Assembly (NCBI GenBank): GCA_963692865.2
Contig: OY843592.1
Span: forward strand, 1,088,001-1,152,000
DNA length: 64,000 nt
Reading direction: 5' to 3'
Origin: a bacterium
GTDB lineage: Bacteria > UBA8248
Part shown: one piece after another, positions 1 through 64,000 of the stretch
Layout: every line of letters begins with the position of its first letter
Position numbering within the stretch: the stretch's first letter is position 1
Position numbers and translations under genes: made by a program
The notes under the pieces: generated by a model
What the model was told of the DNA's origin: nothing
Databases searched by the model: none
The model's input: the letters and a program-made list of their open reading frames with translations, nothing else

Positions 1-7
1 CAGCGCG

Positions 8-442
8 GTGATGCAGGGCGTGGCCGAGATTTTCGAGGTCTCCCCCATGGAGGTGTGGGGCGTGGTGAGCTTCTACACCATGCTCAAGACGCAGCCCATC
101 GGGGAATACCACGTGCAGGTGTGCAACAACCTCTCGTGCGCCTTGATGGGGGCGGGGAGGCTGCTGCGCGAGATTGAGAACCGGCTCGATTGCCGCACCG
201 GCCACACGCGCGAGGACGGGAAGTTCTCGATAGAGGCGGTCGAATGCCTCGGCGCGTGCGGGGGCGCTCCCTGCGTGCAGATAAACGAAGACTACTTCGA
301 GCGCGTAACGCCCGAGATCATGAACGATATCTTCGGCGCGCTGGAAAAGGGCGAGTCCGTCTCGCCCATCGGGGCGGACGAGGTGGTATCGCCCGCTCTG
401 GCGGGCGCCGAAGAAACAGACGGCGAAGGCCGAGGAGCCTGA
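8..442 (+). CDS. nuoE: NADH-quinone oxidoreductase subunit E (5'-truncated by window edge)
   Basis: VVSFYTM, VCNNLSC and ECLGAC [2Fe-2S] N1a motifs; directly upstream of nuoF; the true start probably lies before the window. Confidence 0.93.
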   Translation: MMQGVAEIFEVSPMEVWGVVSFYTMLKTQPIGEYHVQVCNNLSCALMGAGRLLREIENRLDCRTGHTREDGKFSIEAVECLGACGGAPCVQINEDYFERVTPEIMNDIFGALEKGESVSPIGADEVVSPALAGAEETDGEGRGA

Positions 443-444
443 AG

Positions 445-1749
445 ATGGCGCTGGTGCTGGAGAAAATCGTGACGGGCCGGTTCGACAACCCGGACGCGCT
501 TCATATCGCGGGCTATGAGGCCACGGGCGGCTACGAGGCGATCCGGGGGCTCCTGGGCGGCGTCGAACCCGCGGACGTCATCGAGATGGTGAAGGCTTCC
601 GGCCTGCGCGGGCGCGGCGGCGCGGGGTTCCCCTGCGGCCTCAAGTGGAGCTTCGTGCCCCAGGTGGACGGGCCGAAATACCTGGCCGTCAACGCCGACG
701 AGGGAGAGCCCGGCACGTTCAAGGACCGCGAACTCATGCTGCGCGACCCGCACCAGCTCATCGAGGGCATCCTCATCGCGTGTTACGCCGTGGGAATCGA
801 GAAGGCCTACATCTACATTCGCGGCGAGTTCGTCGCCCCCTGGCGCGCGGTCGAGAAGGCCCTGGCCGAGGCCTACGAGAAGGGCTACGTCGGCCGGAAC
901 ATCATGGGCAGCGGTTTTTCGTGCGACATCTACACCCACCGGGGCGCGGGCGCCTACATCTGCGGCGAGGAGACGGGCCTTCTGGAGTCGCTCGAGGGCA
1001 AGCGCGGTCACCCGCGCTTGAAGCCGCCGTTTCCGGCGGTGGTGGGCCTCTACGCGCGGCCCACGGTCATCAACAACGTGGAGACGCTCGCGAATCTGCC
1101 CCACATCGTGAACAAGGGGGCGGAATGGTTCGCCGGCATCGGGATCGACGAGAAAAACTCAGGCACCCGCATGTACTGCGTCTCGGGCCACGTGGCGAAG
1201 CCGGGCCTCTACGAGTTGCCGCTCGGCCTGACGTGCGAGGAGATGATTCACGAGCACTGCGGCGGGATGAGAAACGGCGCGGCTCTCAAGGCGGTGATTC
1301 CCGGCGGCGCGAGCGCGCCCGCCCTCACGGCGAAGGAAGTGTATGAGGACAAGGTGAAGATGGATTTCGACTCCCTCGCGAAGGCCGGCAGCATGGGCGG
1401 AAGCGGCGGCGTCATCGTCATGGACGAGACCACTTGCATGGTGCAGGCGGCGGGCAGGCTCGCCGCCTTTTTCGAGCACGAATCCTGCGGGCAGTGCTCC
1501 GTCTGCCGGGAGGGGACCGGCTGGGTGTCCGAGATTCTGGCGCGCATGGAGCGGGGCGAGGGTAAACCCGACGATCTCGATACGCTCGCGTCGATAGACC
1601 CCAACATGCGCGGCAACACCATCTGCGTGCTCTCGGACGCGTGCGCCATGATGTTCGGCGCGTTTTTGACGAAATTTCACGATGAGTTTGAAGCGCACAT
1701 CTCTCTGGGCCGCTGTCCGCTGGGCAGCCCGTATCCCGCCGCGATGTGA
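445..1749 (+). CDS. nuoF: NADH-quinone oxidoreductase subunit F
   Basis: GLRGRGGAGFP, NADEGEPGTFKDR, GAGAYICGEETGL and ESCGQCSVCREG motifs; ATG at 445 follows the nuoE stop, with GAGGAG upstream. Confidence 0.97.
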   Translation: MALVLEKIVTGRFDNPDALHIAGYEATGGYEAIRGLLGGVEPADVIEMVKASGLRGRGGAGFPCGLKWSFVPQVDGPKYLAVNADEGEPGTFKDRELMLRDPHQLIEGILIACYAVGIEKAYIYIRGEFVAPWRAVEKALAEAYEKGYVGRNIMGSGFSCDIYTHRGAGAYICGEETGLLESLEGKRGHPRLKPPFPAVVGLYARPTVINNVETLANLPHIVNKGAEWFAGIGIDEKNSGTRMYCVSGHVAKPGLYELPLGLTCEEMIHEHCGGMRNGAALKAVIPGGASAPALTAKEVYEDKVKMDFDSLAKAGSMGGSGGVIVMDETTCMVQAAGRLAAFFEHESCGQCSVCREGTGWVSEILARMERGEGKPDDLDTLASIDPNMRGNTICVLSDACAMMFGAFLTKFHDEFEAHISLGRCPLGSPYPAAM

Positions 1750-1766
1750 TGGGGGAGAGGCGATAG

Positions 1767-4364
1767 ATGTCGAATGAGCAGGTAACCTTCGTATTCAACG
1801 ACCAGAGCATCACGATGGACAAGGGTCTGCCCGTGCTGGAGGCCGCGCTGCGCATCGGCGCGCACGTTCCGCACTTCTGCTATCACAAGAACCTCTCCAT
1901 CGTGGGCCAGTGCCGGGCCTGCCTCGTCGAGGTGCTCGACGCCGGCAACGGCCGGCCGATACCCAAGCTCCAGCCTTCGTGCGCCACGCCGCCGGCGGAG
2001 GGCATGGTGATCAGCTCGGTGACCCCGCGCGTCATCGAGGCGCAGGAAGGGGTGTTCGAGTTTCTGCTCAAGAACCATCCGCTCGATTGTCCGGTCTGCG
2101 ATCAGGGCGGCGAGTGCCCCCTGCAGGATCAGACCATGGCCTACGGCAAGGCGATCAGCAGGACGCACGAGTTCCGGCGCATCTATCCGCGCAAGGAGAT
2201 CAGCCCCTTCATCAAGCCCGAGATGAACCGCTGCGTGCACTGCACGCGGTGCATCCGCTTCACCGAGGAGATCGACGGAGGGGCGGAGTTCGGCTGGGCG
2301 CAGCGCGGCGACCGCACCGAGGTGGGCGTTTATGAGGACCTGCCCTTGACGAGCGTCGTCTCGGGCAACGTCATCGACATCTGCCCCGTCGGCGCGCTCA
2401 CGGACAACAAATACCGCTTCACCGCGCGCGTGTGGGAGATGGAGGAGACCCAGGGCCCCTGCACGCTTTGCAGCGTGGGCTGCCGCCAGGGCGTCTGGAC
2501 GAAGGACGGCGAGATCAAGCGCGTCACGGCGGGGGAGAACGAAAGAGTCAACGACACCTGGATTTGCGACGTGGCGCGCTACGGCTGGAGCGGGGCGCAC
2601 GGCGAGGGGCGCATCACCCAGCCGATGATCAGAAAAGACGGCGAGCTGACGCCCGTCGGCTGGGCGGAAGCGGTCGGCGAGGCGGCGAGGGGTTTGGGCG
2701 CAATCGTCGAGGAATCCGGCGGCGGCGCAATCGCCGGTCTGGGCGGGGCGTCCTCCACGAACGAGACGGCTTACCAGTTCGGCGCCTTCATGCGTTCGAC
2801 TCTGGGAACCAACCACGTGGACAGCCGGATCCATCCGCGCGACATCGTGCAGACCGACTTGCAGCGCGCCGCCCTGGGCGGCGTGGGCGGCGCGGGCTCC
2901 ATCGAGGAGTTGGGCCGCTCCAGGGCCATCGTCATCGTGGGCAGCGACCCGTTCACGCAACACCCCATACTCGCGCTACAGATCAGAAAGGCGCACGGGG
3001 CGGGCGCGGTGGTCGTGAACGTGAACCAGAGGCGGATCGACTTGCGCGTTCAGGGCAGGACGCACCACCTGGTTCCCGTGCTGGGGGGCATCTCGCGCAC
3101 CCTGCGCGCGCTGGCCACCTGCCTCGTGGACGGCGGCGTGAAGCCCGAAGGAGCGGACGCGGCGGAGTACGCGGCGCTCATAGATTCCGTGGAACTGACG
3201 CGCCTGTGCGAAGAGGCGGACGTGGCGCCCGAGGCCGTCATGGACGCCGCCCGGGCGATTCTGGGGGCCGAGGGCCCCGTGAGCGTCGTCTCGGGCCCGG
3301 GAGAGACCGGGAAGGTCGCCGTAACGGAGGCGATCAATCTGGGACTCCTGCTGCGCGCCAACATGCTCTTCGCGGCAGGCGCGCCGAACTTACAAGGCGC
3401 AATCGACATGGGCCTGCACCCCGATACGCTGCCCGGCGGCGATTTGTCGGACGAGGCCGCGCGCGCCGCCTGCGGGGAGGCGTGGGGAAGGCCGCCCGGC
3501 GCGCAGGCGGGCAGGGACGCGGAAGGCATACTCGACGGTCTCACGAGCGGTGAAGTGAAGGGCCTCTATATTCTGGGCTGCGATCCCGTAGCCGAGCATC
3601 CCGACGGCGCGCGGGCGCGCGAGGCGCTGGAGAAGGCCGGGTTCGTCGTCGCGCAGACTTCTCACCTGAACGCCAGTACGGAATACGCGGACGTCGTGAT
3701 TCCCGCGCCCACGCTGTATGAGCAGGCGGGCAGCGTCACGAACCTGGAGCGCCGGGCGCAGTCCCTCCCGCGCGCGCTCAAGCCGATGATCGACAAGATG
3801 GTCCCCGAAGCCTGGCGCGCCTTCGCCGATATCGCCAAGGCGATGGAGCGTCCCATGCGGGCGAACGCGCTGGACAAGATTCAAATTCAGGCGCGCTCGC
3901 TGGTCGGCGATTACGCGGACGCCTTCGGAAGGATATCCGATGAGGGTCTGCACTTAAGACGGGAGGGAGAGAGAACCTTCCAGATCGCTCAGATTCCCGA
4001 AAAAGAGGCGCAGGAACCGGGCCTCAGGATGCTGCTCACGCCCGTATTGTGGCTCTCGGGGGCGTATATGGCCTCGGCCCATCATCTGGCCGACATGCCC
4101 GAGGCCGCGCTCGCCCTCTCGCCGAGCGATGCGGAGAGCCTGGGCGTCGCGGACGGCGATTCCGTGGAATTCGAGGTGGCGGGCGTTGTCGTTCGGCTAC
4201 CCGCGCACGTGGACAAGAACGCGCCCGTGGGCGTCGCCTTCGCGCCCGAGGGCTGTTTGCGCGCGCATGGGGGGTCGCTCCTGAACACCGGCGGCGCGCC
4301 GGGCCGCCAGGGCGTGGAGATTCAGGTCCGCAAGGCGGAGCAACCCCAGGAGGTGGGCGCCTAG
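1767..4364 (+). CDS. nuoG: NADH-quinone oxidoreductase subunit G
   Basis: CYH..GQCRAC (N1b), HPLDCPVCDQGGEC (N5), CVHCTRC..C (N4) and CTLCSVGC..C (N7) motifs. Confidence 0.96.
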   Translation: MSNEQVTFVFNDQSITMDKGLPVLEAALRIGAHVPHFCYHKNLSIVGQCRACLVEVLDAGNGRPIPKLQPSCATPPAEGMVISSVTPRVIEAQEGVFEFLLKNHPLDCPVCDQGGECPLQDQTMAYGKAISRTHEFRRIYPRKEISPFIKPEMNRCVHCTRCIRFTEEIDGGAEFGWAQRGDRTEVGVYEDLPLTSVVSGNVIDICPVGALTDNKYRFTARVWEMEETQGPCTLCSVGCRQGVWTKDGEIKRVTAGENERVNDTWICDVARYGWSGAHGEGRITQPMIRKDGELTPVGWAEAVGEAARGLGAIVEESGGGAIAGLGGASSTNETAYQFGAFMRSTLGTNHVDSRIHPRDIVQTDLQRAALGGVGGAGSIEELGRSRAIVIVGSDPFTQHPILALQIRKAHGAGAVVVNVNQRRIDLRVQGRTHHLVPVLGGISRTLRALATCLVDGGVKPEGADAAEYAALIDSVELTRLCEEADVAPEAVMDAARAILGAEGPVSVVSGPGETGKVAVTEAINLGLLLRANMLFAAGAPNLQGAIDMGLHPDTLPGGDLSDEAARAACGEAWGRPPGAQAGRDAEGILDGLTSGEVKGLYILGCDPVAEHPDGARAREALEKAGFVVAQTSHLNASTEYADVVIPAPTLYEQAGSVTNLERRAQSLPRALKPMIDKMVPEAWRAFADIAKAMERPMRANALDKIQIQARSLVGDYADAFGRISDEGLHLRREGERTFQIAQIPEKEAQEPGLRMLLTPVLWLSGAYMASAHHLADMPEAALALSPSDAESLGVADGDSVEFEVAGVVVRLPAHVDKNAPVGVAFAPEGCLRAHGGSLLNTGGAPGRQGVEIQVRKAEQPQEVGA

Positions 4365-5345
4365 ATGGTTACCCTGCTCATCATTCTCGGAAAAGTGCTC
4401 GTGGGCTTCGGCGGGCTTTTGCTGCTCGCCGCCTACATGACCTGGATGGAGCGGCGCGTGTTCGCGCTCATACAGGTGCGCGTGGGCCCCAACCGCGTGG
4501 GCCCGGCGGGGCTTTTGCAGCCCATCGCCGACGGCATCAAGCTCATGTTCAAGGAAACCATCATTCCCGCCCAGGCGGACAAGGTGATTTACGTTCTGGC
4601 GCCGGCCATCACGCTCATACCGGCGCTCGCCGCATTCGCCGTGGTTCCCTTCGGCGATTCCGTGAGCGTACTCGGTCAGAAGGTGGACCTGGTGGTGGCG
4701 GACGTGAACGTCGGCATCCTCTACATCTTCGCCATGGCGGGCATCGGGGTGTACGGCATCGTGCTCGGCTCGTGGGCGTCGAACAGCAAGTATCCGCTCC
4801 TGGGCGGACTCCGCTCGGCGGCGCAGCTCATCAGCTACGAACTCTCGCTCGGCATGTCGCTTCTGGGCGTGGTGATGATCTCCGGCACCCTGAGCCTCAA
4901 GGGGATCGTCGAGGGCCAGGCCGGGATGCCCTACATCGTCTTGCAGCCCCTGGGCTTTCTGCTCTTCGTCGTCTGCATGCTGGCGGAGACGAACCGGGCG
5001 CCCTTCGATTTGCCCGAGGCAGAGAGCGAACTCACCGGCGGTTTTCATACCGAATACAGCAGCATGCACTTTGCGGTTTACTCCATCGCCGAGTACTGCA
5101 GCATGATTACGCTCTCGGCGGTGGGGGCGACGTTTTTCCTCGGCGGATGGCGCGGGCCGCTGCTGCCGCCCGTCCTGTGGTTCCTGATCAAGGTGCTGGC
5201 GTTCATGTTCTTCTTCATGTGGCTGCGCGCCTCCACGCCGCGCCTGCGCTATGACCAACTGATGGGTTTCGGATGGAAGGTGCTTCTGCCGCTCTCCATC
5301 CTGAACGTGATGCTCACGGCCGGCGCCGTCGTTTACCTGGGCTAG
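4365..5345 (+). CDS. nuoH: NADH-quinone oxidoreductase subunit H (copy 1)
   Basis: RVGPNRVGPAGLLQPIADGIKL, AETNRAPFDLPEAESEL and RYDQLM motifs. Confidence 0.97.
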   Translation: MVTLLIILGKVLVGFGGLLLLAAYMTWMERRVFALIQVRVGPNRVGPAGLLQPIADGIKLMFKETIIPAQADKVIYVLAPAITLIPALAAFAVVPFGDSVSVLGQKVDLVVADVNVGILYIFAMAGIGVYGIVLGSWASNSKYPLLGGLRSAAQLISYELSLGMSLLGVVMISGTLSLKGIVEGQAGMPYIVLQPLGFLLFVVCMLAETNRAPFDLPEAESELTGGFHTEYSSMHFAVYSIAEYCSMITLSAVGATFFLGGWRGPLLPPVLWFLIKVLAFMFFFMWLRASTPRLRYDQLMGFGWKVLLPLSILNVMLTAGAVVYLG

Positions 5346-5372
5346 CAGGCTGCTCGATAGGGGGAAGGTTCC

Positions 5373-5852
5373 ATGTTAGGCGAGATTTGCAGGGGGTTGT
5401 GGCTGACGATCAAGCATTCCTTCAAAAACCGCGTGACCGTGCAATACCCCGACGTCAAGGAGGAGATGCCGGTGGGCTACCGCGGCCTCCACAAGCTGCT
5501 GCGCTGGGAGGACGGCCTGGAGCGCTGCGTGGGGTGCAAGCTCTGCTCGGCGGCGTGTCCGGTGGACTGCATTTACGTGGAATCGGAGGAGAACGACCCC
5601 GATGCGCCGACTTCCAAGGGCGAGCGCTACGCCAGCGTTTACGAGATCAACGAGCTTCGCTGCATCTTTTGCGGATACTGCGAGGAGGCCTGCCCGGTCG
5701 GCGCGGTCGTGCTGGGCAACGAGTATGAATTCTGCCAGGACGACCGGGGCAAGTTCCTCTACGAGAAGGGCGATTTGCTCGTGAAGCGGACGGAGGATTA
5801 TCCGGAGCTTCACGCCCGCTATGATGAGAAGAACCTGCTCACGTATGTCTAG
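5373..5852 (+). CDS. nuoI: NADH-quinone oxidoreductase subunit I
   Basis: Two CxxCxxCxxxCP motifs (CVGCKLCSAACP, CIFCGYCEEACP). Confidence 0.97.
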   Translation: MLGEICRGLWLTIKHSFKNRVTVQYPDVKEEMPVGYRGLHKLLRWEDGLERCVGCKLCSAACPVDCIYVESEENDPDAPTSKGERYASVYEINELRCIFCGYCEEACPVGAVVLGNEYEFCQDDRGKFLYEKGDLLVKRTEDYPELHARYDEKNLLTYV

Positions 5853-5897
5853 GTTTCGATTTCAGGCGGGCGCCCGCCCGCTGGAGGAAGGGCGGTA

Positions 5898-6416
5898 GTG
5901 GTCGGTTCCCTGTTTTTTTATTTCCTGGCGGCCGTGACGACGGTCGGCGCGGTAGCCGTCGTCGCGTTTCCCAGCCCGCTCTACAGCGTGCTCGCCCTGA
6001 TCCTGACCTTCCTGGGCCTCGCCGGGCTGTATCTCTCGCTTCACGCGCAGTTCGTCGCCATCGTTCAGGTGATCATCTACGCCAGCGCGATCATGATGCT
6101 CTTCCTGTTCGTGGTGATGCTGATCAACCTGGGCCGGGAGGAGAAGCGGGAGTTGCGCCTGCCCGGCCAGAAGCTGCTGGGCGCCATCGCGGGGCTCGCC
6201 GTTTTCAGCGTGCTGCTCAAGATTTTCCTCTCCACCTCCCTCATGACGGGGAAGAAGGGGAGCTTCCCGCCCGAGCGGGTGAGCGAGCTCGGCAACACGC
6301 AGGTGGTCGGAAATCTCTTGTTGACGGATTACGTCCTGCCGTTTCAGGCGATGGGCGTCCTGTTGTTCGTGGGCATCGTCGGCGCCGTGGTATTGGCGCG
6401 GCGGCGAAGCCGCTAG
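5898..6416 (+). CDS. nuoJ: NADH-quinone oxidoreductase subunit J (copy 1)
   Basis: Hydrophobic; QVIIYASAIMMLFLFVVML motif; operon position. Confidence 0.93.
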   Translation: MVGSLFFYFLAAVTTVGAVAVVAFPSPLYSVLALILTFLGLAGLYLSLHAQFVAIVQVIIYASAIMMLFLFVVMLINLGREEKRELRLPGQKLLGAIAGLAVFSVLLKIFLSTSLMTGKKGSFPPERVSELGNTQVVGNLLLTDYVLPFQAMGVLLFVGIVGAVVLARRRSR

Positions 6417-6428
6417 GAGGGGTGGAGC

Positions 6429-6731
6429 GTGGCGCCGCTCGAGCATTACCTGGTTCTGAGCGCGGTTCTCTTTTCCCTGGGGGTCGTGGGCGTCGTGGTG
6501 CGCAGAAACGCCATCGTCGTCATCCTGTGCATCGAGTTGATGATGAACGGGGCGAATCTGGCGTTCGTGGCCTATGGCCGATATCTCGATTCGATGGCGG
6601 GCCAGATGGTCGTGTTCTTCGTGATGGCGGTGGCCGCGGCGGAAGCCGCCATCGGTCTGGCCATCGTGGTGCTGATATACAGAAACCGCGAGTCCACGGA
6701 TCTCGACGAGATCAATCTACTGAAGTTATAG
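6429..6731 (+). CDS. nuoK: NADH-quinone oxidoreductase subunit K (copy 1)
   Basis: [14 protein letters not shown] and [10 protein letters not shown] motifs; 100 aa. Confidence 0.96.
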
Positions 6732-6743
6732 AGCTGAGGAATC

Positions 6744-8648
6744 ATGGATAGTCTGACCCTCATATTGGCGTTCCCCCTCATCGGCGTGCTGGTGAACCTG
6801 CTCTTCGGCTGGAAGCGCGGGGAGAAGTTCGCCGGCTGGACCGCGACGCTTGTGATGGCGCTCGCGTTCGCGGCGTCTCTCGCGGGCTGGCTCCGCCTTC
6901 TGGGGATGCCCGAGAACGGGCGGCTCATCCGCGTCGTCCTGTTCGAGTGGATTCCCGTGGGCGCCTTCGAGGTCAAGGCGAGCTTCTCGCTGGATCCGCT
7001 CTCCGCCGTCATGGCGCTCGTCGTCACCGGCGTCGGGACGCTCATCCACCTCTACTCGATGGGCTACATGCACGGCGACCGAGGCGTGGTGCGCTATTTC
7101 ATCTACCTGAACCTCTTCTCGCTCTCGATGCTCACGCTCGTGCTGGGCGACAACTTCGTGGTCATGTTCGTGGGCTGGGAGGCGGTGGGCCTTTGCAGCT
7201 ACCTGCTCATCGGCTTCTGGTACGAGCGCAAGGCGGCGGCCGAGGCCGGGAAGAAAGCCTTCATCGTGAACCGGGTGGGCGATTTCTGCTTCCTGATTGC
7301 GCTTTTCTACATCTACAGCGTCGTCGGCTCGCTGGATTTCCCGGCCGTGTTCTCGAAGGCCCCTCAGTTGCTCGGCCCCGAGAGCGCCGCGGCGACGATC
7401 ATCTGCCTGCTGCTCTTCGCGGGCGCCACGGGCAAGAGCGCGCAGATTCCGCTCTACGTCTGGCTGCCCGACGCGATGGAAGGCCCCACCCCGGTCAGCG
7501 CCCTGATTCACGCGGCCACCATGGTGACCGCGGGCGTTTACATGGTGGCGAGAGCGCACGCGCTCTTCGAACTCTCCTCCACGGCGATGCTGGTGGTGGC
7601 CGTCATCGGCGCGCTCACGCTGTTGATGGCGGCGTCCATCGCCCTGGTTCAGACCGACATCAAGAAAGTGCTCGCCTACAGCACGGTGAGCCAGTTGGGC
7701 TATATGTTCCTCGCGTGCGGCGTGGGGGCGTTCTCCGCGGCCGTGTTCCACCTCATGACCCATGCGTTCTTCAAGGCGCTCCTGTTCCTGGGCGCGGGAA
7801 GCGTGATACACGCGCTCGACGGCGAGCAGGACATCCGCAGGATGGGCGGACTCCAGGCGTCGCTCCCGCAAACGAGCAGCACCTTCATTATCGGCGCGCT
7901 CGCCATCGCGGGGATATTCCCCTTCGCAGGCTTTTTCAGCAAGGACGCGATTCTCTACGCCGCCATGACGGCGGAGCGCGGCGGCGTTCTCCTTTGGCTC
8001 GCGGGCGCGGCCGGCGCGCTCATGACGGCGTTCTACATGTTCAGACTCCTGTTCCGCGTGTTCTTCGGCGTGTGCAACCTGAGCATCGAGGAACAGCAGA
8101 AAGTCCATGAATCCCCGGCCAACATGACGCTTCCGCTCCAGGCGCTGGCGGCGCTCTCCATCGTCGGGGGCTGGGTGGGGATTCCCATTTTCACCGGCGC
8201 GAACCTTTTCGGCGATTTCCTCGCGCCCGTATTCGGCGGCCATGCCGAGGCGCACCACGAGGTGGTGTTCGAGATTCTGATGATGCTCTTCTCGCTCGCC
8301 GTCGCATTTTTCGGCATCTACGCGGCCTACAATCTGTATGTGCTCAAGCAAGACGGCGGCAGCGCCTACGCGGAACTCTGGCCGGGCGTCCACCGCCTTC
8401 TGCTGAACAAGTATTACGTGGACGAGATGTACGACGCCGTGATCGTCCAGCCCGTGAAGCGGGCGTCGATCTGGTGCTGGAGAGCGTTCGAGGACGGCCT
8501 GGTGGATGCGGCCGTGAACGGGGCGGGCTTTTTCGTGCGCTCGCTGGGCGGCGTGCTGAGGCGTCTCCAGACGGGCTACGTGAAGAGCTACGCCGTTTCG
8601 ATGCTGGTCGGCGCGCTGGTGATTCTGCTGTATCTCACGGCGCGATGA
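6744..8648 (+). CDS. nuoL: NADH-quinone oxidoreductase subunit L (copy 1, standard-length amphipathic helix)
   Basis: GKSAQIPLYVWLPDAMEGPTPVSALIHAATMV and THAFFKALLFL motifs. Confidence 0.97.
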   Translation: MDSLTLILAFPLIGVLVNLLFGWKRGEKFAGWTATLVMALAFAASLAGWLRLLGMPENGRLIRVVLFEWIPVGAFEVKASFSLDPLSAVMALVVTGVGTLIHLYSMGYMHGDRGVVRYFIYLNLFSLSMLTLVLGDNFVVMFVGWEAVGLCSYLLIGFWYERKAAAEAGKKAFIVNRVGDFCFLIALFYIYSVVGSLDFPAVFSKAPQLLGPESAAATIICLLLFAGATGKSAQIPLYVWLPDAMEGPTPVSALIHAATMVTAGVYMVARAHALFELSSTAMLVVAVIGALTLLMAASIALVQTDIKKVLAYSTVSQLGYMFLACGVGAFSAAVFHLMTHAFFKALLFLGAGSVIHALDGEQDIRRMGGLQASLPQTSSTFIIGALAIAGIFPFAGFFSKDAILYAAMTAERGGVLLWLAGAAGALMTAFYMFRLLFRVFFGVCNLSIEEQQKVHESPANMTLPLQALAALSIVGGWVGIPIFTGANLFGDFLAPVFGGHAEAHHEVVFEILMMLFSLAVAFFGIYAAYNLYVLKQDGGSAYAELWPGVHRLLLNKYYVDEMYDAVIVQPVKRASIWCWRAFEDGLVDAAVNGAGFFVRSLGGVLRRLQTGYVKSYAVSMLVGALVILLYLTAR

Positions 8649-8684
8649 TGGTTTTTACGGTTCTTTGAGGAGCGTGAGGGGCGA

Positions 8685-10241
8685 GTGCCTGGAATAATCA
8701 CCTCGATACTGTTTTTGCCCATGCTGGGGGGGCTGCTGCTCCTCCTCGCGCGCGAGGGCGAGGGAAAAGACGGCGGCGGCGTTCGCGCGTTCGCGCTGGC
8801 GGCGTCCCTCGCCACGTTCGCCCTCTCGGTCGTGATGTACCTGGGCTTCCGGCCCGGCGTCGCCGGGATGCAGTTCGTCGAGGAAGCGGCGTGGATCCCC
8901 AGATTCGGGATTTCCTATAAAGTCGGCGTGGACGGCATCAGCCTTCTGCTCGTGATGCTGACCACCATCCTGACGCCCGTGGCGATTCTCTTCTCCTTCG
9001 ACGACGTGCGCAAGAAGACGCGGCTCTACTACATGTCCCTGCTGTTCCTGGAGACGGGGATGCTCGGCGTGTTCTTCGCGCTTGATTTCTTCCTGTTCTA
9101 CGTCTTCTGGGAGGGGATGCTGATTCCGATGTACCTCATCATCGGGGTCTGGGGCGGCGGCAGGCGGATATACGCGGCCGTGAAGTTCTTCCTCTACACC
9201 ATGGCCGGAAGCGTGCTGATGCTCGTGGCTATCATCTGGCTCTATTTCGCGGGCGGGGTCGGCACGTTCGACATCCTCGCGTATTTCCGCGAGCCCGTGG
9301 ACCCCGCGCTCCAGCCGTGGCTGTTCGCCGCGTTCGCCATATCCTTCGCCATCAAGGTGCCGATTTTCCCGTTCCACACCTGGCTGCCCGACGCCCACGT
9401 GGAAGCGCCCACGGCGGGGAGCGTCATCCTCGCGGGCGTCCTGCTGAAGATGGGCACCTACGGCTTCATGAGGCTGGCGATGCCGCTGTTCCCGACGGCG
9501 GCGCGCGAGTTCGCGTTCCTCATCATCTGCCTGGCGCTGGCGGGGATCATCTACGGCGCGCTCATGGCCATGGTGCAGACCGACGTGAAGAAACTCGTGG
9601 CCTACTCCTCGGTGAGCCACCTGGGCTTCGTGATGCTGGGGCTTTTCTCCTTCAACCTGCTGGGGGCTTCGGGGAGCGTGCTGCAGATGGTGAACCACGG
9701 CATCAGCAGCGGGGCGCTCTTCCTGATCGTGGGCTTCATCTATTCGAGGCGGCATACGAGGCAAATCGAGGAGTTCGGGGGGCTTCTTCGCGTGATGCCC
9801 GTCTTCTCGACGTTCTTCATCATCACCGCGCTGAGCAGCATCGGCCTGCCGGGGCTGAACGGCTTCGTGGGCGAGTTCACGATTCTGCTGGGCGCATTCG
9901 AGCGCAACGCCTGGTTCGCGGCCGTCGCGGCCACCGGCGTGGTTCTCTCGGCCGTCTACATGCTCTGGATGCTGCAGCGCGTCCTGTTCGGCGAGGTGAG
10001 CGTGCGGGCGAACCTGGGGCTTGCCGACATGAACAGGCGCGAGTGGCTCGTCATGCTCCCCATGGTGGCCCTCATGTTCTGGATCGGGCTGTACCCCAAG
10101 CCGCTGTTCGAGCGGATCGAGCCTTCGGCCAAGGCCTGGCTCTCGCAGGTGAACCGAAGGGTGCTGCGCGTGGAGAAGGCGCCCGAGCGGGCGACGGGAA
10201 AGAACGCGCTCGCCTACGTTCAAAGACTCGAGGTGAAATAG
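8685..10241 (+). CDS. nuoM: NADH-quinone oxidoreductase subunit M (copy 1)
   Basis: PFHTWLPDAHVEAPTAGS, LLKMGTYG and LPGLNGFVGEF motifs. Confidence 0.97.
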   Translation: MPGIITSILFLPMLGGLLLLLAREGEGKDGGGVRAFALAASLATFALSVVMYLGFRPGVAGMQFVEEAAWIPRFGISYKVGVDGISLLLVMLTTILTPVAILFSFDDVRKKTRLYYMSLLFLETGMLGVFFALDFFLFYVFWEGMLIPMYLIIGVWGGGRRIYAAVKFFLYTMAGSVLMLVAIIWLYFAGGVGTFDILAYFREPVDPALQPWLFAAFAISFAIKVPIFPFHTWLPDAHVEAPTAGSVILAGVLLKMGTYGFMRLAMPLFPTAAREFAFLIICLALAGIIYGALMAMVQTDVKKLVAYSSVSHLGFVMLGLFSFNLLGASGSVLQMVNHGISSGALFLIVGFIYSRRHTRQIEEFGGLLRVMPVFSTFFIITALSSIGLPGLNGFVGEFTILLGAFERNAWFAAVAATGVVLSAVYMLWMLQRVLFGEVSVRANLGLADMNRREWLVMLPMVALMFWIGLYPKPLFERIEPSAKAWLSQVNRRVLRVEKAPERATGKNALAYVQRLEVK

Positions 10242-10242
10242 C

Positions 10243-11721
10243 TTGGAAATCGTTTATCCTGCGATCCATTGGGGATACCTGCTGCCGGTGATCCTGCCCG
10301 TGTGCGGGGCGGTGCTGGTGCTGATGTGGGACGCCTTTCTCTCCAGGGGGGAGCGCTCGGTCATCGTCCTCATCACGCTGCTGACGCTGGCCGCCGCCCT
10401 GGGACTGACGCTCGGCGCGCGCGCGCTGCCGGGTCTGGCCGCCTCGTTCGGCGGCATGTACCTCTTCGACGGGTTCACGCAGTTCCTCTACGTCGTCATC
10501 CTGTTCGCGAGCATATTCGCGGTGCTCATCGCCGCCGCCCAGCGGGAGCTGGACGATACGCCGGCGGGCGAGTACTTCGGCCTCATCCTCTTCGCGACTT
10601 CGGGCATGATGCTCATGGCGGCGACGCGGAACCTGCTGATGATCTTCGTGGGTCTGGAAGTGTTCTCGCTGTCGCTCTACGTGCTGGCGGGCTATCTCCG
10701 CTCGCGCCCCGAGGGCAACGAGGCGTCGCTCAAATACTTTCTGCTCGGTTCGTTCGCCTCGGGGTTTCTGCTCTACGGCATGGCGCTCGTCTACGGCGCG
10801 ACCGGCTCGGTCGATCTGGTCGAGATAGCCGCGCGCCTGCACGAGAATCCCGCCTCGCGCGGCGCCGCCTTCCTGACGGGTCTGGGCTTCATGGTGGTGG
10901 GCCTGGGCTTCAAGGTGGCCGCGGCGCCCTTCTACATGTGGACGCCCGACGTGTACGAGGGCGCGCCCACGGCGGTGACGGCGTTCATGTCCGTGGGTCC
11001 GAAGGCGGCGGCGTTCGCCGCGTTCTTCCGGGTTTTCCTCTCGGCGGGCGACGCCGGCGGAAGCTTCGATTCGGTCTTGTGGGTCATGGCCGTCCTCACG
11101 ATGAGCCTGGCGAACCTCGTCGCCATCTGGCAGACCTGCGTGAAGCGGATGCTCGCCTATTCGAGCATCGCCCACGCGGGCTATCTCATGGTCGCGCTGG
11201 TGGCCTCGCGCGCGAGCGCGGAACTGGCCACGAGCGGTTTCCTGTATTACATGCTCGTCTACGTCTTCATGAACATGGGCGCTTTCTGCGTCCTCATCCT
11301 CATCTCGAACGCGCGCGAGGACGGCGGCACGAAGATCGAGGGTCTCGCGGGTCTGGCCTCATTCCGGCCGGGACTCGCGGCGGCGATGGCCGTTTTCATG
11401 GTCTCGCTCTCGGGGCTTCCGCCCACCGGGGGTTTCGTGGCGAAGTTCCAGGTGTTCAGCGCCGCGCTGAACGGCGGCTACGTCTGGCTGACCGTGATAG
11501 CGGTGCTCAACAGCGTGGTGGCCGTGTATTACTACCTGCGCCTCGTCGTGGTGATGTACATGCGCGAACCCCGGGGCGAAGCAGCGAAGAGCGCGCCGCA
11601 TCCGGGCTGGTCCTATGCGGTCGCGGCGCTCACGCTCGCCGTCGCGAGCACCCTGCAACTGGGGATTTTCCCCTCCTCGGTGCTGGACTTCGCCCATCGA
11701 TCCGCAGTCTTTTTTAATTGA
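10243..11721 (+). CDS. nuoN: NADH-quinone oxidoreductase subunit N (copy 1)
   Basis: EASLKYFLLG, FKVAAAPFYMWTPDVYEGAP and KRMLAYSSIAHAGY motifs. Confidence 0.96.
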   Translation: MEIVYPAIHWGYLLPVILPVCGAVLVLMWDAFLSRGERSVIVLITLLTLAAALGLTLGARALPGLAASFGGMYLFDGFTQFLYVVILFASIFAVLIAAAQRELDDTPAGEYFGLILFATSGMMLMAATRNLLMIFVGLEVFSLSLYVLAGYLRSRPEGNEASLKYFLLGSFASGFLLYGMALVYGATGSVDLVEIAARLHENPASRGAAFLTGLGFMVVGLGFKVAAAPFYMWTPDVYEGAPTAVTAFMSVGPKAAAFAAFFRVFLSAGDAGGSFDSVLWVMAVLTMSLANLVAIWQTCVKRMLAYSSIAHAGYLMVALVASRASAELATSGFLYYMLVYVFMNMGAFCVLILISNAREDGGTKIEGLAGLASFRPGLAAAMAVFMVSLSGLPPTGGFVAKFQVFSAALNGGYVWLTVIAVLNSVVAVYYYLRLVVVMYMREPRGEAAKSAPHPGWSYAVAALTLAVASTLQLGIFPSSVLDFAHRSAVFFN

Positions 11722-11746
11722 CCTCCGGGGGTTGGTTTTTCGGTTG

Positions 11747-11770
11747 CCGCCATGATATAAGTCATGGCGG
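11747..11770. promoter_or_regulatory. Perfect 9-bp inverted repeat around a -10-like hexamer between the two nuo operons
   Basis: CCGCCATGA-TATAAG-TCATGGCGG; could be an operator, promoter or hairpin. Confidence 0.4.
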
Positions 11771-11892
11771 TTCGTTCGATTTCATGCATTTGATCCAGGG
11801 GTTTTCGAGGGGAATCTCCGCCCGGCGGCGACGATGAGGGCGGCCCATTTTCATCATCCCTGGCGGTTTGCGGTTTTTGTGGGGGTCCACGC

Positions 11893-12294
11893 ATGGATGC
11901 GATGGAGGTTCTGGGCGCTTTTTTCAGGGATTATCAGGCCATCAATCCCTACATCCCCATTTTCCTGATCACGCTCATGGCGGCCGCTCTCGCCGGGAGC
12001 ATTCTGATCATCGCGCTGCTCATCCGCCCGAACAACCCCGACCCCGAGAAAAACTCCCCCTATGAGTGCGGCATGCCCCCTCTGATGGAGGCGCACGAGC
12101 GCTTCTCCATCCGGTTCTACCTGCTGGGCATTCTGTTCCTGCTGTTCGACGTGGAGGCGCTGTTCCTCTTCCCCTGGGCGGTTCGCTACGACGCCCTCGG
12201 GCTGTTCGGATTCATCGAGATGATGCTGTTCATCGCCATCTTGCTGGTGGGTTATTTCTACGCTTGGAGAAAAGGAGCGTTGGAGTGGGCATAG
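11893..12294 (+). CDS. nuoA: NADH-quinone oxidoreductase subunit A
   Basis: [20 protein letters not shown] and WRKGALEW motifs. Confidence 0.96.
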
Positions 12295-12761
12295 TCGAGG
12301 GCAAGTTCAGCGACAACTTCATCACGTCGAAGGTCGACAGCCTGGTCGCCTGGGCGCGGAAGAGCGCGCTCTGGCCGATGACCTTCGGCCTGGCGTGCTG
12401 CGCCATCGAGATGATGGCCTCGGGCGCCGCGCGCTACGATTTCGACCGTTTCGGCGTGATCTTCCGGGCCACGCCGCGCCAGTCCGACGTGATCATCGTG
12501 GCGGGCACCGTCACCCACAAGATGGGGGACGCGATCCGCAAGGTCTACGACCAGATGCCCGAGCCGCGCTGGGTGATCGCGATGGGCAACTGCGCGACCT
12601 GCGGCGGCCCGTACGCGAACTACGCGGTGATGCAGGGAGTGGATGAAATCATCCCGGTGGACGTCTACGTTCCGGGGTGCCCGCCCAGGCCCGAGTCGTT
12701 GATGTGGGGCGTCATGCAGCTTCAGAAAAAGATTGAACAGGAAAAATACATCCGCAGATAA
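12285..12761 (+). CDS. nuoB: NADH-quinone oxidoreductase subunit B
   Basis: [17 protein letters not shown] and [10 protein letters not shown]2-cluster motifs; GTG at 12285 after AAGGAG (the ORF track start at 12066 is too long). Confidence 0.96.
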
Positions 12762-12788
12762 GAGCCATACGGCGCACAAGGGAAGAAG

Positions 12789-13370
12789 ATGCCCGAAGAA
12801 GTGGTGGAAAACAGCGAGCAGACGAACGGCGAAGCGGAGACCGCCGAGGCCGTGAAGGCCCCGCCCGGCGAGGACTTGAAGGCGGTGGTGGAGGCGGCGT
12901 TTCCGGGCGCGGTGCTTGATCAAAGCGCCTACGAGGACGATGAGGACGAGGCGACGTTCGTCTTAAGCGTCGATTCCATCGTCGAAGTGGCGGCGCATCT
13001 GCGCGATCACGGCGACGCGCTCTTCAAGCTCCTCACCGACTTGACGGCGGCGCACTATCCCGAAGCGGAAGACCCCTTCGAGGTGCTCTACCACCTCTAC
13101 AGCATCGAGCATAACCGCAGGCTGCGCCTCAAGGCGCGGATCAAGGATGGACAGTCCGTGCCCACGGTTTCAGGCGTATGGACCAGCGCGGACTGGATGG
13201 AGCGCGAGGTGTACGACTTGTTCGGGATCGAATTCGAGGATCATCCGGATCTCAGGCGGATTCTTCTGCCCGACAACTGGGGCAGCCATCCCATGCGGAA
13301 GGACTACCCGCTCGAGGGCAGGGGAGAGCGGATTTACACCAAGCCGACGCGCAAGGAAATCGGCGACTAG
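12789..13370 (+). CDS. nuoC: NADH-quinone oxidoreductase subunit C
   Basis: WMEREVYDLFGIEFEDHPDLRRILLP and HPMRKDYP motifs. Confidence 0.96.
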   Translation: MPEEVVENSEQTNGEAETAEAVKAPPGEDLKAVVEAAFPGAVLDQSAYEDDEDEATFVLSVDSIVEVAAHLRDHGDALFKLLTDLTAAHYPEAEDPFEVLYHLYSIEHNRRLRLKARIKDGQSVPTVSGVWTSADWMEREVYDLFGIEFEDHPDLRRILLPDNWGSHPMRKDYPLEGRGERIYTKPTRKEIGD

Positions 13371-13399
13371 AGCGGCGCAGCTTTTGAGGGAATGAGGAA

Positions 13400-14542
13400 A
13401 TGGTCGGCGTAGCGAATACCTCTCGTATCGAGCAGCAGAGCACCCTGCACGGGACCGAGGAACTCGTCATCAACATGGGTCCCCAGCACCCGAGCACGCA
13501 CGGGGTGCTGCGGGTGATCCTCAAGCTCGACGGCGAGACGGTGAACGACCTCGACTGCGACATCGGCTACCTGCACCGCGGCACCGAGAAGATCGGCGAG
13601 AACATCACCTACACGATGTTCATCCCCTATACGGACAGGCTCGACTACATCGCCGCCCCCTCGAACAATCTCGCGTGGGTGACGGCGGTGGAGAAGTTCT
13701 TCGACTGGGAGATCCCCATGCGGGCGCAGTACATCCGCTCGATGGTGGGGGAGCTCTCCCGCATCGCCAGCCATCTGCTCTGGCTCGCCACGCACGCCCT
13801 CGACATCGGGGCGATGACGGTGTTCCTGTGGTGCTTCAGGGAGCGCGAGATGGTGCTCGATCTCTTCGAGACGGCCTTCGGCGGCCGCCTGACGGTGAAC
13901 GCCTTCCGCCTGGGCGGCCTGCACGAGGACGTGCCGGACAAGTTCCTGCAGCTCACGCAGGAGTTCGTGGACATCTTCCCGAGCCGGGTCGACGACTACG
14001 AGACGCTGCTCACCAACAACCGCATCTGGCTGCAGAGAACGCGCGACGTGGGCATCATCTCGGCGGAAGACGCGATGGACTTGGGTCTCACGGGCCCCAT
14101 CATCCGGGGCAGCGGCGTGCGCTGGGACTTGAGGCGCGCCAAGCCCTACGCGGCGTACCCCTATCTCGATTTCGTCGTGCCCGTCGGCGAGAACGGCGAC
14201 ATCTACGACCGCTACCTGGTGCGGGTCGAGGAGCTTCGCCAGAGCACCCGCATCATCCAGCAGTGCCTGGAGCAGCTTCCCGGCGGGCCGGTGAGCTGCA
14301 AGACGCCCCGGACCATCAAGCCGCCCGAGGGCGAGATATACCACAGCATCGAAAACCCCAAGGGCGAGTTCGGCTTCTACATCGTGAGCGACGGGACGAC
14401 GACGCCCTACCGCGTCCGCATCCGGCCGCCCTCGTTCATCAACCTGGGCGGGCTCAAGAAGCTGTGCGTGGGGCAGTTGGTCGCGGACGTGGTGGCCATC
14501 ATCGGAAGCATCGACATCGTGTTGGGCGAGTGTGATCGGTAA
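13400..14542 (+). CDS. nuoD: NADH-quinone oxidoreductase subunit D
   Basis: NMGPQHPSTHGVLR, GYLHRGTEK, DRLDY and DIVLGECDR motifs; no hydrogenase CxxC motifs. Confidence 0.96.
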   Translation: MVGVANTSRIEQQSTLHGTEELVINMGPQHPSTHGVLRVILKLDGETVNDLDCDIGYLHRGTEKIGENITYTMFIPYTDRLDYIAAPSNNLAWVTAVEKFFDWEIPMRAQYIRSMVGELSRIASHLLWLATHALDIGAMTVFLWCFREREMVLDLFETAFGGRLTVNAFRLGGLHEDVPDKFLQLTQEFVDIFPSRVDDYETLLTNNRIWLQRTRDVGIISAEDAMDLGLTGPIIRGSGVRWDLRRAKPYAAYPYLDFVVPVGENGDIYDRYLVRVEELRQSTRIIQQCLEQLPGGPVSCKTPRTIKPPEGEIYHSIENPKGEFGFYIVSDGTTTPYRVRIRPPSFINLGGLKKLCVGQLVADVVAIIGSIDIVLGECDR

Positions 14543-14554
14543 GGAGTAGCTTCG

Positions 14555-15526
14555 TTGGACATGGCGCTTGAAGTCGCGGTCGCCGCGATAAAGATATTCA
14601 TCGTGGTCAACGTGGTGCAGCTCGTGGTGGCGTATATGATCTACGTCGAGCGGAAGGTCATCGCCCACGCCCAGTTGCGCCTGGGACCCATGCGCGTGGG
14701 CTGGCACGGGCTCCTGCAGCCCATCGCGGACGGGCTGAAGCTCTTCTTCAAGGAAGACATCATCCCCGACAAGGCGGATCGCATCGTGTTCGTGCTCGCG
14801 CCCGTGATGGTGCTGGTGCCCGCCCTGGTCGTCTACTCGGTGCTGCCCTTCAGCGCGACGTTCTACATCACGCAGATCAACATCGGGCTGTTCTTCGTTC
14901 TGGCGGTGAGTTCGCTCGGCGTGTTCGGCGTGGTGATGGCGGGCTGGGCCTCGAACAGCAAATACTCGCTTCTGGGCGCGCTGAGGAGCGCGGCGCAGAT
15001 GCTGAGCTACGAGATTTTCCTGGGCTTCTCCGTCATCGGACCGCTGATGCTCGCTGGCTCCCTGAACTTGCAGGAGATCGTGCACGCGCAGAGCGACGTG
15101 TGGTTCGTGTTCTACCAGCCCGTGGCGTTCATCGTGTTCTTCGTCGCGGCGCTCGCGGAGACGAACCGCGCGCCCTTCGATCTGCCCGAGGCGGAGACCG
15201 AGCTCGTGGCGGGCTTTCACACCGAATACAGCGGGATGAAGTTCGCGTTCTTCTTCCTGGCGGAATACGCCAGCATGATGGTCATATCCACGATAGGCAT
15301 CGTGCTCTTTTTCGGCGGATGGGACGGGCCGGATTTCATTCCGCTCCCCGGCTTCGTCTGGTACTGCCTCAAGCTGGGCGCCTTGATGTTCGTGTTCATC
15401 TGGCTGCGGGCGACGCTGCCGCGCTACCGCTACGATCAGCTCATGCGCGTGGGCTGGAAGTTCATGTTCCCGCTCGTGATGCTCAACATTTTCCTGACCG
15501 GATTCATCAAGTACCTGTTCTTGTAA
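14555..15526 (+). CDS. nuoH: NADH-quinone oxidoreductase subunit H (copy 2)
   Basis: GLLQPIADGLKL, AETNRAPFDLPEAETEL and RYDQLM motifs. Confidence 0.96.
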   Translation: MDMALEVAVAAIKIFIVVNVVQLVVAYMIYVERKVIAHAQLRLGPMRVGWHGLLQPIADGLKLFFKEDIIPDKADRIVFVLAPVMVLVPALVVYSVLPFSATFYITQINIGLFFVLAVSSLGVFGVVMAGWASNSKYSLLGALRSAAQMLSYEIFLGFSVIGPLMLAGSLNLQEIVHAQSDVWFVFYQPVAFIVFFVAALAETNRAPFDLPEAETELVAGFHTEYSGMKFAFFFLAEYASMMVISTIGIVLFFGGWDGPDFIPLPGFVWYCLKLGALMFVFIWLRATLPRYRYDQLMRVGWKFMFPLVMLNIFLTGFIKYLFL

Positions 15527-15545
15527 CTCGCGGGAGAGACGCAGG

Positions 15546-16055
15546 GTGGAGCTATATTTCTTTTATATGTTCGCGGGCGGGATGATAATCACATCCTTGC
15601 TGATGATCACGCGCGCGAACGTGATTCACGCGGCCCTGCTGCTGGTGCTGACGTTCTTCCAGCTGTCGGGCGTATTCGTGCTGGCGGGGGCGGAGTTCCT
15701 GGCGGCGGTGCAGATTCTGCTCTACGCGGGCGGCATCATGGTGCTCTACCTGTTTTCGATCATGCTGATGAACGTGGAGGTGGCCGTGCGGATGCGGCAA
15801 TGGCACCGCCAGGGCGTCGTGGTGTTCGTGGCGGCCATGCTTCTGGGCCTCGAAATCTGGGCCGTGCTGGGGGAGGTGGAGTTCGCGGCGCCCAGGCAGT
15901 GGGAGTGGTCGCTGGGCGCCACGCCGGGCAACGTCGAGGCCCTGGGCGCGGTCCTGTACACGAAATTCCTGTTCCCCTTCGAGGTGGCCTCCATCCTCCT
16001 GCTGGCCGCGATGATCGGCGCCATCGTCCTGGCGAAGCGCAGGATAGAGAGATAG
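15546..16055 (+). CDS. nuoJ: NADH-quinone oxidoreductase subunit J (copy 2)
   Basis: [15 protein letters not shown] and [10 protein letters not shown] motifs. Confidence 0.94.
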
Positions 16056-16074
16056 AGGGGAGAGAGAACCCGCG

Positions 16075-16377
16075 ATGATACCGATGACCCATTTCCTCGT
16101 CCTGGGCGCCGTTTTGTTCCTCATCGGCGCGATGGGCGTGCTGATGCGCCGCAACGCCATCATCATCCTGTTGTCCATCGAGTTGATGCTCAACGCCGTG
16201 AACGTGACCTTCGTGGGCTTCTCGCGCCACCTGGCGGATATGACGGGCCAGGTGTTCGCCATTTTCGTCATCACCGTGGCGGCGTGCGAGGCGGCCGTGG
16301 GACTCGCGATTCTCATCGCGCTCAACCGCGACCGCACGATGGTCAACGTGGACGAAGTCAACCTTTTGAAGTGGTAG
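16075..16377 (+). CDS. nuoK: NADH-quinone oxidoreductase subunit K (copy 2)
   Basis: [17 protein letters not shown] and [10 protein letters not shown] motifs. Confidence 0.96.
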
Positions 16378-16384
16378 GGGAATC

Positions 16385-18409
16385 ATGATCGAACTGGCCT
16401 GGCTCATTCCCGTTTTCCCGGTGATCGGGGTTCTGATCAACGGATTGTTCGGAAGGCAAGTGGGCGAGAAGGCGGGCCCCGTCGCCTCCGTCATGGCGGG
16501 CCTGTCGCTTCTCGTGGTGCTGGGCATCGCTGTGGAGATGATCTTCGGCGCGGGCGGCAGCCACACCGTGCCGCTCTGGACGTGGGTGGAGGCGGGCAGC
16601 TTCAGCGCCTCGATGAGCTTCCTGATCGATCCGCTGAGCACCATCATGCTGCTCGTGGTGGCGGGCGTGGGCTTTCTGGTGCACGTCTACGCCGTGGGCT
16701 ACATGCACGGCGACCCGGGCTATCCGCGCTTTTTCACCTATCTGAACCTTTTCATGCTCTCGATGTTCCTCCTCGTGCTCGGCGACAACTATCTCGTCAT
16801 GTTCGTCGGCTGGGAGGGCGTGGGCCTTTGCAGCTACCTGCTCATCGGCTTCTGGTACGAGAAGCAGTCGGCGTCGGACGCGGGCAAGAAAGCGTTCATC
16901 GTCAACCGGATCGGCGACGCGGGCTTTCTGCTGGGCATGTTCCTCATCTGGACGCTGACCGGCAGCCTCACCTACGCGGAAGTCTTCAAGGCGGCGCCCG
17001 AGATGAGCGCGGCGGCGGCGTCGGCCGTCGGCCTTCTGCTGTTCGTCGGCGCGGTCGGCAAGAGCGCGCAGATTCCGCTCTACGTCTGGCTGCCCGACGC
17101 CATGGAGGGCCCGACCCCGGTGAGCGCCCTCATCCACGCCGCCACCATGGTGACGGCGGGCGTCTACATGGTCGCGCGCACGAGCCCCATCTACGTCATG
17201 GGGCCGGACGCGATGAGCGTCATCGCCGTCGTCGGCGCGCTCACGGGCCTGTTCGCCGCGAGCATCGGCCTGGTGCAGAACGACATCAAGCGCGTGCTCG
17301 CCTACAGCACGGTGAGCCAGCTCGGCTTCATGTTCATGGCGCTGGGCGTGGGCGCCTTCACGGCCGGCATCTTCCACCTGATGACGCACGCCTTCTTCAA
17401 GGGCCTGCTCTTTCTGGGGAGCGGCAGCGTCATCCACGCGCTTCACCACGCGCCCGAAGAACAGCAGCAGGACATGCGCTACATGGGGGGCCTCAAGGAC
17501 AAGATGCCCGTGACGTACTGGACGTTCCTGATCGGCGCAATCGCCATCGCGGGCGTGCCGCCGCTGGCGGGCTTCTGGAGCAAGGACGAGATTCTGGCGA
17601 ACGCCTTCTTCACGGGACACTACACGGTCTGGATCATGGGAACGGTCGCGGCGTTCATGACGGCCTTCTACATGTTCCGGCTCATCTTCATGACGTTCCA
17701 CGGCGAGATGCGCGTGGACCATCACGCGCGCGAGCACATTCACGAATCACCCGCCACGATGACGGTTCCGCTCGTCATCCTGGCGGTCCTGAGCGTCATC
17801 GGCGGCGTGATTCCCGGCTTCCCGCCCGAGGCCGGCTGGATACACCGCTTCCTGGCGCCCTCGCTGGCGAAGGCGCCGGCGGGCGGCCACGCCATGGACC
17901 AGGGCGCGCATTTGATGAACGCCGCGGCCGGAGGCGGCGGGCACAGCGGACCGGCGGTGGTGTTGCTGATCATCCTGGCCATCGCCGTCGCCGTGGGCGG
18001 CATCGCCCTGGCGTGGCACATGTACGTGAGGGACACGGAAGCGCCGAATCGCCTGTATGAGCGCTTTACGGGCATGTATCGCCTGCTTCTGGAGAAATAC
18101 TATATCGACGAAATCTATCAGGCGGCCATCGTCGAGCCGACCTACAAGCTCATGCGCGTCCTGTGGACCTTCGACGCGAAGGTGGTGGACGGGGCGGTGA
18201 ACGGCAGTTCGCTCATCACCGTGATATCGAGCCGCTTCTCGGGCGTTTTCGACCTCCGGACGGTGGACGGGGCGGTGAACGGCACGGCGAGCTTCATCCG
18301 CTTCTTCTCCCAGGTATTCAAATACCTGCAGTCCGGCATGGTTCAGAATTATCTTTTCGTGATGCTGTTGGGCATCTTCGTGATGCTGAGCGCGTACCTT
18401 TTCCGCTGA
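16385..18409 (+). CDS. nuoL: NADH-quinone oxidoreductase subunit L (copy 2, amphipathic helix lengthened by 26 aa)
   Basis: Same core motifs as copy 1; the C-terminal FDxxxVDGAVNG unit occurs twice, 26 residues apart. Confidence 0.96.
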   Translation: MIELAWLIPVFPVIGVLINGLFGRQVGEKAGPVASVMAGLSLLVVLGIAVEMIFGAGGSHTVPLWTWVEAGSFSASMSFLIDPLSTIMLLVVAGVGFLVHVYAVGYMHGDPGYPRFFTYLNLFMLSMFLLVLGDNYLVMFVGWEGVGLCSYLLIGFWYEKQSASDAGKKAFIVNRIGDAGFLLGMFLIWTLTGSLTYAEVFKAAPEMSAAAASAVGLLLFVGAVGKSAQIPLYVWLPDAMEGPTPVSALIHAATMVTAGVYMVARTSPIYVMGPDAMSVIAVVGALTGLFAASIGLVQNDIKRVLAYSTVSQLGFMFMALGVGAFTAGIFHLMTHAFFKGLLFLGSGSVIHALHHAPEEQQQDMRYMGGLKDKMPVTYWTFLIGAIAIAGVPPLAGFWSKDEILANAFFTGHYTVWIMGTVAAFMTAFYMFRLIFMTFHGEMRVDHHAREHIHESPATMTVPLVILAVLSVIGGVIPGFPPEAGWIHRFLAPSLAKAPAGGHAMDQGAHLMNAAAGGGGHSGPAVVLLIILAIAVAVGGIALAWHMYVRDTEAPNRLYERFTGMYRLLLEKYYIDEIYQAAIVEPTYKLMRVLWTFDAKVVDGAVNGSSLITVISSRFSGVFDLRTVDGAVNGTASFIRFFSQVFKYLQSGMVQNYLFVMLLGIFVMLSAYLFR

Positions 18410-18433
18410 TGCGATGAGGTTTTTGGAGGAACT

Positions 18434-19984
18434 ATGAGCAACATGCCGCTTCTTACGCTGATCACCTTCCTGCCCGCGGCGGGCGCGGTGATTATCATGC
18501 TCTTCATGAAGAAAGAGCAGACGAAAGCCATCAAGGGTTTCGCCACGGCGGTGGCGGTCTTGGACTTCCTGATTTCGCTCCCCCTCTGGTTTCAATTCGA
18601 TCAGTCCGAAGCCGGTTTCCAGTTCGTGGAGAAGGTGAGCTGGATACCCACCATCGGGGTGAGCTACTTCGTCGGCATCGACGGGATCAGCGTGCTGCTC
18701 GTCCTGCTCACGACGCTGACGATGATCGTGGGGGTCGTGTGCTCGTTCACCGCCATCGAGGAGCGCGAGAAGGAATACTACGTCTGCCTCCTTCTGCTGG
18801 CGACCGGCATGCTGGGCACCTTCATCGCGCTCGACATCTTCCTGTTCTACGTGTTCTTCGAGGTCACGCTGGTGCCGATGTATTTCCTCATCGGCGTCTG
18901 GGGCGGGCCGAGGAAGCTCTACGCGGCGATCAAGTTCTTCCTCTACACGCTGTTCGGCAGCGTGTTGATGCTGCTGGGAATCCTGGCGTTCTACTTCGCC
19001 AACCTCAAGATGGGCACCGGAACCCTCACGTTCGACCTGGTGGAGCTCTACGGCGTGGGACCGAAGATACCGCTCTCGCTCCAGATATGGATTTTCCTGG
19101 CGTTCTTCATCGGCTTCGCCATCAAGGTTCCCATGTTCCCGTTCCACACCTGGCTGCCGGACGCGCACGTGGAAGCCCCCACGGCGGGCAGCGTGATCCT
19201 GGCGGGCATCCTCCTGAAAATGGGAACCTACGGGTTCGTGCGCTTCGCCCTGCCCCTGCTGCCCCAGGCGAGCCAGGTGTTCGTGCCCTTCATGGTGCTT
19301 CTCTCGATCATCGGCATCATCTACGGGGCGCTGGTGGCCATGGCGCAGACCGACATCAAGAAGCTGGTGGCCTACTCCTCGGTGAGCCACCTGGGCTTCG
19401 TGATGCTGGGCGTATTCGCCCTGAACGAGCAGGGCGTGCTCGGCGGACAGCTCCAAATGATCAACCACGGGATCAGCACGGGCGCCTTGTTCCTCCTGGT
19501 GGGCGTCGTTTACGAGAGGCGCCACACGCGCCTCATCTCCGATTACGGCGGCCTCTCGAAGGTCGTGCCGGTCTATACGGTGCTCTTCGCCATCACGATG
19601 CTGAGCAGCATCGGACTGCCGGGGCTGAACGGGTTCGTGGGCGAGTTCCTGATCCTCATCGGCGCGTTCAAGAAGAGCTACGTGTACGCCGCGTTCGCCG
19701 TCATCGGCATCGTCCTGGGGGCGGCCTACATGCTCTGGCTCTTCCAGCGGGTGTTCTTCGGGAATCTGGACAATCCCGAGAATGAGAAGCTCACCGACTG
19801 CAACGCGCGCGAGGTGCTCTACCTTCTGCCGCTGGTCATCCTGATGTTCTGGATCGGCCTCTATCCCAAGCCGTTCCTCGGGAGGATGGAGGCGAGCGTG
19901 AAGAAGGTCGTGAAGATGGTGAACGCGGCGGAGGTTCCGCAAAAGGCCGCGCTCGGCAAAATAACGAAGCTCGAGAAAAGATAA
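18434..19984 (+). CDS. nuoM: NADH-quinone oxidoreductase subunit M (copy 2)
   Basis: PFHTWLPDAHVEAPTAGS and LPGLNGFVGEF motifs. Confidence 0.96.
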   Translation: MSNMPLLTLITFLPAAGAVIIMLFMKKEQTKAIKGFATAVAVLDFLISLPLWFQFDQSEAGFQFVEKVSWIPTIGVSYFVGIDGISVLLVLLTTLTMIVGVVCSFTAIEEREKEYYVCLLLLATGMLGTFIALDIFLFYVFFEVTLVPMYFLIGVWGGPRKLYAAIKFFLYTLFGSVLMLLGILAFYFANLKMGTGTLTFDLVELYGVGPKIPLSLQIWIFLAFFIGFAIKVPMFPFHTWLPDAHVEAPTAGSVILAGILLKMGTYGFVRFALPLLPQASQVFVPFMVLLSIIGIIYGALVAMAQTDIKKLVAYSSVSHLGFVMLGVFALNEQGVLGGQLQMINHGISTGALFLLVGVVYERRHTRLISDYGGLSKVVPVYTVLFAITMLSSIGLPGLNGFVGEFLILIGAFKKSYVYAAFAVIGIVLGAAYMLWLFQRVFFGNLDNPENEKLTDCNAREVLYLLPLVILMFWIGLYPKPFLGRMEASVKKVVKMVNAAEVPQKAALGKITKLEKR

Positions 19985-20018
19985 ACGGATTTTCGCTTGA
20001 ATTGATGGAGTTTTTCTG

Positions 20019-21524
20019 ATGCTGGAAGTGGTGATTCCCGACATCGCCCTGTCGCTGGCGCTTCCCGAGATAGGGCTGGCCGTACTCGTCTGCGCGGTCC
20101 TCATTCTCGACCTGTTCGTGTCGCTCGAGAACAAATCCCGCGTGGGCGTCGTGGCGTTCGTGGGGGTCGTGATCCTGGGGCTCGTCGCCTTCGGGCAATG
20201 GGGCGAGGGCGCGAGAACGACGTTCAGCGGCTTCTACGTGGTCGACAACCTGAGCGTGTTCGTGAAGGTGTGCGTGCTGCTCTGCACGGCCATCTCCATC
20301 CTGCTGCTGCTTCAATACGCCAGGGTGGAGAAGATCAATTTCGGCGAACTCTACGCCATGCTGCTCTTCTCGGTGTTCGGAATGCTCGTGATGGCCTCGG
20401 GCAACGATTTGATTACGGTCTATCTGGGGCTCGAAACCATGAGCATCAGCATCTATGTGCTCGTGGCGTTCATGCGGCACGACCCCCTGAGCCGGGAGGC
20501 GGGACTCAAGTACTTCCTGATGGGCGCCTTCGCTTCGGGCGTTCTCCTCTACGGCATGGCCCTGACGTACGGGTTTACCGGAACGACCTCGATTCGCGGG
20601 ATCGCGGCGGCGTTCGCAGGCGCGGGCGGCGCCGCCATCGCGCAGAACCCGGTGATGATCTTCGGTCTCATCCTCCTGGTGGCGGGCTTCGGTTTCAAGC
20701 TGGCGCTGTCGCCGTTCCACATGTGGCTGCCCGACGCCTATACCGGCGCGCCGACGCCGATCACGGGCTTCATGTCCGTGGCCGTCAAGTTCGCGACCGT
20801 GGCCGCCCTGATGCGTATCTTCTTCGTGGCGTTCCCGGCCATGGCGGACAGGTGGAACGCCCTGTTGTGGGCGCTCACGGCCTTCACGCTGGTGTGGGGG
20901 AACGTGGCGGCCATCGCCCAGACGAGCCTCAAGCGCATGCTGGCGTATTCGAGCATCGGGCACGCGGGCTACGTGCTGATGGGCGTGGTGGCCACCATGA
21001 GCGTCGTGGACGGGAAGGCGACGTTCACCGACATCGGCATCAGCGCGGTGGCGTTCTACCTGCTCGCCTACCTGTTCACGAACCTGGGGGCCTTCGGGAT
21101 GCTGATCCTCGTGTGCCGCGACGGCTACCGGGGCGACAACATCGAGGACTGGAAGGGAATCGGCCAGGCGCACCCCTGGGCGGGGATGGCCTTCGTGGTG
21201 TTCCTGCTCTCGCTGGGCGGCATCCCGCCGACGGCCGGCTTCGTCGGCAAGCTCTACCTGTTCGCAGCAGCCGTGCAGAACGAGTATTACTGGCTCGCCG
21301 TCATCGGGCTGGTGATGAGCGCGGTCTCGATGTACTACTACGGGCGCATCATCATGGTGATGTACATGGAGAACCGGGGCGAGAGCCAGGAGGTGATGAG
21401 CTTCTCGAGCGCGCCCTCGCTGTTCTTCGCGCTGGTGGTGCTCGTGGTGGCGACGCTGCTGCTGGGCATCTTCCCGGGCAGCTTCCTCGACGCGGCGAAG
21501 GGCACGGTCGCCGGGTTTATCTAG
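20019..21524 (+). CDS. nuoN: NADH-quinone oxidoreductase subunit N (copy 2)
   Basis: EAGLKYFLMG, FKLALSPFHMWLPDAYTGAP and KRMLAYSSIGHAGY motifs. Confidence 0.96.
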   Translation: MLEVVIPDIALSLALPEIGLAVLVCAVLILDLFVSLENKSRVGVVAFVGVVILGLVAFGQWGEGARTTFSGFYVVDNLSVFVKVCVLLCTAISILLLLQYARVEKINFGELYAMLLFSVFGMLVMASGNDLITVYLGLETMSISIYVLVAFMRHDPLSREAGLKYFLMGAFASGVLLYGMALTYGFTGTTSIRGIAAAFAGAGGAAIAQNPVMIFGLILLVAGFGFKLALSPFHMWLPDAYTGAPTPITGFMSVAVKFATVAALMRIFFVAFPAMADRWNALLWALTAFTLVWGNVAAIAQTSLKRMLAYSSIGHAGYVLMGVVATMSVVDGKATFTDIGISAVAFYLLAYLFTNLGAFGMLILVCRDGYRGDNIEDWKGIGQAHPWAGMAFVVFLLSLGGIPPTAGFVGKLYLFAAAVQNEYYWLAVIGLVMSAVSMYYYGRIIMVMYMENRGESQEVMSFSSAPSLFFALVVLVVATLLLGIFPGSFLDAAKGTVAGFI

Positions 21525-22028
21525 AAATCACGCACGACATCGAAAGCAGTATGTTCGCCTCTTGCTCCTGAGCAAGGAGTGGAAGCGCGCCCTTGCGGGG
21601 CGGCGCGCCGGCTTGCCGGAGCGAACCAACGGGCTGAATTCCGCGCCGCCTTACCTCCCGCACCCTTGCATCAGCCATGCGCCTGAAACCTTAAGGTTTC
21701 AGCATGGTGTCCACGCTATTGGCATGACCCGCTCGAAGCTCACCAACAAAGCCCTGGCCCGGCCAGGGAACGGTGGCCGGTACGCTCATCATCCGCATTT
21801 GGCGGGTTTGTCATCTTCGAGGATTTTCTCCCACCTGATGTAATCCAGGAAACATTCAGGAAATAAACCGGAAACCCGGAATTAACGATCACGAAATCCA
21901 CCAGACACGTATTCCTCATACCCTTATGAATGTAGGACTGGGGCGGCAGCGTTCATTTGGCTCGAATCTTCATCTGTATGGAACATTTTCCCATAACCCG
22001 CGTCGCCGGGTAGAGAAGGAGATGAGCT

Positions 22029-23690
22029 ATGAGCATGGACGCATCGGGTATCAAGCATTTCAAACGCCGTGATTTTCTGAAAATAGGAGCCTCCGCCGCC
22101 GCCGGGGCGGGATTGTTGCCGCTTCTCAAGTACCTGCCGGCCGAGGCCGCCGCCGGGCGGGACACGCTCGTGGTCGTGATCGGAAACGGCCCCAACAGCA
22201 TGGACATCCACAGGAAGGGGACCAACCGACCGAGCTACCAGGTCGCCGTCAACATCTACGATCGCCTCGTCACCTATGGGCGCAAGAGGCTGCCCGACGG
22301 CAACGTCATGTACGACTACCAGAAGATCGAACCGGAGTTGGCTGAATCCTGGAGCTTTGCGCCCGACGGCATGTCCGTCAGCTTCAAGATTCGCAAGGAC
22401 GCCAGGTTCCATGACGGGAAACCCGTCACCGCCCATGACGTGAAATGGTCTTTCGACCGCGCGGTTTCGCTCGGCGGTTTTCCGGCCGTGCAGATGAAGG
22501 CGGGCTCGCTCATCAAGCCCGAGCAGTTCGTCGCCGTGGATGAGCACACCTTCAAAATCAACTTTATCCGCAAGAGCAAGCTCACGCTGCCCGACCTGGG
22601 CGTTCCCGTGCCTCTTATCATCAATTCGGTGGCCGCCAAGGCAAAAGCCACGAAAGCCGATCCGTGGGCGACCGAGTATCTGCACAAAAACCCGCAAGGG
22701 GGCGGGGCCTTCAAGCTGGGGCGATGGAAGCCCGGTCAGCAGACGGTCTACATTCGCAACGATGACTGGAAGTCGGGTCCCCTGCCCGGCGTGAGGCGGG
22801 TGATCGTCCGCGAGGTGGCGTCCGCCTCCACGCGCCGCGCCCTCCTGCTGCGGGGAGACGCCGATGTATCCCTCGACCTGCCGCCGAAAGACACCAAGGA
22901 ACTCGCAGGCAACAAAAAGCTCAAAATCGCCGGGGTTCCCATCGAGAACTGCATCCACGCCGTCGGGCTGAACCTGAACTTCAAGCCCTTCGCCGATGTC
23001 CGCGTCCGCCGGGCGATGGCCTACGCCATGCCGTATGAGAAGATATTCAAGGCGGCGGCCTATGAGCGCGGCCTGCCGTTGTGGGGTGCGAAATCCGCCG
23101 ATCCCGCCAGTACGCTGTGGCCGCAGCCGTTTCCCTACGATACCGATCCGGACAAGGCGAAGGCGCTTCTCAAAGAAGCCGGCTACGCGAACGGCTTCGA
23201 GGTCACGTTGTCGTTCAATCTGGGACTCGCCTACTGGACGGAGCCGACCGCGCTCCTCATCCAGGAGGGGCTCGGAAAAGTGGGGATCAAGGCGAAGCTC
23301 GACAAGATTCCCGGCTCGGGCTGGAGGTCGAAGGCGCTCGTCGAGAAGAAGCTCCCGATGCACCTCAAGAACTTCGGCGGCTGGCTGAATTATCCCGAGT
23401 ATTATTTCTTCTGGGCCTACCAGCCCAAGCGCCTGTTCAACTCGATGAACTACGACAACCCGAAACTGAACAAACTGGTCGACGAGACCCTGCACATGCC
23501 TGTGGGCAGTCCCGGCTACGCCGACAGCGTCAAAAAGTTCATCAAAATCGCCTTTGAGGATGTCCCCCTCATCCCGCTCTGGCAACCCTATCTGGACGTC
23601 GCCATGCAAAAGGACGTGGAGGGTTACGAATACTGGTTCCACCGTCAACTCGACGTGAGGCCGTTCAAGAAACTGTCGAAAAAGGCCTGA
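22029..23690 (+). CDS. Family 5 (Dpp/Opp-type) ABC substrate-binding protein with Tat signal
   Basis: KRRDFLK twin-arginine motif; LAESW..FHDGKPVTAHDVKWSF family-5 signature. Confidence 0.9.
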   Translation: MSMDASGIKHFKRRDFLKIGASAAAGAGLLPLLKYLPAEAAAGRDTLVVVIGNGPNSMDIHRKGTNRPSYQVAVNIYDRLVTYGRKRLPDGNVMYDYQKIEPELAESWSFAPDGMSVSFKIRKDARFHDGKPVTAHDVKWSFDRAVSLGGFPAVQMKAGSLIKPEQFVAVDEHTFKINFIRKSKLTLPDLGVPVPLIINSVAAKAKATKADPWATEYLHKNPQGGGAFKLGRWKPGQQTVYIRNDDWKSGPLPGVRRVIVREVASASTRRALLLRGDADVSLDLPPKDTKELAGNKKLKIAGVPIENCIHAVGLNLNFKPFADVRVRRAMAYAMPYEKIFKAAAYERGLPLWGAKSADPASTLWPQPFPYDTDPDKAKALLKEAGYANGFEVTLSFNLGLAYWTEPTALLIQEGLGKVGIKAKLDKIPGSGWRSKALVEKKLPMHLKNFGGWLNYPEYYFFWAYQPKRLFNSMNYDNPKLNKLVDETLHMPVGSPGYADSVKKFIKIAFEDVPLIPLWQPYLDVAMQKDVEGYEYWFHRQLDVRPFKKLSKKA

Positions 23691-23736
23691 AACCGGTTGG
23701 CAACAAAACAGCGCGTCCTTTGAAGGGGGGGACGAT

Positions 23737-24765
23737 GTGATGAAGGTCGATACCCTGGTCCTGATCGGCCGGCGCCTCCTGCATGCGGCGCCGGTCGTGA
23801 TGGGCATCATCGTGGTGACGTTCATTCTGACGCGGGCCCTGCCTGGGGATCCGGCGGTATTCTTCGCCGGGCCTGCGGCGGATGAGAAATCCATCGCCGA
23901 GATACGCGCTTCGCTGGGCCTGGACAAAAGCTGGCCCGAGCAATTCTGGATATACCTCCAGGATCTCGCGCGCGGGGATCTGGGCAAATCCATCAGCACA
24001 GGGCAGCCCGTCCTCGAGGAACTCGCCACGCGCCTTCCGGCTTCGCTCGAGCTTACGTTCATGGGCTTGTTTCTGGCGGTCGCCATCGCCATCCCTCTGG
24101 GGGTGCTGGCGGCCACAAGGCCCAATTCAATCGTCGATCATCTCTGCCGGCTCATCGTGACCATCGGGGTCTCGCTGCCTACCTTCTTCACCGGGTTGTT
24201 TCTCGTCTATATCTTCTATTTTCTTTTGGGGCTCTCGCCCGCTCCTATCGGGCGACTGAGCATTATTCACATCGCCCCCGATCACGTAACGGGATTCTAC
24301 CTCCTCGACAGCCTCATCGCGGGTGATTACGAGGTCTTTCGCGCAGCACTTTCCCAGATGATTCTCCCCGCCTCGACGTTGGGGATTTTCGCCCTGGCGC
24401 CGCTCGCGCGGATGACGAGGGCCGCGATGCTGGGGGTTCTGTCGAGCGACTTCGTCCGCACGGCGCGGGCGAGCGGCTTGTCACGACAGACGGTGCTGTG
24501 GGTATACGCCTTTCAAAACGCCATGCTTCCCGTCCTCACCACGCTCGGCATGGTGTTTTCGTTCCTGCTGGGGGCGAACGTATTGGTCGAGAAAGTCTTC
24601 GCCTGGCCGGGCATCGGCTCGTTCGCCATCGAGGCCCTCATCGCCTCGGACTACGCCGCCGTGCAGGGCTTCGTTCTGGCCATGGCGTTGATGTACGTGC
24701 TCCTGAACCTGGCGATCGACATCCTCTATTCGGTCGTCGACCCGCGTATCGGGTTCGAGGGTTGA
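23737..24765 (+). CDS. Dpp/Opp-type ABC permease (DppB-like)
   Basis: PGDP, GDLGKS, DFVRTARASGL (EAA loop) and VEKVFAWPGIG motifs. Confidence 0.9.
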   Translation: MMKVDTLVLIGRRLLHAAPVVMGIIVVTFILTRALPGDPAVFFAGPAADEKSIAEIRASLGLDKSWPEQFWIYLQDLARGDLGKSISTGQPVLEELATRLPASLELTFMGLFLAVAIAIPLGVLAATRPNSIVDHLCRLIVTIGVSLPTFFTGLFLVYIFYFLLGLSPAPIGRLSIIHIAPDHVTGFYLLDSLIAGDYEVFRAALSQMILPASTLGIFALAPLARMTRAAMLGVLSSDFVRTARASGLSRQTVLWVYAFQNAMLPVLTTLGMVFSFLLGANVLVEKVFAWPGIGSFAIEALIASDYAAVQGFVLAMALMYVLLNLAIDILYSVVDPRIGFEG

Positions 24766-24767
24766 TC

Positions 24768-25613
24768 GTGAACGCCCATTTCCGGCATCTGCGCTACGTG
24801 ATGGGGGAGAATCCGGTCACGTTTTTCGCGTTCGCCCTTTTCTTCTTGCTCATGGCGCTGGGTTTGTTCGGTCCCTGGCTCGCGCCCTACGATCCCCTCG
24901 CCAGCGACACCGCCAACGCTCTCAAGCCACCTACATGGGCGCATCCGTTCGGCACCGACAATCTGGGACGAGACGTTTTCAGCCGTGTTATCACGGCCAC
25001 GCGGCTCGACCTGGCGATATCCGTGGCGGCGGTTTCGCTCTCCTTCGTCGCGGGAAGCGTCGCCGGTGTTTGCGCGGGCTACTTCGGGGGTGCTACGGAC
25101 AAACTCATCAGCCGGCTCACCGACACCATCATGGCGTTTCCCCTCTTCGTTCTGGCCATGGGCATCGTATCGGCCCTGGGCAATACGATCGAGAACATCG
25201 TCTACACCACGGCCGTCATCAATTTCCCCTTCTACGCGCGTGTGGCGCGGGCCGAGGCGAATGCGCGCCGCGAGGCGGGTTTCGTGGAGGCGGCGCGCCT
25301 TTCGGGGAATGGACACGGACGGATTCTCCTTTTCCATCTGGGACCCAACATCATGCCGCCGATGATGGTTCAGATATCGCTGAACATGGGTTACGCCATA
25401 CTGAACGCGGCGGGACTCTCCTTCATCGGCCTGGGCGTCCGGCCCCCGACTCCCGAATGGGGGATCATGGTGGCCGAGGGCGCGAAGTTCATCGTTTCGG
25501 GCGAGTGGTGGCTGGCCATCTTCCCCGGCGCCGCCCTGATGCTCGCCGTGCTTTGCTTCAACCTTCTGGGCGACGGCCTCCGCGATCTGATCGACCCGAG
25601 AATGAGGACGTGA
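24768..25613 (+). CDS. Dpp/Opp-type ABC permease (DppC-like)
   Basis: HPFGTDNLGRD, FVEAARLSG, PEWG and NLLGDGLRD motifs; start inferred next to the upstream stop. Confidence 0.9.
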   Translation: MNAHFRHLRYVMGENPVTFFAFALFFLLMALGLFGPWLAPYDPLASDTANALKPPTWAHPFGTDNLGRDVFSRVITATRLDLAISVAAVSLSFVAGSVAGVCAGYFGGATDKLISRLTDTIMAFPLFVLAMGIVSALGNTIENIVYTTAVINFPFYARVARAEANARREAGFVEAARLSGNGHGRILLFHLGPNIMPPMMVQISLNMGYAILNAAGLSFIGLGVRPPTPEWGIMVAEGAKFIVSGEWWLAIFPGAALMLAVLCFNLLGDGLRDLIDPRMRT

Positions 25614-26584
25614 TGGAATCCCGGAACCCGCTTCTCCTCATTGAGGATCTCTCGCTCGAGTTCCGCACCCGCACCGGCGTCGTCAAGGCGCTCGAGAACG
25701 TGAGCTTCGAGATTGAGAAGGGGCAGACGGTCGGCGTCGTCGGCGAGAGCGGCTCGGGAAAGTCCGTCATGTCCTACGCCGTCATGGGAATCTCCGATCC
25801 GGCGGCGAGAATCACCTCGGGGCGGATTGTCTTCGGAGGCATCTCCCTGCTGGAGAAGTCCGGGCAAGAGCTGCAGGAAATGCGCGGGCGTGAGCTCTCC
25901 ATGATATTCCAAAGCCCGAGAACGGCGCTCAACCCCATCCGGACCATCGGCAGCCAACTCGAGGACGTCATCTACCGGCACAGCAGCTTCCGCGGCCGGC
26001 AGATTCGCCAGCGCGCGCTCGAACTGCTCCACCAGGTTCACATCCCCGACCCGGAGAAGCGCTATCGCGCCTATCCATACGAACTCTCGGGCGGAATGTG
26101 CCAGCGCGTGATGATTGCGATCGCCATCTCTTCCGACCCCTGGCTCCTGATAGCGGACGAACCCGTAACGGGTCTGGATGTAACGACCCAGGCGGCGATC
26201 ATGGACCTCGTCAGGGACGCGGCGCGTGAGAGAAACATGGGAACGATTCTCATCACCCATGACCTCGGCCTCGCCGCGGAATACTGTGACAAAATAATCG
26301 TCATGCACTCGGGGCACGTTGTCGAAGTGGCGGATACCGAACGCTTGTTCATGCGTCCGCGGCATCCCTACACGGCGAAACTCATCGGAGCCACTCCGAA
26401 TGCCGGTAGAGACCTCGCGGAACTCACCTCGATTCCCGGCAATCTGCCGGATCTGCGTACAGAGTTACCGGCTTGCCGCTATAGCGAGCGGTGCGAGCGC
26501 CTCAAAGAGGATTGCCTTGAGTCCCCGCTTCCACGCTTGGAGGCGGGAACCGGCCATCTTGTCGCCTGCCGGTATCCGCTCTGA
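25613..26584 (+). CDS. Dpp/Opp-type ABC ATPase (DppD-like)
   Basis: GESGSGKS, LSGGMCQR and IADEP motifs; C-terminal Cys cluster. Confidence 0.92.
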   Translation: MESRNPLLLIEDLSLEFRTRTGVVKALENVSFEIEKGQTVGVVGESGSGKSVMSYAVMGISDPAARITSGRIVFGGISLLEKSGQELQEMRGRELSMIFQSPRTALNPIRTIGSQLEDVIYRHSSFRGRQIRQRALELLHQVHIPDPEKRYRAYPYELSGGMCQRVMIAIAISSDPWLLIADEPVTGLDVTTQAAIMDLVRDAARERNMGTILITHDLGLAAEYCDKIIVMHSGHVVEVADTERLFMRPRHPYTAKLIGATPNAGRDLAELTSIPGNLPDLRTELPACRYSERCERLKEDCLESPLPRLEAGTGHLVACRYPL

Positions 26585-27636
26585 TGGCCTTGCTCCAAAT
26601 CATAGACCTTACGAAGAAGTTCCCGATCCGCAAGAGTGGAGCGATGGAAAAGGTTTGGAATTCTCTTAAGGGCATGCAGGAGGAAGGACGAAGCGAGGCA
26701 GGCCATCTCCACGCCGTGGACGGCGTGAGCTTTTCGCTCGAAGCGGGGGAAAGCGTCGGCCTCGTCGGCGAGTCGGGGTGCGGGAAGTCCACGCTGGCCC
26801 GTTTGATCGCCCGTCTGCAGGACCCCACATCGGGCGTTATCGCCTTTGAGGGCAGAAACATCGGAGAGGTTCGGGCAAGCCGTTTCATCCAGGGTGAGAA
26901 GCGCCGGAAAATCCAGATGGTGTTCCAGGACCCCACGGAGAGCCTGAATCCCGGATTCACGGCTTTTCGAGCGGTCGCCGACCCGCTTCTGCGCCTGGGC
27001 GGGATGAGAAGCGGCCCCGAACTGGCGAAGCGCGTGGCGGAACTCTTCGATCTGGTGGGTCTCGCGCCGGAATTCCTGGCCCGTTATCCGCATCAACTCT
27101 CGGGAGGTCAGAAGGCGAGGGTCGGGATCGCGCGCGCAATAGCGCTTGAACCCTCACTCCTGATTCTCGACGAGCCGACCTCCGCCCTGGACGTTTCGGT
27201 TCAGGCGGTCATCCTGCATGTTCTCGAAGATCTCAAGAACCGTCTCGGGATGAGTTACCTGTTCGTCTCCCACGATCTGAACGTCATCCGGCTGCTGTGC
27301 CAAAAGGTTCTGGTGATGTATCTCGGCAGGATCGTGGAGGCCGGGCCCACCCGGGAAATTCTGCGCCACCCGCGCCATCCCTACACACGGGCGCTGCTAT
27401 CCGCCATACCCGCCATCGACACGACCGAGCGCACCGAACGGGTGCGATTGACCGGCGATCCGATGAGTCCCATCGATCCTTCTCCACATGTTTGCCGCTT
27501 TTACAGCCGCTGTCCTCATAGAGAGGATAGGTGTCAGGAAGAAATGCCCATGTTGGAGTCCTATCCCGGCGGAATCGAGGTCGCCTGCTTCCACGCTTCA
27601 TCAGTCGGCAATTATTCCCTCACCGGGCGAGATTGA
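26584..27636 (+). CDS. Dpp/Opp-type ABC ATPase (DppF-like)
   Basis: GESGCGKS, LSGGQ, LDEPTSALD and HPYT motifs. Confidence 0.92.
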   Translation: MALLQIIDLTKKFPIRKSGAMEKVWNSLKGMQEEGRSEAGHLHAVDGVSFSLEAGESVGLVGESGCGKSTLARLIARLQDPTSGVIAFEGRNIGEVRASRFIQGEKRRKIQMVFQDPTESLNPGFTAFRAVADPLLRLGGMRSGPELAKRVAELFDLVGLAPEFLARYPHQLSGGQKARVGIARAIALEPSLLILDEPTSALDVSVQAVILHVLEDLKNRLGMSYLFVSHDLNVIRLLCQKVLVMYLGRIVEAGPTREILRHPRHPYTRALLSAIPAIDTTERTERVRLTGDPMSPIDPSPHVCRFYSRCPHREDRCQEEMPMLESYPGGIEVACFHASSVGNYSLTGRD

Positions 27637-27953
27637 CTCCATCACCCCGCTCTGAAGAATCCTCCCGGTTCAGGCGCCGAACCCTCTTCTTTCTCTCGTC
27701 GATTTCTCACTTTTTCATGAGAAAATTCGCATCATGAGTAAGGCGCATTTGCGAACAGGGTGAAATTTTTGGATTCGTTTCAGTGTACGTATCTGTGGCG
27801 ACGACCTCGCGGTTATGCTCCCAGGCGGCTTCGAGGAGGAGTTCCGGGCTGCGAGACGCGGGCGAAGCGGGGAGGTTCTTCGGATGAAACGAAGGGGGGA
27901 TCGCCTGCTCGCCCGGAAATGATAAAAAACCCGTTTAATGCAAATAATGATTC

Positions 27954-28002
27954 CTGAAAATATGTATAAAATTGGATAAATTCACGGGGTTTTTCGATAA
28001 AT
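27954..28002 (+). repeat. 49-bp AT-rich element, inverted near-duplicate of 31832-31880
   Basis: CTGAAAATATGTATAAAATTGGATAAATTCACGGGGTTTTTCGATAAAT matches the reverse complement of 31832-31880 at 47 of 49 positions. Confidence 0.9.
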
Positions 28003-28351
28003 AACTGAAAATTAAATTCTTTGGAAAGGACGCCGCCGGGTCGCGGCGCAGGGGAATTCTGCCATGGCCCGCGCCTCCCGCGATGACGGCAAATGCGCGG
28101 AATTGCGGGGAATTGCCGAGGCTTTTGCGTTGCTGCCATTATTTCCGGCTCCGGGGGGCTCATCCGGGCGCCTGATTGACATTTTGTCAGACCCGGGCCG
28201 CCCGTTCCCGAAAAATAGTCAATGCGCGAAGCCTCGCGAAGGAGACCGAAAGGCGTTTTCCGGGGATTTTCGCGCCGGGGATGCCTCATATCTAATTGAA
28301 TTAATTATTGTTATTCGTATGGATCATTTTCCGGCGGAGAAATGGGGGATT

Positions 28352-28367
28352 TGGCACGATTCGTGCT
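28352..28367 (+). promoter_or_regulatory. Sigma54 (-24/-12) promoter
   Basis: TGGCACGATTCGTGCT gives GG-N10-GC with a full TGGCACG box; AT-rich tract about 28290-28320 upstream. Confidence 0.7.
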
Positions 28368-28377
28368 TATATCAAGG

Positions 28378-28550
28378 GCGTGTGCTTTTGCCCCCGATGG
28401 GCGACTCGAACAGAGGAGCCTTTTCTCCCCGGTGGTCAGTTGAAGGGTCCCCCGATGCTGATTCACTGACATCTCGCCGAACGATTCGCCTTGATTGGCG
28501 GATTCCTTCCATGATGGGGCATGTCCTTCGGGGCGTGCCCCAAGTCTTTA
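28378..28550 (+). ncRNA. Candidate sigma54-dependent small RNA (about 170 nt; ends approximate)
   Basis: Lies between the sigma54 motif and a + strand hairpin; no credible + strand gene follows before the convergent HAD gene. Confidence 0.45.
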
Positions 28551-28553
28551 TTT
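28516..28553 (+). terminator. Terminator-like hairpin with cUUCGg loop
   Basis: GGGGCATGTCC-TTCG-GGGCGTGCCCC then AAGTCTTTATTT; two G-U pairs form only on the + strand. Confidence 0.65.
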
Positions 28554-29132
28554 TACAAGGAGTTGATCGAGCAGGGCGGGCGCTTCCCGGAGGGTGCGAA
28601 GCGTCAGATCGCTGGGAATCGAGGAGCATTCCGCCAGGTGGACGGAGAGCATTCCGGCGGCTTCGGCGGCCAACATGTCGTACTTGCCGTCCCCGATGAC
28701 GACGCATCTTCCGGGCGGTACGCCGATGGCCTCGGCGCCCGCGAACATCGGCCTCGGGTCCGGCTTCCAGCAGCCGATGTCCCGGGTGATCAGGACTTCG
28801 AGCGAGACGTCGATTTTTTCCGCCATTTTCAGAACGTGCCGCTCGGCGTTGTTCGTCACGACGCCGAAGGGGATTTTGCCGGCTCTGAGGTATGCGAGAA
28901 GCGCGTGCGCGCCGTCGTTGGCTTCGGCGGTGTCGGCGGCTTTAAGCTCATGTTTTTCAAGGACGTCCGATACCTCGCGCGCGCGCTCGGGAGGGAGCGT
29001 AACGAGGAGGTCCAGAATGGATACGTCCGCATCGCCCAAGCCCATCTCCTCTTTCATCGCGGGCCAGTCGAAGGCGGGTTTCGTGAGCGTGCCGTCAAAA
29101 TCGAGCAGCACGCCCTCCACGGTTCGCCTCAT
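28548..29132 (-). CDS. HAD-superfamily hydrolase (phosphatase-like)
   Basis: LLDFDGTL (motif I), VTNN, KPDP and IGDGKYD motifs. Confidence 0.88.
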   Translation of the reverse strand: MRRTVEGVLLDFDGTLTKPAFDWPAMKEEMGLGDADVSILDLLVTLPPERAREVSDVLEKHELKAADTAEANDGAHALLAYLRAGKIPFGVVTNNAERHVLKMAEKIDVSLEVLITRDIGCWKPDPRPMFAGAEAIGVPPGRCVVIGDGKYDMLAAEAAGMLSVHLAECSSIPSDLTLRTLREAPALLDQLLVK

Positions 29133-29142
29133 CCCGGCTTCC

Positions 29143-30156
29143 TCACAACACCCTTGAAACTTCATCGGAATCAAAGCGCCTGAGCGGAGAGGTTTCGCCG
29201 CCGCGCCGCATCATCACTCCCAATTCAGGCGCGCATAACTTGCCGATGCGAACGCCCATTGCACCCGTTGCAATGAGCGCTTCCCGAACGGTTTCCTCTC
29301 CTTCGGCTGGAACCGCCACCAAAAGCGCGCCCGACGTGATGACGCCCAGAGGGTCCAGACCCAAGGCTTCGCAAATCCTCCCTCCTTCCAGGGAGATGGG
29401 AATGCTGGCTTCTTCCACGATTGCCCCCAAACCCGCCGCTTCGGCCATTTCATGGACGCCCGTGGCGAGGCCGCCCTCGGTCGGGTCGTGCATGGCGCGC
29501 ACGCAGCCCGTTGCGGCCGCCGCCAGGGCTTGCGCCACCACGCTGATGCCGGGAGATTCGAGATACTTTTTCGCATTCTCGAGTATCTCGACATCCATGA
29601 CGTTTTTGAGAGAATCGTATTTCGCATCCGCAAGAATAGCCGTTCCCTCGACGGGTATGGGGCGCGTAAGCAAAATAAAATCATTCACTTGCGCGCCCGC
29701 GCCGCGTATCAGATTCTCCTTCGACACTTCTCCCAGCATGTGGCCCGAGAGGATCGGAAAATCCAGGCCCGCCGTAATCTCCGTATGTCCGCCGCACAAG
29801 GTGACGCCCAAATCGGCGCAGGCATCTTCCACCTCTTTCCAGATACGGCTTGCCATCGCCTCATCGGCGCGTCCTTCCGGCAGAAGCAGGGTCATCAGGA
29901 ACCACAGCGGGGCAGCGCCCATACAGGCGACGTCGTTCGCGTTCACGTGTACGGCGTAGCGTCCGATATGATGCTCCACGAACGTGACGGGGTCCGATTT
30001 CGCGACGAGGTAACGATCTCCCATGTCGATGACGGCCGCGTCTTCCCCCACCTGCGGACCCACGACGAGGCGCGGGTGAGAAGCCGCGTTCTTGAGCAGA
30101 GCGCCCAGCACGTCCGGCGGAAGCTTGCCCACGGGAAATGGAGACCTGTTGACCAT
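29143..30156 (-). CDS. AIR synthase (PurM/HypE/ThiL/SelD superfamily) related protein
   Basis: GKLP, GEDAAV, KSDP, VNANDVACMGA, GGHTE, HDPTEGGL and SGALL motifs; start at MVNRS inferred. Confidence 0.85.
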   Translation of the reverse strand: MVNRSPFPVGKLPPDVLGALLKNAASHPRLVVGPQVGEDAAVIDMGDRYLVAKSDPVTFVEHHIGRYAVHVNANDVACMGAAPLWFLMTLLLPEGRADEAMASRIWKEVEDACADLGVTLCGGHTEITAGLDFPILSGHMLGEVSKENLIRGAGAQVNDFILLTRPIPVEGTAILADAKYDSLKNVMDVEILENAKKYLESPGISVVAQALAAAATGCVRAMHDPTEGGLATGVHEMAEAAGLGAIVEEASIPISLEGGRICEALGLDPLGVITSGALLVAVPAEGEETVREALIATGAMGVRIGKLCAPELGVMMRRGGETSPLRRFDSDEVSRVL

Positions 30157-30223
30157 ACTCTTACCCTGGGGAGGAGGCTCCATCACGTCAAGCCGGATAC
30201 CCGGAGCGCAAGGCGTTTTCATG

Positions 30224-30252
30224 TTGACGCCCGGGTTGGGGCGTTCTAGAAT
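30224..30252 (+). promoter_or_regulatory. Sigma70-type promoter, probably for tRNA-Phe
   Basis: TTGACG-17 bp-TAGAAT about 100 bp upstream of the tRNA. Confidence 0.65.
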
Positions 30253-30349
30253 CCCGTCTTCCCGGTAAAGGCATGGAAACGCTCGCCTTTCCGGGAACAT
30301 GAGCCGATACGGAACAACCCCTGGTTGCCTGTCGATTGCTCCACATACT

Positions 30350-30425
<76 letters not shown>

Positions 30426-30443
30426 GAAATCCTCTCGTTCGCG

Positions 30444-31007
30444 TCAATCTGAATCCGTGACTCCCTCCAGTTCGATGCCTTTTCCGTTCAGTTCGACGGT
30501 GCTCGTGAGCGGAACCGCCGCCTGTACCATCTGCTCGGCGTAACAGCCCTGTTTCGCCAACCGGATGATGTTCAGGATTTTCTCTTCCGAATCGCTCGAT
30601 TCCACCTTGAAATGCGTCCGCACCCTCCGGCACCCCGAGTTCACGTCGCCCCTGAGGACGGAACCTTTCAGGAAGTAATCGAATTCCACGCGGCAGGCGG
30701 CCTTCTCGAAGGTCGTTTTCGTCATCTGGGCGTACCGCCCGAGCTGGGTCAGGAGTCAGAAGCCGACCCCCATGGCGATGTACGTGAGAGGCTGCGGGTA
30801 CCTGTCTTCCCCTCCGATGCGGGGAGGCTCGTCGCTGAACACCTCGAAATGCCGGAATCGCCCGATCTTGAGCTGGCCGTCGTCCATCGTTTCCGTCTCT
30901 GCGAGCATGGTGATCTCGTAACCGTCTTTCGGAAGTTCGGGCTTGTCGATCGGCCGCTCGCCGGGCGCGGTGCTCTCATGCCAGGGATAATTGATGCTCT
31001 CCACCAT
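30444..31007 (-). CDS. OsmC/Ohr-like protein with in-frame UGA (probable selenocysteine), 187 aa
   Basis: ORFs 30756-31007 and 30444-30725 are in one frame joined by a single TGA: DEPPRIGGEDRYPQPLTYIAMGVGF-U-LLTQL...AKQGCYAE. Confidence 0.85.
30726..30755 (-). promoter_or_regulatory. Bacterial SECIS-like hairpin
   Basis: After the UGA: CUCCUGACCCAG-CU-C-GGGCG-GUA-CGCCC-AG; a G-first apical loop 20 nt downstream of the UGA. Confidence 0.65.
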
Positions 31008-31074
31008 GTTCGTCAGTCCTCCAGGGTTTGGGTGCGAATGATTTTATTCCCATAAGTGATTGTTTATATGGATA

Positions 31075-31746
31075 TTATTCCCATTTCAACACAAGCAAAT
31101 AGCCTTCTTGCGGAATCCGGACGAGCGGTTCCAGACGCTCCTCTTTCTTGTGCATCTGGATGGTTTTGAGGTGCGCGTACGCCTCCCAGAGCATGTGGCG
31201 GAACGTGTATTCGAGGTTGAAATGGAACAGCTCCGTATCCTCGGGGTCGATCCACACGCCGGTGCGGTGGGCCTTGAGGGTCACGTTCTCGCGCCACCTG
31301 CGCACGTCCTCGCCGGTTCCGGGCCGCATCATGCCGCGCGGCGCGCGCTCCGTGATATGCCTTCCGTCCCGGATGGACTCGGTCGTCTCCGCTCCCAGCG
31401 CCTCCCAGGCGAGGGCGAACGAATCCCGCATGGCGCCGATAAGGTCTTGAATTTGCGGGTAATACGCCTCTTTCATCATCCGCCCGTCGAAGCGTTCGAG
31501 CAACGCCTCATCGCGCGGGAGCGCGTCGCCGAAGAGGATGGCCCCCCAGCGAACGAGCAGCCACCGGTAGGGCAGGGACGCCACGTGGCTCACCTGGTCG
31601 CGGATCGACCACAGGCCCCAGCTCTTCTCCTCCCTCGTTCTGCGCAGCGCCTCCTCGGAGAGGCCGTCGGTCTCTATCCCATATAAATCAGCGACTTGCG
31701 GGATTTCCGGGAAAAGCGCGCGCGCCGCGTTTCCTCGCATTTGCAC
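31075..31746 (-). CDS. DinB/YfiT-like protein
   Basis: WSIRDQVSH and RHMLWEAYAHL His pattern; GGAGG 10 nt before GTG 31746 (alternative ATG at 31740). Confidence 0.6.
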   Translation of the reverse strand: MQMRGNAARALFPEIPQVADLYGIETDGLSEEALRRTREEKSWGLWSIRDQVSHVASLPYRWLLVRWGAILFGDALPRDEALLERFDGRMMKEAYYPQIQDLIGAMRDSFALAWEALGAETTESIRDGRHITERAPRGMMRPGTGEDVRRWRENVTLKAHRTGVWIDPEDTELFHFNLEYTFRHMLWEAYAHLKTIQMHKKEERLEPLVRIPQEGYLLVLKWE

Positions 31747-31824
31747 GTTCCGGGCTCCTCCGCTCCGGTGTATATTTCGCCTCGTTCCCGGCCTGAACCG
31801 GGCCTTCAAAACCTTCAGAAAAAC

Positions 31825-31880
31825 ATTGTGAATTTATCGAAAAACCCCGTCAATTTATACAATTTTATACATATTTTCAG
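31825..31880 (-). promoter_or_regulatory. Sigma70-type promoter overlapping the 49-bp repeated element, facing the DinB-OsmC genes
   Basis: Minus strand reads TTGACG-17 bp-CACAAT, preceded by tandem GTATAAA(A)TT units. Confidence 0.55.
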
Positions 31881-31978
31881 AAATTCGATATCCGGTTCGA
31901 TTTCCTTGAGCAGCGCCACCATACCCGACTCCGGACTCCGCCGCCACGGGCAAATGCGGAATCAATCCCGACCGAGGA

Positions 31979-32259
31979 GGGGTTGTTGAAAAAGTCCTGA
32001 TTTCTAGATTTGTCGTATATAACCGACCGACGAGAGAGAAAAACCACTCCCCCCTTGAGGGTCGGTCTCCCTCGGGGAAGACCGACGGTGAGGGGAGCTT
32101 TTCATTCAGAACCGTCCCCCTACTGAATCGGCCTTCGCACAAACCGCTCGGCCTCTTCGTCGGGCTTTCCCCTCGGGAAGCCCGACCCTCAAGGGGGGAG
32201 TGAAATTCAAAAGCGTGCGCGCAACCAAAATCGCTCTCCAGGGGTTTTTCAACAGCCCC
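31979..32259. mobile_element. MITE-like element A (281 bp)
   Basis: Ends GGGGTTGTTGAAAAA / TTTTTCAACAGCCCC; GAGGA directly repeated on both flanks; no transposase. Confidence 0.75.
32045..32202. repeat. Palindromic repeat unit with 21-bp terminal inverted repeats, nested inside element A
   Basis: CACTCCCCCCTTGAGGGTCGG ... CCGACCCTCAAGGGGGGAGTG with internal hairpins; second copy at 35430-35794. Confidence 0.85.
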
Positions 32260-32496
32260 GAGGAGGGGGGTAGGGGGGTTGCCTTTATCCTCCGATAAAG
32301 CGGCCGGGGCGGGCCGCGCCTATGGGGTTTTCACGTCAAAGGGGCTTTTCCGCAGTCCCTCCCCACTCGGAAGAATTCCTCCTTCTTCAGTCGGAATTCA
32401 CCCCCATTTCATGGACAAACGACGCGCGGGCGTGTAGATTGACGGCGCGTTCATCGGCTCATCGTTTTCTCGGTTCTCTTTTCTTGGGAGTACGTC

Positions 32497-34791
32497 ATGG
32501 CGGAAGCCAAAGACATGGGCGGCGCCGTGATCGGCGAGTCCCTGCCCTTTCTGGACGACCCCGAAAAGGCGGCGGGCGCGGCGGATTATCTCGACGACCT
32601 CCGGCTTCCGGGGATGCTGGCCGGCAAGGCGCTCCGCAGCGAACACGCGCACGCCGAAATCGTATCGGTCGACCCGCGCGAGGCGCTGCGCGTCCCAGGC
32701 GTCGTCTCCGTGCTCACGGGAGGCGACCTGCCGGACCATCCCTGCATCACCGCCCATGACCGGGCCATGCCCGTCATCGCCCACGACCGGGTGCGCTACA
32801 CGGGCGAGGTGGTCGCCTTGGTTGCTGCGGAAACGCTCGAGGCGGCCGAGGCGGCGACGCGGCTGATAAAGGTCGAATACCGGCCCCTGCCCGTCGTCTC
32901 CTGTCCGCGCGAGGCGATGGAAGAGGGCACCGAGGTCATCTTTTCCGGCGGGAACGTGCTCAACCAGTCGAAGATACGGAAAGGGGACGTCGAGGAGGGT
33001 TTCGGGAAGGCCGACGTTATTATCGAGAACGAATACTCGACGCCCTCCGTCGACCACCTCTATCTCGAAGTCGAGGCGGCCTGCGCGAGCCCGAACCCGG
33101 GCGGCGGAATCCAGATATGGGGCTCGACCCAGCAGCCCTTCCTGGTGCGGCAGAACGTCGCCCGGATACTGGGCCTCAGGGGCGAGAGCTCGGTTCGGTT
33201 CGTCCAGACGACCACCGGCGGGGCATTCGGCGGGAAGAGCGAGGCGAGCCTCGACGTGTGCCTGCGCGTCGCCGTCCTCGCCCGCGCCGCCGGCAGGCCG
33301 GTGAAGCTCGTCTACTCGCGCGAGGAGAGCATGATCGCCTCCACCAAGCGCCACGCCGCGTTCATCCGCTCCAAAACCGGGGCGGCGAAGGACGGACGCC
33401 TGGTGGCCGTCGAGGTCGAAGTCTGGCTCGACAAGGGGGCGTACGTGGCCAACGGGGGGGACAACCCGCCCGCCTTCAAGCGCGCGACCTACCACGCCGC
33501 GGGCCCCTACCAGGCGCCCAACGTGAAGGTGGACGTCCACTGCGTGCACACGAACCACCCCTACGGGGGCCAGATGCGCGGGCCGGGGTGTCCGCAGGTG
33601 CACTTCGCGGGCGAGCAGCAGATGGACGCGCTCGCCGGGGCTTTGGGGATGGACCCCATCGAGATCAGGCGCGTCAACGGGCTGCGGGTCGGAACACGTA
33701 CGGCCTGGAACCAGCATCTGCCCGAGAGCGTCGGTTTCCTCGATACGCTGAGCGAGGTGGAGCGGGCCTCATCCTGGGGAAGCGAGGGGAACGGAAGAGC
33801 CGCGGACGGCCGCCTGCGCGGGCGCGGCGTGGCGAGTTGTCTCTACGGCACGGGCAACGCCTACTCCCCGGCGGAGGCGCACGTATTCCTCACGGCGGAG
33901 GGCAGGGTGCAGGTGGCGGCAGGGGTCGTGGATTTCGGCCAGGGCAGCAAGACGGTGCTGTGCCAGATCGCCGCCGAGACGCTGGACGTCCCCTATTCCG
34001 AGTTCCTGATGGAGAGCGTGGACACCGCCATCGACCCGTTCGGCGGCACGAGTTCGAGTTCGCGCATCACCATGCAGGGCGGAAAGGCGGTCTACAACGC
34101 CGCCGTCAAGGCGCGGGAGGAGTTGCTGCGCCTCGGCGGTATTCTGCTGGAGGCGGACCCCGAGGATCTGGAGCTTCGCGGCGGCGTGGTTCGCTCGCGC
34201 TCGCATGCGGAAACCCGGATCACGCTCGCCGAGATAGCGAAGGCTTATGTCGCCGATGAACTCAAGCAGATCGGCGCCGCGGACAACATTCCCCCGCCCG
34301 CCAAAACCGACAAGGAAACCGGCCTGGGCGAGCCGTATGAGATCTACGGGTTCGGCAGCCAGGTGGCCGAGGTGCTCGTGGACGAGGAGACGGGCGAGGT
34401 GGAGGTCACCGGCGTCTGGGCCGCGCACGACGTGGGCCGGGCCATCAGCCCCATGGGCGTGGAGCAGCAGATCGAGGGCGGCGTCTACATGGGCATCGGC
34501 TTCTGCATGATGGAGGAGGTCGTTCAGCGCGAGGGCCTGATGCAGAACCCCGACATGCACGGCTACCTCGCGCCCACCGTGGAGGACGTGCCGGACCGGG
34601 TGGCGTCCCTCATCGTGGAGGACGCCTACTCGAACGGCCCCTACGGGGCGAAGGGCGTCGGGGAGCAGGTGACCGTGCCCACCGCCGCCGCCATCGCCAA
34701 CGCGATTCACGACGCCACGGGCGTCCGGTTCCACGACCTGCCCCTGACGCCGGACAGGGTAGCGATGGCGCTCCTCAAGGCGCGGGCGTAG
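32497..34791 (+). CDS. Xanthine dehydrogenase/aldehyde oxidoreductase family molybdopterin-binding subunit
   Basis: GGAFGGK, MRGPGCPQ, GQGSKT, GGTSSSR and GAKGVGE motifs. Confidence 0.92.
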   Translation: MAEAKDMGGAVIGESLPFLDDPEKAAGAADYLDDLRLPGMLAGKALRSEHAHAEIVSVDPREALRVPGVVSVLTGGDLPDHPCITAHDRAMPVIAHDRVRYTGEVVALVAAETLEAAEAATRLIKVEYRPLPVVSCPREAMEEGTEVIFSGGNVLNQSKIRKGDVEEGFGKADVIIENEYSTPSVDHLYLEVEAACASPNPGGGIQIWGSTQQPFLVRQNVARILGLRGESSVRFVQTTTGGAFGGKSEASLDVCLRVAVLARAAGRPVKLVYSREESMIASTKRHAAFIRSKTGAAKDGRLVAVEVEVWLDKGAYVANGGDNPPAFKRATYHAAGPYQAPNVKVDVHCVHTNHPYGGQMRGPGCPQVHFAGEQQMDALAGALGMDPIEIRRVNGLRVGTRTAWNQHLPESVGFLDTLSEVERASSWGSEGNGRAADGRLRGRGVASCLYGTGNAYSPAEAHVFLTAEGRVQVAAGVVDFGQGSKTVLCQIAAETLDVPYSEFLMESVDTAIDPFGGTSSSSRITMQGGKAVYNAAVKAREELLRLGGILLEADPEDLELRGGVVRSRSHAETRITLAEIAKAYVADELKQIGAADNIPPPAKTDKETGLGEPYEIYGFGSQVAEVLVDEETGEVEVTGVWAAHDVGRAISPMGVEQQIEGGVYMGIGFCMMEEVVQREGLMQNPDMHGYLAPTVEDVPDRVASLIVEDAYSNGPYGAKGVGEQVTVPTAAAIANAIHDATGVRFHDLPLTPDRVAMALLKARA

Positions 34792-34872
34792 TCGCGGGCG
34801 TTGCTTGGGAAAATCCGCCCTGGGAGGGATTGTTGAAAACCTCTCGTGCATCGCTTTTACCCCACCTGACAA

Positions 34873-35149
34873 GAGGCTGTTGAAAAACCTGACCCTTGGA
34901 GCGAGCTCCGTGTTCCATCATTCCGTATTCGGAATGTAGGGGCCGCATATCATGCGGCCCGCCTTGTGGAGGCGAAAGTCAGGGTCGCATGATATGTCAG
35001 ACATATATGTCTGACCTACATACCCTCTTGGAAGACGACCGCAGGGGTGCTTCGTGAAGCGCCCGTTTTTTTCCGGGAGGGCCGTTCGCGAACGGCCCCT
35101 ACGGGTAAAACGTGGTTAATCCGAGAGGGGCAGGTTTTTCAACAACCCC
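34873..35149. mobile_element. MITE-like element B (277 bp) carrying GTAG-type REP doublets
   Basis: Ends GAGGCTGTTGAAAAACCTG / CAGGTTTTTCAACAACCCC; GACAA duplicated at 34868-34872 and 35150-35154. Confidence 0.8.
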
Positions 35150-35226
35150 GACAAGGGGAGGTAGGGGGGGGTGGTTTTCATGCAGGGGGCGGTTTTCCTG
35201 CGTCCCGAGCAACCCGCCATACCAGC

Positions 35227-35360
35227 CTCACCCTGAGTAGCGGCGAAGCCGCGTATCGAAGGGGCCTGTCCTGATCTGGTCGAAGGGCGAAGTCCGCGCC
35301 CGCCGGAGAGATGCTCCCCCCATCCTTCGATATGGCGCTTACGCGCCTACTCAGGATGAG
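35227..35360. repeat. REP-like inverted doublet
   Basis: CTCACCCTGAGTAG..GTATCGAAGG ... CCTTCGATAT..CTACTCAGGATGAG inverted arms. Confidence 0.7.
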
Positions 35361-35429
35361 GGTTTGGAGCCGGCCGGGGAGGAGGGTTTGCGTAGGGGCG
35401 GGCCTCCGTGCGCGCCCGCTTTTGAATTT

Positions 35430-35794
35430 CACTCCCCCCTTGAGGGTCGGTCTCCCTCGGGGAAGGCCGACGGTGAGGTGAGGGGGCTTTCTCCCCGAAA
35501 CCGAACCGGTGGGGGGACATGCCACAGAAAGAGCTCCCCCCACCGAATCGGCCTTCGCCCAAGGGCTCGGTCTCTTCGTCGGGCATTCCCCTCGGGATGC
35601 CAGACCCTCAAGGGGCTGTTGAAAAAGCCGGAGAGAGACGATTTGTTTGTAGGGGTCGCATATCATGCGACCCTGACTTTCGCCTCCACAAGGCGGGCCG
35701 CATGATATGCGGCCCCTACAAAAACCGTTCCTCCCCGGTCGCGTAAAACACTCGTTGATCAGGACTTTTTCAACAACCTCCTCAAGGGGGAGTG
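35430..35794. repeat. Second copy of the CACTCCCCCCTTGAGGG palindromic unit, interrupted by element C
   Basis: Colinear with 32045-32202; the right arm CCCTCAAGGGGGAGTG is split by element C. Confidence 0.8.
35612..35780. mobile_element. MITE-like element C (169 bp) carrying a GTAG-type REP doublet
   Basis: Ends GGGGCTGTTGAAAAAG / CTTTTTCAACAACCTC; CTCAA duplicated at 35607-35611 and 35781-35785. Confidence 0.8.
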
Positions 35795-35907
35795 ATTCAG
35801 CCCGACAACAAGGCAAGGACGAGAGCCGCAGCCGTACTGGTGGGGGCTGCATCTTCGATCGTCGCGTCCCGGAAGCGCGGCGGCGCGGGAGAGATGACCC
35901 CGCCCCG

Positions 35908-38187
35908 TCAATCCTTCCGGTCGAGCGCCATCAGCAGGGTCGGCAGAAGCAGGAAGTCGGCGAGGAGCGCGAAGCTGATCGTGATCGCCACCATCAGGCC
36001 GAGCGCCCAGCTGACCTCGAACCCCGATGTGGCGAACACCAGAAAACCGAGCGTCAGGACCGCCGTCGTGGTCCACAGGGCATGGCCCACGGTGCGGAAA
36101 ACGGCGCGAACGGCCTCGGTCGCGGAGAGGCCCTCCCGGCGGCTTTTCAGGTACTTGCTCAGGAAGTGGATCGTGTCGTCCACGATGATGCCGAAGGCGA
36201 TGGCGGTCATCACGGAGCCTGCGAGACCCACGCGGCCGACCAGGTGGCCCCACAGGCCGAAGGTCATGGCGGCGGGGATGAAGTTGGGCACGAGGCTGAT
36301 GAGGCCCAGCCGCACGTTCTTGAAGACCAGGATTAAAATCAATGAAATAAGAGCCATGGCGATGATCGTGCCGCGCAGCATGCTGTGGATGTTCCTGAGC
36401 GTGAGGTGCGCGAAGACCATGGTGATGCCCGACGCCTCGGCGGCGAATTCGGGTATGTTGGCGCGCAGCCAGGCCTGGGCGCGCTCGTCGAAATCGCGCT
36501 GGTCCCTGGAGGAGAGGCTGCGGATCACGACGGTCATGCGCGTCGTGGATTTCGCGACGTCGATGCGGTTGTTGAGGTCCATCCCGAACGGGAGGGAGAA
36601 CTCGTAGAGCAGCAGGTATTGCGCGGCGAGCTTGGGGTCGTCGGGAATCTTGTAGAAGGCCGGGTCGTCGCCGTGCATGTTCTTGTTCAGGCGCTTCATG
36701 ATGTCCGGGAAGGCCCGCACGTGGCTCACCTTGGGCTGCTTCCGGCACCATTCGGCGAAGGCCTCGACTTTTTTCAGGTATTCAGGGTCGGTGATGCCGC
36801 CTTCGCGCCCGGACTTGAGGGAGTATTCCAGCGAATCCAGGCCGGTCAGGTTCTCGAAGACGAAATCCGTGTCGCGCCGGAACTGGTAGCGCTCGTCGAA
36901 GTAGTGCGCCCACCGCTCGGTCAGTTCGTTGCGGGGAATACCGCTGATGAGAACAAGCGTCAGAACCGCGACGAACGTGAGCACAAGCGCACGGCGTTCG
37001 ACGACGAAGTCGCCCAGGCGATCGAAAATGGAGGATTTCTCGGGTGAAATCCGGCGCGCGCGCAAGGGCAGAATCGAAAGCAGCGCTGGCAGCAGCGTCA
37101 TGGCGTAGACGAAGGAGAACAGCACGCCGAGCGCCACGAGATTGCCCAGGACGTGAAAGGGCGGCGAGTTCGAGGTGTTCAGGCTCAGGAAGCCGATGGC
37201 GGTCGTGAGCGAGGTCAGGAACACCGGCCAGGCGTTGTTCCGAAGCGATTCGGCGATCGACGCGTTCTTGTCGAGCCCGCGCCCCATGCCCAGCAGGGTG
37301 GCCGTGACGATGTGAACCGAGTTCGCGACGGAGATCGCCATGATGATGATCGGCACGCCGGAGTTGGTGGGGCTGAACACCGCGCCCAACCAGCCTGCGA
37401 TTCCCAGGGTGTTCATCAGGATGAATACGATGGAGACGACGATGGCCAGCGTGCCCATGACCGAGCGCAGAAGAAGCGCGGTGGTGATGATGATCATGAG
37501 GAACACGAGCGGCATCAGCGTTTCCAGCTCTTCTTTCGTGACGTCGGCGAAGGCGCGGTGCATGATGACGTCGCCGGTCAGGTAAAAAGCGACCTTCGGG
37601 TATTTCGCGCGGGCCTTGTCGAGAACCGCGTTCAGGTAATCGCTTATGTCGATCACCGCCTTGTCGAGGTCCTCGGGCAGGATGAAGGTGATCGCCAGCC
37701 CGCCCACGCGCCCGTCACGGGAGACGAGGCGTCCGGCGATTTCCCTGGCGCCCAGCGCGGTTTTCCGGATTCGCGCGAGGTCGGCGTCTGTAAGCGCGCT
37801 CGCGTCGTCTACGAGCGGCTCGACGATCAAATCGTCCCCCTCCGCGCGGCTGTGGTTGTAGTTCGTGAGGGAATCGACCCGGCTGGAGTGAGGCGCCTTC
37901 CACGCGGCTTGGGTCAGTTCCTCGATCGCGCCGAGCGCCTCCCTGGTGAACACCGAACCGCCTTGGGGCGCTGCGGCGATGAGCGCGGTGTCGGACGTGG
38001 AGAAGGTTTTCTCCAGCGCCCGGAAGGCGGCGAGCTGGGGGTTGTCTTCGCCGAACATGATGCGGTAGTCGTTCGTTGTCTTGATGAAGCGCCCGCCCGC
38101 TCCCGTGATGAGCAGGAGCGCTACGGCCAGCGCGACGACCGGCCACCGCCGGCGCAGAACGGCGTCGATGTAGCGGTCCAGTTGCAC
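35908..38187 (-). CDS. MMPL/RND-family transporter (copy 1)
   Basis: Two-repeat 12-TM pattern; TSLTTAIGF and FGIIVDDTIHF motifs. Confidence 0.9.
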   Translation of the reverse strand: MQLDRYIDAVLRRRWPVVALAVALLLITGAGGRFIKTTNDYRIMFGEDNPQLAAFRALEKTFSTSDTALIAAAPQGGSVFTREALGAIEELTQAAWKAPHSSRVDSLTNYNHSRAEGDDLIVEPLVDDASALTDADLARIRKTALGAREIAGRLVSRDGRVGGLAITFILPEDLDKAVIDISDYLNAVLDKARAKYPKVAFYLTGDVIMHRAFADVTKEELETLMPLVFLMIIITTALLLRSVMGTLAIVVSIVFILMNTLGIAGWLGAVFSPTNSGVPIIIMAISVANSVHIVTATLLGMGRGLDKNASIAESLRNNAWPVFLTSLTTAIGFLSLNTSNSPPFHVLGNLVALGVLFSFVYAMTLLPALLSILPLRARRISPEKSSIFDRLGDFVVERRALVLTFVAVLTLVLISGIPRNELTERWAHYFDERYQFRRDTDFVFENLTGLDSLEYSLKSGREGGITDPEYLKKVEAFAEWCRKQPKVSHVRAFPDIMKRLNKNMHGDDPAFYKIPDDPKLAAQYLLLYEFSLPFGMDLNNRIDVAKSTTRMTVVIRSLSSRDQRDFDERAQAWLRANIPEFAAEASGITMVFAHLTLRNIHSMLRGTIIAMALISLILILVFKNVRLGLISLVPNFIPAAMTFGLWGHLVGRVGLAGSVMTAIAFGIIVDDTIHFLSKYLKSRREGLSATEAVRAVFRTVGHALWTTTAVLTLGFLVFATSGFEVSWALGLMVAITISFALLADFLLLPTLLMALDRKD

Positions 38188-38258
38188 GAGAGTTATCGCC
38201 TCCCCCTCACGGGCCGGGCGTGGACAGGCTGTTCGGCGTGCGCCATATCACAGGCCGC

Positions 38259-39428
38259 TTACCATTTGCTCGATTCCGACGTCTTGACGTGGTCGGGCAT
38301 CCGGTAGCTGATCCCGCCCTCGTCGTACACCGAAATCTTGAGAAGCTGCGAGAAATTCTGGGACTTGACGATTTGTTTGTTGTGCAGGAATCGCAGAAGG
38401 CGTTGTTTCACCCGGAAGCTGCGCAGGGTCAGCATCGTGGACAGGCGGGAGAGCTTCGGATACCCGAACTGACCCGCGAGTTCCTTTCCTATCAAAGCCG
38501 TGGAAAGGCGGTAGGCCAGATCCGTCAAACCTTCCTGTTCTTTCGGGTCCGTAACCCCCGCAACCGGCGCAATGGCGTTGATCAGCGCGTTCGCCATGGT
38601 TATCGAATCTTCGCCGGGAGGCGGTTCGCACATATAGGCGATCTCGTGCTTTCTCTCCGCGTCCGCCCCGTCGGTATAGAGGATGGTTTCGGGGATTCCC
38701 ATGAGGTAGCCCGCGTAGCGCCAGACCGCGAGGACGCTCTCTTGTTCCTCGATACTGAAGCTCGTGCCCACGAGTTTCGAGTATCTGAGCAGTTGCATCG
38801 AGAAGATGGAGATGGCCAAGCCCATGTTCGCCGCGCTCAGCGGCACGCCCCAGGTATCAAAGTCCCAATCGCCTGATTTCGCCAGCAGGTTCCTGATGCG
38901 CGCATGCACGAACCGGACGCGCATGGAGAGCTTCCAGCCGTCCCCGTCTCTCCTGAGACCTTCGGGGTAGAATATCTCCATCAACTGGCGGTTGTTCTGC
39001 ATGAGGCGCCTAGAGGTCGCCGCCACCCGCCCGGTCGTGTTGAAGGACTTGGCGATGAGCGTCGAAAAGCCCTCCACCAGCACCCCCGTCACGAAAGCGA
39101 CGAGCATGAGGTCGACGTTGATGTTGAAACAGCGAACCCCCGGCTTGAAGGCTTCATGATCCAGCCAGGAAGGCTCCCGGAAGTTTTCGAAAAAATCGCG
39201 CAGAGACTGCGGCGCATCGCGCAGAACGCCGAAATGCCCCTCTATGCCGGCCTCGATGAACGCGTGCAGGTCGTAGGCGGGCAGGGAGGACATTTCTTCC
39301 ATGATCGGGTCCAGAACCGGATCGCCGATGGTGGTGTGCCGGACGTAGAGGTCCGCAAGCGCCTGCTCGTGGAGACGCGCTTTTTGCTCGTAGCCTTCAA
39401 CGTATGCGGATGGTATTTCCATCGCCAT
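38259..39428 (-). CDS. MpaB/Lcp-like (DUF2236) oxygenase-family protein
   Basis: TTGR..RRL, RVRFVHARIR, WGVPLS and WRYAGYLMGIP motifs; start MAMEIP inferred from GAGGG. Confidence 0.8.
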   Translation of the reverse strand: MAMEIPSAYVEGYEQKARLHEQALADLYVRHTTIGDPVLDPIMEEMSSLPAYDLHAFIEAGIEGHFGVLRDAPQSLRDFFENFREPSWLDHEAFKPGVRCFNINVDLMLVAFVTGVLVEGFSTLIAKSFNTTGRVAATSRRLMQNNRQLMEIFYPEGLRRDGDGWKLSMRVRFVHARIRNLLAKSGDWDFDTWGVPLSAANMGLAISIFSMQLLRYSKLVGTSFSIEEQESVLAVWRYAGYLMGIPETILYTDGADAERKHEIAYMCEPPPGEDSITMANALINAIAPVAGVTDPKEQEGLTDLAYRLSTALIGKELAGQFGYPKLSRLSTMLTLRSFRVKQRLLRFLHNKQIVKSQNFSQLLKISVYDEGGISYRMPDHVKTSESSKW

Positions 39429-39662
39429 CAGGTTCCCTCGTAAACCCATTCAGCGGGTCCACGAAAATCTGGTGAAACGAAGACTGAAGAGCGCCGTAGA
39501 AGCCAGTTTCGTTTACTTATTGGGTCCCACGAAAACAAGGCGATAAGTAAACTTTTGCAAAGCTATTAAAGTATCCTCTTGAATGCTCATTCGCAACTAT
39601 TTGTTTCATTTTCCCTTGTGATTTCTTTGTAGTTTCTTGAATATACTTTCAATTCCGCTCAC

Positions 39663-39731
39663 TGCGCAAGGGATATTTCAGCCGATCCCCGGATGGTTTC
39701 TTCCGACTTCCTCGTTTATACACAATCCCGG
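39663..39731 (-). pseudogene. Degenerate duplicate of the 3' end of the livF-like gene
   Basis: 50 of 64 nt identical to 42299-42362; translates LCINEEVGRNHPGIG* versus LWANEEVRKTHLGIG*. Confidence 0.75.
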
Positions 39732-39789
39732 ATGAAAATTTACTCGCGCCCTTGATCCCTTTGCTCTAAGGGTGAACTGAGCCGGCGCA

Positions 39790-42078
39790 TCATTCCTTCC
39801 GGTCGATGGCCATCAGCAGGGTCGGCAGCAGCAGGAAATCGGCGAGAAGCGCGAAGACGAGCGTAATCGCCACCATCAGGCCGAGCGCCCAGCTGATTTC
39901 GAAGCCCGAGGACGCGAACACCAGGAAGCTCAGCGACAGGACAGCCGTCGTCGTCCATAGCGCCTGGCCTACGATTCGAAAGGCGGCGCGCACGGCCTCG
40001 GGCGCGGAGAGGCCCATGCGGCGGGCCTTGAGGTATCGGCTCATGAAATGAATCGTGTCGTCCACGATGATTCCGAACGCGATGGCGGTCATCACGGAGC
40101 CTGCGAGGCCCACCTGGCCGACCAGATAGCCCCACAGGCCGAAGGTCATGGCGGCGGGGATGAAGTTGGGCACGAGGCTGAGCAGACCGAGGCGGACGCT
40201 CTTGAAAACCAGGATGAGGAGGAAAGAGATGAGCAGCATGGCGATGATCGTGCCGCGCAGCATGCCGTGGATGTTCCTGAGCGACAGGTGCGCGAAGATC
40301 ATGGTGATGCCCGACGCCTCGACGGCGAATTCGGGTATGTTGGCGCGCAGCCAAGCCTGGGCGCGCTCGTCGAGAGCACGCTGGTCCCGGGAGGAGCGGT
40401 TGCGGGCCACGACGCTCATTCTCGTCGTGGATTTGGCGACGTCGATGCGGTTGTTGAGGTCCATGCCGAAGGGGAGCGAGAACTCGTAGAGCAGCAGGTA
40501 TTGCGCGGCGAGTTTCGGATTCTCGGGCAGGCGGTGGAAGGCCGGGTCGTCGCCGTGCATGTTCTTGTTCAGGCGCTTCATGACGTCCGAGAAGGCCTGG
40601 ACGTGGCTCACTTCGGGCTGCTGTCGATACCATTCGGCGAAGGCCGCGACTTTCTTGAGATAGGCGGGATCGGTGATGCCGCCTTCGCGTCCCGCGCTCA
40701 GCGCGTATTCCAGGAAATTCAGGCTGGTCAGGTTCCGGGAGATGAAATCCGCGTCGCGCCGGAACCGGTAGCGCTCGTCGAAGTAGTGCACCCATCTGTC
40801 GGTCAGTTCGTTGCGCGGAATGCCGGTGATGAGAAGGAGCGTCAGGCCGGCGACGAACCAGAGCAGAGACGCGCGGCGTTCGACGACGAAGGCTCCGAAG
40901 CGCTCGAAGAAGGGGGATTTGCCGGAGGGAATCCGGCGCGCGCGCAGCGGGAGGATCGAAAGCAGCGCGGGCAGCAGGGTCATCGAGTAGACGAAGGCGC
41001 AAACCACGCCGAGCGCCACGAGATTGCCCAGGACGTGAAAGGGCGGCGAATCCGAATAGTTCAGGCTCAGGAATCCGACGGCGGTCGTGATCGAGGTCAG
41101 GAACACCGGCCAGGCGTTGCTGCGAAGCGATTCCGCAACCGCCGTGTTCTTGCTCCGTCCGTGGCCCATGCTCAGCAGAGTGGTCGTGATGATGTGGACC
41201 GAGTGCGCGACGCAAGTCGCCATGATGATCGTGGGCACGCCGGCGTTGGCGGGGCTGAACACCGCCCCGAACCAGCTCGCGATTCCCAGGGTGCTCGCGA
41301 CGACGAACCCGATCACGACGATAATGGCCGCCGTGCCGAGGAGCGAGCGCAGCAGAAGGGTAGTGGTGCCGATGATCATGAGAAACACGAGTGGCCCCAG
41401 GGTGACGAGATCATTGAAAGTCGCCTCGGCCAGGGTGCGGTTCATGATCACGTCGCCGCTCAGGTAGTAGGCGACGTCCGGGTGTCTCGCGCGGGCTTTC
41501 TCCAGGAGGGCGTTCAGATAGTCGTTTATCGCTATCACCGCGGCGTCCATGCTGTCGGGCAGGACGAAGGTGATCGCCAGCCCGGCCACGTGCCCTTCCC
41601 GGGAGACGAGGCGACCGGGCAGATCGGCCGACTCAAGCGCCGTTTTCCTGATTCGCGCGAGGTCCGTATTCGTAAGGGAGCGCGCGTCCTCGACGAGGGG
41701 CTCGACGATCAGGTCATCCCCCTCCGCGCGGCTGTGAGTGTAATTCGTGAGGGAGTCGACCCGGCTCGAATGGGGCGCCTTCCACGCGGCTTCCGTCAAC
41801 TCCTCGACGGCGCCGAGCGCCTCGCGGGTGAAAACCGAACCCCCTCGCGGCGCGATGGCGATGAACGCCGTGTTGGACGTGGAAAACGTGTTCTCGAGCG
41901 CCTTGAAAGCGATGAACTGTGGATTGTCTTCGCCGAACATGATGCGGAAGTCGTTCGTGACGGCGATGAAGCGCAAACCCGCTCCCGCGAGCAGCGCGAT
42001 CAGCGCGGCGACCGCGACCACCGGCCACCGATGGCGAAGAATAGCCTCTATGTAACGGTCCAGCAGTACGGAAGTCAT
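39790..42078 (-). CDS. MMPL/RND-family transporter (copy 2)
   Basis: Colinear paralogue of 35908-38187; start at MTSVLLDRY inferred by alignment to copy 1. Confidence 0.9.
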   Translation of the reverse strand: MTSVLLDRYIEAILRHRWPVVAVAALIALLAGAGLRFIAVTNDFRIMFGEDNPQFIAFKALENTFSTSNTAFIAIAPRGGSVFTREALGAVEELTEAAWKAPHSSRVDSLTNYTHSRAEGDDLIVEPLVEDARSLTNTDLARIRKTALESADLPGRLVSREGHVAGLAITFVLPDSMDAAVIAINDYLNALLEKARARHPDVAYYLSGDVIMNRTLAEATFNDLVTLGPLVFLMIIGTTTLLLRSLLGTAAIIVVIGFVVASTLGIASWFGAVFSPANAGVPTIIMATCVAHSVHIITTTLLSMGHGRSKNTAVAESLRSNAWPVFLTSITTAVGFLSLNYSDSPPFHVLGNLVALGVVCAFVYSMTLLPALLSILPLRARRIPSGKSPFFERFGAFVVERRASLLWFVAGLTLLLITGIPRNELTDRWVHYFDERYRFRRDADFISRNLTSLNFLEYALSAGREGGITDPAYLKKVAAFAEWYRQQPEVSHVQAFSDVMKRLNKNMHGDDPAFHRLPENPKLAAQYLLLYEFSLPFGMDLNNRIDVAKSTTRMSVVARNRSSRDQRALDERAQAWLRANIPEFAVEASGITMIFAHLSLRNIHGMLRGTIIAMLLISFLLILVFKSVRLGLLSLVPNFIPAAMTFGLWGYLVGQVGLAGSVMTAIAFGIIVDDTIHFMSRYLKARRMGLSAPEAVRAAFRIVGQALWTTTAVLSLSFLVFASSGFEISWALGLMVAITLVFALLADFLLLPTLLMAIDRKE

Positions 42079-42313
42079 CGCCTTGGCGTCATGGTCGGGT
42101 GTGGCGGTGGGTTCGTCATTTCTGGCCCCCGGCGCTATCGTCAAACCGGGTTTTCTTCGGGTGATGGGGAGAGGCGCGCCAGGGTCCGATCTCATCTCCT
42201 TAAATGAAACCCGGGAAACATCCTCTCTGAAACGTCTCTCCACTCGCAGTTTCACTTTCCATTACTGCTATTCGAAGAATACTATGAATGGATTCTGTTG
42301 CGCGAGGGATTTT

Positions 42314-43024
<711 letters not shown>

Positions 43025-43025
43025 G

Positions 43026-43781
43026 TCACTCCGCCTTTCCGAGATAGATTTCCTGCACCCTGGGGTCGTTGCGGATGTCGTTACTTGGTCCTTCGGCGAG
43101 AACCTCGCCGTAGTGCAGGACGCTGATGTGGGAGACGACCTCGAATATGACGTCCAGGTCGTGCTCGATGAGGAGGATGGCGATTCCGGGGTCGAGAGAT
43201 TTCAGGAAATTGGCCATCTCGCGGGATTCGCCCGTGGCCAGGCCGGCGGAAGGCTCGTCCAAAAGCAATACCTTCGGGTCGCTCGCCAGGGCCAGGACGA
43301 TTTCGAGCTGGCGCTGCTCCCCGTGAGAGAGGTTGCGGACCTCCTGATCCCGCAAATGCCAGAAGTTCACGTCGCTGAGCAGCTTTTCGGCCTTGTCGTA
43401 CACGTCCTTGTACTTGGAAAGGGGCTTGAACATCACCATCTTCATCTTCCGAAGGCCCTGCGCGGCGAGCAGGACGTTTTCGAGTACGGTGAGCTTGGGA
43501 AACAGGCTGGTGATCTGGAAAGTGCGCGCCATCCCCAAAGCCACGCGCTTGTGGGTGGGCCATCCCGAGACGTCCTGTCCGAAGAGGCGGATGCGGCCCG
43601 AGGTGAGCGGAAGCACGCCCGTTATCAGGTGAAAGAGCGTGGTCTTCCCCGCTCCGTTCGGCCCCAGGATTCCCCGCCGCTCGCCGAGGTTCAGGCGCAG
43701 GTTCACGTCCTCGACGGCGTGAAGGCCGCCGAAGTGCTTCGTGACGCTCTCAAGCTCCAGTCCTGGTTGCCCGTTCGCCAA
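43026..43781 (-). CDS. Branched-chain-type ABC ATPase (LivG-like)
   Basis: GPNGAGKT, RTFQ, LSHGEQ and IEHD motifs. Confidence 0.92.
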   Translation of the reverse strand: MANGQPGLELESVTKHFGGLHAVEDVNLRLNLGERRGILGPNGAGKTTLFHLITGVLPLTSGRIRLFGQDVSGWPTHKRVALGMARTFQITSLFPKLTVLENVLLAAQGLRKMKMVMFKPLSKYKDVYDKAEKLLSDVNFWHLRDQEVRNLSHGEQRQLEIVLALASDPKVLLLDEPSAGLATGESREMANFLKSLDPGIAILLIEHDLDVIFEVVSHISVLHYGEVLAEGPSNDIRNDPRVQEIYLGKAE

Positions 43782-43818
43782 AACGTAACTGCTCCTTCGA
43801 AAAGTCTGCCGGCGCGAA

Positions 43819-43852
43819 TCCGCCGCCCGGGCAGTATGACCCGGGCGGCGGA
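43819..43852. terminator. Intra-operon 13-bp hairpin downstream of the binding-protein gene
   Basis: TCCGCCGCCCGGG-CAGTATGA-CCCGGGCGGCGGA; probably stabilises the mRNA or attenuates transcription. Confidence 0.6.
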
Positions 43853-43863
43853 GAAATTCGCCC

Positions 43864-45117
43864 TTACTTACAATGCGGGCACGGCGGGAACTTCTTGCTG
43901 TACACGGGGTCTTTCAGGAAATCCTTGTCCGACCACTTCCAGAACTGCCCCACGGCGGGGTAGGTTTTGATCACCATGTTCCAGAGCGAGTTCGACTTCA
44001 CGCCCAGGCCCAGACGATCGCCCTTCACGCGGGTCACCCGGCGGATATAGCTGTTCTGCACGGGATTTCCGTAAGCATCCAGATACACCGGCCCTCTGAT
44101 GGCGTCGATGCGGATGGCCTTGAACGCCTTGAGGAACGCATCTTTGTTGTCCGGCTTGTAGCCGATCTTCTTGAGCGCGAGGTCTACCCACTGGCCCGTG
44201 GTGTAGCAGGTCTCCGAATAGTAGGAGGCCATCTTCCCGTAGCGCTGCTGGTATTCCTTCACGAACGCCTTGTTCTTGTCCGTCGTGAGAGCGGCGCTGT
44301 ACTGCGCAGCCGTCACGTAGCCGAGCGTTTCATCGCCCATGCTGGGGAGGATGAACTCGTCCGCGCTCGTCACGCCGCCGAGCATCGGCATCTTGAAGCC
44401 CGCGGCCCGGAACTGTTTCGGGAAGGCCAGCGACATGGGGCCGACCATCAGGGTGAAGATGGCGTCGGCGTCCTTGGGTATCTGCGGCAGATAGGGGCCG
44501 AAGTCCTTCGTGCCGAGCTTCGCCCATATCTTCTTCACGATCTTGCCGCCGCGCGCCTCGAAGGCCTTGTGAAAGCCGCCCACTGTCTCGTAGCCGAACG
44601 CGTAGTCCGCGCCGATGGTGACCACGTTGCGGTAGCCCTGGTCGTAGGCCCACTCGCCGAGCGGATGGCTGTTCTGGCTGCTCGTGAAGCCGCTGCGCAG
44701 GAAGTATTTGAAGAGCTTGCGCTGGGTGAGGTCGTCCGCCGCCGGCACGGGTGAGATGTAGGGCGTCTTGAAGCGGTTGGCCACCGGCGCGAGCGCATAC
44801 CCGGTGCTGGCGAGCAGGCCGCCGATGAACATGTGCACCTTGTCGCGCTTGATGAGCTTGAGCGCCTTGCGCACGTTCACGGCCGGCTTGCCGGTCGAGT
44901 CCTCGAGGATGAACTTGACGTCCAGGGGACCCATCTTGTTCTTCGTGTGCGCCATGTACATCTTGAAGCCGTTGCTCATGTCCTTGCCGATCTGGGCGAA
45001 GATGCCCGTCATCGGCGCGATGAACCCGATGCGAACCTCGGCGGCCCGGGCGCTGCCGAATCCCGTGGAAACGGCGAGGCCGAGTACTGCGATGATGGTG
45101 ATGAGTTTTCGTTTCAT
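43864..45117 (-). CDS. Branched-chain-type (type 1) ABC substrate-binding protein
   Basis: Signal peptide MKRKLITII..AA, IGFIAPMTG and DYAFG motifs; GGAGG before ATG 45117 (the 990-aa track ORF is over-extended). Confidence 0.9.
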   Translation of the reverse strand: MKRKLITIIAVLGLAVSTGFGSARAAEVRIGFIAPMTGIFAQIGKDMSNGFKMYMAHTKNKMGPLDVKFILEDSTGKPAVNVRKALKLIKRDKVHMFIGGLLASTGYALAPVANRFKTPYISPVPAADDLTQRKLFKYFLRSGFTSSQNSHPLGEWAYDQGYRNVVTIGADYAFGYETVGGFHKAFEARGGKIVKKIWAKLGTKDFGPYLPQIPKDADAIFTLMVGPMSLAFPKQFRAAGFKMPMLGGVTSADEFILPSMGDETLGYVTAAQYSAALTTDKNKAFVKEYQQRYGKMASYYSETCYTTGQWVDLALKKIGYKPDNKDAFLKAFKAIRIDAIRGPVYLDAYGNPVQNSYIRRVTRVKGDRLGLGVKSNSLWNMVIKTYPAVGQFWKWSDKDFLKDPVYSKKFPPCPHCK

Positions 45118-45170
45118 CTTTTTTCCTCCCTCAATTCGTCTCGACGAAGAGACGCGGTGCCGCGCCGCCT

Positions 45171-46196
45171 TCAACCCTCCGGGGTTTCCGGCGGAGCGGC
45201 GGGTTTGCGGAACTTGCCGAACAATCCGAGTATGCCTTCGACGCCGTAGAGGCGTCCCAACATGATGGTGATGATGTAGATGGCGCCCAGAATCAGCGGC
45301 CAGCGCTCCACGTAGATGCTGATGAACTGCTGGAGGGAGCGGATGATGGCCGAGCCGATCACCGGGCCGACGAGCGTGGCGGGTCCGCCCAGCGCCACCA
45401 TGAAGAGCGCCTCGGCCGAGGTGATGAGTTCGATGTCGGGCGGACTCACGAAGAGGTTGAACAGCGTCCACATCACGCCGGCAACGCCGCTGAAAACGCC
45501 CGCGATGATGAACGCGAGGTATTTGTGGAGCCAGATGTTGTAGCCGAGCATTTGCATGCGCGCCTCGCGCTCCCGGATTCCGACCAGGGTTTTCCCGAAG
45601 GGGCTTCTCACGAACATGTACATGAGGCCCAGGCATATCAGGAACACCGCGAGCGTGAAGTAGAAGAACGGGATTTCCGACTCCAGCGATATGCCGAACA
45701 GGGACGGTCTCCCCAGCACGTTGATGCCGTTGTCCCCTTCCGTCACGGCGCTCCAGCGGTACGCCAGACCCCAGATGACCATCGCGAGCGAGAGGGTGAT
45801 CATCAGGAAATAGACGCCCACGGCGCGGATGGCCAGAAAACCGAAGAACGCGGCGAAGGCCAGGGCGACGACGAGCGCGAATATAAAGATGTAGAAAAGG
45901 CCCAGCCCCAGCGAGTCCGCCCACTGGAAGGCGGCGAAGGTCCACGTCCAGTCTTCTTTCGTCATGATGATGGCCGTGGTGTATGAGGCGACGCCGAAAT
46001 AGGCGGCGTGTCCCAGTGAGGCCAGTCCGGTGAATCCCAGCAGGAGGTCCAGACTCATGGCCAGGATGCCGAAGACGAGGATCTCCGTCACCAGGCTCTG
46101 CATGAAGAGGTCGAGAAACGGAGTGACGACGCCGAGAGCGACGAATACGCCGAGAACGACGAGCACCCTTCTTTTCTCCGCCAGGTTCTCCACCAC
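45171..46196 (-). CDS. Branched-chain-type ABC permease (LivM-like)
   Basis: SLGHAAYFG, GVYFLMITL, SPFG and LGG..GP motifs. Confidence 0.9.
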   Translation of the reverse strand: MVENLAEKRRVLVVLGVFVALGVVTPFLDLFMQSLVTEILVFGILAMSLDLLLGFTGLASLGHAAYFGVASYTTAIIMTKEDWTWTFAAFQWADSLGLGLFYIFIFALVVALAFAAFFGFLAIRAVGVYFLMITLSLAMVIWGLAYRWSAVTEGDNGINVLGRPSLFGISLESEIPFFYFTLAVFLICLGLMYMFVRSPFGKTLVGIREREARMQMLGYNIWLHKYLAFIIAGVFSGVAGVMWTLFNLFVSPPDIELITSAEALFMVALGGPATLVGPVIGSAIIRSLQQFISIYVERWPLILGAIYIITIMLGRLYGVEGILGLFGKFRKPAAPPETPEG

Positions 46197-46199
46197 GAC

Positions 46200-47297
46200 T
46201 CAACCCTTTCCGAACAGGCCGGTCGGCTTGATCGCCAGAATGATGGCCATGGGCGCGAAGAGCGCGAAATAGGAAAGCTCGGGAAACAGCGCGGTCCCGA
46301 AATTCTCGATGAAGCCGACCACGATGCTGCCGAGGACGGCGCCGCCCAGGCTGCCGAGGCCCCCGATGATCACCACGGCGAACGCGTAGGGGAGTATCTC
46401 GAAGTCGAGCCCCGGGTAGACGCCGAAGAACGCGCCGCCCACCACGCCGCCCGTGGCGGCGAGCAGCGCCCCGATGGCGAATATCGTCATTTGAACGACG
46501 TTGGTGTTGATGCCGATGCCGCGCGCCATCTCGGGGTCGTCCACCGCCGCGCGCATGATGGCGCCGAGGCGGGTGCGCTCTATCCCGAGGAACAGGGCCG
46601 CGGCCACCACGACGGCGATGACGATCATGAAGGCGCGGTACTGGGGCAGCGAGAGGCCCCAGACGACGGCGCTGAAGTTCAAGGGCCAGGGCTGTTTGAG
46701 CATGAAGTTGTCCCCGCCCCAGGTGTAGAGCGAGCCGTCTTGCAGGATGAACGCGAAGCCGATGGTCACCAGCACCTGGGAGAGCGTGTCCTGCCCGAGG
46801 CGGCGCAGGAAAAAGCGCTCGATGAACATCCCGCACAACGCCGCGATGGCCAGTGCGACGACGATGGCGGCCATCATGCCCGGGAAGTTAATCCTGTCGA
46901 CCGGTTTGACGGGCACGTGCGGGAAGAAGAGTTCGAAGAATCTGAAGCCCCATATCAGGCTGCACAAGGTTTCCAGTACGACGTAGGCGAGCAGGAGCGC
47001 AAGTGCTGCGTGTCTGGGAGCGACGCAGGCGTTAAGCCCCCGCCATGCGAAATAGAGCAGGGTCCACGAGACGAGCTGGATGATCCGGGGCATCAGGCTC
47101 AGGGAGCCGAAAATGATGTTGTAGAATTCGAGGGCGAGATAGCCTGCGAAGAGGAAAAAAGCGGCGTGCGCGAGGTTCACGATGCGCATCACGCCGAAGA
47201 TGAGCGAGAGTCCGCTGGCAAGAAGAAACAGAATCGCGGCGTAGGAGAGGGAGTTATAGCTGAGAACGAGAATGTTCGTGAAGCTCAGAGTGGTCAT
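46200..47297 (-). CDS. Branched-chain-type ABC permease (LivH-like) with an internal hydrophobic insertion
   Basis: GLSLIFGVMRIVNLAH, TRLG..MRA, IIGGLGS and KPTGLFG motifs. Confidence 0.88.
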   Translation of the reverse strand: MTTLSFTNILVLSYNSLSYAAILFLLASGLSLIFGVMRIVNLAHAAFFLFAGYLALEFYNIIFGSLSLMPRIIQLVSWTLLYFAWRGLNACVAPRHAALALLLAYVVLETLCSLIWGFRFFELFFPHVPVKPVDRINFPGMMAAIVVALAIAALCGMFIERFFLRRLGQDTLSQVLVTIGFAFILQDGSLYTWGGDNFMLKQPWPLNFSAVVWGLSLPQYRAFMIVIAVVVAAALFLGIERTRLGAIMRAAVDDPEMARGIGINTNVVQMTIFAIGALLAATGGVVGGAFFGVYPGLDFEILPYAFAVVIIGGLGSLGGAVLGSIVVGFIENFGTALFPELSYFALFAPMAIILAIKPTGLFGKG

Positions 47298-47593
47298 GCA
47301 AGTCTCTCTCTAGTCCGGGGACGGTACGCTTCAAAAACAAGTCCCCCGCTGCGCGTCACCGGGTCGTCAAGCCACACGGGAACCGAGATGAAATATGGTT
47401 CTGAATCGTTCATTATGTCCACGATTCAGGGTGTGGGTCAAGTTGACGGGATGTGGGGTTTTTCGCGCTCCCTCCTTTTCGCTGGTAAAAACTCACGCGG
47501 AAAGATAGAGTTCGCAATGTCGTGTTTTTCCATTTTGCGACTGTGGGCGATGCGCGTTTCGCTTCCGTTAGGGTGATGTTTCATTCCGGTTGA

Positions 47594-48853
47594 ATGGTCA
47601 TGTGCGCTGATATTCCCGAGGGTAGAATTTTCAGGAACGCCAGGATCGATTCGGGCGATGCGCTGGCGGATTTGCGCGTCGCCGGGGGCCGGTTTTCGGG
47701 AATATCGCCGGGGATCGAGAACGAGGCCGGCTGCGAGGAGGTCGATTTGGGCGGCCGCGCCGTGCTGCCGGCGTTCGTCGAGAGCCACATTCATCTGGAC
47801 AAGGCGTTTCTGGAAGAGCGCGAGCCCAATCTATCCGGCACGCTAGAAGACGCCATATCCATCACGCTTGCTCTGAAGAAAACCGTCACGGAACAAGACA
47901 TCATGGCGCGCGCCGAACGCGCGCTGCGCATGTGCATCCGGCACGGCGCCACGTGGTTCCGCGCGCAGGTGGAGGTCGACCCCATCGTCGGGTTGAAGGG
48001 AGTGGAAGTCGCCCTGGCGCTCAAGGAGAAGTACGCGAGTATAGCGGATTTTCAACTCGTCATTTTTCCCCAGGAAGGCATCGAGCAGCAGCCGGGAACG
48101 GAGGATTTGATGCGCGAGGCCATGCGGATGGGCGGGGACCTCGTGGGCGGAATCCCGTATAACGACCTGGACGCCGAGCGGCATCTGGACGTCGTTTTCG
48201 GGATGGCCGAGGCGTTCGGCTGCGGGCTGGACTTTCATCTCGATTTCGCGGACGACCCCCGGGTGAGGAATATCGAATCCGTGGCCGCCCGCACGATGGC
48301 CGCAGGCTTGCAGGGCCGGGTGGCCGTCGGCCATCTCACCTCCCTGGGCGCCATGCCAAGGGATGTGGCTGCGCCGGTCATCGAGAAGATTCTCGAGGCG
48401 GGCATCTCCGTCCTGCCCCTGCCGGCGACGGATCTGTTCCTGGGCGGCAGGGGGGAGGAGCCGCCTCGCTTCAGAAGCCTCGCGCCCGTCACGGACCTGC
48501 TGAGCGCGGGCGTCAACGTCGCCATTTCATCGAACAACATCCGCAACGCCTTCACGCCCTCGGGACGCGGCGATTTGCTCGAAATCGGCCTGCTCCTCGC
48601 CCATGCGCTCCACATGAGCGGCGCATCGGAGAGGAGCGTGGTGCCTAAGCTTTTCACGACCAACGGCGCGAAGGCGTTGGGGGTGGAGGAGGGCTACGGC
48701 CTGCGATCCGGCTGCGCGGCCGATTTCGTGGTCCTGGATTCTAAGAATTACGACGACGTTCTCATCGATCAGCCCGAGAAGCGGTTCGTGGTGAAGGGAG
48801 GACGCATCATCGTGGAGAACGTCGCGCAGACGATCTGGCCGGAGGCGGATTGA
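47594..48853 (+). CDS. Cytosine-deaminase-like metal-dependent amidohydrolase
   Basis: HIHLDKA, FPQEG, GGIP and VGH motifs; catalytic positions atypical. Confidence 0.82.
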   Translation: MVMCADIPEGRIFRNARIDSGDALADLRVAGGRFSGISPGIENEAGCEEVDLGGRAVLPAFVESHIHLDKAFLEEREPNLSGTLEDAISITLALKKTVTEQDIMARAERALRMCIRHGATWFRAQVEVDPIVGLKGVEVALALKEKYASIADFQLVIFPQEGIEQQPGTEDLMREAMRMGGDLVGGIPYNDLDAERHLDVVFGMAEAFGCGLDFHLDFADDPRVRNIESVAARTMAAGLQGRVAVGHLTSLGAMPRDVAAPVIEKILEAGISVLPLPATDLFLGGRGEEPPRFRSLAPVTDLLSAGVNVAISSNNIRNAFTPSGRGDLLEIGLLLAHALHMSGASERSVVPKLFTTNGAKALGVEEGYGLRSGCAADFVVLDSKNYDDVLIDQPEKRFVVKGGRIIVENVAQTIWPEAD

Positions 48854-50103
48854 TGGGCGTGATCTCGGACGCGAACGCGGAGGCCCTCACCCGCATCATC
48901 GAGGCGGAACCCGTCCTGGTGGACGTGCGCCCGGCGGGCGAGGTGATACCGGGTCTGGAGGAGGGCGTTCTCCTTCACGCCGGCCCCCCGATCGAGTGGG
49001 AGCGGATGTGCGGCCCCCTGCGCGGGGCGGTTGCGGGAGCGGCCGTCCTGGAGGGCTGGGCAGGAGATTTGGCTTCGGGCGAAGCGCTCGCCGCCTCGGG
49101 CGGAATCGCGTTTCATCCCAATCATCATTTCGACGCCGTCGGCCCCATGACGGGCATCACCACGCGCTCGATGCCGGTGATGATCGTGGAGAACAGAAAA
49201 TTCGGGAACCGGGCGTTTTGCACCCTGAACGAGGGTCTGGGGAAGGTGATGCGCTTCGGCGGGAACGACGAGGAGGTGCTGAACCGCCTTCGCTGGCTGG
49301 CGGAGCGCCTCGCGCCCGCGCTCTCGGACGCCCTTGAGATCACCGGAGGGCTGCCGCTCAAGAGCATCATCGCCCGGGGGCTCTCGATGGGGGACGAAAT
49401 GCACCAGCGCAACGTGGCCTGCACGAGCCTCTTCGTGCGCGAGGCGGCGCCCGCGCTGGCGCGCGTCGTGAGGGAGAGCAAGGCGCTGGAGGAGATATTG
49501 TCCTTCATCGGCGGAAACGACCAGTTTTTCCTGAACGTCGCGATGGCGACCGGCAAGGCGGTGATGGACCCGGTGCGCGGCATCGCGGCCTCGAGCGTCG
49601 TCACGGCGATGTGCCGCAACGGAACGGACTTCGGGATCCGGATGAGCGCGACGGGGGATGCGTGGTTCACCGCGCCGGTGGAGATGCCGGAGGGTCTCTA
49701 TTTCCCCGGCTTCGGCGAGGACGACGCGAATCCGGACATGGGCGATTCCACGATCATCGAGACGATGGGGCTGGGGGGATTCGCCATGGCCGCCGCGCCC
49801 GCCGTCGTGGGGTTCGTGGGTGCGGGAAGCGCTGCGGATGCGCTCAATTATTCGCGCTCCATGTACGAGATCACCCAGGGCCGAAACCCCGAGTGGACGA
49901 TTCCCGCCCTCGATTTTCAGGGGGTTCCCACAGGCATCGACATCACCAGGGTGGTGAAGCTGGGCGTTACGCCCGTCATCAACACAGGCATCGCGCACAA
50001 GGAACCCGGCGTCGGCCAGGTGGGCGCGGGCGTGGTGCGCGCGCCGCTCGCCTGTTTCGAACAGGCGCTCGAAGCCTATGGCGCGAAGATGGGCATGGTC
50101 TGA
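48853..50103 (+). CDS. DUF1116 / YlbE (AllG-like) protein
   Basis: LHAGPP, AVGPMTG, MGDEMHQRN, RNGTDFGI, PDMGDS and INTGIAH..GQVGAG motifs. Confidence 0.85.
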   Translation: MGVISDANAEALTRIIEAEPVLVDVRPAGEVIPGLEEGVLLHAGPPIEWERMCGPLRGAVAGAAVLEGWAGDLASGEALAASGGIAFHPNHHFDAVGPMTGITTRSMPVMIVENRKFGNRAFCTLNEGLGKVMRFGGNDEEVLNRLRWLAERLAPALSDALEITGGLPLKSIIARGLSMGDEMHQRNVACTSLFVREAAPALARVVRESKALEEILSFIGGNDQFFLNVAMATGKAVMDPVRGIAASSVVTAMCRNGTDFGIRMSATGDAWFTAPVEMPEGLYFPGFGEDDANPDMGDSTIIETMGLGGFAMAAAPAVVGFVGAGSAADALNYSRSMYEITQGRNPEWTIPALDFQGVPTGIDITRVVKLGVTPVINTGIAHKEPGVGQVGAGVVRAPLACFEQALEAYGAKMGMV

Positions 50104-50109
50104 GGCTTC

Positions 50110-51783
50110 CTAGTTCTCCAGGCGTTCGTATTCGATGTGGGCGTCGATCAGATACGGCTTGCCGCTTGCCAGTCCCTTTTCCATGGCCTCTCTGAGTTCG
50201 GCAGGCGTTTTCGCTCGAATGGCGCTCACGCCCATGGACCCGGCCATCTGGATGAAATCGAGTTCGGGCTCCTTGAAATCCATGGCGACGAATTGCCGGT
50301 GCTCCTGCGTTTTGCCGTCGAGCCGCAGGACTCGCTCTTTGAGAATCCGGTAGCTCTTGTTGTTCAGAATCACGAACACGGTGTCCAGGTCGTATTTCGC
50401 GGCGCTCCACAGCGCCTGAATGGCGTACATCGCGGAGCCGTCTCCCGAGAGGCAGACCACGGGCGTATCGGGCAGGGCCTTCTTTACCCCGAGCGCGCTG
50501 GGCAGTCCCAGACCGATGCCGCCTCCCTTCATGCCGAAGATGGAATCTATCTTGCCCGCGACTGCGCTCTTGAGGCCGCCCCCATGCCCCATGGTGAGAG
50601 CTTCATCCACCAGCGCCGTCCCTTGAGGCAGCGCCTCTCCGAATGCGGCCTGGAAGGACTCTTTCGTCAAGGGGCCGCCGGCGTCGCCCGCCTTGGGGGC
50701 GGTTTCTCTTCTCGATGCCGCCAGTTCCTTCTCGATCCACGCGCGGCGCTCGGCAGCGCTTTGAAGGCCGGATTCTCCCATTTTCTTTTCCACCGCCCCG
50801 GTGAGTTCGACGAGCGTGGTCCTGGGGTCTCCCAGCATGGCGACGTCGACGGGGAAGTTCTTGCCGATCTCCCAGGGGTCCAGGTCCAGATGAATGATCC
50901 GCGCGCCGCGCGGCGCCAGCGGACCTTCCGGCGGGAAGGAGAAGGTGTAGGTCTCCGTGCCGATGAAGAACACGACGTCTGAGTCTTCCAGCTGATCCAG
51001 CAGCGGCTCGATGGTGTTCAGGAGTTCTCCCGCGTACAGGGGATGGGTGAGGGATACCGAGAGGGAGTTCGGGCGGTTGTCCGAGAATACCTTCGCCCCG
51101 ATGCGCTCCGCCAGCCGGGTGACTTCGCCCACCGCGCCCGAGCGGGTGACGCGCGATCCGGTGACGATGTAGGGGTTCTCGGCTTCTGAGAGTATCTGCG
51201 CCGCGCGCTCGATGGATTCCGCAGGCGCAGGAAACGCGCTCGAAAGCCGCGTGGGGCGGCCCGTGGGGCCTCCCGTCTCGGCCAGCATGACGTCGCCGGG
51301 AAGCGAGAGGAAAACCGGACCCGTGGGCGGCGTGAGCGCGTATTTGATCGCCCGGCGGACACTTTGCTCCAGATCTTCCACCCGGCGCACTTCATAGGAC
51401 CATTTGGTGAGCGGCTCCGCCATGCGGGGCAGATCGTCCCAGAGCACGGGCTCGGAGAGTTGGCCGCGCTGGCCCTGGTTGCCCGCCGTGACGATGAGTG
51501 GCGTGCCGGCTCGCTTGATGTTGTAGAGCATGCCCATGGCGTTGCCGAGACCGGGCGCGACGTGGAGGTTCACCACGCCCACGCCGCCGGAGGCGTAGGC
51601 GTAGCCCTCGGCCGCGCCGATGGTGACGGACTCCTGGAGGCAGAGGATGTAGTCGAGCCTGCTCTCGTTCACCAGCGCGTCCATCAGGGGCAGCTCGGTG
51701 GTGCCCGGGTTGCCGAACATGCAGTCGACGCCCTCGTCGATGAGTGTTTCCAGGAACAGGTCCGAGCCGTTGCCGCTTTTCAT
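50110..51783 (-). CDS. ThDP-dependent enzyme, benzoylformate-decarboxylase-like
   Basis: FGNPGTTELP, NLHVAPGLGN and GDGSAMY...NN ThDP motifs. Confidence 0.88.
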   Translation of the reverse strand: MKSGNGSDLFLETLIDEGVDCMFGNPGTTELPLMDALVNESRLDYILCLQESVTIGAAEGYAYASGGVGVVNLHVAPGLGNAMGMLYNIKRAGTPLIVTAGNQGQRGQLSEPVLWDDLPRMAEPLTKWSYEVRRVEDLEQSVRRAIKYALTPPTGPVFLSLPGDVMLAETGGPTGRPTRLSSAFPAPAESIERAAQILSEAENPYIVTGSRVTRSGAVGEVTRLAERIGAKVFSDNRPNSLSVSLTHPLYAGELLNTIEPLLDQLEDSDVVFFIGTETYTFSFPPEGPLAPRGARIIHLDLDPWEIGKNFPVDVAMLGDPRTTLVELTGAVEKKMGESGLQSAAERRAWIEKELAASRRETAPKAGDAGGPLTKESFQAAFGEALPQGTALVDEALTMGHGGGLKSAVAGKIDSIFGMKGGGIGLGLPSALGVKKALPDTPVVCLSGDGSAMYAIQALWSAAKYDLDTVFVILNNKSYRILKERVLRLDGKTQEHRQFVAMDFKEPELDFIQMAGSMGVSAIRAKTPAELREAMEKGLASGKPYLIDAHIEYERLEN

Positions 51784-51815
51784 GCGCTCTCCCTCGCGAG
51801 AAGTTTCAGACTTGG

Positions 51816-52991
51816 TCAGAAGATGGATTTCGCCTCATTTTGACTCAAAACGAAGTTCGACGCCATTTGCAGGCACTTCTCCGTGCTGGGCGGCATCACC
51901 AGCGCGGCCCTGGCGTCGCGGTGAAACCGCTGGAGCGGCTTGTCGTTCAGCAGGCCGGGTCCGCCCGCGATTTTGAGCGCCTTTTCCGTCATGGAACCCG
52001 CCGCTTCGGAAGCGGTGTATTTCGCCTCGTTGATGAAGGGGATGGCCTGTTCCGCGCCCCGGGTCTCCAGCACCCAGGCGGCTTTCTGGATCATGATGAG
52101 CGCGGTCTCATAAGCGATCTTCATCTCCCCGATCTGGCGCTGAATCGCCGGGTAGCTCGCGATGGGCGCGTTGTCGGGCAGGAGTTTTCGCTTGAGCGCA
52201 TAGTCCACGATCCAGTCCAGGGCGGCTGCGCCCGCGCCCAGATAGACGGCGGCGTAACCCAGGCCGAACCTGGGCACGAAATCGGGCTGGAGGATGCCCT
52301 CGCCCGTACCCACGATGTTGCGCGCCGGAACCCGCACGTCCTCATAGGCGAGCGCGTGGCTGGCCGTGCCCCGCATGGCGAAGGCGTCCCAGCGGGTCGG
52401 GATGGTGATGCCTTCGAGGTTCTTGTCCAGCACAGCCCAGCGCAGGCCGTTTTTGAGTTCCTCGACGCCTTCGAGCAGACACCAGAGCACGTAAAAATCC
52501 GCCTCCCCGGCCATGGAGCAGAAGTACTTCCGGCCGTTGATGACGTATTCATCGCCCTCTCTGCGCGCGCGCGTGGTGATGGTGCGGTTCCACTGGGGGC
52601 TGGAGGCCGCCTCGCCCGCATGGCTGCCGAAAATGGCCCCGCTCGCGGCCGCATCGGCGAATCGGCTTTTTTGCTCCTCATCCGAGAGCGTGAGGAGGAA
52701 GTATAGAATCGAGCTGTGCATGTGGAGCGTCATGGCGGTGTTCGTGCAGCCCTTGCTCAGTTCGTGAAACACCATGGTGTAGCAAACCGGATCGCTCCAG
52801 AGCGCCCGCCCGCCATGGGATTCGGGCAGCGTGAGGCGCGTGAAGCCCTCCCGGGTCAAGGCGTCGAAACTCTCTCTCGGAAAGCGTTGCTCCTGATCGC
52901 ATTCGTCCGCGTAGCGGGCCAGTACGTCTCCGGCGAGTTCTCCGGCCTGATCGATCAGAGCTTCGTTTTTCGGGTTTAGGCGAAGGTCCAT
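51816..52991 (-). CDS. Acyl-CoA-dehydrogenase-fold flavoprotein (non-canonical)
   Basis: INGRKYFCS and MRGTASH motifs; C-terminal RDARAALVMPP in place of the usual YEG. Confidence 0.85.
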   Translation of the reverse strand: MDLRLNPKNEALIDQAGELAGDVLARYADECDQEQRFPRESFDALTREGFTRLTLPESHGGRALWSDPVCYTMVFHELSKGCTNTAMTLHMHSSILYFLLTLSDEEQKSRFADAAASGAIFGSHAGEAASSPQWNRTITTRARREGDEYVINGRKYFCSMAGEADFYVLWCLLEGVEELKNGLRWAVLDKNLEGITIPTRWDAFAMRGTASHALAYEDVRVPARNIVGTGEGILQPDFVPRFGLGYAAVYLGAGAAALDWIVDYALKRKLLPDNAPIASYPAIQRQIGEMKIAYETALIMIQKAAWVLETRGAEQAIPFINEAKYTASEAAGSMTEKALKIAGGPGLLNDKPLQRFHRDARAALVMPPSTEKCLQMASNFVLSQNEAKSIF

Positions 52992-53027
52992 GAATTCTCG
53001 TTGTAGGGCTCGTAAATGAAAATGAAT

Positions 53028-54599
53028 TTAAGTTTTTTCTTTCAGCAAACGACGCAGTATTTTCCCGCTGCCCGACTTCGGGATGGCGTCGATGAAGGCC
53101 ACCGCGCGAATGTGCTTGTAGCCGGCCACTTTTTCGTTCACGAAGTCCATCAGGGCATCTTCGTCGATCCGGACGCCTTCTTTGGGAACCACGAAGGCCA
53201 TGGGGACCTCGCCAGCCTCGGGATCCTCGCGGGGGACGACGGCCGCGTCCGCGACATCGGGGTGCAAGTGCAGACACGCCTCGAGTTCAGCGGGCGCGAC
53301 GGCGAAGCCCTTGTACTTGATCATCTCCTTTTTCCGGTCCATCAGGTAGACGTAGCCCTGCTCGTCCACCCGCCCGATGTCGCCCGTGTGGAGCCAGCCG
53401 TCGCGCAGCGCCTCGGCCGTGGCCTCGGGCGCGTTCCAGTAGCCCTTCATGATGTGGGGCCCCTTGATGATCAACTCGCCCGCCTCACCGGCGGGCAGTT
53501 CCTTAGTTCCCGTTTCCACGTCGACGATCTTTTGCTCCTGATCGGAGACGGGAGGCCCCACGGATTCCTCCCGGATGAACTTTTCCACGGGCGGGTTCAT
53601 GTGCGTGAGCGGAGAGGCTTCGGTGAGGCCGTAGCCCATGAAGGTGAGCACGCCCGTCTTCTCCTGCACGACGCGCCTCACCTCGGGCGGCAGGGGCGCG
53701 GCCCCGCTCATGATGTACCTCAAGGAGGAAAGGTCGTAGTCGCCCAGGTTCTCATGGTGGGCGATGGCCAGGAGCGCGGGCGGCACGCCGTAGAAGAGCG
53801 TCAGCTTGTGATCCTCCACGAGACGCAGCGCGTCGGGCACGGTGAAGCGTTTCATCAGGACGTGGGTGGCGCCTGCGAGAATCAGCGCGCCCATGATCAG
53901 CGCGCCGTAGATGTGATAGAGCGGCAGAAACAGGAGGCCCGAATCCCGGTCCGTTATGTGATGGTTCGCCACGCACTGGTGGTAGTTCGACACCAGATTC
54001 CTGTGGGTCAGCATCACGCCCTTGGGCAGACCCGTCGTGCCGCTCGAATAGGGAAGGGCGATTAAGTCCTCTGCGGTGTCGATTTCAGGCTCGGGGAGGT
54101 TCTCCGGCGAGTGCGGGCTTATCCAGTCCTCGAAGCGGGCGTCTCCTGCGCCCTCATCCGTGACGATGACGGCTTCGAGCGCCGGAAGTTCCTTCTGCAC
54201 TTCTCGAACCACGGCGGCGCCCTCGGCCGTGGTGATCAGAATCTTCGCGCCCGAATCGCCCAGTTGATACGCGGCTTCGGCTTCCTTGTAGGCGGGGTTC
54301 ATCGGCGTGAAGACGGCGCCAATCTTCGATGCGCCGAACGCGGTGATTTCGAATTCCGCCGAATTGGGGAGAAACAGGCCGACGCGGTCCCCGATCCCGA
54401 CGCCCGCGGCGAGCATGGCGCGGGCGCAGGCGTTCGAGAGGCCGTCGAGTTCCCGGAAACTCATTTGGATCTCCCCGTCCACCAGGGCAATGGCGTCCGG
54501 TCGCCGCGCGCACGCCGTCTTGAGCAGGCCGTGAAACGCGTAATCGGGATATTCGAGCGGGGGGCGGAAATAGGGAGGAAGGCTGACGCTTTCACTCAT
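53028..54599 (-). CDS. AMP-binding acyl-CoA ligase (4-coumarate-CoA-ligase-like)
   Basis: YSSGTTGLPKGV, GYGLTE, LHTGD and GKILRR motifs; GGAGG before ATG 54599. Confidence 0.9.
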   Translation of the reverse strand: MSESVSLPPYFRPPLEYPDYAFHGLLKTACARRPDAIALVDGEIQMSFRELDGLSNACARAMLAAGVGIGDRVGLFLPNSAEFEITAFGASKIGAVFTPMNPAYKEAEAAYQLGDSGAKILITTAEGAAVVREVQKELPALEAVIVTDEGAGDARFEDWISPHSPENLPEPEIDTAEDLIALPYSSGTTGLPKGVMLTHRNLVSNYHQCVANHHITDRDSGLLFLPLYHIYGALIMGALILAGATHVLMKRFTVPDALRLVEDHKLTLFYGVPPALLAIAHHENLGDYDLSSLRYIMSGAAPLPPEVRRVVQEKTGVLTFMGYGLTEASPLTHMNPPVEKFIREESVGPPVSDQEQKIVDVETGTKELPAGEAGELIIKGPHIMKGYWNAPEATAEALRDGWLHTGDIGRVDEQGYVYLMDRKKEMIKYKGFAVAPAELEACLHLHPDVADAAVVPREDPEAGEVPMAFVVPKEGVRIDEDALMDFVNEKVAGYKHIRAVAFIDAIPKSGSGKILRRLLKEKT

Positions 54600-54619
54600 C
54601 GGCGTTGTTCCTCCATTCG

Positions 54620-55795
54620 TCATGAGCCCAGGACGTTCGCGCTGCCCTCGAGCACGGTCTTTGCGGTGAGCTCCAGGCATTTTTCCGTGTTGGGCGGCAT
54701 GATGAGTCCGGCTCTCGCCTCGCGGTGAAAGCGCTGGAGCGGGTTGTGGCGGAACAGTCCCGGGCCGCCGGCCACCTTGAGCGCTTTTTCCGTGATGAAC
54801 GCTGAGGCTTCCGCGCAGACGTATTTCGCCTCGTTGATGGCGCCATACGCCTTGTCCGCGCCGTGGGCGTTGATCATCCAGCCCGCTCGCTGGAGCATGA
54901 GGATCGCGCCTTCGAGCGCAATTTTCATCTCCCCAATCTGGCGTTGTATGGCGGGATACGAGGCGATGGGCACGTTGTCGGGCATGAGCTTCCGGGTTTG
55001 CGCATAGTTGACCACCCAGTCGAAGGCGCCTCCGCCCGCGCCCAGGTAGACGGCGGAATAGCCGAAACCGAACTTGGGCAGAACGTCGGGGCGAATGGGG
55101 TCTCCGCCCCGGCCCACGAGATCCTCCACCGGTATCTTCACGTCGTCGTATATCATCGAGTGGCTTATTGTTCCGCGCATGGCGAAGGAGTTCCACTCCT
55201 GGTCTATCTTGAAGCCGGGGTTGTCCGAGGGCGCGATGAGCAATCCCAGGCTTTTCGTGAGGTCTTCCTCCTCTTCAAGCTGCACCCAGAGCACGTAGTA
55301 ATCCGCCTCGCCGGCCATGGAGCAGAAGTATTTCCTGCCGTTGATCCTGTAGACGTCTCCGTCCCGAATCGCCTTCGTCTCCATGCGCCACACGCCGTGG
55401 AGGCTGGAGGTGTTCTCGCTTGCGTAGCTCGCGATGATTTTTCCGCTCCGTATGATTTCGCCGTACCTGCGCTTTTGTTCATCCGTTCCCAGGTAGGTGA
55501 TGACGTGGGAGATGGAGCTGTGCATGTGAAAGAGCATGGCCGTGTTCGTGCAGCCTTTGGAGAGCTCGTAGAGGACCATCGAGTAGGTGGCGGTGTCCTC
55601 GTAGAGGTCCCTGCCGCCCTGGTCCTTCGGAAGCGTCAGGGAGGTGAAACCCTCTTTGGCCAGGTCGTTGAAATTCTCGCGGGGAAAAATTCCTTCCTGA
55701 TCGATTTTTTCGGCTCTCGGGGCCAGGATTTCCTTCGCGTAGATTTTCGCGCGTTCGAGCAAATCTTCATTTTCAGGGTTGATCCGAAAATCCAC
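54620..55795 (-). CDS. Acyl-CoA-dehydrogenase-fold flavoprotein (non-canonical), paralogue of 51816-52991
   Basis: INGRKYFCSMAGEAD and REARAGLIMPP motifs; colinear with the other copy. Confidence 0.85.
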   Translation of the reverse strand: MDFRINPENEDLLERAKIYAKEILAPRAEKIDQEGIFPRENFNDLAKEGFTSLTLPKDQGGRDLYEDTATYSMVLYELSKGCTNTAMLFHMHSSISHVITYLGTDEQKRRYGEIIRSGKIIASYASENTSSLHGVWRMETKAIRDGDVYRINGRKYFCSMAGEADYYVLWVQLEEEEDLTKSLGLLIAPSDNPGFKIDQEWNSFAMRGTISHSMIYDDVKIPVEDLVGRGGDPIRPDVLPKFGFGYSAVYLGAGGGAFDWVVNYAQTRKLMPDNVPIASYPAIQRQIGEMKIALEGAILMLQRAGWMINAHGADKAYGAINEAKYVCAEASAFITEKALKVAGGPGLFRHNPLQRFHREARAGLIMPPNTEKCLELTAKTVLEGSANVLGS

Positions 55796-55827
55796 CTGCT
55801 TGTTCCTTACCGTTCACGAATTGGAAT

Positions 55828-56985
55828 CTATGCGCCGCCTCGGTTCCAGCCCCGTCCTTCGTCGCCGTAGCCAACCGAACCGTCTTCGGTCACGACCACG
55901 GTGTCCTCGAGTTTCACGAAGCCGACCTCGGGGTTTTTCATGTCGGTTTCGATGGACACCACCATTCCGGGTTCGAGGCCCTTGGTCTCATAGGTGGCGG
56001 GGTAGGGCACGACGCCCGAGGAGGTGAGGTGCGGCGCTTCGTGCTGGATGATGCCCATGCCGTGCGCGAGGAAGACCATCTGATCGTCGTGTTCGCACTT
56101 GGCCTGCTCGTTGAGAGCGGCCTCATAGATTTCCTGTCCCGTGACGCCCGGGCGCACGACCGCGCGCGCAGCCGTCTGCACCGCCTGGATTTCACCGAGC
56201 AGGTCCTCCATGAGCGGTGTGGGCTCGCCCAGGACGGCCATGCGGCAGAGATCGCCCAGGTATCCCTGTTTGTTCCCGCCCGAGTCGAGCGAGAGGATGT
56301 TCCCCTCATCCCATGTGGCGTTCGAGGGGGCGCGGTTGTAGCTCGGCCCCGTGCAGGTGAGGCAGTACTCGAAATCGAGTCCCCTTTGGGTCTCGAGTTT
56401 TTTCATCTCGTCTGCTACTTCGTACATGGTGGCGCCCGGAGGCGTGCTCTTCATGACGTCGAGCATGCACTCGACGATGGTTTCCGAAGCCTCTTTCAGC
56501 AGGGTGAGTTCATGGGGCTGTTTCACGGCCCGGAGTTCTTCGAGCAGGTAGACGGCGTCGATGAATTTCGCGTCGGGCAACTCCTCCTGAAGCGCCTCGT
56601 ATGAGTCCGCCGGCAGGAAGCATTTCTCAACCGCCACGGTGCCTTTCTCGTGGCCGAGTTTGCGGATGAAATCGGCCGCGTCCTTGCCGGCCTGATCGGT
56701 GTGCCACTGGTTGTTTCTCTTCTCGGGCACCCACACGGGTTCGACCTCCTGCTGCCAGCCTTCCATGATGTTTCCGATGTAGAACGCCTTGTCGGGCGCG
56801 CCCTTCGGGAGACCCACCATCGGCTGGTAGCGGCTCACGCCGATGGCGTCCTTGTGGGCGAAGAAGAAGAATTGATAGCCGCCGAGCAGGTAGCGAACGT
56901 TTTCCTTCGAAGTGGCGAGAACGACGTCCGCTCCCTGGTCTTCCATCAAGGCGCTGAGCTTGTTGTCATCAAAGGGCAGGTTCAT
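55828..56985 (-). CDS. M24 (Xaa-Pro peptidase/creatinase-fold) hydrolase
   Basis: Metal ligands in LDSG..GDLCR, HGMG..HE, SIET and LEDT; GGAGAGG before ATG 56985. Confidence 0.87.
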   Translation of the reverse strand: MNLPFDDNKLSALMEDQGADVVLATSKENVRYLLGGYQFFFFAHKDAIGVSRYQPMVGLPKGAPDKAFYIGNIMEGWQQEVEPVWVPEKRNNQWHTDQAGKDAADFIRKLGHEKGTVAVEKCFLPADSYEALQEELPDAKFIDAVYLLEELRAVKQPHELTLLKEASETIVECMLDVMKSTPPGATMYEVADEMKKLETQRGLDFEYCLTCTGPSYNRAPSNATWDEGNILSLDSGGNKQGYLGDLCRMAVLGEPTPLMEDLLGEIQAVQTAARAVVRPGVTGQEIYEAALNEQAKCEHDDQMVFLAHGMGIIQHEAPHLTSSGVVPYPATYETKGLEPGMVVSIETDMKNPEVGFVKLEDTVVVTEDGSVGYGDEGRGWNRGGA

Positions 56986-57926
56986 GGCTGGTTCCTCTCC
57001 AATATGTGAAACCTCGGATTCGGTTTTCATGTCGAGAATACGCACATGCGCATCTGCTGAAAAGTGAATGAATCGCCGGAGAATGCGCCGTCTCGACCGT
57101 TACTCGAACAACGAATCATGAACCGAAAAAGGGTGTCATGCAGGGCGGAAAAATGCAAGCGCAGCGTTTTGAGTTTCCGGTATTTTGGCTGAATGAGCAC
57201 GGAAAAGACCATTGGCGAGGCTCGAACGGCGGGTCCGTCGGGCGGATTGCTTTGGTTCCCGAACATGGGATACATTTTTCGCAAATCCCTGGGAATCGCA
57301 ACATACTGCCAACCGGAACTGAAGGTGGAGCGATTTGCGCGCCGATTGTATATCCACCCGGATTCATGGGATGCGGGCTTTTCGAGAAAGGATCGGACGG
57401 AGCGATTCGCGCGTCGGTCCCGCGTTGCTTTGCGGCGCGTGTCGGATCGATCTTTTCACTGTCCGCAAGGTCGCCCATCTGGCGCTGTTATGTCGTCGCG
57501 GTGAAGAATTCGTTTGCGAGACGGGGTGATGGCGGCGGTCGAGAGCGGGTCAAAATCGCTTGCGGTTTCGCATACCATGGTTTTGGGACGTGCCCATTGC
57601 GGCGGGACCGAGGCGGTTCTCGACGTCGGTCTGCCGGAGTTCGAGTCCCCGGTTCCCCGTCCGGCGGCCGCAGGCGCCGTTTGCAGTGAGGCGTTGTCCG
57701 GCGCCCCTCGGGAGCAGGTCGGCGAGGCGACCGGCATTGCCCCGCTGGTCGGTCGGCTATCGGTTCTGAATTTCCCGGCCCACCTCATCTTTTGTTCCTG
57801 GACACCGGAGCGAGTCGAAAGAGACGGTCTCACTTTGCGCGGCTGGCGGTCCGGTCTCGATACCGGCCGCTTACCGGTGGCGGACGCGAGTACGGGTGCT
57901 TTTCATCCGATCGGGGACAACCCTTG

Positions 57927-59648
57927 ATGCGCGAGCATCGGCGCATCCGACCCTTCAACATCCGGTTCTGGATAGACGAACGCCCATCGCTGCCCTTGTC
58001 CCTCATGGCGGCCCTCCAGCAGTTGGCCTTGCTCGGATCGATCATGACCGTATCGCTCGTGTTCACGCGCAAGATCGGGCTGAACCCCGCCGACACGGCG
58101 GGCGTCATGTCGTTGACCATGCTGGCGGCGGGAGTCGGCACGGTCATGCAGGCTTTGAACCGGTTTGGCGTCGGGTCCGGGTTGCTCGTGCCCATGCAGG
58201 CGTCCGGCGCCGCGTTTCGGGCCATGCAGGAGGCGGTCGCGCTCGGCGGGCTCGGGCTCGCCTTCGGCATGTGCGCGGCGATTGGGCTCGTGCAGTTGAT
58301 ATTCGGGCGTTTGATGCGGCGCCTCCGCTCTTTTTTCCCGGTGGAAATTGCAGGACTGGCCGTCTTCCTGATTGGCGTGGAACTGAGTTTGATCGGCGTG
58401 GACGGTATCATCGAAGCCGGCGACGTGGGTACCGGAAGGAGCTATGCCGTCAGCGGGCTGACGTTCGGGATCATCGTCGCGATGAGCGTTTGGCTGCATG
58501 GCTTGGGCCAGTCTTTTGCGGTGTTCACCGGTCTGATACTCGGCCAGGCGGCCGCCTGGTGGTTCGGCGAGATACCCGCCGGTGCGTTCGCTATTTTCGA
58601 CGATATCCGCCTGTTCGCCGTTCCGGAAATCGCCCGTTTCGGATGGTCGATGGACTGGCGGTTGCTGCTGGATTTCATGGTCGTCGGCGTAGTGCTTTCC
58701 TGGAACTGCTACGCAATCTCCATCGTCGCTCAACGCAGTTACGATTCGGGCTGGAAGCGGACCGATGTGCCTGCCGTCGAACGTAGCTTGATCGCGGAAG
58801 GAATTACCAACATAGCGGCTTCGCTCATGAACGGCATCGCGCAGACGAGCAGCGGTCCCGGCGTCGGGCTGGCGCAGGCGTCCGGGATCGTCAGCCGCCG
58901 CGTCGCCTATTTTCTGGGCGCATTGTTCGTGGGGATGAGTTTTTTCCCGCCGGTCGTGATGATGTGGAGTATTTTGTCGAGCGCGGTGGTCGGCTCCGTG
59001 CTTCTTTTCGTCGGCTCGTTCGTCCTGGTGACCGGCTTGAAAATCATGACCTCGCGCCTGCTCGACGAGCGGAAGACCTTGATCTTGGGCATCGCCTTCA
59101 TCGGAGGCCTGAAGCATGAATACATCGTGGAGAAGATTGGGCATTGGGAGGTCATGCACGCTGATATCGTGTTCGGCAGCCCGCTGACGACGGCATTGCT
59201 GATCGCAATCGCGCTCAACGCCTTGTTCCTGATTGGCGGCCGCAAGAGGCGGACTCGGGATATTGCGCTCGAAGATGACTGGCCTGAAAAGGTGAACCGG
59301 ATAATCTGGAATCTTGGTCATCAGTGGGGCGGCAGGCCGGAAGTCGTGGCGCACCTCGAAAATGCCGCCAATCAGGTGATCGACGCCATCGTTGACGCCG
59401 CTTTGATCGAAGGCGAGGAAAAAGTCAGGCTGTCGGTGGATTTCGACGATTTCGAATGCGTCCTTCGCATTTTATATTCCGGCAAGAGCCTCAGGATACC
59501 GGATCGCCTCCCCGAACTGGAGGAAATTGTGGAGAGCCCCGATACCGTCCAAGACATAGCGGGGCACCTGATTCGCCGCCTGGCCGACGAAGTCAGCGTG
59601 TCCCATTCAAGCGGCGTTACCGAGGTATCGTTGTGCTTTAGAGAGTGA
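57927..59648 (+). CDS. NCS2 (xanthine/uracil permease) family protein with C-terminal HATPase-like domain
   Basis: ERP..ALQQ, FFPVEIAG and SRRVA motifs; many TM segments; about 130-aa soluble tail ending LIRRLADEV. Confidence 0.75.
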   Translation: MREHRRIRPFNIRFWIDERPSLPLSLMAALQQLALLGSIMTVSLVFTRKIGLNPADTAGVMSLTMLAAGVGTVMQALNRFGVGSGLLVPMQASGAAFRAMQEAVALGGLGLAFGMCAAIGLVQLIFGRLMRRLRSFFPVEIAGLAVFLIGVELSLIGVDGIIEAGDVGTGRSYAVSGLTFGIIVAMSVWLHGLGQSFAVFTGLILGQAAAWWFGEIPAGAFAIFDDIRLFAVPEIARFGWSMDWRLLLDFMVVGVVLSWNCYAISIVAQRSYDSGWKRTDVPAVERSLIAEGITNIAASLMNGIAQTSSGPGVGLAQASGIVSRRVAYFLGALFVGMSFFPPVVMMWSILSSAVVGSVLLFVGSFVLVTGLKIMTSRLLDERKTLILGIAFIGGLKHEYIVEKIGHWEVMHADIVFGSPLTTALLIAIALNALFLIGGRKRRTRDIALEDDWPEKVNRIIWNLGHQWGGRPEVVAHLENAANQVIDAIVDAALIEGEEKVRLSVDFDDFECVLRILYSGKSLRIPDRLPELEEIVESPDTVQDIAGHLIRRLADEVSVSHSSGVTEVSLCFRE

Positions 59649-59720
59649 GGCGTCGGTCGGCAGTGTATTCCGCCTCGCCCGATGCCGACATATGCGCGCC
59701 TCTGGCGGACGTGCAGGAAA

Positions 59721-60470
59721 TCAACCGCCCATGGCGATGCCGCCGTTCACGTCCAGGCAGATGCCCGTGACGTATTCCGCCTCATCTGATGCCAGGAAAA
59801 GCGCGGCGTTCGCCACATCCATTGGCCTGCCCACGCGGCCGAGCGGAATCTGTTTGACTATCTCTTCCTGGCGGGCGGGGAGCCATTCGTCGGTGAGGGG
59901 CGTGGCCGTTGGGCCGGGCGCAATGGCGTTCACGGTGACGCCGTAGGGACCCAGCGTTTTGGCGAGCGAGCGCGTGAGGCCGATGACGCCGGCTTTGGCC
60001 GACGTGTAGGGAATTCCGCCCGCAAAGCCGCCCGAGCGCCATGCGGATGACGAGAGGTTGACGATGCGGCCGTAACGTCTCGCCATCATGTGCTCCGAGA
60101 CGGCGCGGGCGCAGAGGTACTCCCCTTTCAGGTTCACGTCGATCACGGCGTCCCAGTCGTCTTCGGTGTATTCGAGATATGCCTTCTTGGGCGAGATGCC
60201 CGCGTTGTTGATGAGGATGTCGATCTGGCCGAACGCTTTCAGGCAGGATCCGGCCATCTCCTGAACGGCGGCGGAATCGGAAACGTCGGCCTCGCACGCG
60301 AGAACGCCGGGCGCTTGAGCGGAGAGTTCGTTCGAGAGAGTTTCCACGGCTTGGGCGTTTCGGTCGCAGACGAGCAAAGATGCGCCCTCCGCCGCGAAGC
60401 GCCGGGCAATGGCCTCGCCCAGGCCGCTTCCCGCTCCCGTGATGATGGCCGTCTTGTCCTTGAGCCGCAT
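59721..60470 (-). CDS. SDR oxidoreductase (FabG-like)
   Basis: TGAGSGLG, NNAG, YTSAK and NAIAPG motifs. Confidence 0.92.
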   Translation of the reverse strand: MRLKDKTAIITGAGSGLGEAIARRFAAEGASLLVCDRNAQAVETLSNELSAQAPGVLACEADVSDSAAVQEMAGSCLKAFGQIDILINNAGISPKKAYLEYTEDDWDAVIDVNLKGEYLCARAVSEHMMARRYGRIVNLSSSAWRSGGFAGGIPYTSAKAGVIGLTRSLAKTLGPYGVTVNAIAPGPTATPLTDEWLPARQEEIVKQIPLGRVGRPMDVANAALFLASDEAEYVTGICLDVNGGIAMGG

Positions 60471-60483
60471 GTGGAGCTCCTGT

Positions 60484-61260
60484 TCAGAATTGGACGAAGC
60501 CGCCGTCTACGTTGATGGCCTGGCCGGTGATTCCGCACGAGTCGTCGCACGCCAGAAGGAGGGCCAGCGGTGCGCATTCCTCCGAGTCGATGAAGCGCTT
60601 CATCGGCACCCTGTTCCTGAGCTCTTCTGATTGTTCCTCAAAGGTCTTGCCCGTCTCGTCGGCCCATTTCTGGATGCTCTCCTCGAACATTCCCGTGGAG
60701 ACGAAGGTGGGGCAGATGCAGTTCGCCGTGATGCCGAACGGGGCGACTTCGGCGGAGAGCGCTTTGGTGAGGCCCAGGACGGCGTGTTTCGACGCCGCGT
60801 AGGCGCTCCTGTAAGCCAGGCCGATTTTCCCCGAAACGGACGCCACGTTGATGATCTTTCCCGATTTGCGCTCGAGCATCGAGGGCAGAACCTCGCGGAT
60901 GGCTGTGAAGGGCGCCTTGGCGTTGATTTGCATGGTGCGCTCCCACACCGCATCGGGAAGCTCATGCACTGCTTCAAAGCTGACGATGCCGGCGTTGTTC
61001 ACGAGGATGTCGATGGGGCCGAGCGCGTCGACTGTCCTTCGGAGCGAATCGAGGATGTCCTCGTCCTTCATGACGTCGCACGGGCAGACGAGCGCCTTTC
61101 GCCCCATCGCCTCTATCTCTTTTGCGAGCGCTTCGAGTTTATCGACGGAGCGGGCGGCGAGGGCGAGATTCGCTCCCTCTCTAGCGTAGGTGCGCGCGAT
61201 GGCGCCGCCGATGCCGCCCGATGCGCCCGTGATGAATGCGACTTTGCCTTCGAGTTTCAT
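60484..61260 (-). CDS. SDR oxidoreductase
   Basis: TGASGGIG, NNAG and YAASK motifs. Confidence 0.92.
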   Translation of the reverse strand: MKLEGKVAFITGASGGIGGAIARTYAREGANLALAARSVDKLEALAKEIEAMGRKALVCPCDVMKDEDILDSLRRTVDALGPIDILVNNAGIVSFEAVHELPDAVWERTMQINAKAPFTAIREVLPSMLERKSGKIINVASVSGKIGLAYRSAYAASKHAVLGLTKALSAEVAPFGITANCICPTFVSTGMFEESIQKWADETGKTFEEQSEELRNRVPMKRFIDSEECAPLALLLACDDSCGITGQAINVDGGFVQF

Positions 61261-61324
61261 GTTTTCTCCTTGTCAGGTAGTCATTCCCGAAGCTTCGTGC
61301 GTGCTCATCGAGAAAGCGCTTTTC

Positions 61325-62587
61325 TCAGCAAACTTCGCGGACGATGGCCTCGAACTCCTCGTTCCCCAGTTGTCTTTTGCGCCAGCGGATCTCGGTGCGG
61401 ACCCGCTCGACCACGTCCTTTTCCTTCTCCAGCGGGAGGTCGAGGCCCAGCTCCCGCGCCTTGGTGCGCACCGCCCACTCGCCCGAATAATGGCCCAGAA
61501 GATTGTGCATTCCGTTTCCGAACATCCCGGGCTTCATGCACGAATAGGCCCAGAAGCCTTCTTCCGTTTCGGGTACGCAGTAATGCACTTCGACCAGGTG
61601 CGAGAAAGCCGTCTTGCCGACGAAAGGCATGGTGTCCGTCATGGGCCATTTCATGATGTCGGAGACGAGTCTCGATAGTTCATACATTTTCTCGAGCTTA
61701 ATCCCGCAGTCGATGCCGTAGTAGAGCTGGATTACGGCGGCGACTTCCGCCAGTGGCGCGATGTGGGCGCGCTCGCCCAAGCCGTTCACGCAGGCGTCGA
61801 TGAGTTCGGCGCCGCCTTCGAGACCGGCGTACAAGGCGGCGCACGCCAGACCGATGTCGTTGTGGGTGTGAAGGCCGATTTGCGTGCCGGGCAGCAGGCG
61901 CTTCATCTCGCGGACGACGTAGGTGTATACCGGCGTGATCGCCATGCCGTTGATGTCGTCGAGCTTGATCATGTCAGCCCCTGCGTCCACGAGTTTGCCG
62001 CAAACTTCCGCCAGCCGCTCTATCGGGATGCGCGTGCAGTCCTGGATCAGGCAGCCTACTTTCCTGTCGGGGCCGGATTTCTCCCGGGCGTAGGCCACCG
62101 AACCGCAGGCGCGCTCGATGGCCTGCTCGATGGTGATGTTCGGGTCTCCGGCCATCGACTCGAACAGGCACATCTGGTTCGGAGAAAAGGAAAAGCAAAG
62201 GGTCGTGTAGTCCGCGCCGTGTTCCACGTTCAGGTCGACTTCCACCTCGGCGAGTTCGGGATTGAGCACGGCGGTGGGGTGCACGAGGGCTTCTACGATG
62301 AGGTCGGGATAGCGCCGTTTCACCTCCTCCATCTCCTGGGGGTCGTCGTGGTGCATCTGCACCATGCTCACGCCGGCGTCGACGAGCGCGTCGGCGATGC
62401 GGATGACCTCATCGCGCCTCAAGGACACGCCCGGAAGCTGCCTGCCTTCCCTCAGCGTGATATCGCAAAGCTGGAATTTCTCGGGCAGCGTCATCTGCGA
62501 GCGGATTTCCTCGGAGAAGCAGTGCTGCGATATCCGCCAGTTCTCGGTGGTGGGTTCCAAATTGCTGTTCACGGGATAGCCTGGCAT
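61325..62587 (-). CDS. DRE-TIM metallolyase (homocitrate/isopropylmalate-synthase-like, no regulatory domain)
   Basis: DITLREGRQ, HTHNDIG, NGLGERA and VGKTAFSH motifs. Confidence 0.82.
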   Translation of the reverse strand: MPGYPVNSNLEPTTENWRISQHCFSEEIRSQMTLPEKFQLCDITLREGRQLPGVSLRRDEVIRIADALVDAGVSMVQMHHDDPQEMEEVKRRYPDLIVEALVHPTAVLNPELAEVEVDLNVEHGADYTTLCFSFSPNQMCLFESMAGDPNITIEQAIERACGSVAYAREKSGPDRKVGCLIQDCTRIPIERLAEVCGKLVDAGADMIKLDDINGMAITPVYTYVVREMKRLLPGTQIGLHTHNDIGLACAALYAGLEGGAELIDACVNGLGERAHIAPLAEVAAVIQLYYGIDCGIKLEKMYELSRLVSDIMKWPMTDTMPFVGKTAFSHLVEVHYCVPETEEGFWAYSCMKPGMFGNGMHNLLGHYSGEWAVRTKARELGLDLPLEKEKDVVERVRTEIRWRKRQLGNEEFEAIVREVC

Positions 62588-62695
62588 TACAACCTCCTTT
62601 TATGGGATTTCATCGCCGATGCGGGGTCGGCGAAAACGGGAATCTCGAATCAAACTCGTCATTACGCATTCTCGTAAGACAAGTCAAAGCATGTT

Positions 62696-63799
62696 TTATC
62701 CGTCCTTTCGGGGGTCGGGAAGAATCATCGGCTCCACGTCCTTGAGCAGCGGCAAGACCTCGCGTCCAAAAATCTCGGCTTCCTCCAGGTAAGGCCAGCC
62801 GTGCATGATGAAATGCGTTACGCCGGCGTCGATGTATTGGCGGAACTGATTCGCCACCATCTCCGGCGTACCCACGAAGGTGGTGGCCCCGCCTGCGCGC
62901 ACCTTGTTCACGCCCATCCAGATCGTGTCGGTGAGCCAGAGGGATTCGCGCGACGCCATCTCGTTGATGCGCGACTGGCTCGTGGATTCGCTCAGGCGAA
63001 CCGAATCCGCCCAGGTGGCGGTATTGCTGATGTCACTGCCGCTCAGCCAGCCCTCCACCGCGCGCCTCGCTTCTTGTTTGGTCTCCCGCACGCAGACGCA
63101 GTGGCGCACCCCGAATTCGAGGGGGGCTTCGCGCTCGAACTCCTTTTCCAGCATTTTGACCTCTTGAATTTCCTTCGCCACGGTTTCGGGCTCATAGGCG
63201 AAATAGACGTGAACGTCGCCATAGCGCGCTGCGACGCGCTTTCCGCCGGGGGAACTGCCCGCCAGGAAGATGGCGGGATGTGGCTTTGAGAAGCGCTTCG
63301 GCCAGACGTGAGCGTCTTCCAAGTGAAAGAAGCGGCCCTTGAAATTCACAGGCCCTTCTTCCCGCCAGAGGCGGTGCACGATATCCAGAAACTCCTCGGT
63401 AACTTCGTATCTTTCATCGTGAGGCGCGTGGTAGCCGTAGCGCCTCAAGTCCGCGGAGTTCGCGCCCGAGACGACGTTGAGCGACAGGCGGCCTTTCGTG
63501 AAGTAATCGAGCGTGTTCGCCTGCTGGGCGGCGTAGACCGGACCCACCAGGCCGGGGCGGAAGGCGACCAGAAACTTGATTTTCTTCGTTCGGGTCGCCA
63601 GGGCGGAGGCCGTCTGCCAGGCGTCCAGACAGTGTGTGCCCGTCGGAACCAGAATGTTGACGCACCCGGCGTCTTCGGCCGCTTGCGCGACACGGGCCAG
63701 ATAATCCAGCGTGGCGGGACGCTCGGGGGCGGCGGGGTTGATTTGATGGCCATCGCCCGCGTTGAACGAGCATAAAGCCCAATGAAACTGAACGGCCAA
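62696..63799 (-). CDS. Luciferase-like (LLM) flavin-dependent monooxygenase, SsuD-like
   Basis: LVPTG, FLVAFRPG, GRLSLNVVSG, HDERY and VGTPE motifs; AGGAG before TTG 63799. Confidence 0.88.
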   Translation of the reverse strand: MAVQFHWALCSFNAGDGHQINPAAPERPATLDYLARVAQAAEDAGCVNILVPTGTHCLDAWQTASALATRTKKIKFLVAFRPGLVGPVYAAQQANTLDYFTKGRLSLNVVSGANSADLRRYGYHAPHDERYEVTEEFLDIVHRLWREEGPVNFKGRFFHLEDAHVWPKRFSKPHPAIFLAGSSPGGKRVAARYGDVHVYFAYEPETVAKEIQEVKMLEKEFEREAPLEFGVRHCVCVRETKQEARRAVEGWLSGSDISNTATWADSVRLSESTSQSRINEMASRESLWLTDTIWMGVNKVRAGGATTFVGTPEMVANQFRQYIDAGVTHFIMHGWPYLEEAEIFGREVLPLLKDVEPMILPDPRKDG

Positions 63800-64000
63800 G
63801 TCTGCTCCTGTGTCTGGAATGCGCGCCGGATTCGTCCAATGCCTCGAACGGAAAGGCCGCTGCCAAGTAGGAATCCGGCGCTTTTCGCTCTGGATATTAC
63901 ACCATCGCCAATCCCCCAAAAATGCGAGGAGAACTCGAAGCGCCCAACAGGCGGCAGGTCAGAGAAGACGTGTGCGGCGTGGGCGCCCGATTTGGTGCTT

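Follow-up and report, generated by a model that had tools for sequence, protein, structure and literature searches.

A repeated lateral-helix module in NuoL of a complex I type lacking NuoEFG commonly occurs beside a single nuoM

The second of two adjacent complex I operons in this bacterial genome encodes a NuoL subunit, NuoL-2, whose lateral helix (HL) carries an additional repeat unit, and the same operon holds a single nuoM. Published work treats an HL insertion of this kind as marking a fourth proton pump; among the operons gathered here it mostly occurs without a second nuoM. Either counting genes overlooks many enzymes with four pumps, or the insertion is an unreliable marker and the helix can anchor elsewhere, and both outcomes bear on the proton-to-electron ratios that are derived from genomes, for example when reverse electron transport is modeled for autotrophs. 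We favor, at a probability of roughly 45%, the reading that NuoL-2 represents an old and widespread group of long-HL NuoL proteins normally accompanied by one NuoM, and that its operon specifies a second complex I without NuoEFG whose antiporter-like subunits would most plausibly be arranged as L-M-N.

Operon 1 is a full nuoA-N set, with nuoABCD just upstream of the window (the whole stretch of 64,000 nucleotides analyzed) and nuoE-N at 8-11721. This 14-gene operon includes nuoL-1 (6744..8648, forward strand), which encodes a 634-aa protein with a short HL, and nuoM-1 (8685..10241, forward strand). Operon 2 follows directly at 11893-21524 in the order nuoA,B,C,D,H,J,K,L,M,N. Its first seven genes, nuoA-2, B-2, C-2, D-2, H-2, J-2 and K-2 (11893..16377, forward strand), were assigned by Pfam matches to each open reading frame and by the ORF map, and include no nuoE, nuoF, nuoG or nuoI. 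They are followed on the same strand by nuoL-2 (16385..18409; 674 aa), by nuoM-2 (18434..19984; Pfam, and NCBIfam NDH_I_M at 645 bits) and by nuoN-2 (20019..21524; Pfam, and placed within the N clade of a tree of M and N sequences). nuoM-2 is the sole nuoM of the operon, and the ORF map and Pfam matches thus bear out the single nuoM that the preliminary description had reported. With ABCDHJKLMN present and E, F and G absent from the operon, operon 2 is a complex I of the type lacking NuoEFG. The translation of NuoB-2 shows, by eye, a CC...C...C(PP) pattern that may correspond to the cysteines of cluster N2. NuoL-2 itself is a member of the NuoL family: it scores 761.2 bits on NF005141 (cut-off 556) and 758.1 bits on TIGR01974 (cut-off 407.5), contains the Pfam domains Proton_antipo_M (2e-88) and Proton_antipo_N, and possesses both the HL and the terminal anchor helix TM16. 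The genome, 97% complete, holds eight Proton_antipo_M genes, encoding L1, M1, N1, L2, M2, N2, MrpA and MrpD, the last two in an Mrp operon outside the window; a Proton_antipo_M search of the whole genome found no orphan nuoM. Together, L2, M2 and N2 comprise 1691 residues.

The additional length of the NuoL-2 HL corresponds to one further copy of a module with the motif FDxxxVDGxVNG, which recurs with a period of 26 codons. Across the repeat the translation reads FDAKVVDGAVNGSSLITVISSRFSGV-FDLRTVDGAVNG, in agreement with the preliminary description, and a longer read of the region gives WTFDAKVVDGAVNGSSLITVISSRFSGVFDLRTVDGAVNGTASFIRFF. Repeat unit 1, the inserted module, spans residues 596-621 (FDAKVVDGAVNGSSLITVISSRFSGV; 18170..18247, forward strand); its F codon (residue 596) occupies 18170-18172, so that the start of 18169 given earlier lies one base early. 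Repeat unit 2 spans residues 622-647 (FDLRTVDGAVNGTASFIRFFSQVFKY; 18248..18325, forward strand) and is the one that aligns with the single unit of NuoL-1. That NuoL-1 has the unit only once, as had been claimed, is confirmed by its sequence, FEDGLVDAAVNG. Within the two units of nuoL-2, the 23-mer GGTGGACGGGGCGGTGAACGGCA occurs at 18184..18206 and again at 18262..18284 on the forward strand, exactly as described before and 78 bp apart. A search of the window for this 23-mer with up to three mismatches returned these two matches, and none of 100 shuffles gave any. The repeat had been called an exact 26-residue duplication, a description that holds for the period of 26 codons and for the 23-nt core and fails for the units as wholes, which by a hand count from the translation have 10 of 26 residues in common. 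The third, synonymous positions of the two VDGAVNG copies co-vary across species (GGG/GGG, GGC/GGC, GGA/GGA, GAT/GAT), and the 21-nt cores of the two copies are identical at 21/21 positions in 9 of 20 genus sequences and at 18-20/21 in the other 11. This pattern suggests gene conversion between the two module copies that has kept their DNA homogenized, which would explain the persistence of an exact 23-mer in an old duplication.

The HL, which according to PMC7419157 "connects TMH7s" and braces Mrp, occupies residues 571-651 of NuoL-2 (KYYIDE ... LQSG; 18095..18337, forward strand), followed by the TM16 anchor helix at residues 653-673 (18341..18403, forward strand), both borne out by AF2 and DSSP. 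The AF2 model of NuoL-2, a monomer predicted from a 92-sequence alignment (mean pLDDT 86.4, pTM 0.84), places residues 573-649 in a single unbroken helix at pLDDT 56-85; the values are 85, 77 and 75 over residues 591-620 and 62, 68 and 56 over residues 621-650. In the control model of NuoL-1, likewise a monomer (pLDDT 88.7), the helix runs from 556 to 633. Measured from the K of KYYxDE to the G of Q[ST]G, the HL is 80 residues long in NuoL-2 compared to 55 in NuoL-1, and the roughly 25 extra residues, at 1.5 Å each, would by this estimate extend the predicted helix by about 37 Å, approximately the width of one antiporter-like subunit. Compared with solved NuoL chains, the NuoL-2 model scores Z 47-54; its core superposes at 1.6-2.0 Å only up to about model residue 588-597, and none of the 50 structure matches listed has an aligned range that extends as far as TM16. 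A profile of the C-terminal 150 residues (profile A1) matched 11 PDB sequences; the duplicated motif is absent from the 5 of these whose alignments were inspected, all five having the motif once, with one set of residues aligning to either copy. Compared to canonical NuoL, as encoded by operon 1 and in E. coli, T. thermophilus and M. smegmatis, NuoL-2 shares the fold and the L/M/N gene set, and differs in an HL that is longer by about 25 residues and bears the motif twice. The literature search found no structure or stoichiometry of a long-HL enzyme, whether with one M or with two.

Orthologues were sought in 41 genomes, 23 of them members of the genus. Full-length NuoL-2 orthologues at 85-100% identity occur in 20 of the 23 genus genomes, including the present one; in two further genus genomes the orthologue is split by contig ends, and in one, 79% complete, the search found none. 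Both repeat units are present in all genus orthologues, in G026, a genome of the same taxonomic order, and in 7/7 genomes of a class-level family (f4). All regions of relatives that contain operon 2 in full (11/11) show the gene order ABCDHJKLMN and a single M. The tandem arrangement of operons 1 and 2 is shared by this genus, G026 and 4/7 genomes of f4; in G029, operon 1 is on a different contig from operon 2. Two relatives in the same class, G027 and G028 (2.1 Mb, 95% complete), have the long-HL operon only and no operon 1, and each has exactly three PF00361 genes, namely L, M and N. A ninth PF00361 match in G008 was considered as an extra antiporter gene and rejected as a 208-aa fragment. 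The flanks of operon 2 in relatives across the class contain no conserved extra membrane gene; in f4, the gene shared downstream of the operon is thyX. Across 19 genus coding sequences, pN/pS is about 0.17 in the insert versus 0.13 in core residues 1-440, and the D, G, V, N and G of the motif are invariant in both copies across seven distant sequences. By its distribution and substitution pattern, the HL insertion is old and under purifying selection, neither recent nor private to this lineage.

The relation between HL length and the number of nuoM genes was surveyed in 96 NuoL rows, which combine the loci from a scan with profile A1 (one genome per species; at least 80 loci) with the regions of the relatives; relatives of the query are over-represented in this sample, whose rows are loci, not independent lineages. 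Counted between KYxVDE and the final Q[ST]G, the HL falls into two length classes among the matches listed, one of 53-54 residues and the other mostly of 77-79 residues, with four rows at 81-87; NuoL-2, at 78, belongs to the latter. Three frameshift artefacts and one truncated gene were corrected in the tally: the apparent MM of L058 is one frameshifted nuoM, the MMM of L080 a split nuoM and the NN of L116 a split nuoN, while in L090, scored as short, the contig ends inside the gene. Among the matches listed, 49 of the 96 rows have a long HL with one M, 6 a long HL with two, 5 a long HL with an L and M pair only, and 2 a long HL in an operon cut by a contig end; of the short-HL rows, 22 have one M, 12 are of other composition or cut, and 0 have two. 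Long-HL NuoL in single-M operons, for which the preliminary description had proposed a survey, is the commonest state in this sample. The 49 rows carry at least nine named phylum labels (Acidobacteriota, Aquificota, Binatota, Omnitrophota, Tectimicrobiota, Zixiibacteriota, Ignavibacteriota, Myxococcota and Planctomycetota), and their operons are, among the matches listed, of the ABCDH(I)JKLMN type with nuoEFG absent between D and H. The other subunits do not differ in length between long-HL and short-HL operons with one M (J 170 versus 166, K 100 versus 100, M 527 versus 526, N 493 versus 484). The earlier proposal of a hidden fourth pump wherever the HL is long finds no support in this survey, in which 49 of the 55 complete long-HL operons among the matches listed have one nuoM; the long HL characterizes the lineage of such operons and is, alone, no sign of a fourth pump.

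The insertion in NuoL-2 had also been likened to that of complex I enzymes with two NuoM subunits (2M), and in size and place this comparison is upheld: it aligns column for column with the NuoL of the two-nuoM operons. PMC6606698 and PMC9040806 describe a NuoL HL insertion of about 26 residues for the 2M complex I of Chadwick et al. (2018); operon 2 has such an insertion and has no second nuoM gene. The six two-nuoM operons among the matches listed comprise FGHIJKLMMN clusters of Thermodesulfobacteriota or "Deltaproteobacteria" and the clusters GIJKLMMN and BCDGIJKLMM of Nitrospirota. A close comparison is CI_1 of Nitrospira (2M, clade 3), a 2M cluster described in PMC6606698, which has an HL insertion of the same length and in the same columns as NuoL-2 and, like operon 2, no nuoE or nuoF. 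The Nitrospirota loci, (B)CDG-IJKLMM(N), differ from operon 2 in having two nuoM genes instead of one; nuoH is present in operon 2, which contains neither nuoG nor a nuoI of its own. NuoL-2 preserves both motif copies well, whereas the 2M NuoL of Nitrospirota, whose operons have a very divergent second M, has a degenerate copy 2. A long HL with a single M is already in print. In PMC9040806, Complex_I_1 and Complex_I_2 of "Ca. Manganitrophaceae" are reported to combine a NuoL bearing the 26-aa HL insertion of the Nitrospira 2M type with canonical gene content, and are proposed to be either able to take extra pumps or in evolutionary transition (Yu et al., 2022). These complexes, from other organisms and compared here by description, share with operon 2 the 26-aa HL insertion alongside one NuoM.

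Both NuoL trees, built without the HL region, put NuoL-2 together with the NuoL of Tectimicrobiota, of the class relatives and of the Nitrospirota 2M operons, in a starred clade of 25 rows with FastTree and in an all-long group of 14 rows with IQ-TREE and a mixture model (SH-aLRT 93). HL state changes 5-6 times on the trees, one of the six changes with FastTree being the mis-scored L090, and M state changes three times, one of these being the L058 artefact. The 2M operons have long-HL operons with one M as near relatives, and gain and loss of M are indistinguishable on the trees. In the NuoM tree (FastTree, with long-branch warnings), NuoM-2 clusters with other single Ms whose operons encode a long HL, and NuoM-1 belongs to a different clade; the single Ms are placed with neither 2M paralogue, and the tree does not separate lineage-specific from shared origins of the 2M paralogues, nor one order of events from another.

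If the preferred reading is correct, the second complex I would be encoded by nuoABCDHJKLMN together with an unlinked nuoI, with NuoL-2 as its L subunit, and it would belong to an old, widespread NuoL group with one HL module duplicated in tandem. The enzyme would most likely stay L-M-N, and the lengthened HL would work as an extended brace, with the second copy of the motif resting on NuoN and TM16 anchoring one module further, toward NuoK/NuoJ. We hold this three-subunit arm with a brace anchored toward NuoK/J tentatively, at somewhat short of even odds. Such an arrangement would resemble that of Mrp. The helix of MrpA spans the antiporter-like subunits, and its chain continues into a NuoJ-like domain; the MrpA of the present genome has a NuoJ-like stretch after its antiporter domain. 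The likeness would lie in an HL brace that extends from an L-like subunit across antiporter-like subunits and is followed by a NuoJ-like domain, and the difference in that the Mrp complex is without a redox module.

A rather unlikely alternative takes the HL as a ruler: two copies of NuoM-2 would complete a cryptic L-M-M-N arm, and the two-nuoM operons would have arisen by later duplication and divergence. The placement and size of the insertion, equal in NuoL-2 and 2M NuoL, agree with this proposal, as does the separation of the two HL length classes by about one subunit width, which would fit one added antiporter-like subunit. Among the matches listed, 6/6 two-nuoM operons have a long HL and 0/34 short-HL rows are 2M. 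Both motif copies are strongly conserved, and they are near identical where M is single and degenerate in copy 2 of the Nitrospirota 2M. The occurrence of 2M operons amid long-HL relatives with one M is what would be expected if a homomeric pair preceded gene duplication, and in G027 and G028 an extra M could only be a homomeric pair. An L-M-M-N arm would also require just an M-M interface, whereas the preferred L-M-N arm would require new contacts of the motif on N and of TM16 on K/J, and an extra-pump reading is one of the two options offered in PMC9040806. Two identical subunits would, however, have to occupy non-equivalent surroundings, and the NuoM tree puts the single Ms with neither 2M paralogue. 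Also counting against a homomeric pair, we know of no member of the complex I, Mrp or Mbh families in which one gene product occupies two positions of the antiporter row. If the homomeric ruler were true, at least nine phyla would have a four-pump L-M-M-N enzyme as the normal state of their NuoEFG-less complex I, from which the known 2M operons would have descended later by gene duplication. Improbable, in turn, is a tolerated relic, left for instance after the loss of a second nuoM, in which the insert would bulge or loop out and TM16 would keep its usual site on NuoN. In its favor, loss and gain of M are not distinguishable on the trees, and with a hydrophobic moment of 0.24, against 0.43 for unit 2, the insert is the less amphipathic of the two modules. 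Against such a relic stand the purifying selection on the insert (pN/pS 0.17), the motif residues invariant in both copies across phyla, the narrow range of lengths (mostly 77-79, with four rows at 81-87, among the matches listed) and the continuous helix predicted by AF2 at pLDDT 75-85 over the insert.

The preliminary description had read the missing nuoI as a sign of a mix-and-match complex I system. An unlinked nuoI paralogue, for a NuoI-type 2x[4Fe-4S] subunit, is in fact present in this genome at G000:C1:761585-762133, flanked by trxB and a DHH-family gene; it has 43% identity to NuoI-1 and scores 120.8 bits on TIGR01971 (cut-off 113.05). These three genes are arranged alike in G028, where the counterpart scores 129.9 bits and is the only nuoI match in the genome, and the paralogue is also present in G027; no mixing of operons is needed for the supply of NuoI. 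The neighboring trxB was considered as an electron-input module and set aside, its NCBIfam equivalog being thioredoxin reductase. Mixing at the level of the antiporter row, with NuoM-1 of operon 1 taking the fourth position beside NuoM-2, is scarcely credible. The tandem placement of operons 1 and 2 in the genus, in G026 and in 4/7 genomes of f4 would suit it, and as a general answer it founders on G027 and G028, which keep the long-HL operon with only three antiporter-like genes. Many single-M operons with a long HL in other phyla also lack a neighboring operon in the flanks fetched, and NuoM-1 and NuoM-2 belong to different clades. An unlinked gene might instead supply a non-homologous membrane protein for the additional span, a reading that is highly improbable as well: the nuoI of the operon 2 enzyme, itself unlinked, illustrates that unlinked subunits occur, yet no candidate emerged, thyX alone being conserved in the flanks across the class.

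Metatranscriptome contigs from four libraries cover operon 2, including the repeat and the junction of nuoL-2 and nuoM-2, and provide a weak hint that the operon is transcribed; a single 533-nt contig spans 18160-18690 with five differences.

Operon 1, with the full complement of 14 nuo genes, and operon 2, with 10, are arranged head to tail and separated by a spacer of 171 bp (window 11722-11892). This tandem arrangement is conserved within the genus, in a relative of the same order (G026), and in four of the seven genomes of a class-level family. Operon 2 (window 11893-21524) is covered by metatranscriptome contigs of 90-99% likeness from sequencing runs X7, X19, X20, and X21, and two of the libraries that cover it bear the label "sponge metagenome". 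A single contig of 3762 nt spans the 3′ end of nuoL-2, nuoM-2, and nuoN-2. Downstream of this operon, at a distance of a few kb, two genus relatives carry a partial second copy of the nuoN-2 3′ end (L049:12704-13159 and, in G008, C1:2107869-2108285).

Within nuoL-2, the core VDGAVNG of the duplicated lateral-helix module is encoded by two 21-nt repeats situated 78 bp apart (within window 18178-18207 and 18256-18285). Across species (loci L003-L030), the synonymous third positions of the two copies tend to change together, as in the pairs GGG/GGG, GGC/GGC, GGA/GGA, and GAT/GAT. Because of this synonymous covariation, the repeats look like partners in intragenic gene conversion.

Two further loci of the source genome lie outside the window. 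An unlinked nuoI paralogue (region C1:760606-762133, corresponding to L133:6606-8133) is flanked by trxB and a DHH-family gene, and the same trxB–nuoI–DHH order recurs in a class-level relative (G028, locus L134), where the paralogue beside trxB is the sole nuoI match. The two antiporter-like genes other than L, M, and N of the tandem operons are members of an Mrp antiporter operon (L001, C1:3654000-3660400), which encodes an MrpA bearing MbhD/MbhE and a NuoJ-like C-terminus, together with MrpB, C, D, E, and G.

Unusual nuo clusters were also encountered in other phyla. At five Acidobacteriota loci (L056, L079, L080, L103, and L110), a nuoL with the long lateral helix is followed by nuoM; 6-8 kb of flanking sequence yielded neither nuoN nor further nuo genes, and within these flanks the five are stand-alone L+M pairs. 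In a Tectimicrobiota locus (L051) the cluster is oddly arranged, with E, F, H, J, K, N followed by J, K, L, M, N; here a partial nuo set devoid of L and M is joined to a JKLMN set of the long-helix type.

Follow-up and report, generated by a model that had tools for sequence, protein, structure and literature searches.

An intergenic stretch in the genome of a bacterium that we take to be an uncultured member of the Nitrospinota very likely carries a gene for a small RNA (sRNA) that has not been described before, and this gene very probably depends on sigma-54 and an activator for its transcription. The locus lies in the window analyzed here, a 64-kb stretch (C1:1088001–1152000) of a 4.15-Mb assembly (G000; 61% G+C, 97% complete, 6.7% contamination estimate); coordinates without a contig prefix refer to this window. 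A first-pass annotation of the same DNA had posited that a sigma-54 promoter and an intrinsic terminator delimit an unannotated sRNA gene of about 170 nt on the + strand. This proposal is supported by conservation, by an upstream palindrome, and by strand-specific covariation, and is further backed by the lack of a conserved open reading frame (ORF), the presence of rpoN and two activators in the genome, and the lack of an Rfam match. Comparison among relatives demonstrates the predicted gene, its strand, its fold, and an associated module of promoter and putative activator site; from the same material we infer its transcription, the identity of its activator, and its mode of action. A search of sequencing runs for the stretch returned five runs of unrecorded type, from two studies, and no RNA run. 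Taken as a whole, the explanation offered here, an activator-controlled sigma-54 sRNA acting in trans through a CCUUCC segment, appears somewhat better than evenly supported.

The weight of the case lies in conservation rather than in promoter and terminator matches, each of which is at chance level. The near-consensus −24/−12 element reported at first pass is present as TGGCACGATTCGTGCT, with one mismatch to TGGCACN5TTGCW, and is the sole match to this pattern (up to one mismatch) in the window; shuffles gave a mean of 1.61 matches and at least one match in 80 of 100 cases, which places the motif by itself at chance level. A terminator scan retrieved the hairpin TGGGGCATGTCC-TTCG-GGGCGTGCCCCA at 28515–28542, followed by AGTCTTTATT, and terminator-like sites in the region were likewise no more frequent than chance (3 found, 2.4 expected). 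These two scans are what would favor a fortuitous pairing of promoter-like and terminator-like motifs in a spacer without any gene. That reading is contradicted by family-wide conservation, by covariation, and by a palindrome at a fixed distance, and we regard it as exceedingly improbable. The features discussed below are collected in Table 1.

Table 1. Features of the sRNA locus and of related loci in the genome and its relatives (window coordinates unless a contig is given)
Feature	Position	Strand	Remarks
Oligopeptide-type ABC ATPase genes, two	24935–26584 and 26584–27636	+	Upstream flank of the sRNA unit
Palindrome TGACATTTTGTCA, candidate upstream activator site	28177–28189	.	About 175 nt upstream of the −24 TGG
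Second conserved upstream block TTCCCGAAAAATAGTCAA	28205–28222	.	Conserved in the upstream alignment of 21 genus loci
AT-rich conserved block TATC-N4-TTGA...GTTA	28289–28314	.	Conserved columns, 21 genus loci
Sigma-54 −24/−12 promoter TGGCACGATTCGTGCT	28352–28367	+	GG at 28353–28354, GC at 28365–28366
Predicted sRNA, about 177 nt	28378–28554	+	Start from promoter geometry, end in U-tract
Core stem-loop CGGUGG.UCAG ... CUGA..UCACUG	28430–28468	+	Best-conserved part of the RNA
Hairpin GAUUCGCC-loop-GGCGGAUU	28483–28504	+	Helix 6; compensatory changes in 7 of 8 pairs
CCUUCC, candidate seed (anti-Shine-Dalgarno-like)	28505–28510	+	Unpaired, between last hairpin and terminator
Intrinsic terminator	28516–28554	+	11-bp stem, UUCG loop, then UCUUUAUUUU
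HAD-family hydrolase gene	28548–29174	−	Convergent to the sRNA; identified by Pfam
Second sigma-54 sRNA unit TGGCACGGGAATTGCT ... CCTCCTCCCGGAGACGGGAGGAGGTTTTTT	G000:C1:1555333–1555578 (L042:1501–1746)	+	Duplicate at C8:23158
Extra copies of the second sRNA	G012:C42:16118–16256; G002:C1:1197241–1197379; G016:C4:25886–26029; G011:C1:222677–222815; G013:C1:285144–285282
Activator 1	G000:C1:1514298–1515677		Receiver-AAA+-HTH_8, NtrC-type response regulator directly behind the kinase gene
Activator 2			GAF-AAA+-HTH_8 protein
Contig duplications in G000	C8:23158 = C1:1555333; C4:19220 = C1:1197004; C3:16069 = C1:3344039

A BLASTN search of 28300–28560 against 40 relatives recovered the unit, from the −24 element through the terminator, at 75–88% identity in 21 of the 22 genus genomes, and gave no match beyond the genus. 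Of the 22 listed alignments to relatives, 14 start at query base 50–51, which corresponds to 28349–28350, just before the TGG of the promoter. To look further afield, a covariance model (R1) was built from the alignment of 22 genus sequences and run with the stricter filters of Infernal on 51 genomes of the class. R1 retrieved one full-length copy per genome in 34 of 41 genomes of the family, spanning eight of its nine genera, and none in nine genomes from three other families of the class. The RNA is thus very likely specific to one family of uncultured Nitrospinota, as far as these genomes represent the class. A pattern scan of the species genome collection for one conserved 20-mer returned 18 stretches, 15 of which are the same RNA element; the remaining three (L027, L029, and L035) share only this 20-mer with it and were rejected as chance matches. 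A single genus member, G010, lacks the sRNA while retaining the kinase, the activator, and the second sRNA described below. At its locus (C4, L139:2125–2362) about 235 nt separate a nuoN-like gene from the HAD gene, with neither promoter nor RNA; since the contig is intact and the element is cleanly missing between these two genes, the absence represents a real loss.

A sigma-54 promoter is recognized by GG at −24 and GC at −12, ten bases apart. The GG and GC dinucleotides are invariant and their spacing constant in all 22 aligned genus loci, and the bases between the promoter and a conserved G-run (28376–28378) vary freely. All 13 loci from other genera likewise carry a −24/−12 element with GG and GC, located 65–200 nt upstream of the conserved RNA core; this distance implies that the RNA there carries a variable 5′ extension (40–175 nt), and the core, last hairpin, and terminator remain constant. 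No sigma-70-like site was found by promoter scan near the predicted start of the sRNA. The rpoN gene, whose presence had been named as a check, was located at C1:2564492–2564965.

Evidence for an RNA gene also comes from a fold that is maintained on one strand by compensatory substitution. RNAalifold on the 22 genus sequences predicts a closing helix, three internal hairpins, a last hairpin, and the terminator. The + strand folds at −73.5 kcal/mol (z −2.49; 4 of 200 shuffles as good), compared with −57.4 kcal/mol for the − strand (z −0.46; 56 of 200 shuffles as good). Covariation had been suggested as a check at first pass and bears the proposal out: in a MAFFT alignment of the 22 sequences 98.7% of cells are paired and 7 of 46 pairs have changed on both sides. 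None of 500 shuffles reached the observed values for four of five covariation measures, the fifth (the count of further pair types) being unremarkable, and sliding the partners by 1–3 columns lowered pairing to 40–54%. When the 13 sequences from other genera were added, 95.7% of cells were paired and 28 of 46 pairs showed compensatory changes, with slid controls at 41–52%; this 35-sequence alignment was fitted to the covariance model and hence leans towards it.

Individual elements of the fold behave differently. At the terminator, compensatory changes affect 8 of the 12 pairs of its helix (helix 7) in the 35 sequences, 99% of cells are paired, and UCUUU is conserved. The core helix (helix 4) is far stricter: 4 of its 10 pairs never vary, among them one G-U pair, and one other pair changes from A-U to G-C in 14 sequences. 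G-U pairs, which would be C-A on the opposite strand, are frequent throughout, and one occurs in every one of the 35 sequences; they fix the + strand as the transcribed one. The 11-bp cUUCGg hairpin was correctly described at first pass as having G-U pairs that work on the + strand only, two U-G pairs being possible on that strand alone.

The locus thus displays strand-specific compensatory pairs without a conserved ORF, the combination by which a structured noncoding RNA gene would be recognized. The roughly 150 nt downstream of the promoter had been described as having no credible gene, and indeed no conserved reading frame was found there. A small protein in place of a noncoding RNA might be suspected because the frame in G000 is open over the entire stretch (28064–28699) and a GTG frame of 57–60 codons is open in 10 of the 22 genus sequences; in the other 12, however, the latter closes after 18–39 codons or is absent. 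No start codon is conserved: the long frame is absent from some sequences and begins at varying codons in others, and three genomes (G019, G001, and G007) have ACG in place of the ATG at 28397. Differences of 1 and 2 nt in loop length put the frame out of register, and a G-to-A change that converts a G-U pair to A-U in six sequences places a TGA in the longest frame (e.g., in G017 and G022). As substitutions track base-pairing rather than codon positions and the stretch has no Pfam match, a coding function is highly improbable. The RNA does not belong to a described family either: a cmscan of 26500–30000 against the 4227 families of Rfam 15 at E-values up to 10 gave no match on the RNA, the best matches in this interval having E-values of 2–5.5 and 15.6–20.4 bits against gathering thresholds of 31–60.

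Upstream of the promoter, a second layer of conservation points to a site for an activator. The sequence TGACATTTTGTCA is a perfect palindrome whose offset is unchanged in all 21 genus loci that extend far enough upstream (G021 was excluded because its contig is too short). The 13 loci from other genera all have a similar palindrome, which precedes the promoter by 159–175 nt, and in 11 of them by 172–175 nt, a near-fixed spacing that is kept although the distance from promoter to core varies widely among the same loci. In all 34 loci, then, the palindrome falls within the approximately 100–200 nt expected of activator sites. Under the loose criteria used for other genera, single matches are cheap, with 3106 promoter-like and 380 palindrome-like sites genome-wide; a constant spacing across genera is not. 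Searched for together across the genome at low stringency, promoter and palindrome gave many chance pairs, and a near-consensus promoter with a near-perfect palindrome was found at two sRNA loci only. Allowing up to one mismatch and requiring an A/T spacer leaves just three distinct palindrome sites in the whole genome (4.15 Mb); sigma-54 sRNA units lie downstream of two of them. A second upstream block, TTCCCGAAAAATAGTCAA, is possibly a weaker activator site. The AT-rich tract mentioned at first pass is present at 28289–28319; its conserved part appears to resemble the IHF consensus and is presumably a bending site for an IHF-like protein, of which family (HU/IHF) the genome encodes five members.

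A further AT-rich conserved element of about 200–250 nt, with repeated GATAAATTCACGGGGTT-like units, was observed upstream of the palindrome at 27920–28130 in G000 and most of the genus. G004, G001, G007, G009, and G015 lack it, and there a nuoN-like gene (Proton_antipo_M) abuts the palindrome, the same arrangement as in other genera. Gene content farther upstream varies among genomes, a pattern suggestive of a hot spot for insertions or of a mobile element's end.

Scanning the genome for sigma-54 promoters yielded three good intergenic candidates: the sRNA studied here, one at C1:1555333 (+), and one at C1:608955 (−). Downstream of the promoter at C1:1555333, a strong terminator follows after about 230 nt in which no credible gene was seen. 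Ahead of the promoter lie TGACGTTTTGTCG and TGACAAAATGGCA, and two palindromes of the same type as that of the first sRNA occur 79 and 110 nt upstream. All 22 genus genomes and 34 of 41 in the family carry this second putative RNA. Its length is about 152 nt in relatives; in G000 a 5′ insertion of about 70 nt brings it to about 220 nt. Promoter and palindromes were found in 24 of the 25 loci examined (the duplicate G000 contig included), the exception being an extra copy in G012. The second locus also has no Rfam match at permissive E-values. It is predicted to fold into four hairpins, one with a C-rich loop, when the G000 row is trimmed to the shared part. As R1 finds one match per genome and none on the second RNA, the two RNAs are not detectably related.

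Two observations were made in passing on copy number. In five genomes of the genus the conserved part of the second sRNA recurs 5.5–7 kb from the first copy; the extra copy examined, in G012 (L070), has no sigma-54 promoter or palindrome detectable by regular expression. In G000, the small contigs C8, C4, and C3 duplicate stretches of C1 exactly or nearly, which is assembly redundancy consistent with the 6.7% contamination estimate.

The third promoter, TGGCATGAATTTTGCT (L043), is followed by an ORF for a small membrane protein and by a universal-stress-protein-like ORF, the latter named from its sequence. It lies about 7 kb from the gene for a GAF-type activator and is a probable target of that activator.

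Only two proteins with a full sigma-54 interaction domain are encoded in the genome, both also containing AAA+ and HTH_8 domains: this GAF-type protein and an NtrC-type response regulator. Neither was assigned to a named equivalog in NCBIfam. The response regulator gene directly follows that of a 759-residue kinase with two membrane segments and a periplasmic domain of about 280 residues, then PAS, HisKA, and HATPase domains; the periplasmic domain gave weak Pfam dCache matches below threshold (E-values 0.0018 and 0.088). The sRNA gene is located about 400 kb, and the second RNA gene about 40 kb, from this operon. A choice between the two activators is suggested by genus g22 (four genomes of about 2.1 Mb, 90–97% complete), in which neither the sRNA nor the second RNA was detected (0 of 4 each). 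A full-length kinase orthologue, present in 37 of 41 genomes of the family, is found in none of the four, and the response regulator has no orthologue there, only its AAA+ part matching at the locus of the other activator. By contrast, g22 keeps rpoN (4 of 4) and a full-length orthologue of the GAF-type activator at 62–65% identity (in two pieces in G053). The joint absence of kinase, response regulator, and both RNAs argues for the kinase/response-regulator pair as the controller of both RNAs. Because these losses amount to a single evolutionary event in one lineage, we consider it likely, and no more firmly than that, that the response regulator is the activator of the sRNA.

The conserved elements suggest the following sequence of events. 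Sigma-54 RNA polymerase would transcribe the sRNA from its promoter only while an enhancer-binding protein at TGACATTTTGTCA is active, the IHF-like block between palindrome and promoter probably bending the intervening DNA. The NtrC-type response regulator, together with its membrane sensor kinase, would be the most likely activator, and the same two-component system would drive the second, unrelated orphan sRNA through the same palindrome. The sRNA would end at its own intrinsic terminator and act in trans. Its own terminator, together with a convergent next gene at each of the 22 genus loci, implies that it is not a leader of a downstream gene.

The convergent neighbor, correctly anticipated at first pass, is the HAD-family hydrolase gene, and beyond it on the same side lies an AIR-synthase-related (AIRS) gene. 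Their persistence next to the sRNA raises the question of whether the locus acts in cis on a HAD-AIRS operon, with sigma-54 transcription or the RNA itself interfering with the 3′ end of the converging transcript. In addition to the convergence seen throughout the genus, a HAD match by Pfam is found in 6 of 13 loci from other genera and a HAD and/or AIRS-family gene in 8 of 13. The HAD stop codon is placed within the U-tract of the sRNA terminator, and the sRNA would be fully complementary to the HAD transcript if read-through occurred; the − strand has no T-run after the hairpin, so that the HAD transcript may continue into the sRNA region. On the other hand, the strong, covarying terminator would stop the sRNA ahead of the HAD coding region, the HAD gene is kept in G010 despite loss of the RNA, and old synteny alone can account for the linkage. 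Action in cis would also leave unexplained both the conserved internal fold and a second sRNA with the same palindrome at an unrelated locus, and we judge it improbable. Farther along on this side, a tRNA-Phe (GAA) at 30350–30425 (+) overlaps the first codons of the 403-codon AIR-synthase-related ORF (29143–30354, −), whose true start must therefore be further in.

For an sRNA acting in trans, the likeliest mode would be Hfq-independent pairing of CCUUCC, and perhaps of neighboring C-rich stretches, with the G-rich ribosome-binding regions of mRNAs. Terminator U-tract aside, CCUUCC is the sole unpaired run of at least four columns with at least 75% identity across the 35 family sequences. It complements GGAAGG and, through G-U pairs, also GGRRGG, that is, purine-rich ribosome-binding sites. 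The first-pass suggestion that two CU-rich stretches could pair with Shine-Dalgarno sequences thus survives for one of them: AUUCCUUCC (28502–28510) contains this conserved unpaired segment, while CCUUUUCUCCCC (28419–28430) forms the loop and 3′ arm of a genus-specific hairpin, and only CYCCCC before the core helix recurs in other genera.

Targets were sought in a home-made set of 3317 genes covering 79% of a single genome and imperfect near overlapping starts. Full-length duplex energies were dominated by long gapped duplexes, with control windows outscoring translation-start regions. For the CCUUCC segment, 35% of translation-start regions fell below −16 kcal/mol compared with 24% of internal control windows, and for the CUCCCC segment the proportions were 54% and 47%, respectively, so that start regions were enriched only slightly. 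The start regions of the kinase, activator, HAD, and AIRS genes showed no notable complementarity to the sRNA. The best candidate, an acyl-CoA-dehydrogenase-like gene (C1:1195730–1197004, with GGAAGGAAGGAG before its ATG), was rejected, as no co-variation was seen in 29 orthologous loci and its start region is the same in G010, which has lost the RNA. Overall, anti-ribosome-binding-site pairing is about evenly poised between right and wrong.

In the principal competing view the sRNA is real and sigma-54-dependent but serves mainly to bind a protein or ligand by way of the invariant core stem-loop, whether as decoy, scaffold, or sponge. The fact that part of the core helix is strictly invariant leaves room for such a role, and fits protein recognition at least as well as pure base-pairing: the four fixed pairs, G-U included, hold across 35 sequences from eight genera in which the other long helices covary freely. 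Core, last hairpin, and terminator stay constant beneath a 5′ extension of changing length, and target prediction gave no enrichment of note. An Hfq-dependent base-pairing sRNA was rejected, the genome having no Hfq-family match, and Hfq is therefore not at hand to assist pairing of a short seed. Against a binding role, no partner protein is indicated. A CsrB/RsmZ-type sponge for CsrA was rejected in view of the absence of a CsrA match in this 97%-complete genome and of loops without repeated GGA; apart from the convergent HAD/AIRS pair, no gene is consistently adjacent; and CCUUCC is conserved though unpaired. We hold this alternative to be unlikely as things stand, and assign a similarly low likelihood to its broader form, in which the output of the kinase/response-regulator pair would consist wholly of structured RNAs (the present one and the second, including the additional copies of the latter in some genomes) and the RNA studied here would be a core-stem-loop platform for a protein, in a lineage for which neither an Hfq nor a CsrA match was obtained.

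Both modes have precedents among known sRNAs. The Qrr sRNAs of Vibrio, driven by LuxO and sigma-54, are about 100 nt long, mutually similar, and Hfq-dependent. The predicted circuit resembles theirs in combining an NtrC-type response regulator and sigma-54 with several orphan sRNA genes that have their own terminators, sRNAs being the visible output of the regulator. It differs in that the two RNAs are unrelated in sequence to one another, longer, and without an Rfam match in sequence or structure, and in that no Hfq was found; the TGACATTTTGTCA palindrome, too, presumably differs from the LuxO site. GlmY is controlled by GlrK/GlrR (QseE/QseF) and CrcZ by CbrA/CbrB, and both RNAs sequester proteins, the mode envisaged in the protein-binding alternative. 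Predicted features that the present system has in common with them are two-component control, use of sigma-54, an activator site upstream with a bend of the IHF type, and a structured orphan sRNA. In contrast to GlmY and CrcZ, the RNA has no Rfam match, no A-rich repeats of the CrcZ type, and no GlmY/GlmZ fold, and comes from a different phylum. RsaE/RoxS of Firmicutes are structured sRNAs whose unpaired C-rich motifs pair with Shine-Dalgarno regions without a need for Hfq, as proposed here for CCUUCC; the C-rich hairpin loop of the second sRNA is a comparable feature. Unlike RsaE/RoxS, which are not sigma-54-dependent, the RNA would require sigma-54, and it has no Rfam match to this family. 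A further parallel, by description rather than by sequence, comes from Desulfovibrio vulgaris, in which the account given in the source describes a sigma-54-dependent response regulator, DVU0679, with the sRNA Dv_sRNA2, of unknown function, as a mapped target and a binding-site motif conserved in relatives (PMC3333781). According to the same account, Dv_sRNA2 lies directly downstream of its regulator gene (PMC3333781), whereas both RNA genes here are distant from the operon.

A literature search returned no publication on regulatory RNAs or sRNAs of Nitrospinota, and one on sigma-54-dependent sRNAs led to a single enterobacterial study. Control of sRNAs by two-component systems through sigma-54 is already well known; what this locus adds, for an uncultured phylum, is a new RNA family with a putative compact regulon. 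With the covariance model, metagenomes and metatranscriptomes can be annotated for the RNA. Activator site, promoter, and RNA can be reconstructed in a laboratory host. Should the core stem-loop prove to be a platform for a protein, it would represent a new RNA–protein regulatory pair rather than another antisense sRNA. The whole putative circuit, comprising a sensor kinase, a sigma-54 activator, a DNA site, and two RNA genes, is readable from the genome, and with only two sigma-54 activators encoded there, it would offer a defined, testable entry to signal transduction in an uncultured lineage.

Follow-up and report, generated by a model that had tools for sequence, protein, structure and literature searches.

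The window, a stretch of 64,000 nucleotides of a bacterial genome, carries on its minus strand (31007..30444) a frame that opens with an ATG at 31007, runs through 83 sense codons to a TGA at 30758..30756, continues for a further 103 sense codons, and closes with a second TGA at 30446..30444. Counting the internal TGA, the frame comprises 187 codons, and codon 84 is the single in-frame TGA within it. By sequence reading, a GGAGG ribosome-binding site (31018..31022) lies 10 nt before the ATG. Gene calling with translation table 11 yields two ORFs of 83 aa (30756..31007) and 93 aa (30444..30725). The initial annotation had described the locus as a hidden selenoprotein gene, interrupted by the TGA at 30756-30758 alone and split by standard calling; the re-read frame and the table 11 ORFs bear out both points. 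The apparent internal stop almost certainly codes for selenocysteine, which leaves 31007..30444 as one intact gene. In the encoded protein, the putative selenocysteine at position 84 forms the motif GF-U-LLT (UxxT), Cys105 (codon 30693..30695) lies in A-x-C-R-V-E-F-D, and Cys155 (codon 30543..30545) lies in AKQGC at the second, resolving Cys position of OsmC/Ohr proteins. As a separate observation, the terminal stop (30444-30446, minus strand), 309 nt past the internal TGA, is a TGA as well. The gene hence offers a clean internal contrast between one UGA with a downstream hairpin and one without.

A gene of about 235-244 aa (31075..31809, minus strand) lies 67 nt upstream and has no match in Pfam or NCBIfam. 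Its nearest clusters in language-model feature space belong to the DinB superfamily (score 0.95), with DinB_2 found on 35% of the members; we take the DinB-like character of this gene as a lead only. The two genes may be co-transcribed. On the other side, a convergent tRNA-Phe (30350-30425, plus strand) is located between the OsmC gene and an AIR-synthase-like gene (29143..30156, minus strand; Pfam AIRS and AIRS_C), which within the genus keeps its place beside the tRNA-Phe. The AIR-synthase-like gene is a member of the PurM/HypE/SelD/ThiL superfamily and remains below the cut-off of each specific model (hypE 110 bits; selD 91.9 bits, cut-off 125; thiL 85 bits). We considered it as a selenium-linked partner but draw no functional link: its selD score is below the cut-off, and the convergent tRNA-Phe on the other strand separates the two genes. 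The order of the ~240-aa gene, the OsmC selenoprotein gene, the convergent tRNA-Phe, and the AIR-synthase-like gene is conserved in 16 of 31 related loci, namely those of the same genus.

Read through codon 84, the protein matches the NCBIfam model NF041052 (OsmC_like_Se, "OsmC-related (seleno)protein") with 160.8 bits (E 1.9e-47) over profile positions 12-144 of 144, compared to a curated cut-off of 95 bits; in the six-frame search of the genome the same gene scores 152.6 bits. Further, Pfam PF02566 (OsmC) is found at residues 66-168 with 46.8 bits (gathering threshold 27.5; E 4.1e-12), and the match extends across the TGA. The gene is a member of the OsmC-like selenoprotein family represented by NF041052, in line with the proposed OsmC-like identity.

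An AlphaFold2 model built from 13 sequences (mean pLDDT 73, pTM 0.67) places residue 84 in a long central helix (predicted at 73-95) and Cys155 between two predicted helices (141-154 and 156-164). Among the Foldseek matches listed against the PDB, all are OsmC/Ohr entries (best E 7.6e-08), with modest TM-scores for the model. OsmC of E. coli (1qwi/1nye) and Ohr of Xylella, Pseudomonas, and Chromobacterium share the fold with a Foldseek probability of 1.00, while the structural alignments contain only 11-20% identical residues. These thiol-dependent hydroperoxide reductases have the same two-residue layout, the first Cys sitting in the central helix and the second close to the C-terminus, but in the window protein the predicted peroxidatic residue is Sec. 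Ohr additionally employs a catalytic Arg/Glu and a lipoyl-protein reductant.

The solved structure closest to the family profile is 3cje (E 3.3e-18), a structural genomics entry for the OsmC-like hydroperoxide resistance protein Jann_2040 from Jannaschia sp. CCS1. The DE..GG...P.P motif is present there too, as are the three Cys columns (GC-VMTQ, ECRV, and AKKGCF), and both Cys105 and Cys155 have their counterparts in it. In contrast to the window protein, 3cje has Cys in place of Sec and is without the conserved N-terminal stretch PGERPIDKPELP. To our knowledge, the activity of 3cje has not been characterised.

The residue-84 column is Cys in 3cje, 2opl, and 9wo1. Of 15 homologues in the protein database, 13 cover this column, and 11 of these 13 have Cys. 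The two exceptions, Leu in P0003 and Trp in P0015, are probably translation artefacts. Moreover, Cys155 and Cys105 are invariant in both homologue alignments made. The placement of the UGA at the catalytic-Cys column and of the second Cys in AKQGC, as initially suggested, is reflected in homologues and structures alike.

The UGA might instead be a true stop, with translation restarting at Met95 so that an N-terminal and a C-terminal half-OsmC polypeptide assemble. An ATG, that of Met95, follows the TGA at a distance of 10 codons, and two database proteins, P0006 and P0016, start from the equivalent Met. These two entries, however, are miscalled halves. The Pfam OsmC domain at 66-168 crosses the TGA, codons 85-94 (LLTQLGRYAH), which lie between the TGA and Met95, are conserved as protein and form the centre of the predicted helix 73-95, and the Cys homologues are single chains. 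An assembly of two halves would also be devoid of the catalytic residue. We therefore consider a split protein exceedingly improbable and favor a single read-through chain.

Conservation of the TGA was assessed in orthologues fetched from 20 of the 22 other genomes of the same genus, which together with the window gene make 21 sequences. All 20 fetched orthologues begin with MVES or MVEN and are colinear, and TGA occupies codon 84 in 21/21. Over 210 pairs, codons 1-83 upstream of the TGA have a mean dN of 0.021 and a mean dS of 0.786 (ratio 0.027), and codons 85-184 downstream have a mean dN of 0.056 and a mean dS of 0.724 (ratio 0.078). With a dN/dS of 0.078, the codons past the TGA are thus subject to strong purifying selection, read in the frame of those before it.

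Further, 41 related genomes were searched in six frames, and 31 of them gave NF041052 matches over the cut-off. Of these over-cut-off matches, the 100 listed all contain exactly one TGA, while weaker matches to ordinary OsmC proteins in the same search are mostly without TGA. A scan of species-representative genomes, in which the relatives of the window genome are labelled as Nitrospinota or Tectomicrobia MAGs, gave 36 loci. In loci L071-L101, 32 gene copies have TGA at the residue-84 column. Two actinobacterial MAG loci supply Cys counterparts at this column: a Solirubrobacteraceae MAG (L103) has TGC and no hairpin at the corresponding place, and a Mycobacterium-labelled MAG (L102) has Cys. 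In the partial matches L104-L106 the motif at the column was sought and none matched.

Contigs from four sequencing runs were compared over the site; as contigs, they say nothing on expression levels, on the ends of transcripts, or on rare variants. The X1 contig is identical over 30387-31100, TGA included, although X1 may be the source sample itself, in which case it is not independent. A DNA contig from another study (X5) shows 52 differences over 30387-31092. A metatranscriptome contig of a relative (X22; 677 nt, 30370-31043) has 74 differences at ~89% identity, and a contig from an RNA run (X21) covers only 30895-31028. Among the 40 differences listed, none falls on 30756-30758, and 63 further differences exist. 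The X22 contig is only a weak hint at transcription, as the library may hold DNA. Independent assemblies of other species likewise retain the TGA.

A pseudogene created by a nonsense mutation, or a TGA introduced by a sequencing or assembly error, would leave just such a frame, broken under table 11 into an 83-aa and a 93-aa ORF. Both are hardly conceivable for a TGA that stays at the same codon in 21/21 orthologues at a dS of ~0.75, is followed by codons with a dN/dS of 0.078, and recurs exactly once in each of the over-cut-off matches listed from the 41 genomes. The identity of the X1 contig across the site argues further against an error. The data instead agree with an intact gene.

Downstream of the TGA, a SECIS-type hairpin spans 30727..30741 (minus strand). 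Its stem GGGCG/CGCCC pairs 30740..30736 with 30732..30728 and encloses the loop GUA (30735..30733). The hairpin starts 15 nt after the TGA and its loop 20 nt after it; re-reading the positions (15 nt plus 5) returned the initially reported GGGCG-GUA-CGCCC with the loop at this distance. A flanking sixth pair between 30741 and 30727 is C-A, hence unpaired, in the window and U-A in most orthologues; this outermost pair is absent in 8 of 31 distinct sequences. With five to six pairs and a GUA loop 20 nt after the UGA, the hairpin presumably fits the published limits of the bacterial SECIS consensus. The SECIS of E. coli fdhF, the model bacterial element for Sec insertion, is likewise an in-CDS hairpin just 3′ of its UGA and presents a G/U-containing apical loop to SelB. 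Compared to fdhF, the window hairpin is much shorter (5-6 pairs, 3-nt loop GUA). It would be bound by the organism's own SelB.

The significance of the hairpin comes from cross-sequence comparison and not from folding of a single sequence: against shuffles, the 71-nt stretch folds with z = -0.08, and on a single sequence the hairpin is not above chance. The minimum-free-energy structure also contains a stem of 8 pairs in which the UGA takes part; this stem was dismissed as chance, as its codons vary freely among orthologues. An Rfam scan of 30300-31100 at E <= 1 returned only the tRNA-Phe and a chance match on the strand opposite to it, and no SECIS family.

Codon use across the 21 orthologues is strikingly uniform in the hairpin. 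Gly90 is GGG, Arg91 CGG, and Tyr92 TAC in 21/21 each, and Ala93 is GCC in 19 and GCT in 2, with GCT forming a G-U pair. For codons 90-93 the minor-codon fraction is 0.024, compared to 0.222 for 115 further degenerate codons whose amino acid is invariant; a value this low is reached in only 5 of 116 runs of four codons. Covariation was evaluated on 35 sequences (31 distinct) that include the paralogue types. In the six-pair structure 95.2% of cells are paired; shifting the 3′ partner by 1-3 columns lowers this to 16-65%. Neither the GUA loop nor any of the three inner pairs varies across the 35 sequences, and compensatory double changes occur in each of the three outer pairs, hence in three of six: GC to CG (12 sequences), GC to UA (3), and UA to CG (3). 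In 500 shuffles, neither the observed covariation score nor the observed paired fraction was reached, a count that is not a probability since the sequences are related. The conservation signal is partly confounded by the conserved peptide L-G/A/S-R-Y-A-H/S-M. The replacements seen within this peptide, Gly to Ala to Ser and His to Ser, are, however, precisely the ones that leave the hairpin pairs intact.

The genome (4.15 Mb, 8 contigs) is 97% complete by marker genes, with a contamination estimate of 6.7%, and encodes the SelABCD set that the initial annotation had anticipated. selA (567.2 bits) and the adjoining selB (391.7 bits), selD (334.6 bits), and tRNA-Sec (selC; 76.7 bits) all score over their curated cut-offs, and ARAGORN confirms the tca anticodon of the latter. 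The selD gene (C1:65915-66877, L011) contains one in-frame TGA, and SelD is probably itself a selenoprotein here. As an aside, two tRNA-Sec genes with equal scores are present, one on the main contig (C1:1207504-1207596) and one on a small contig (C4:29719-29811); the pair may be a real duplication or a duplicate of assembly or binning.

With regard to the genetic code, TGA closes 1062 of 1983 stop-to-stop frames of at least 400 codons and is the commonest stop. Since TGA is thus the usual stop of this genome, a code in which TGA is a sense codon is excluded. ARAGORN finds 50 tRNAs in the whole genome, and the tca anticodon occurs only in the two tRNA-SeC copies.

These data bear on decoding of UGA-84 as an amino acid other than Sec, either by near-cognate read-through (Trp, Cys, or Arg) or under a variant code. 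An ENA-derived homologue, P0015, does have W at the column. The tRNA-Trp of the genome, however, carries cca, the sole UGA-reading tRNAs are tRNA-SeC, and TGA serves as the stop of more than half of the long frames counted above. Plain read-through would need neither a covarying hairpin at SECIS distance nor the selABD/selC set, and the homologous column is Cys, the usual partner of Sec. We accordingly regard non-Sec decoding as very unlikely.

Taken together, the TGA in 21/21 orthologues, the Cys pairing, the covarying hairpin, and the Sec machinery uphold the original selenoprotein reading. We estimate a probability of roughly 93% that 31007..30444 is an intact gene for a 187-residue OsmC-related selenoprotein, in which UGA-84 is decoded via a SECIS and the product is a redox enzyme of the OsmC/Ohr fold. 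Judged from sequence, selenium would be inserted at UGA-84; fold and family suggest a peroxidase chemistry as well as its resolving residue and reductant.

In the proposed mechanism, the hairpin located 15 nt past UGA-84 would serve as a bacterial SECIS once the ribosome reaches this codon. Loaded with Sec-tRNA(Sec), SelB would bind this hairpin, leading to insertion of selenocysteine in place of termination, with the decoding machinery supplied by the selD, selA, selB, and tRNA-Sec genes of the genome. The second TGA, which has no such hairpin, would terminate translation. Sec84, as part of U-L-L-T in the long central helix, would then replace the peroxidatic cysteine and most likely reduce hydroperoxides through a selenenic acid. 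Cys155, or possibly Cys105, would resolve this selenenic acid to a selenenylsulfide, which a thiol donor would re-reduce. We know of no NF041052 member with a measured activity.

The window gene is one of three NF041052 copies with a Sec codon in its genome. The two paralogues, at C1:1713067-1713498 (L025) and C1:268102-268527 (L026), likewise have TGA at the Sec84 column. L025 is followed by a compensated stem GCGCG/CGCGC and L026 by a stem CGCG/CGCG, which by inspection extends past a bulged U.

A fourth OsmC-fold gene (C1:3876798-3877187; L031, about 1435-1929, plus strand) belongs to a different subfamily, scoring 49.2 bits with NF041052 and E 1.8e-13 with Pfam OsmC. Its first catalytic column holds an in-frame TGA (HAG-U-GLYT), its second Cys (ANCPIH) is typical, and a hairpin of 7 pairs stands above a 5-pair lower stem, with a GGG loop that starts 17 nt after the UGA. 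This gene is probably another selenoprotein. In one relative (L089), two NF041052 selenoprotein genes stand in tandem at about 1137 and 1750, with their TGAs 613 nt apart. The public gene call P0006, labelled as a Nitrospinaceae hypothetical protein, starts at the Met that follows the first UGA and ends with the GVGF just ahead of the Sec column of a second copy, whose UGA would come right after. Such a tandem pair is thus miscalled as one chimeric protein.

The OsmC-related selenoprotein has expanded in this lineage to three Sec paralogues per genome, with tandem copies in one relative, and all copies keep Cys105 and the N-terminal PGER-IDKPELP stretch; within the genus, the window copy follows the conserved DinB-like gene. 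One might speculate that the OsmC selenoproteins, rather than being plain peroxidases, act as selenium-dependent redox partners of a DinB-type thiol transferase in a detoxification pathway based on low-molecular-weight thiols and specific to these sponge-associated bacteria, an idea we consider very unlikely.

The class itself is not new, as the initial annotation had already stated. The accessible portion of the 2005 Sargasso Sea metagenome study by Zhang, Fomenko and Gladyshev (PMC1088965) describes an OsmC-like selenoprotein family (COG1765) with a UxxT motif, and the portions available of two reviews (PMC9312934 and PMC13188914) include OsmC-like selenoproteins, the latter giving PF02566 as their OsmC domain. 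As far as these portions extend, the window gene shares with this family the UxxT motif and Sec at the first catalytic position. It also shares the OsmC domain PF02566, the HMM family NF041052, a small SECIS hairpin that immediately follows the UGA and carries a G in its apical loop, and the existence of Cys homologues. No substantive difference from the family is apparent; the window copy comes from an uncultured lineage and is one of three paralogues.

The window gene is thus an ordinary member of a family catalogued since 2005, for which NCBI maintains a dedicated model, and it raises no new question on Sec decoding or OsmC chemistry. Its main value lies in annotation, the gene being intact even though table 11 calling halves it. 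Loci L089 and L097 of the species-representative scan come from a record named FO_M_Nitrospinota_01; the available part of the BSepDB report (PMC13326102) credits this relative with 54 selenoprotein genes and places it in the top ten of bacteria. Correct calling of the window gene enlarges the selenoproteome by one entry, or by four OsmC-fold entries when the paralogues are counted, in a lineage that, according to the same part of that report, already ranks among the richest in selenoprotein genes.
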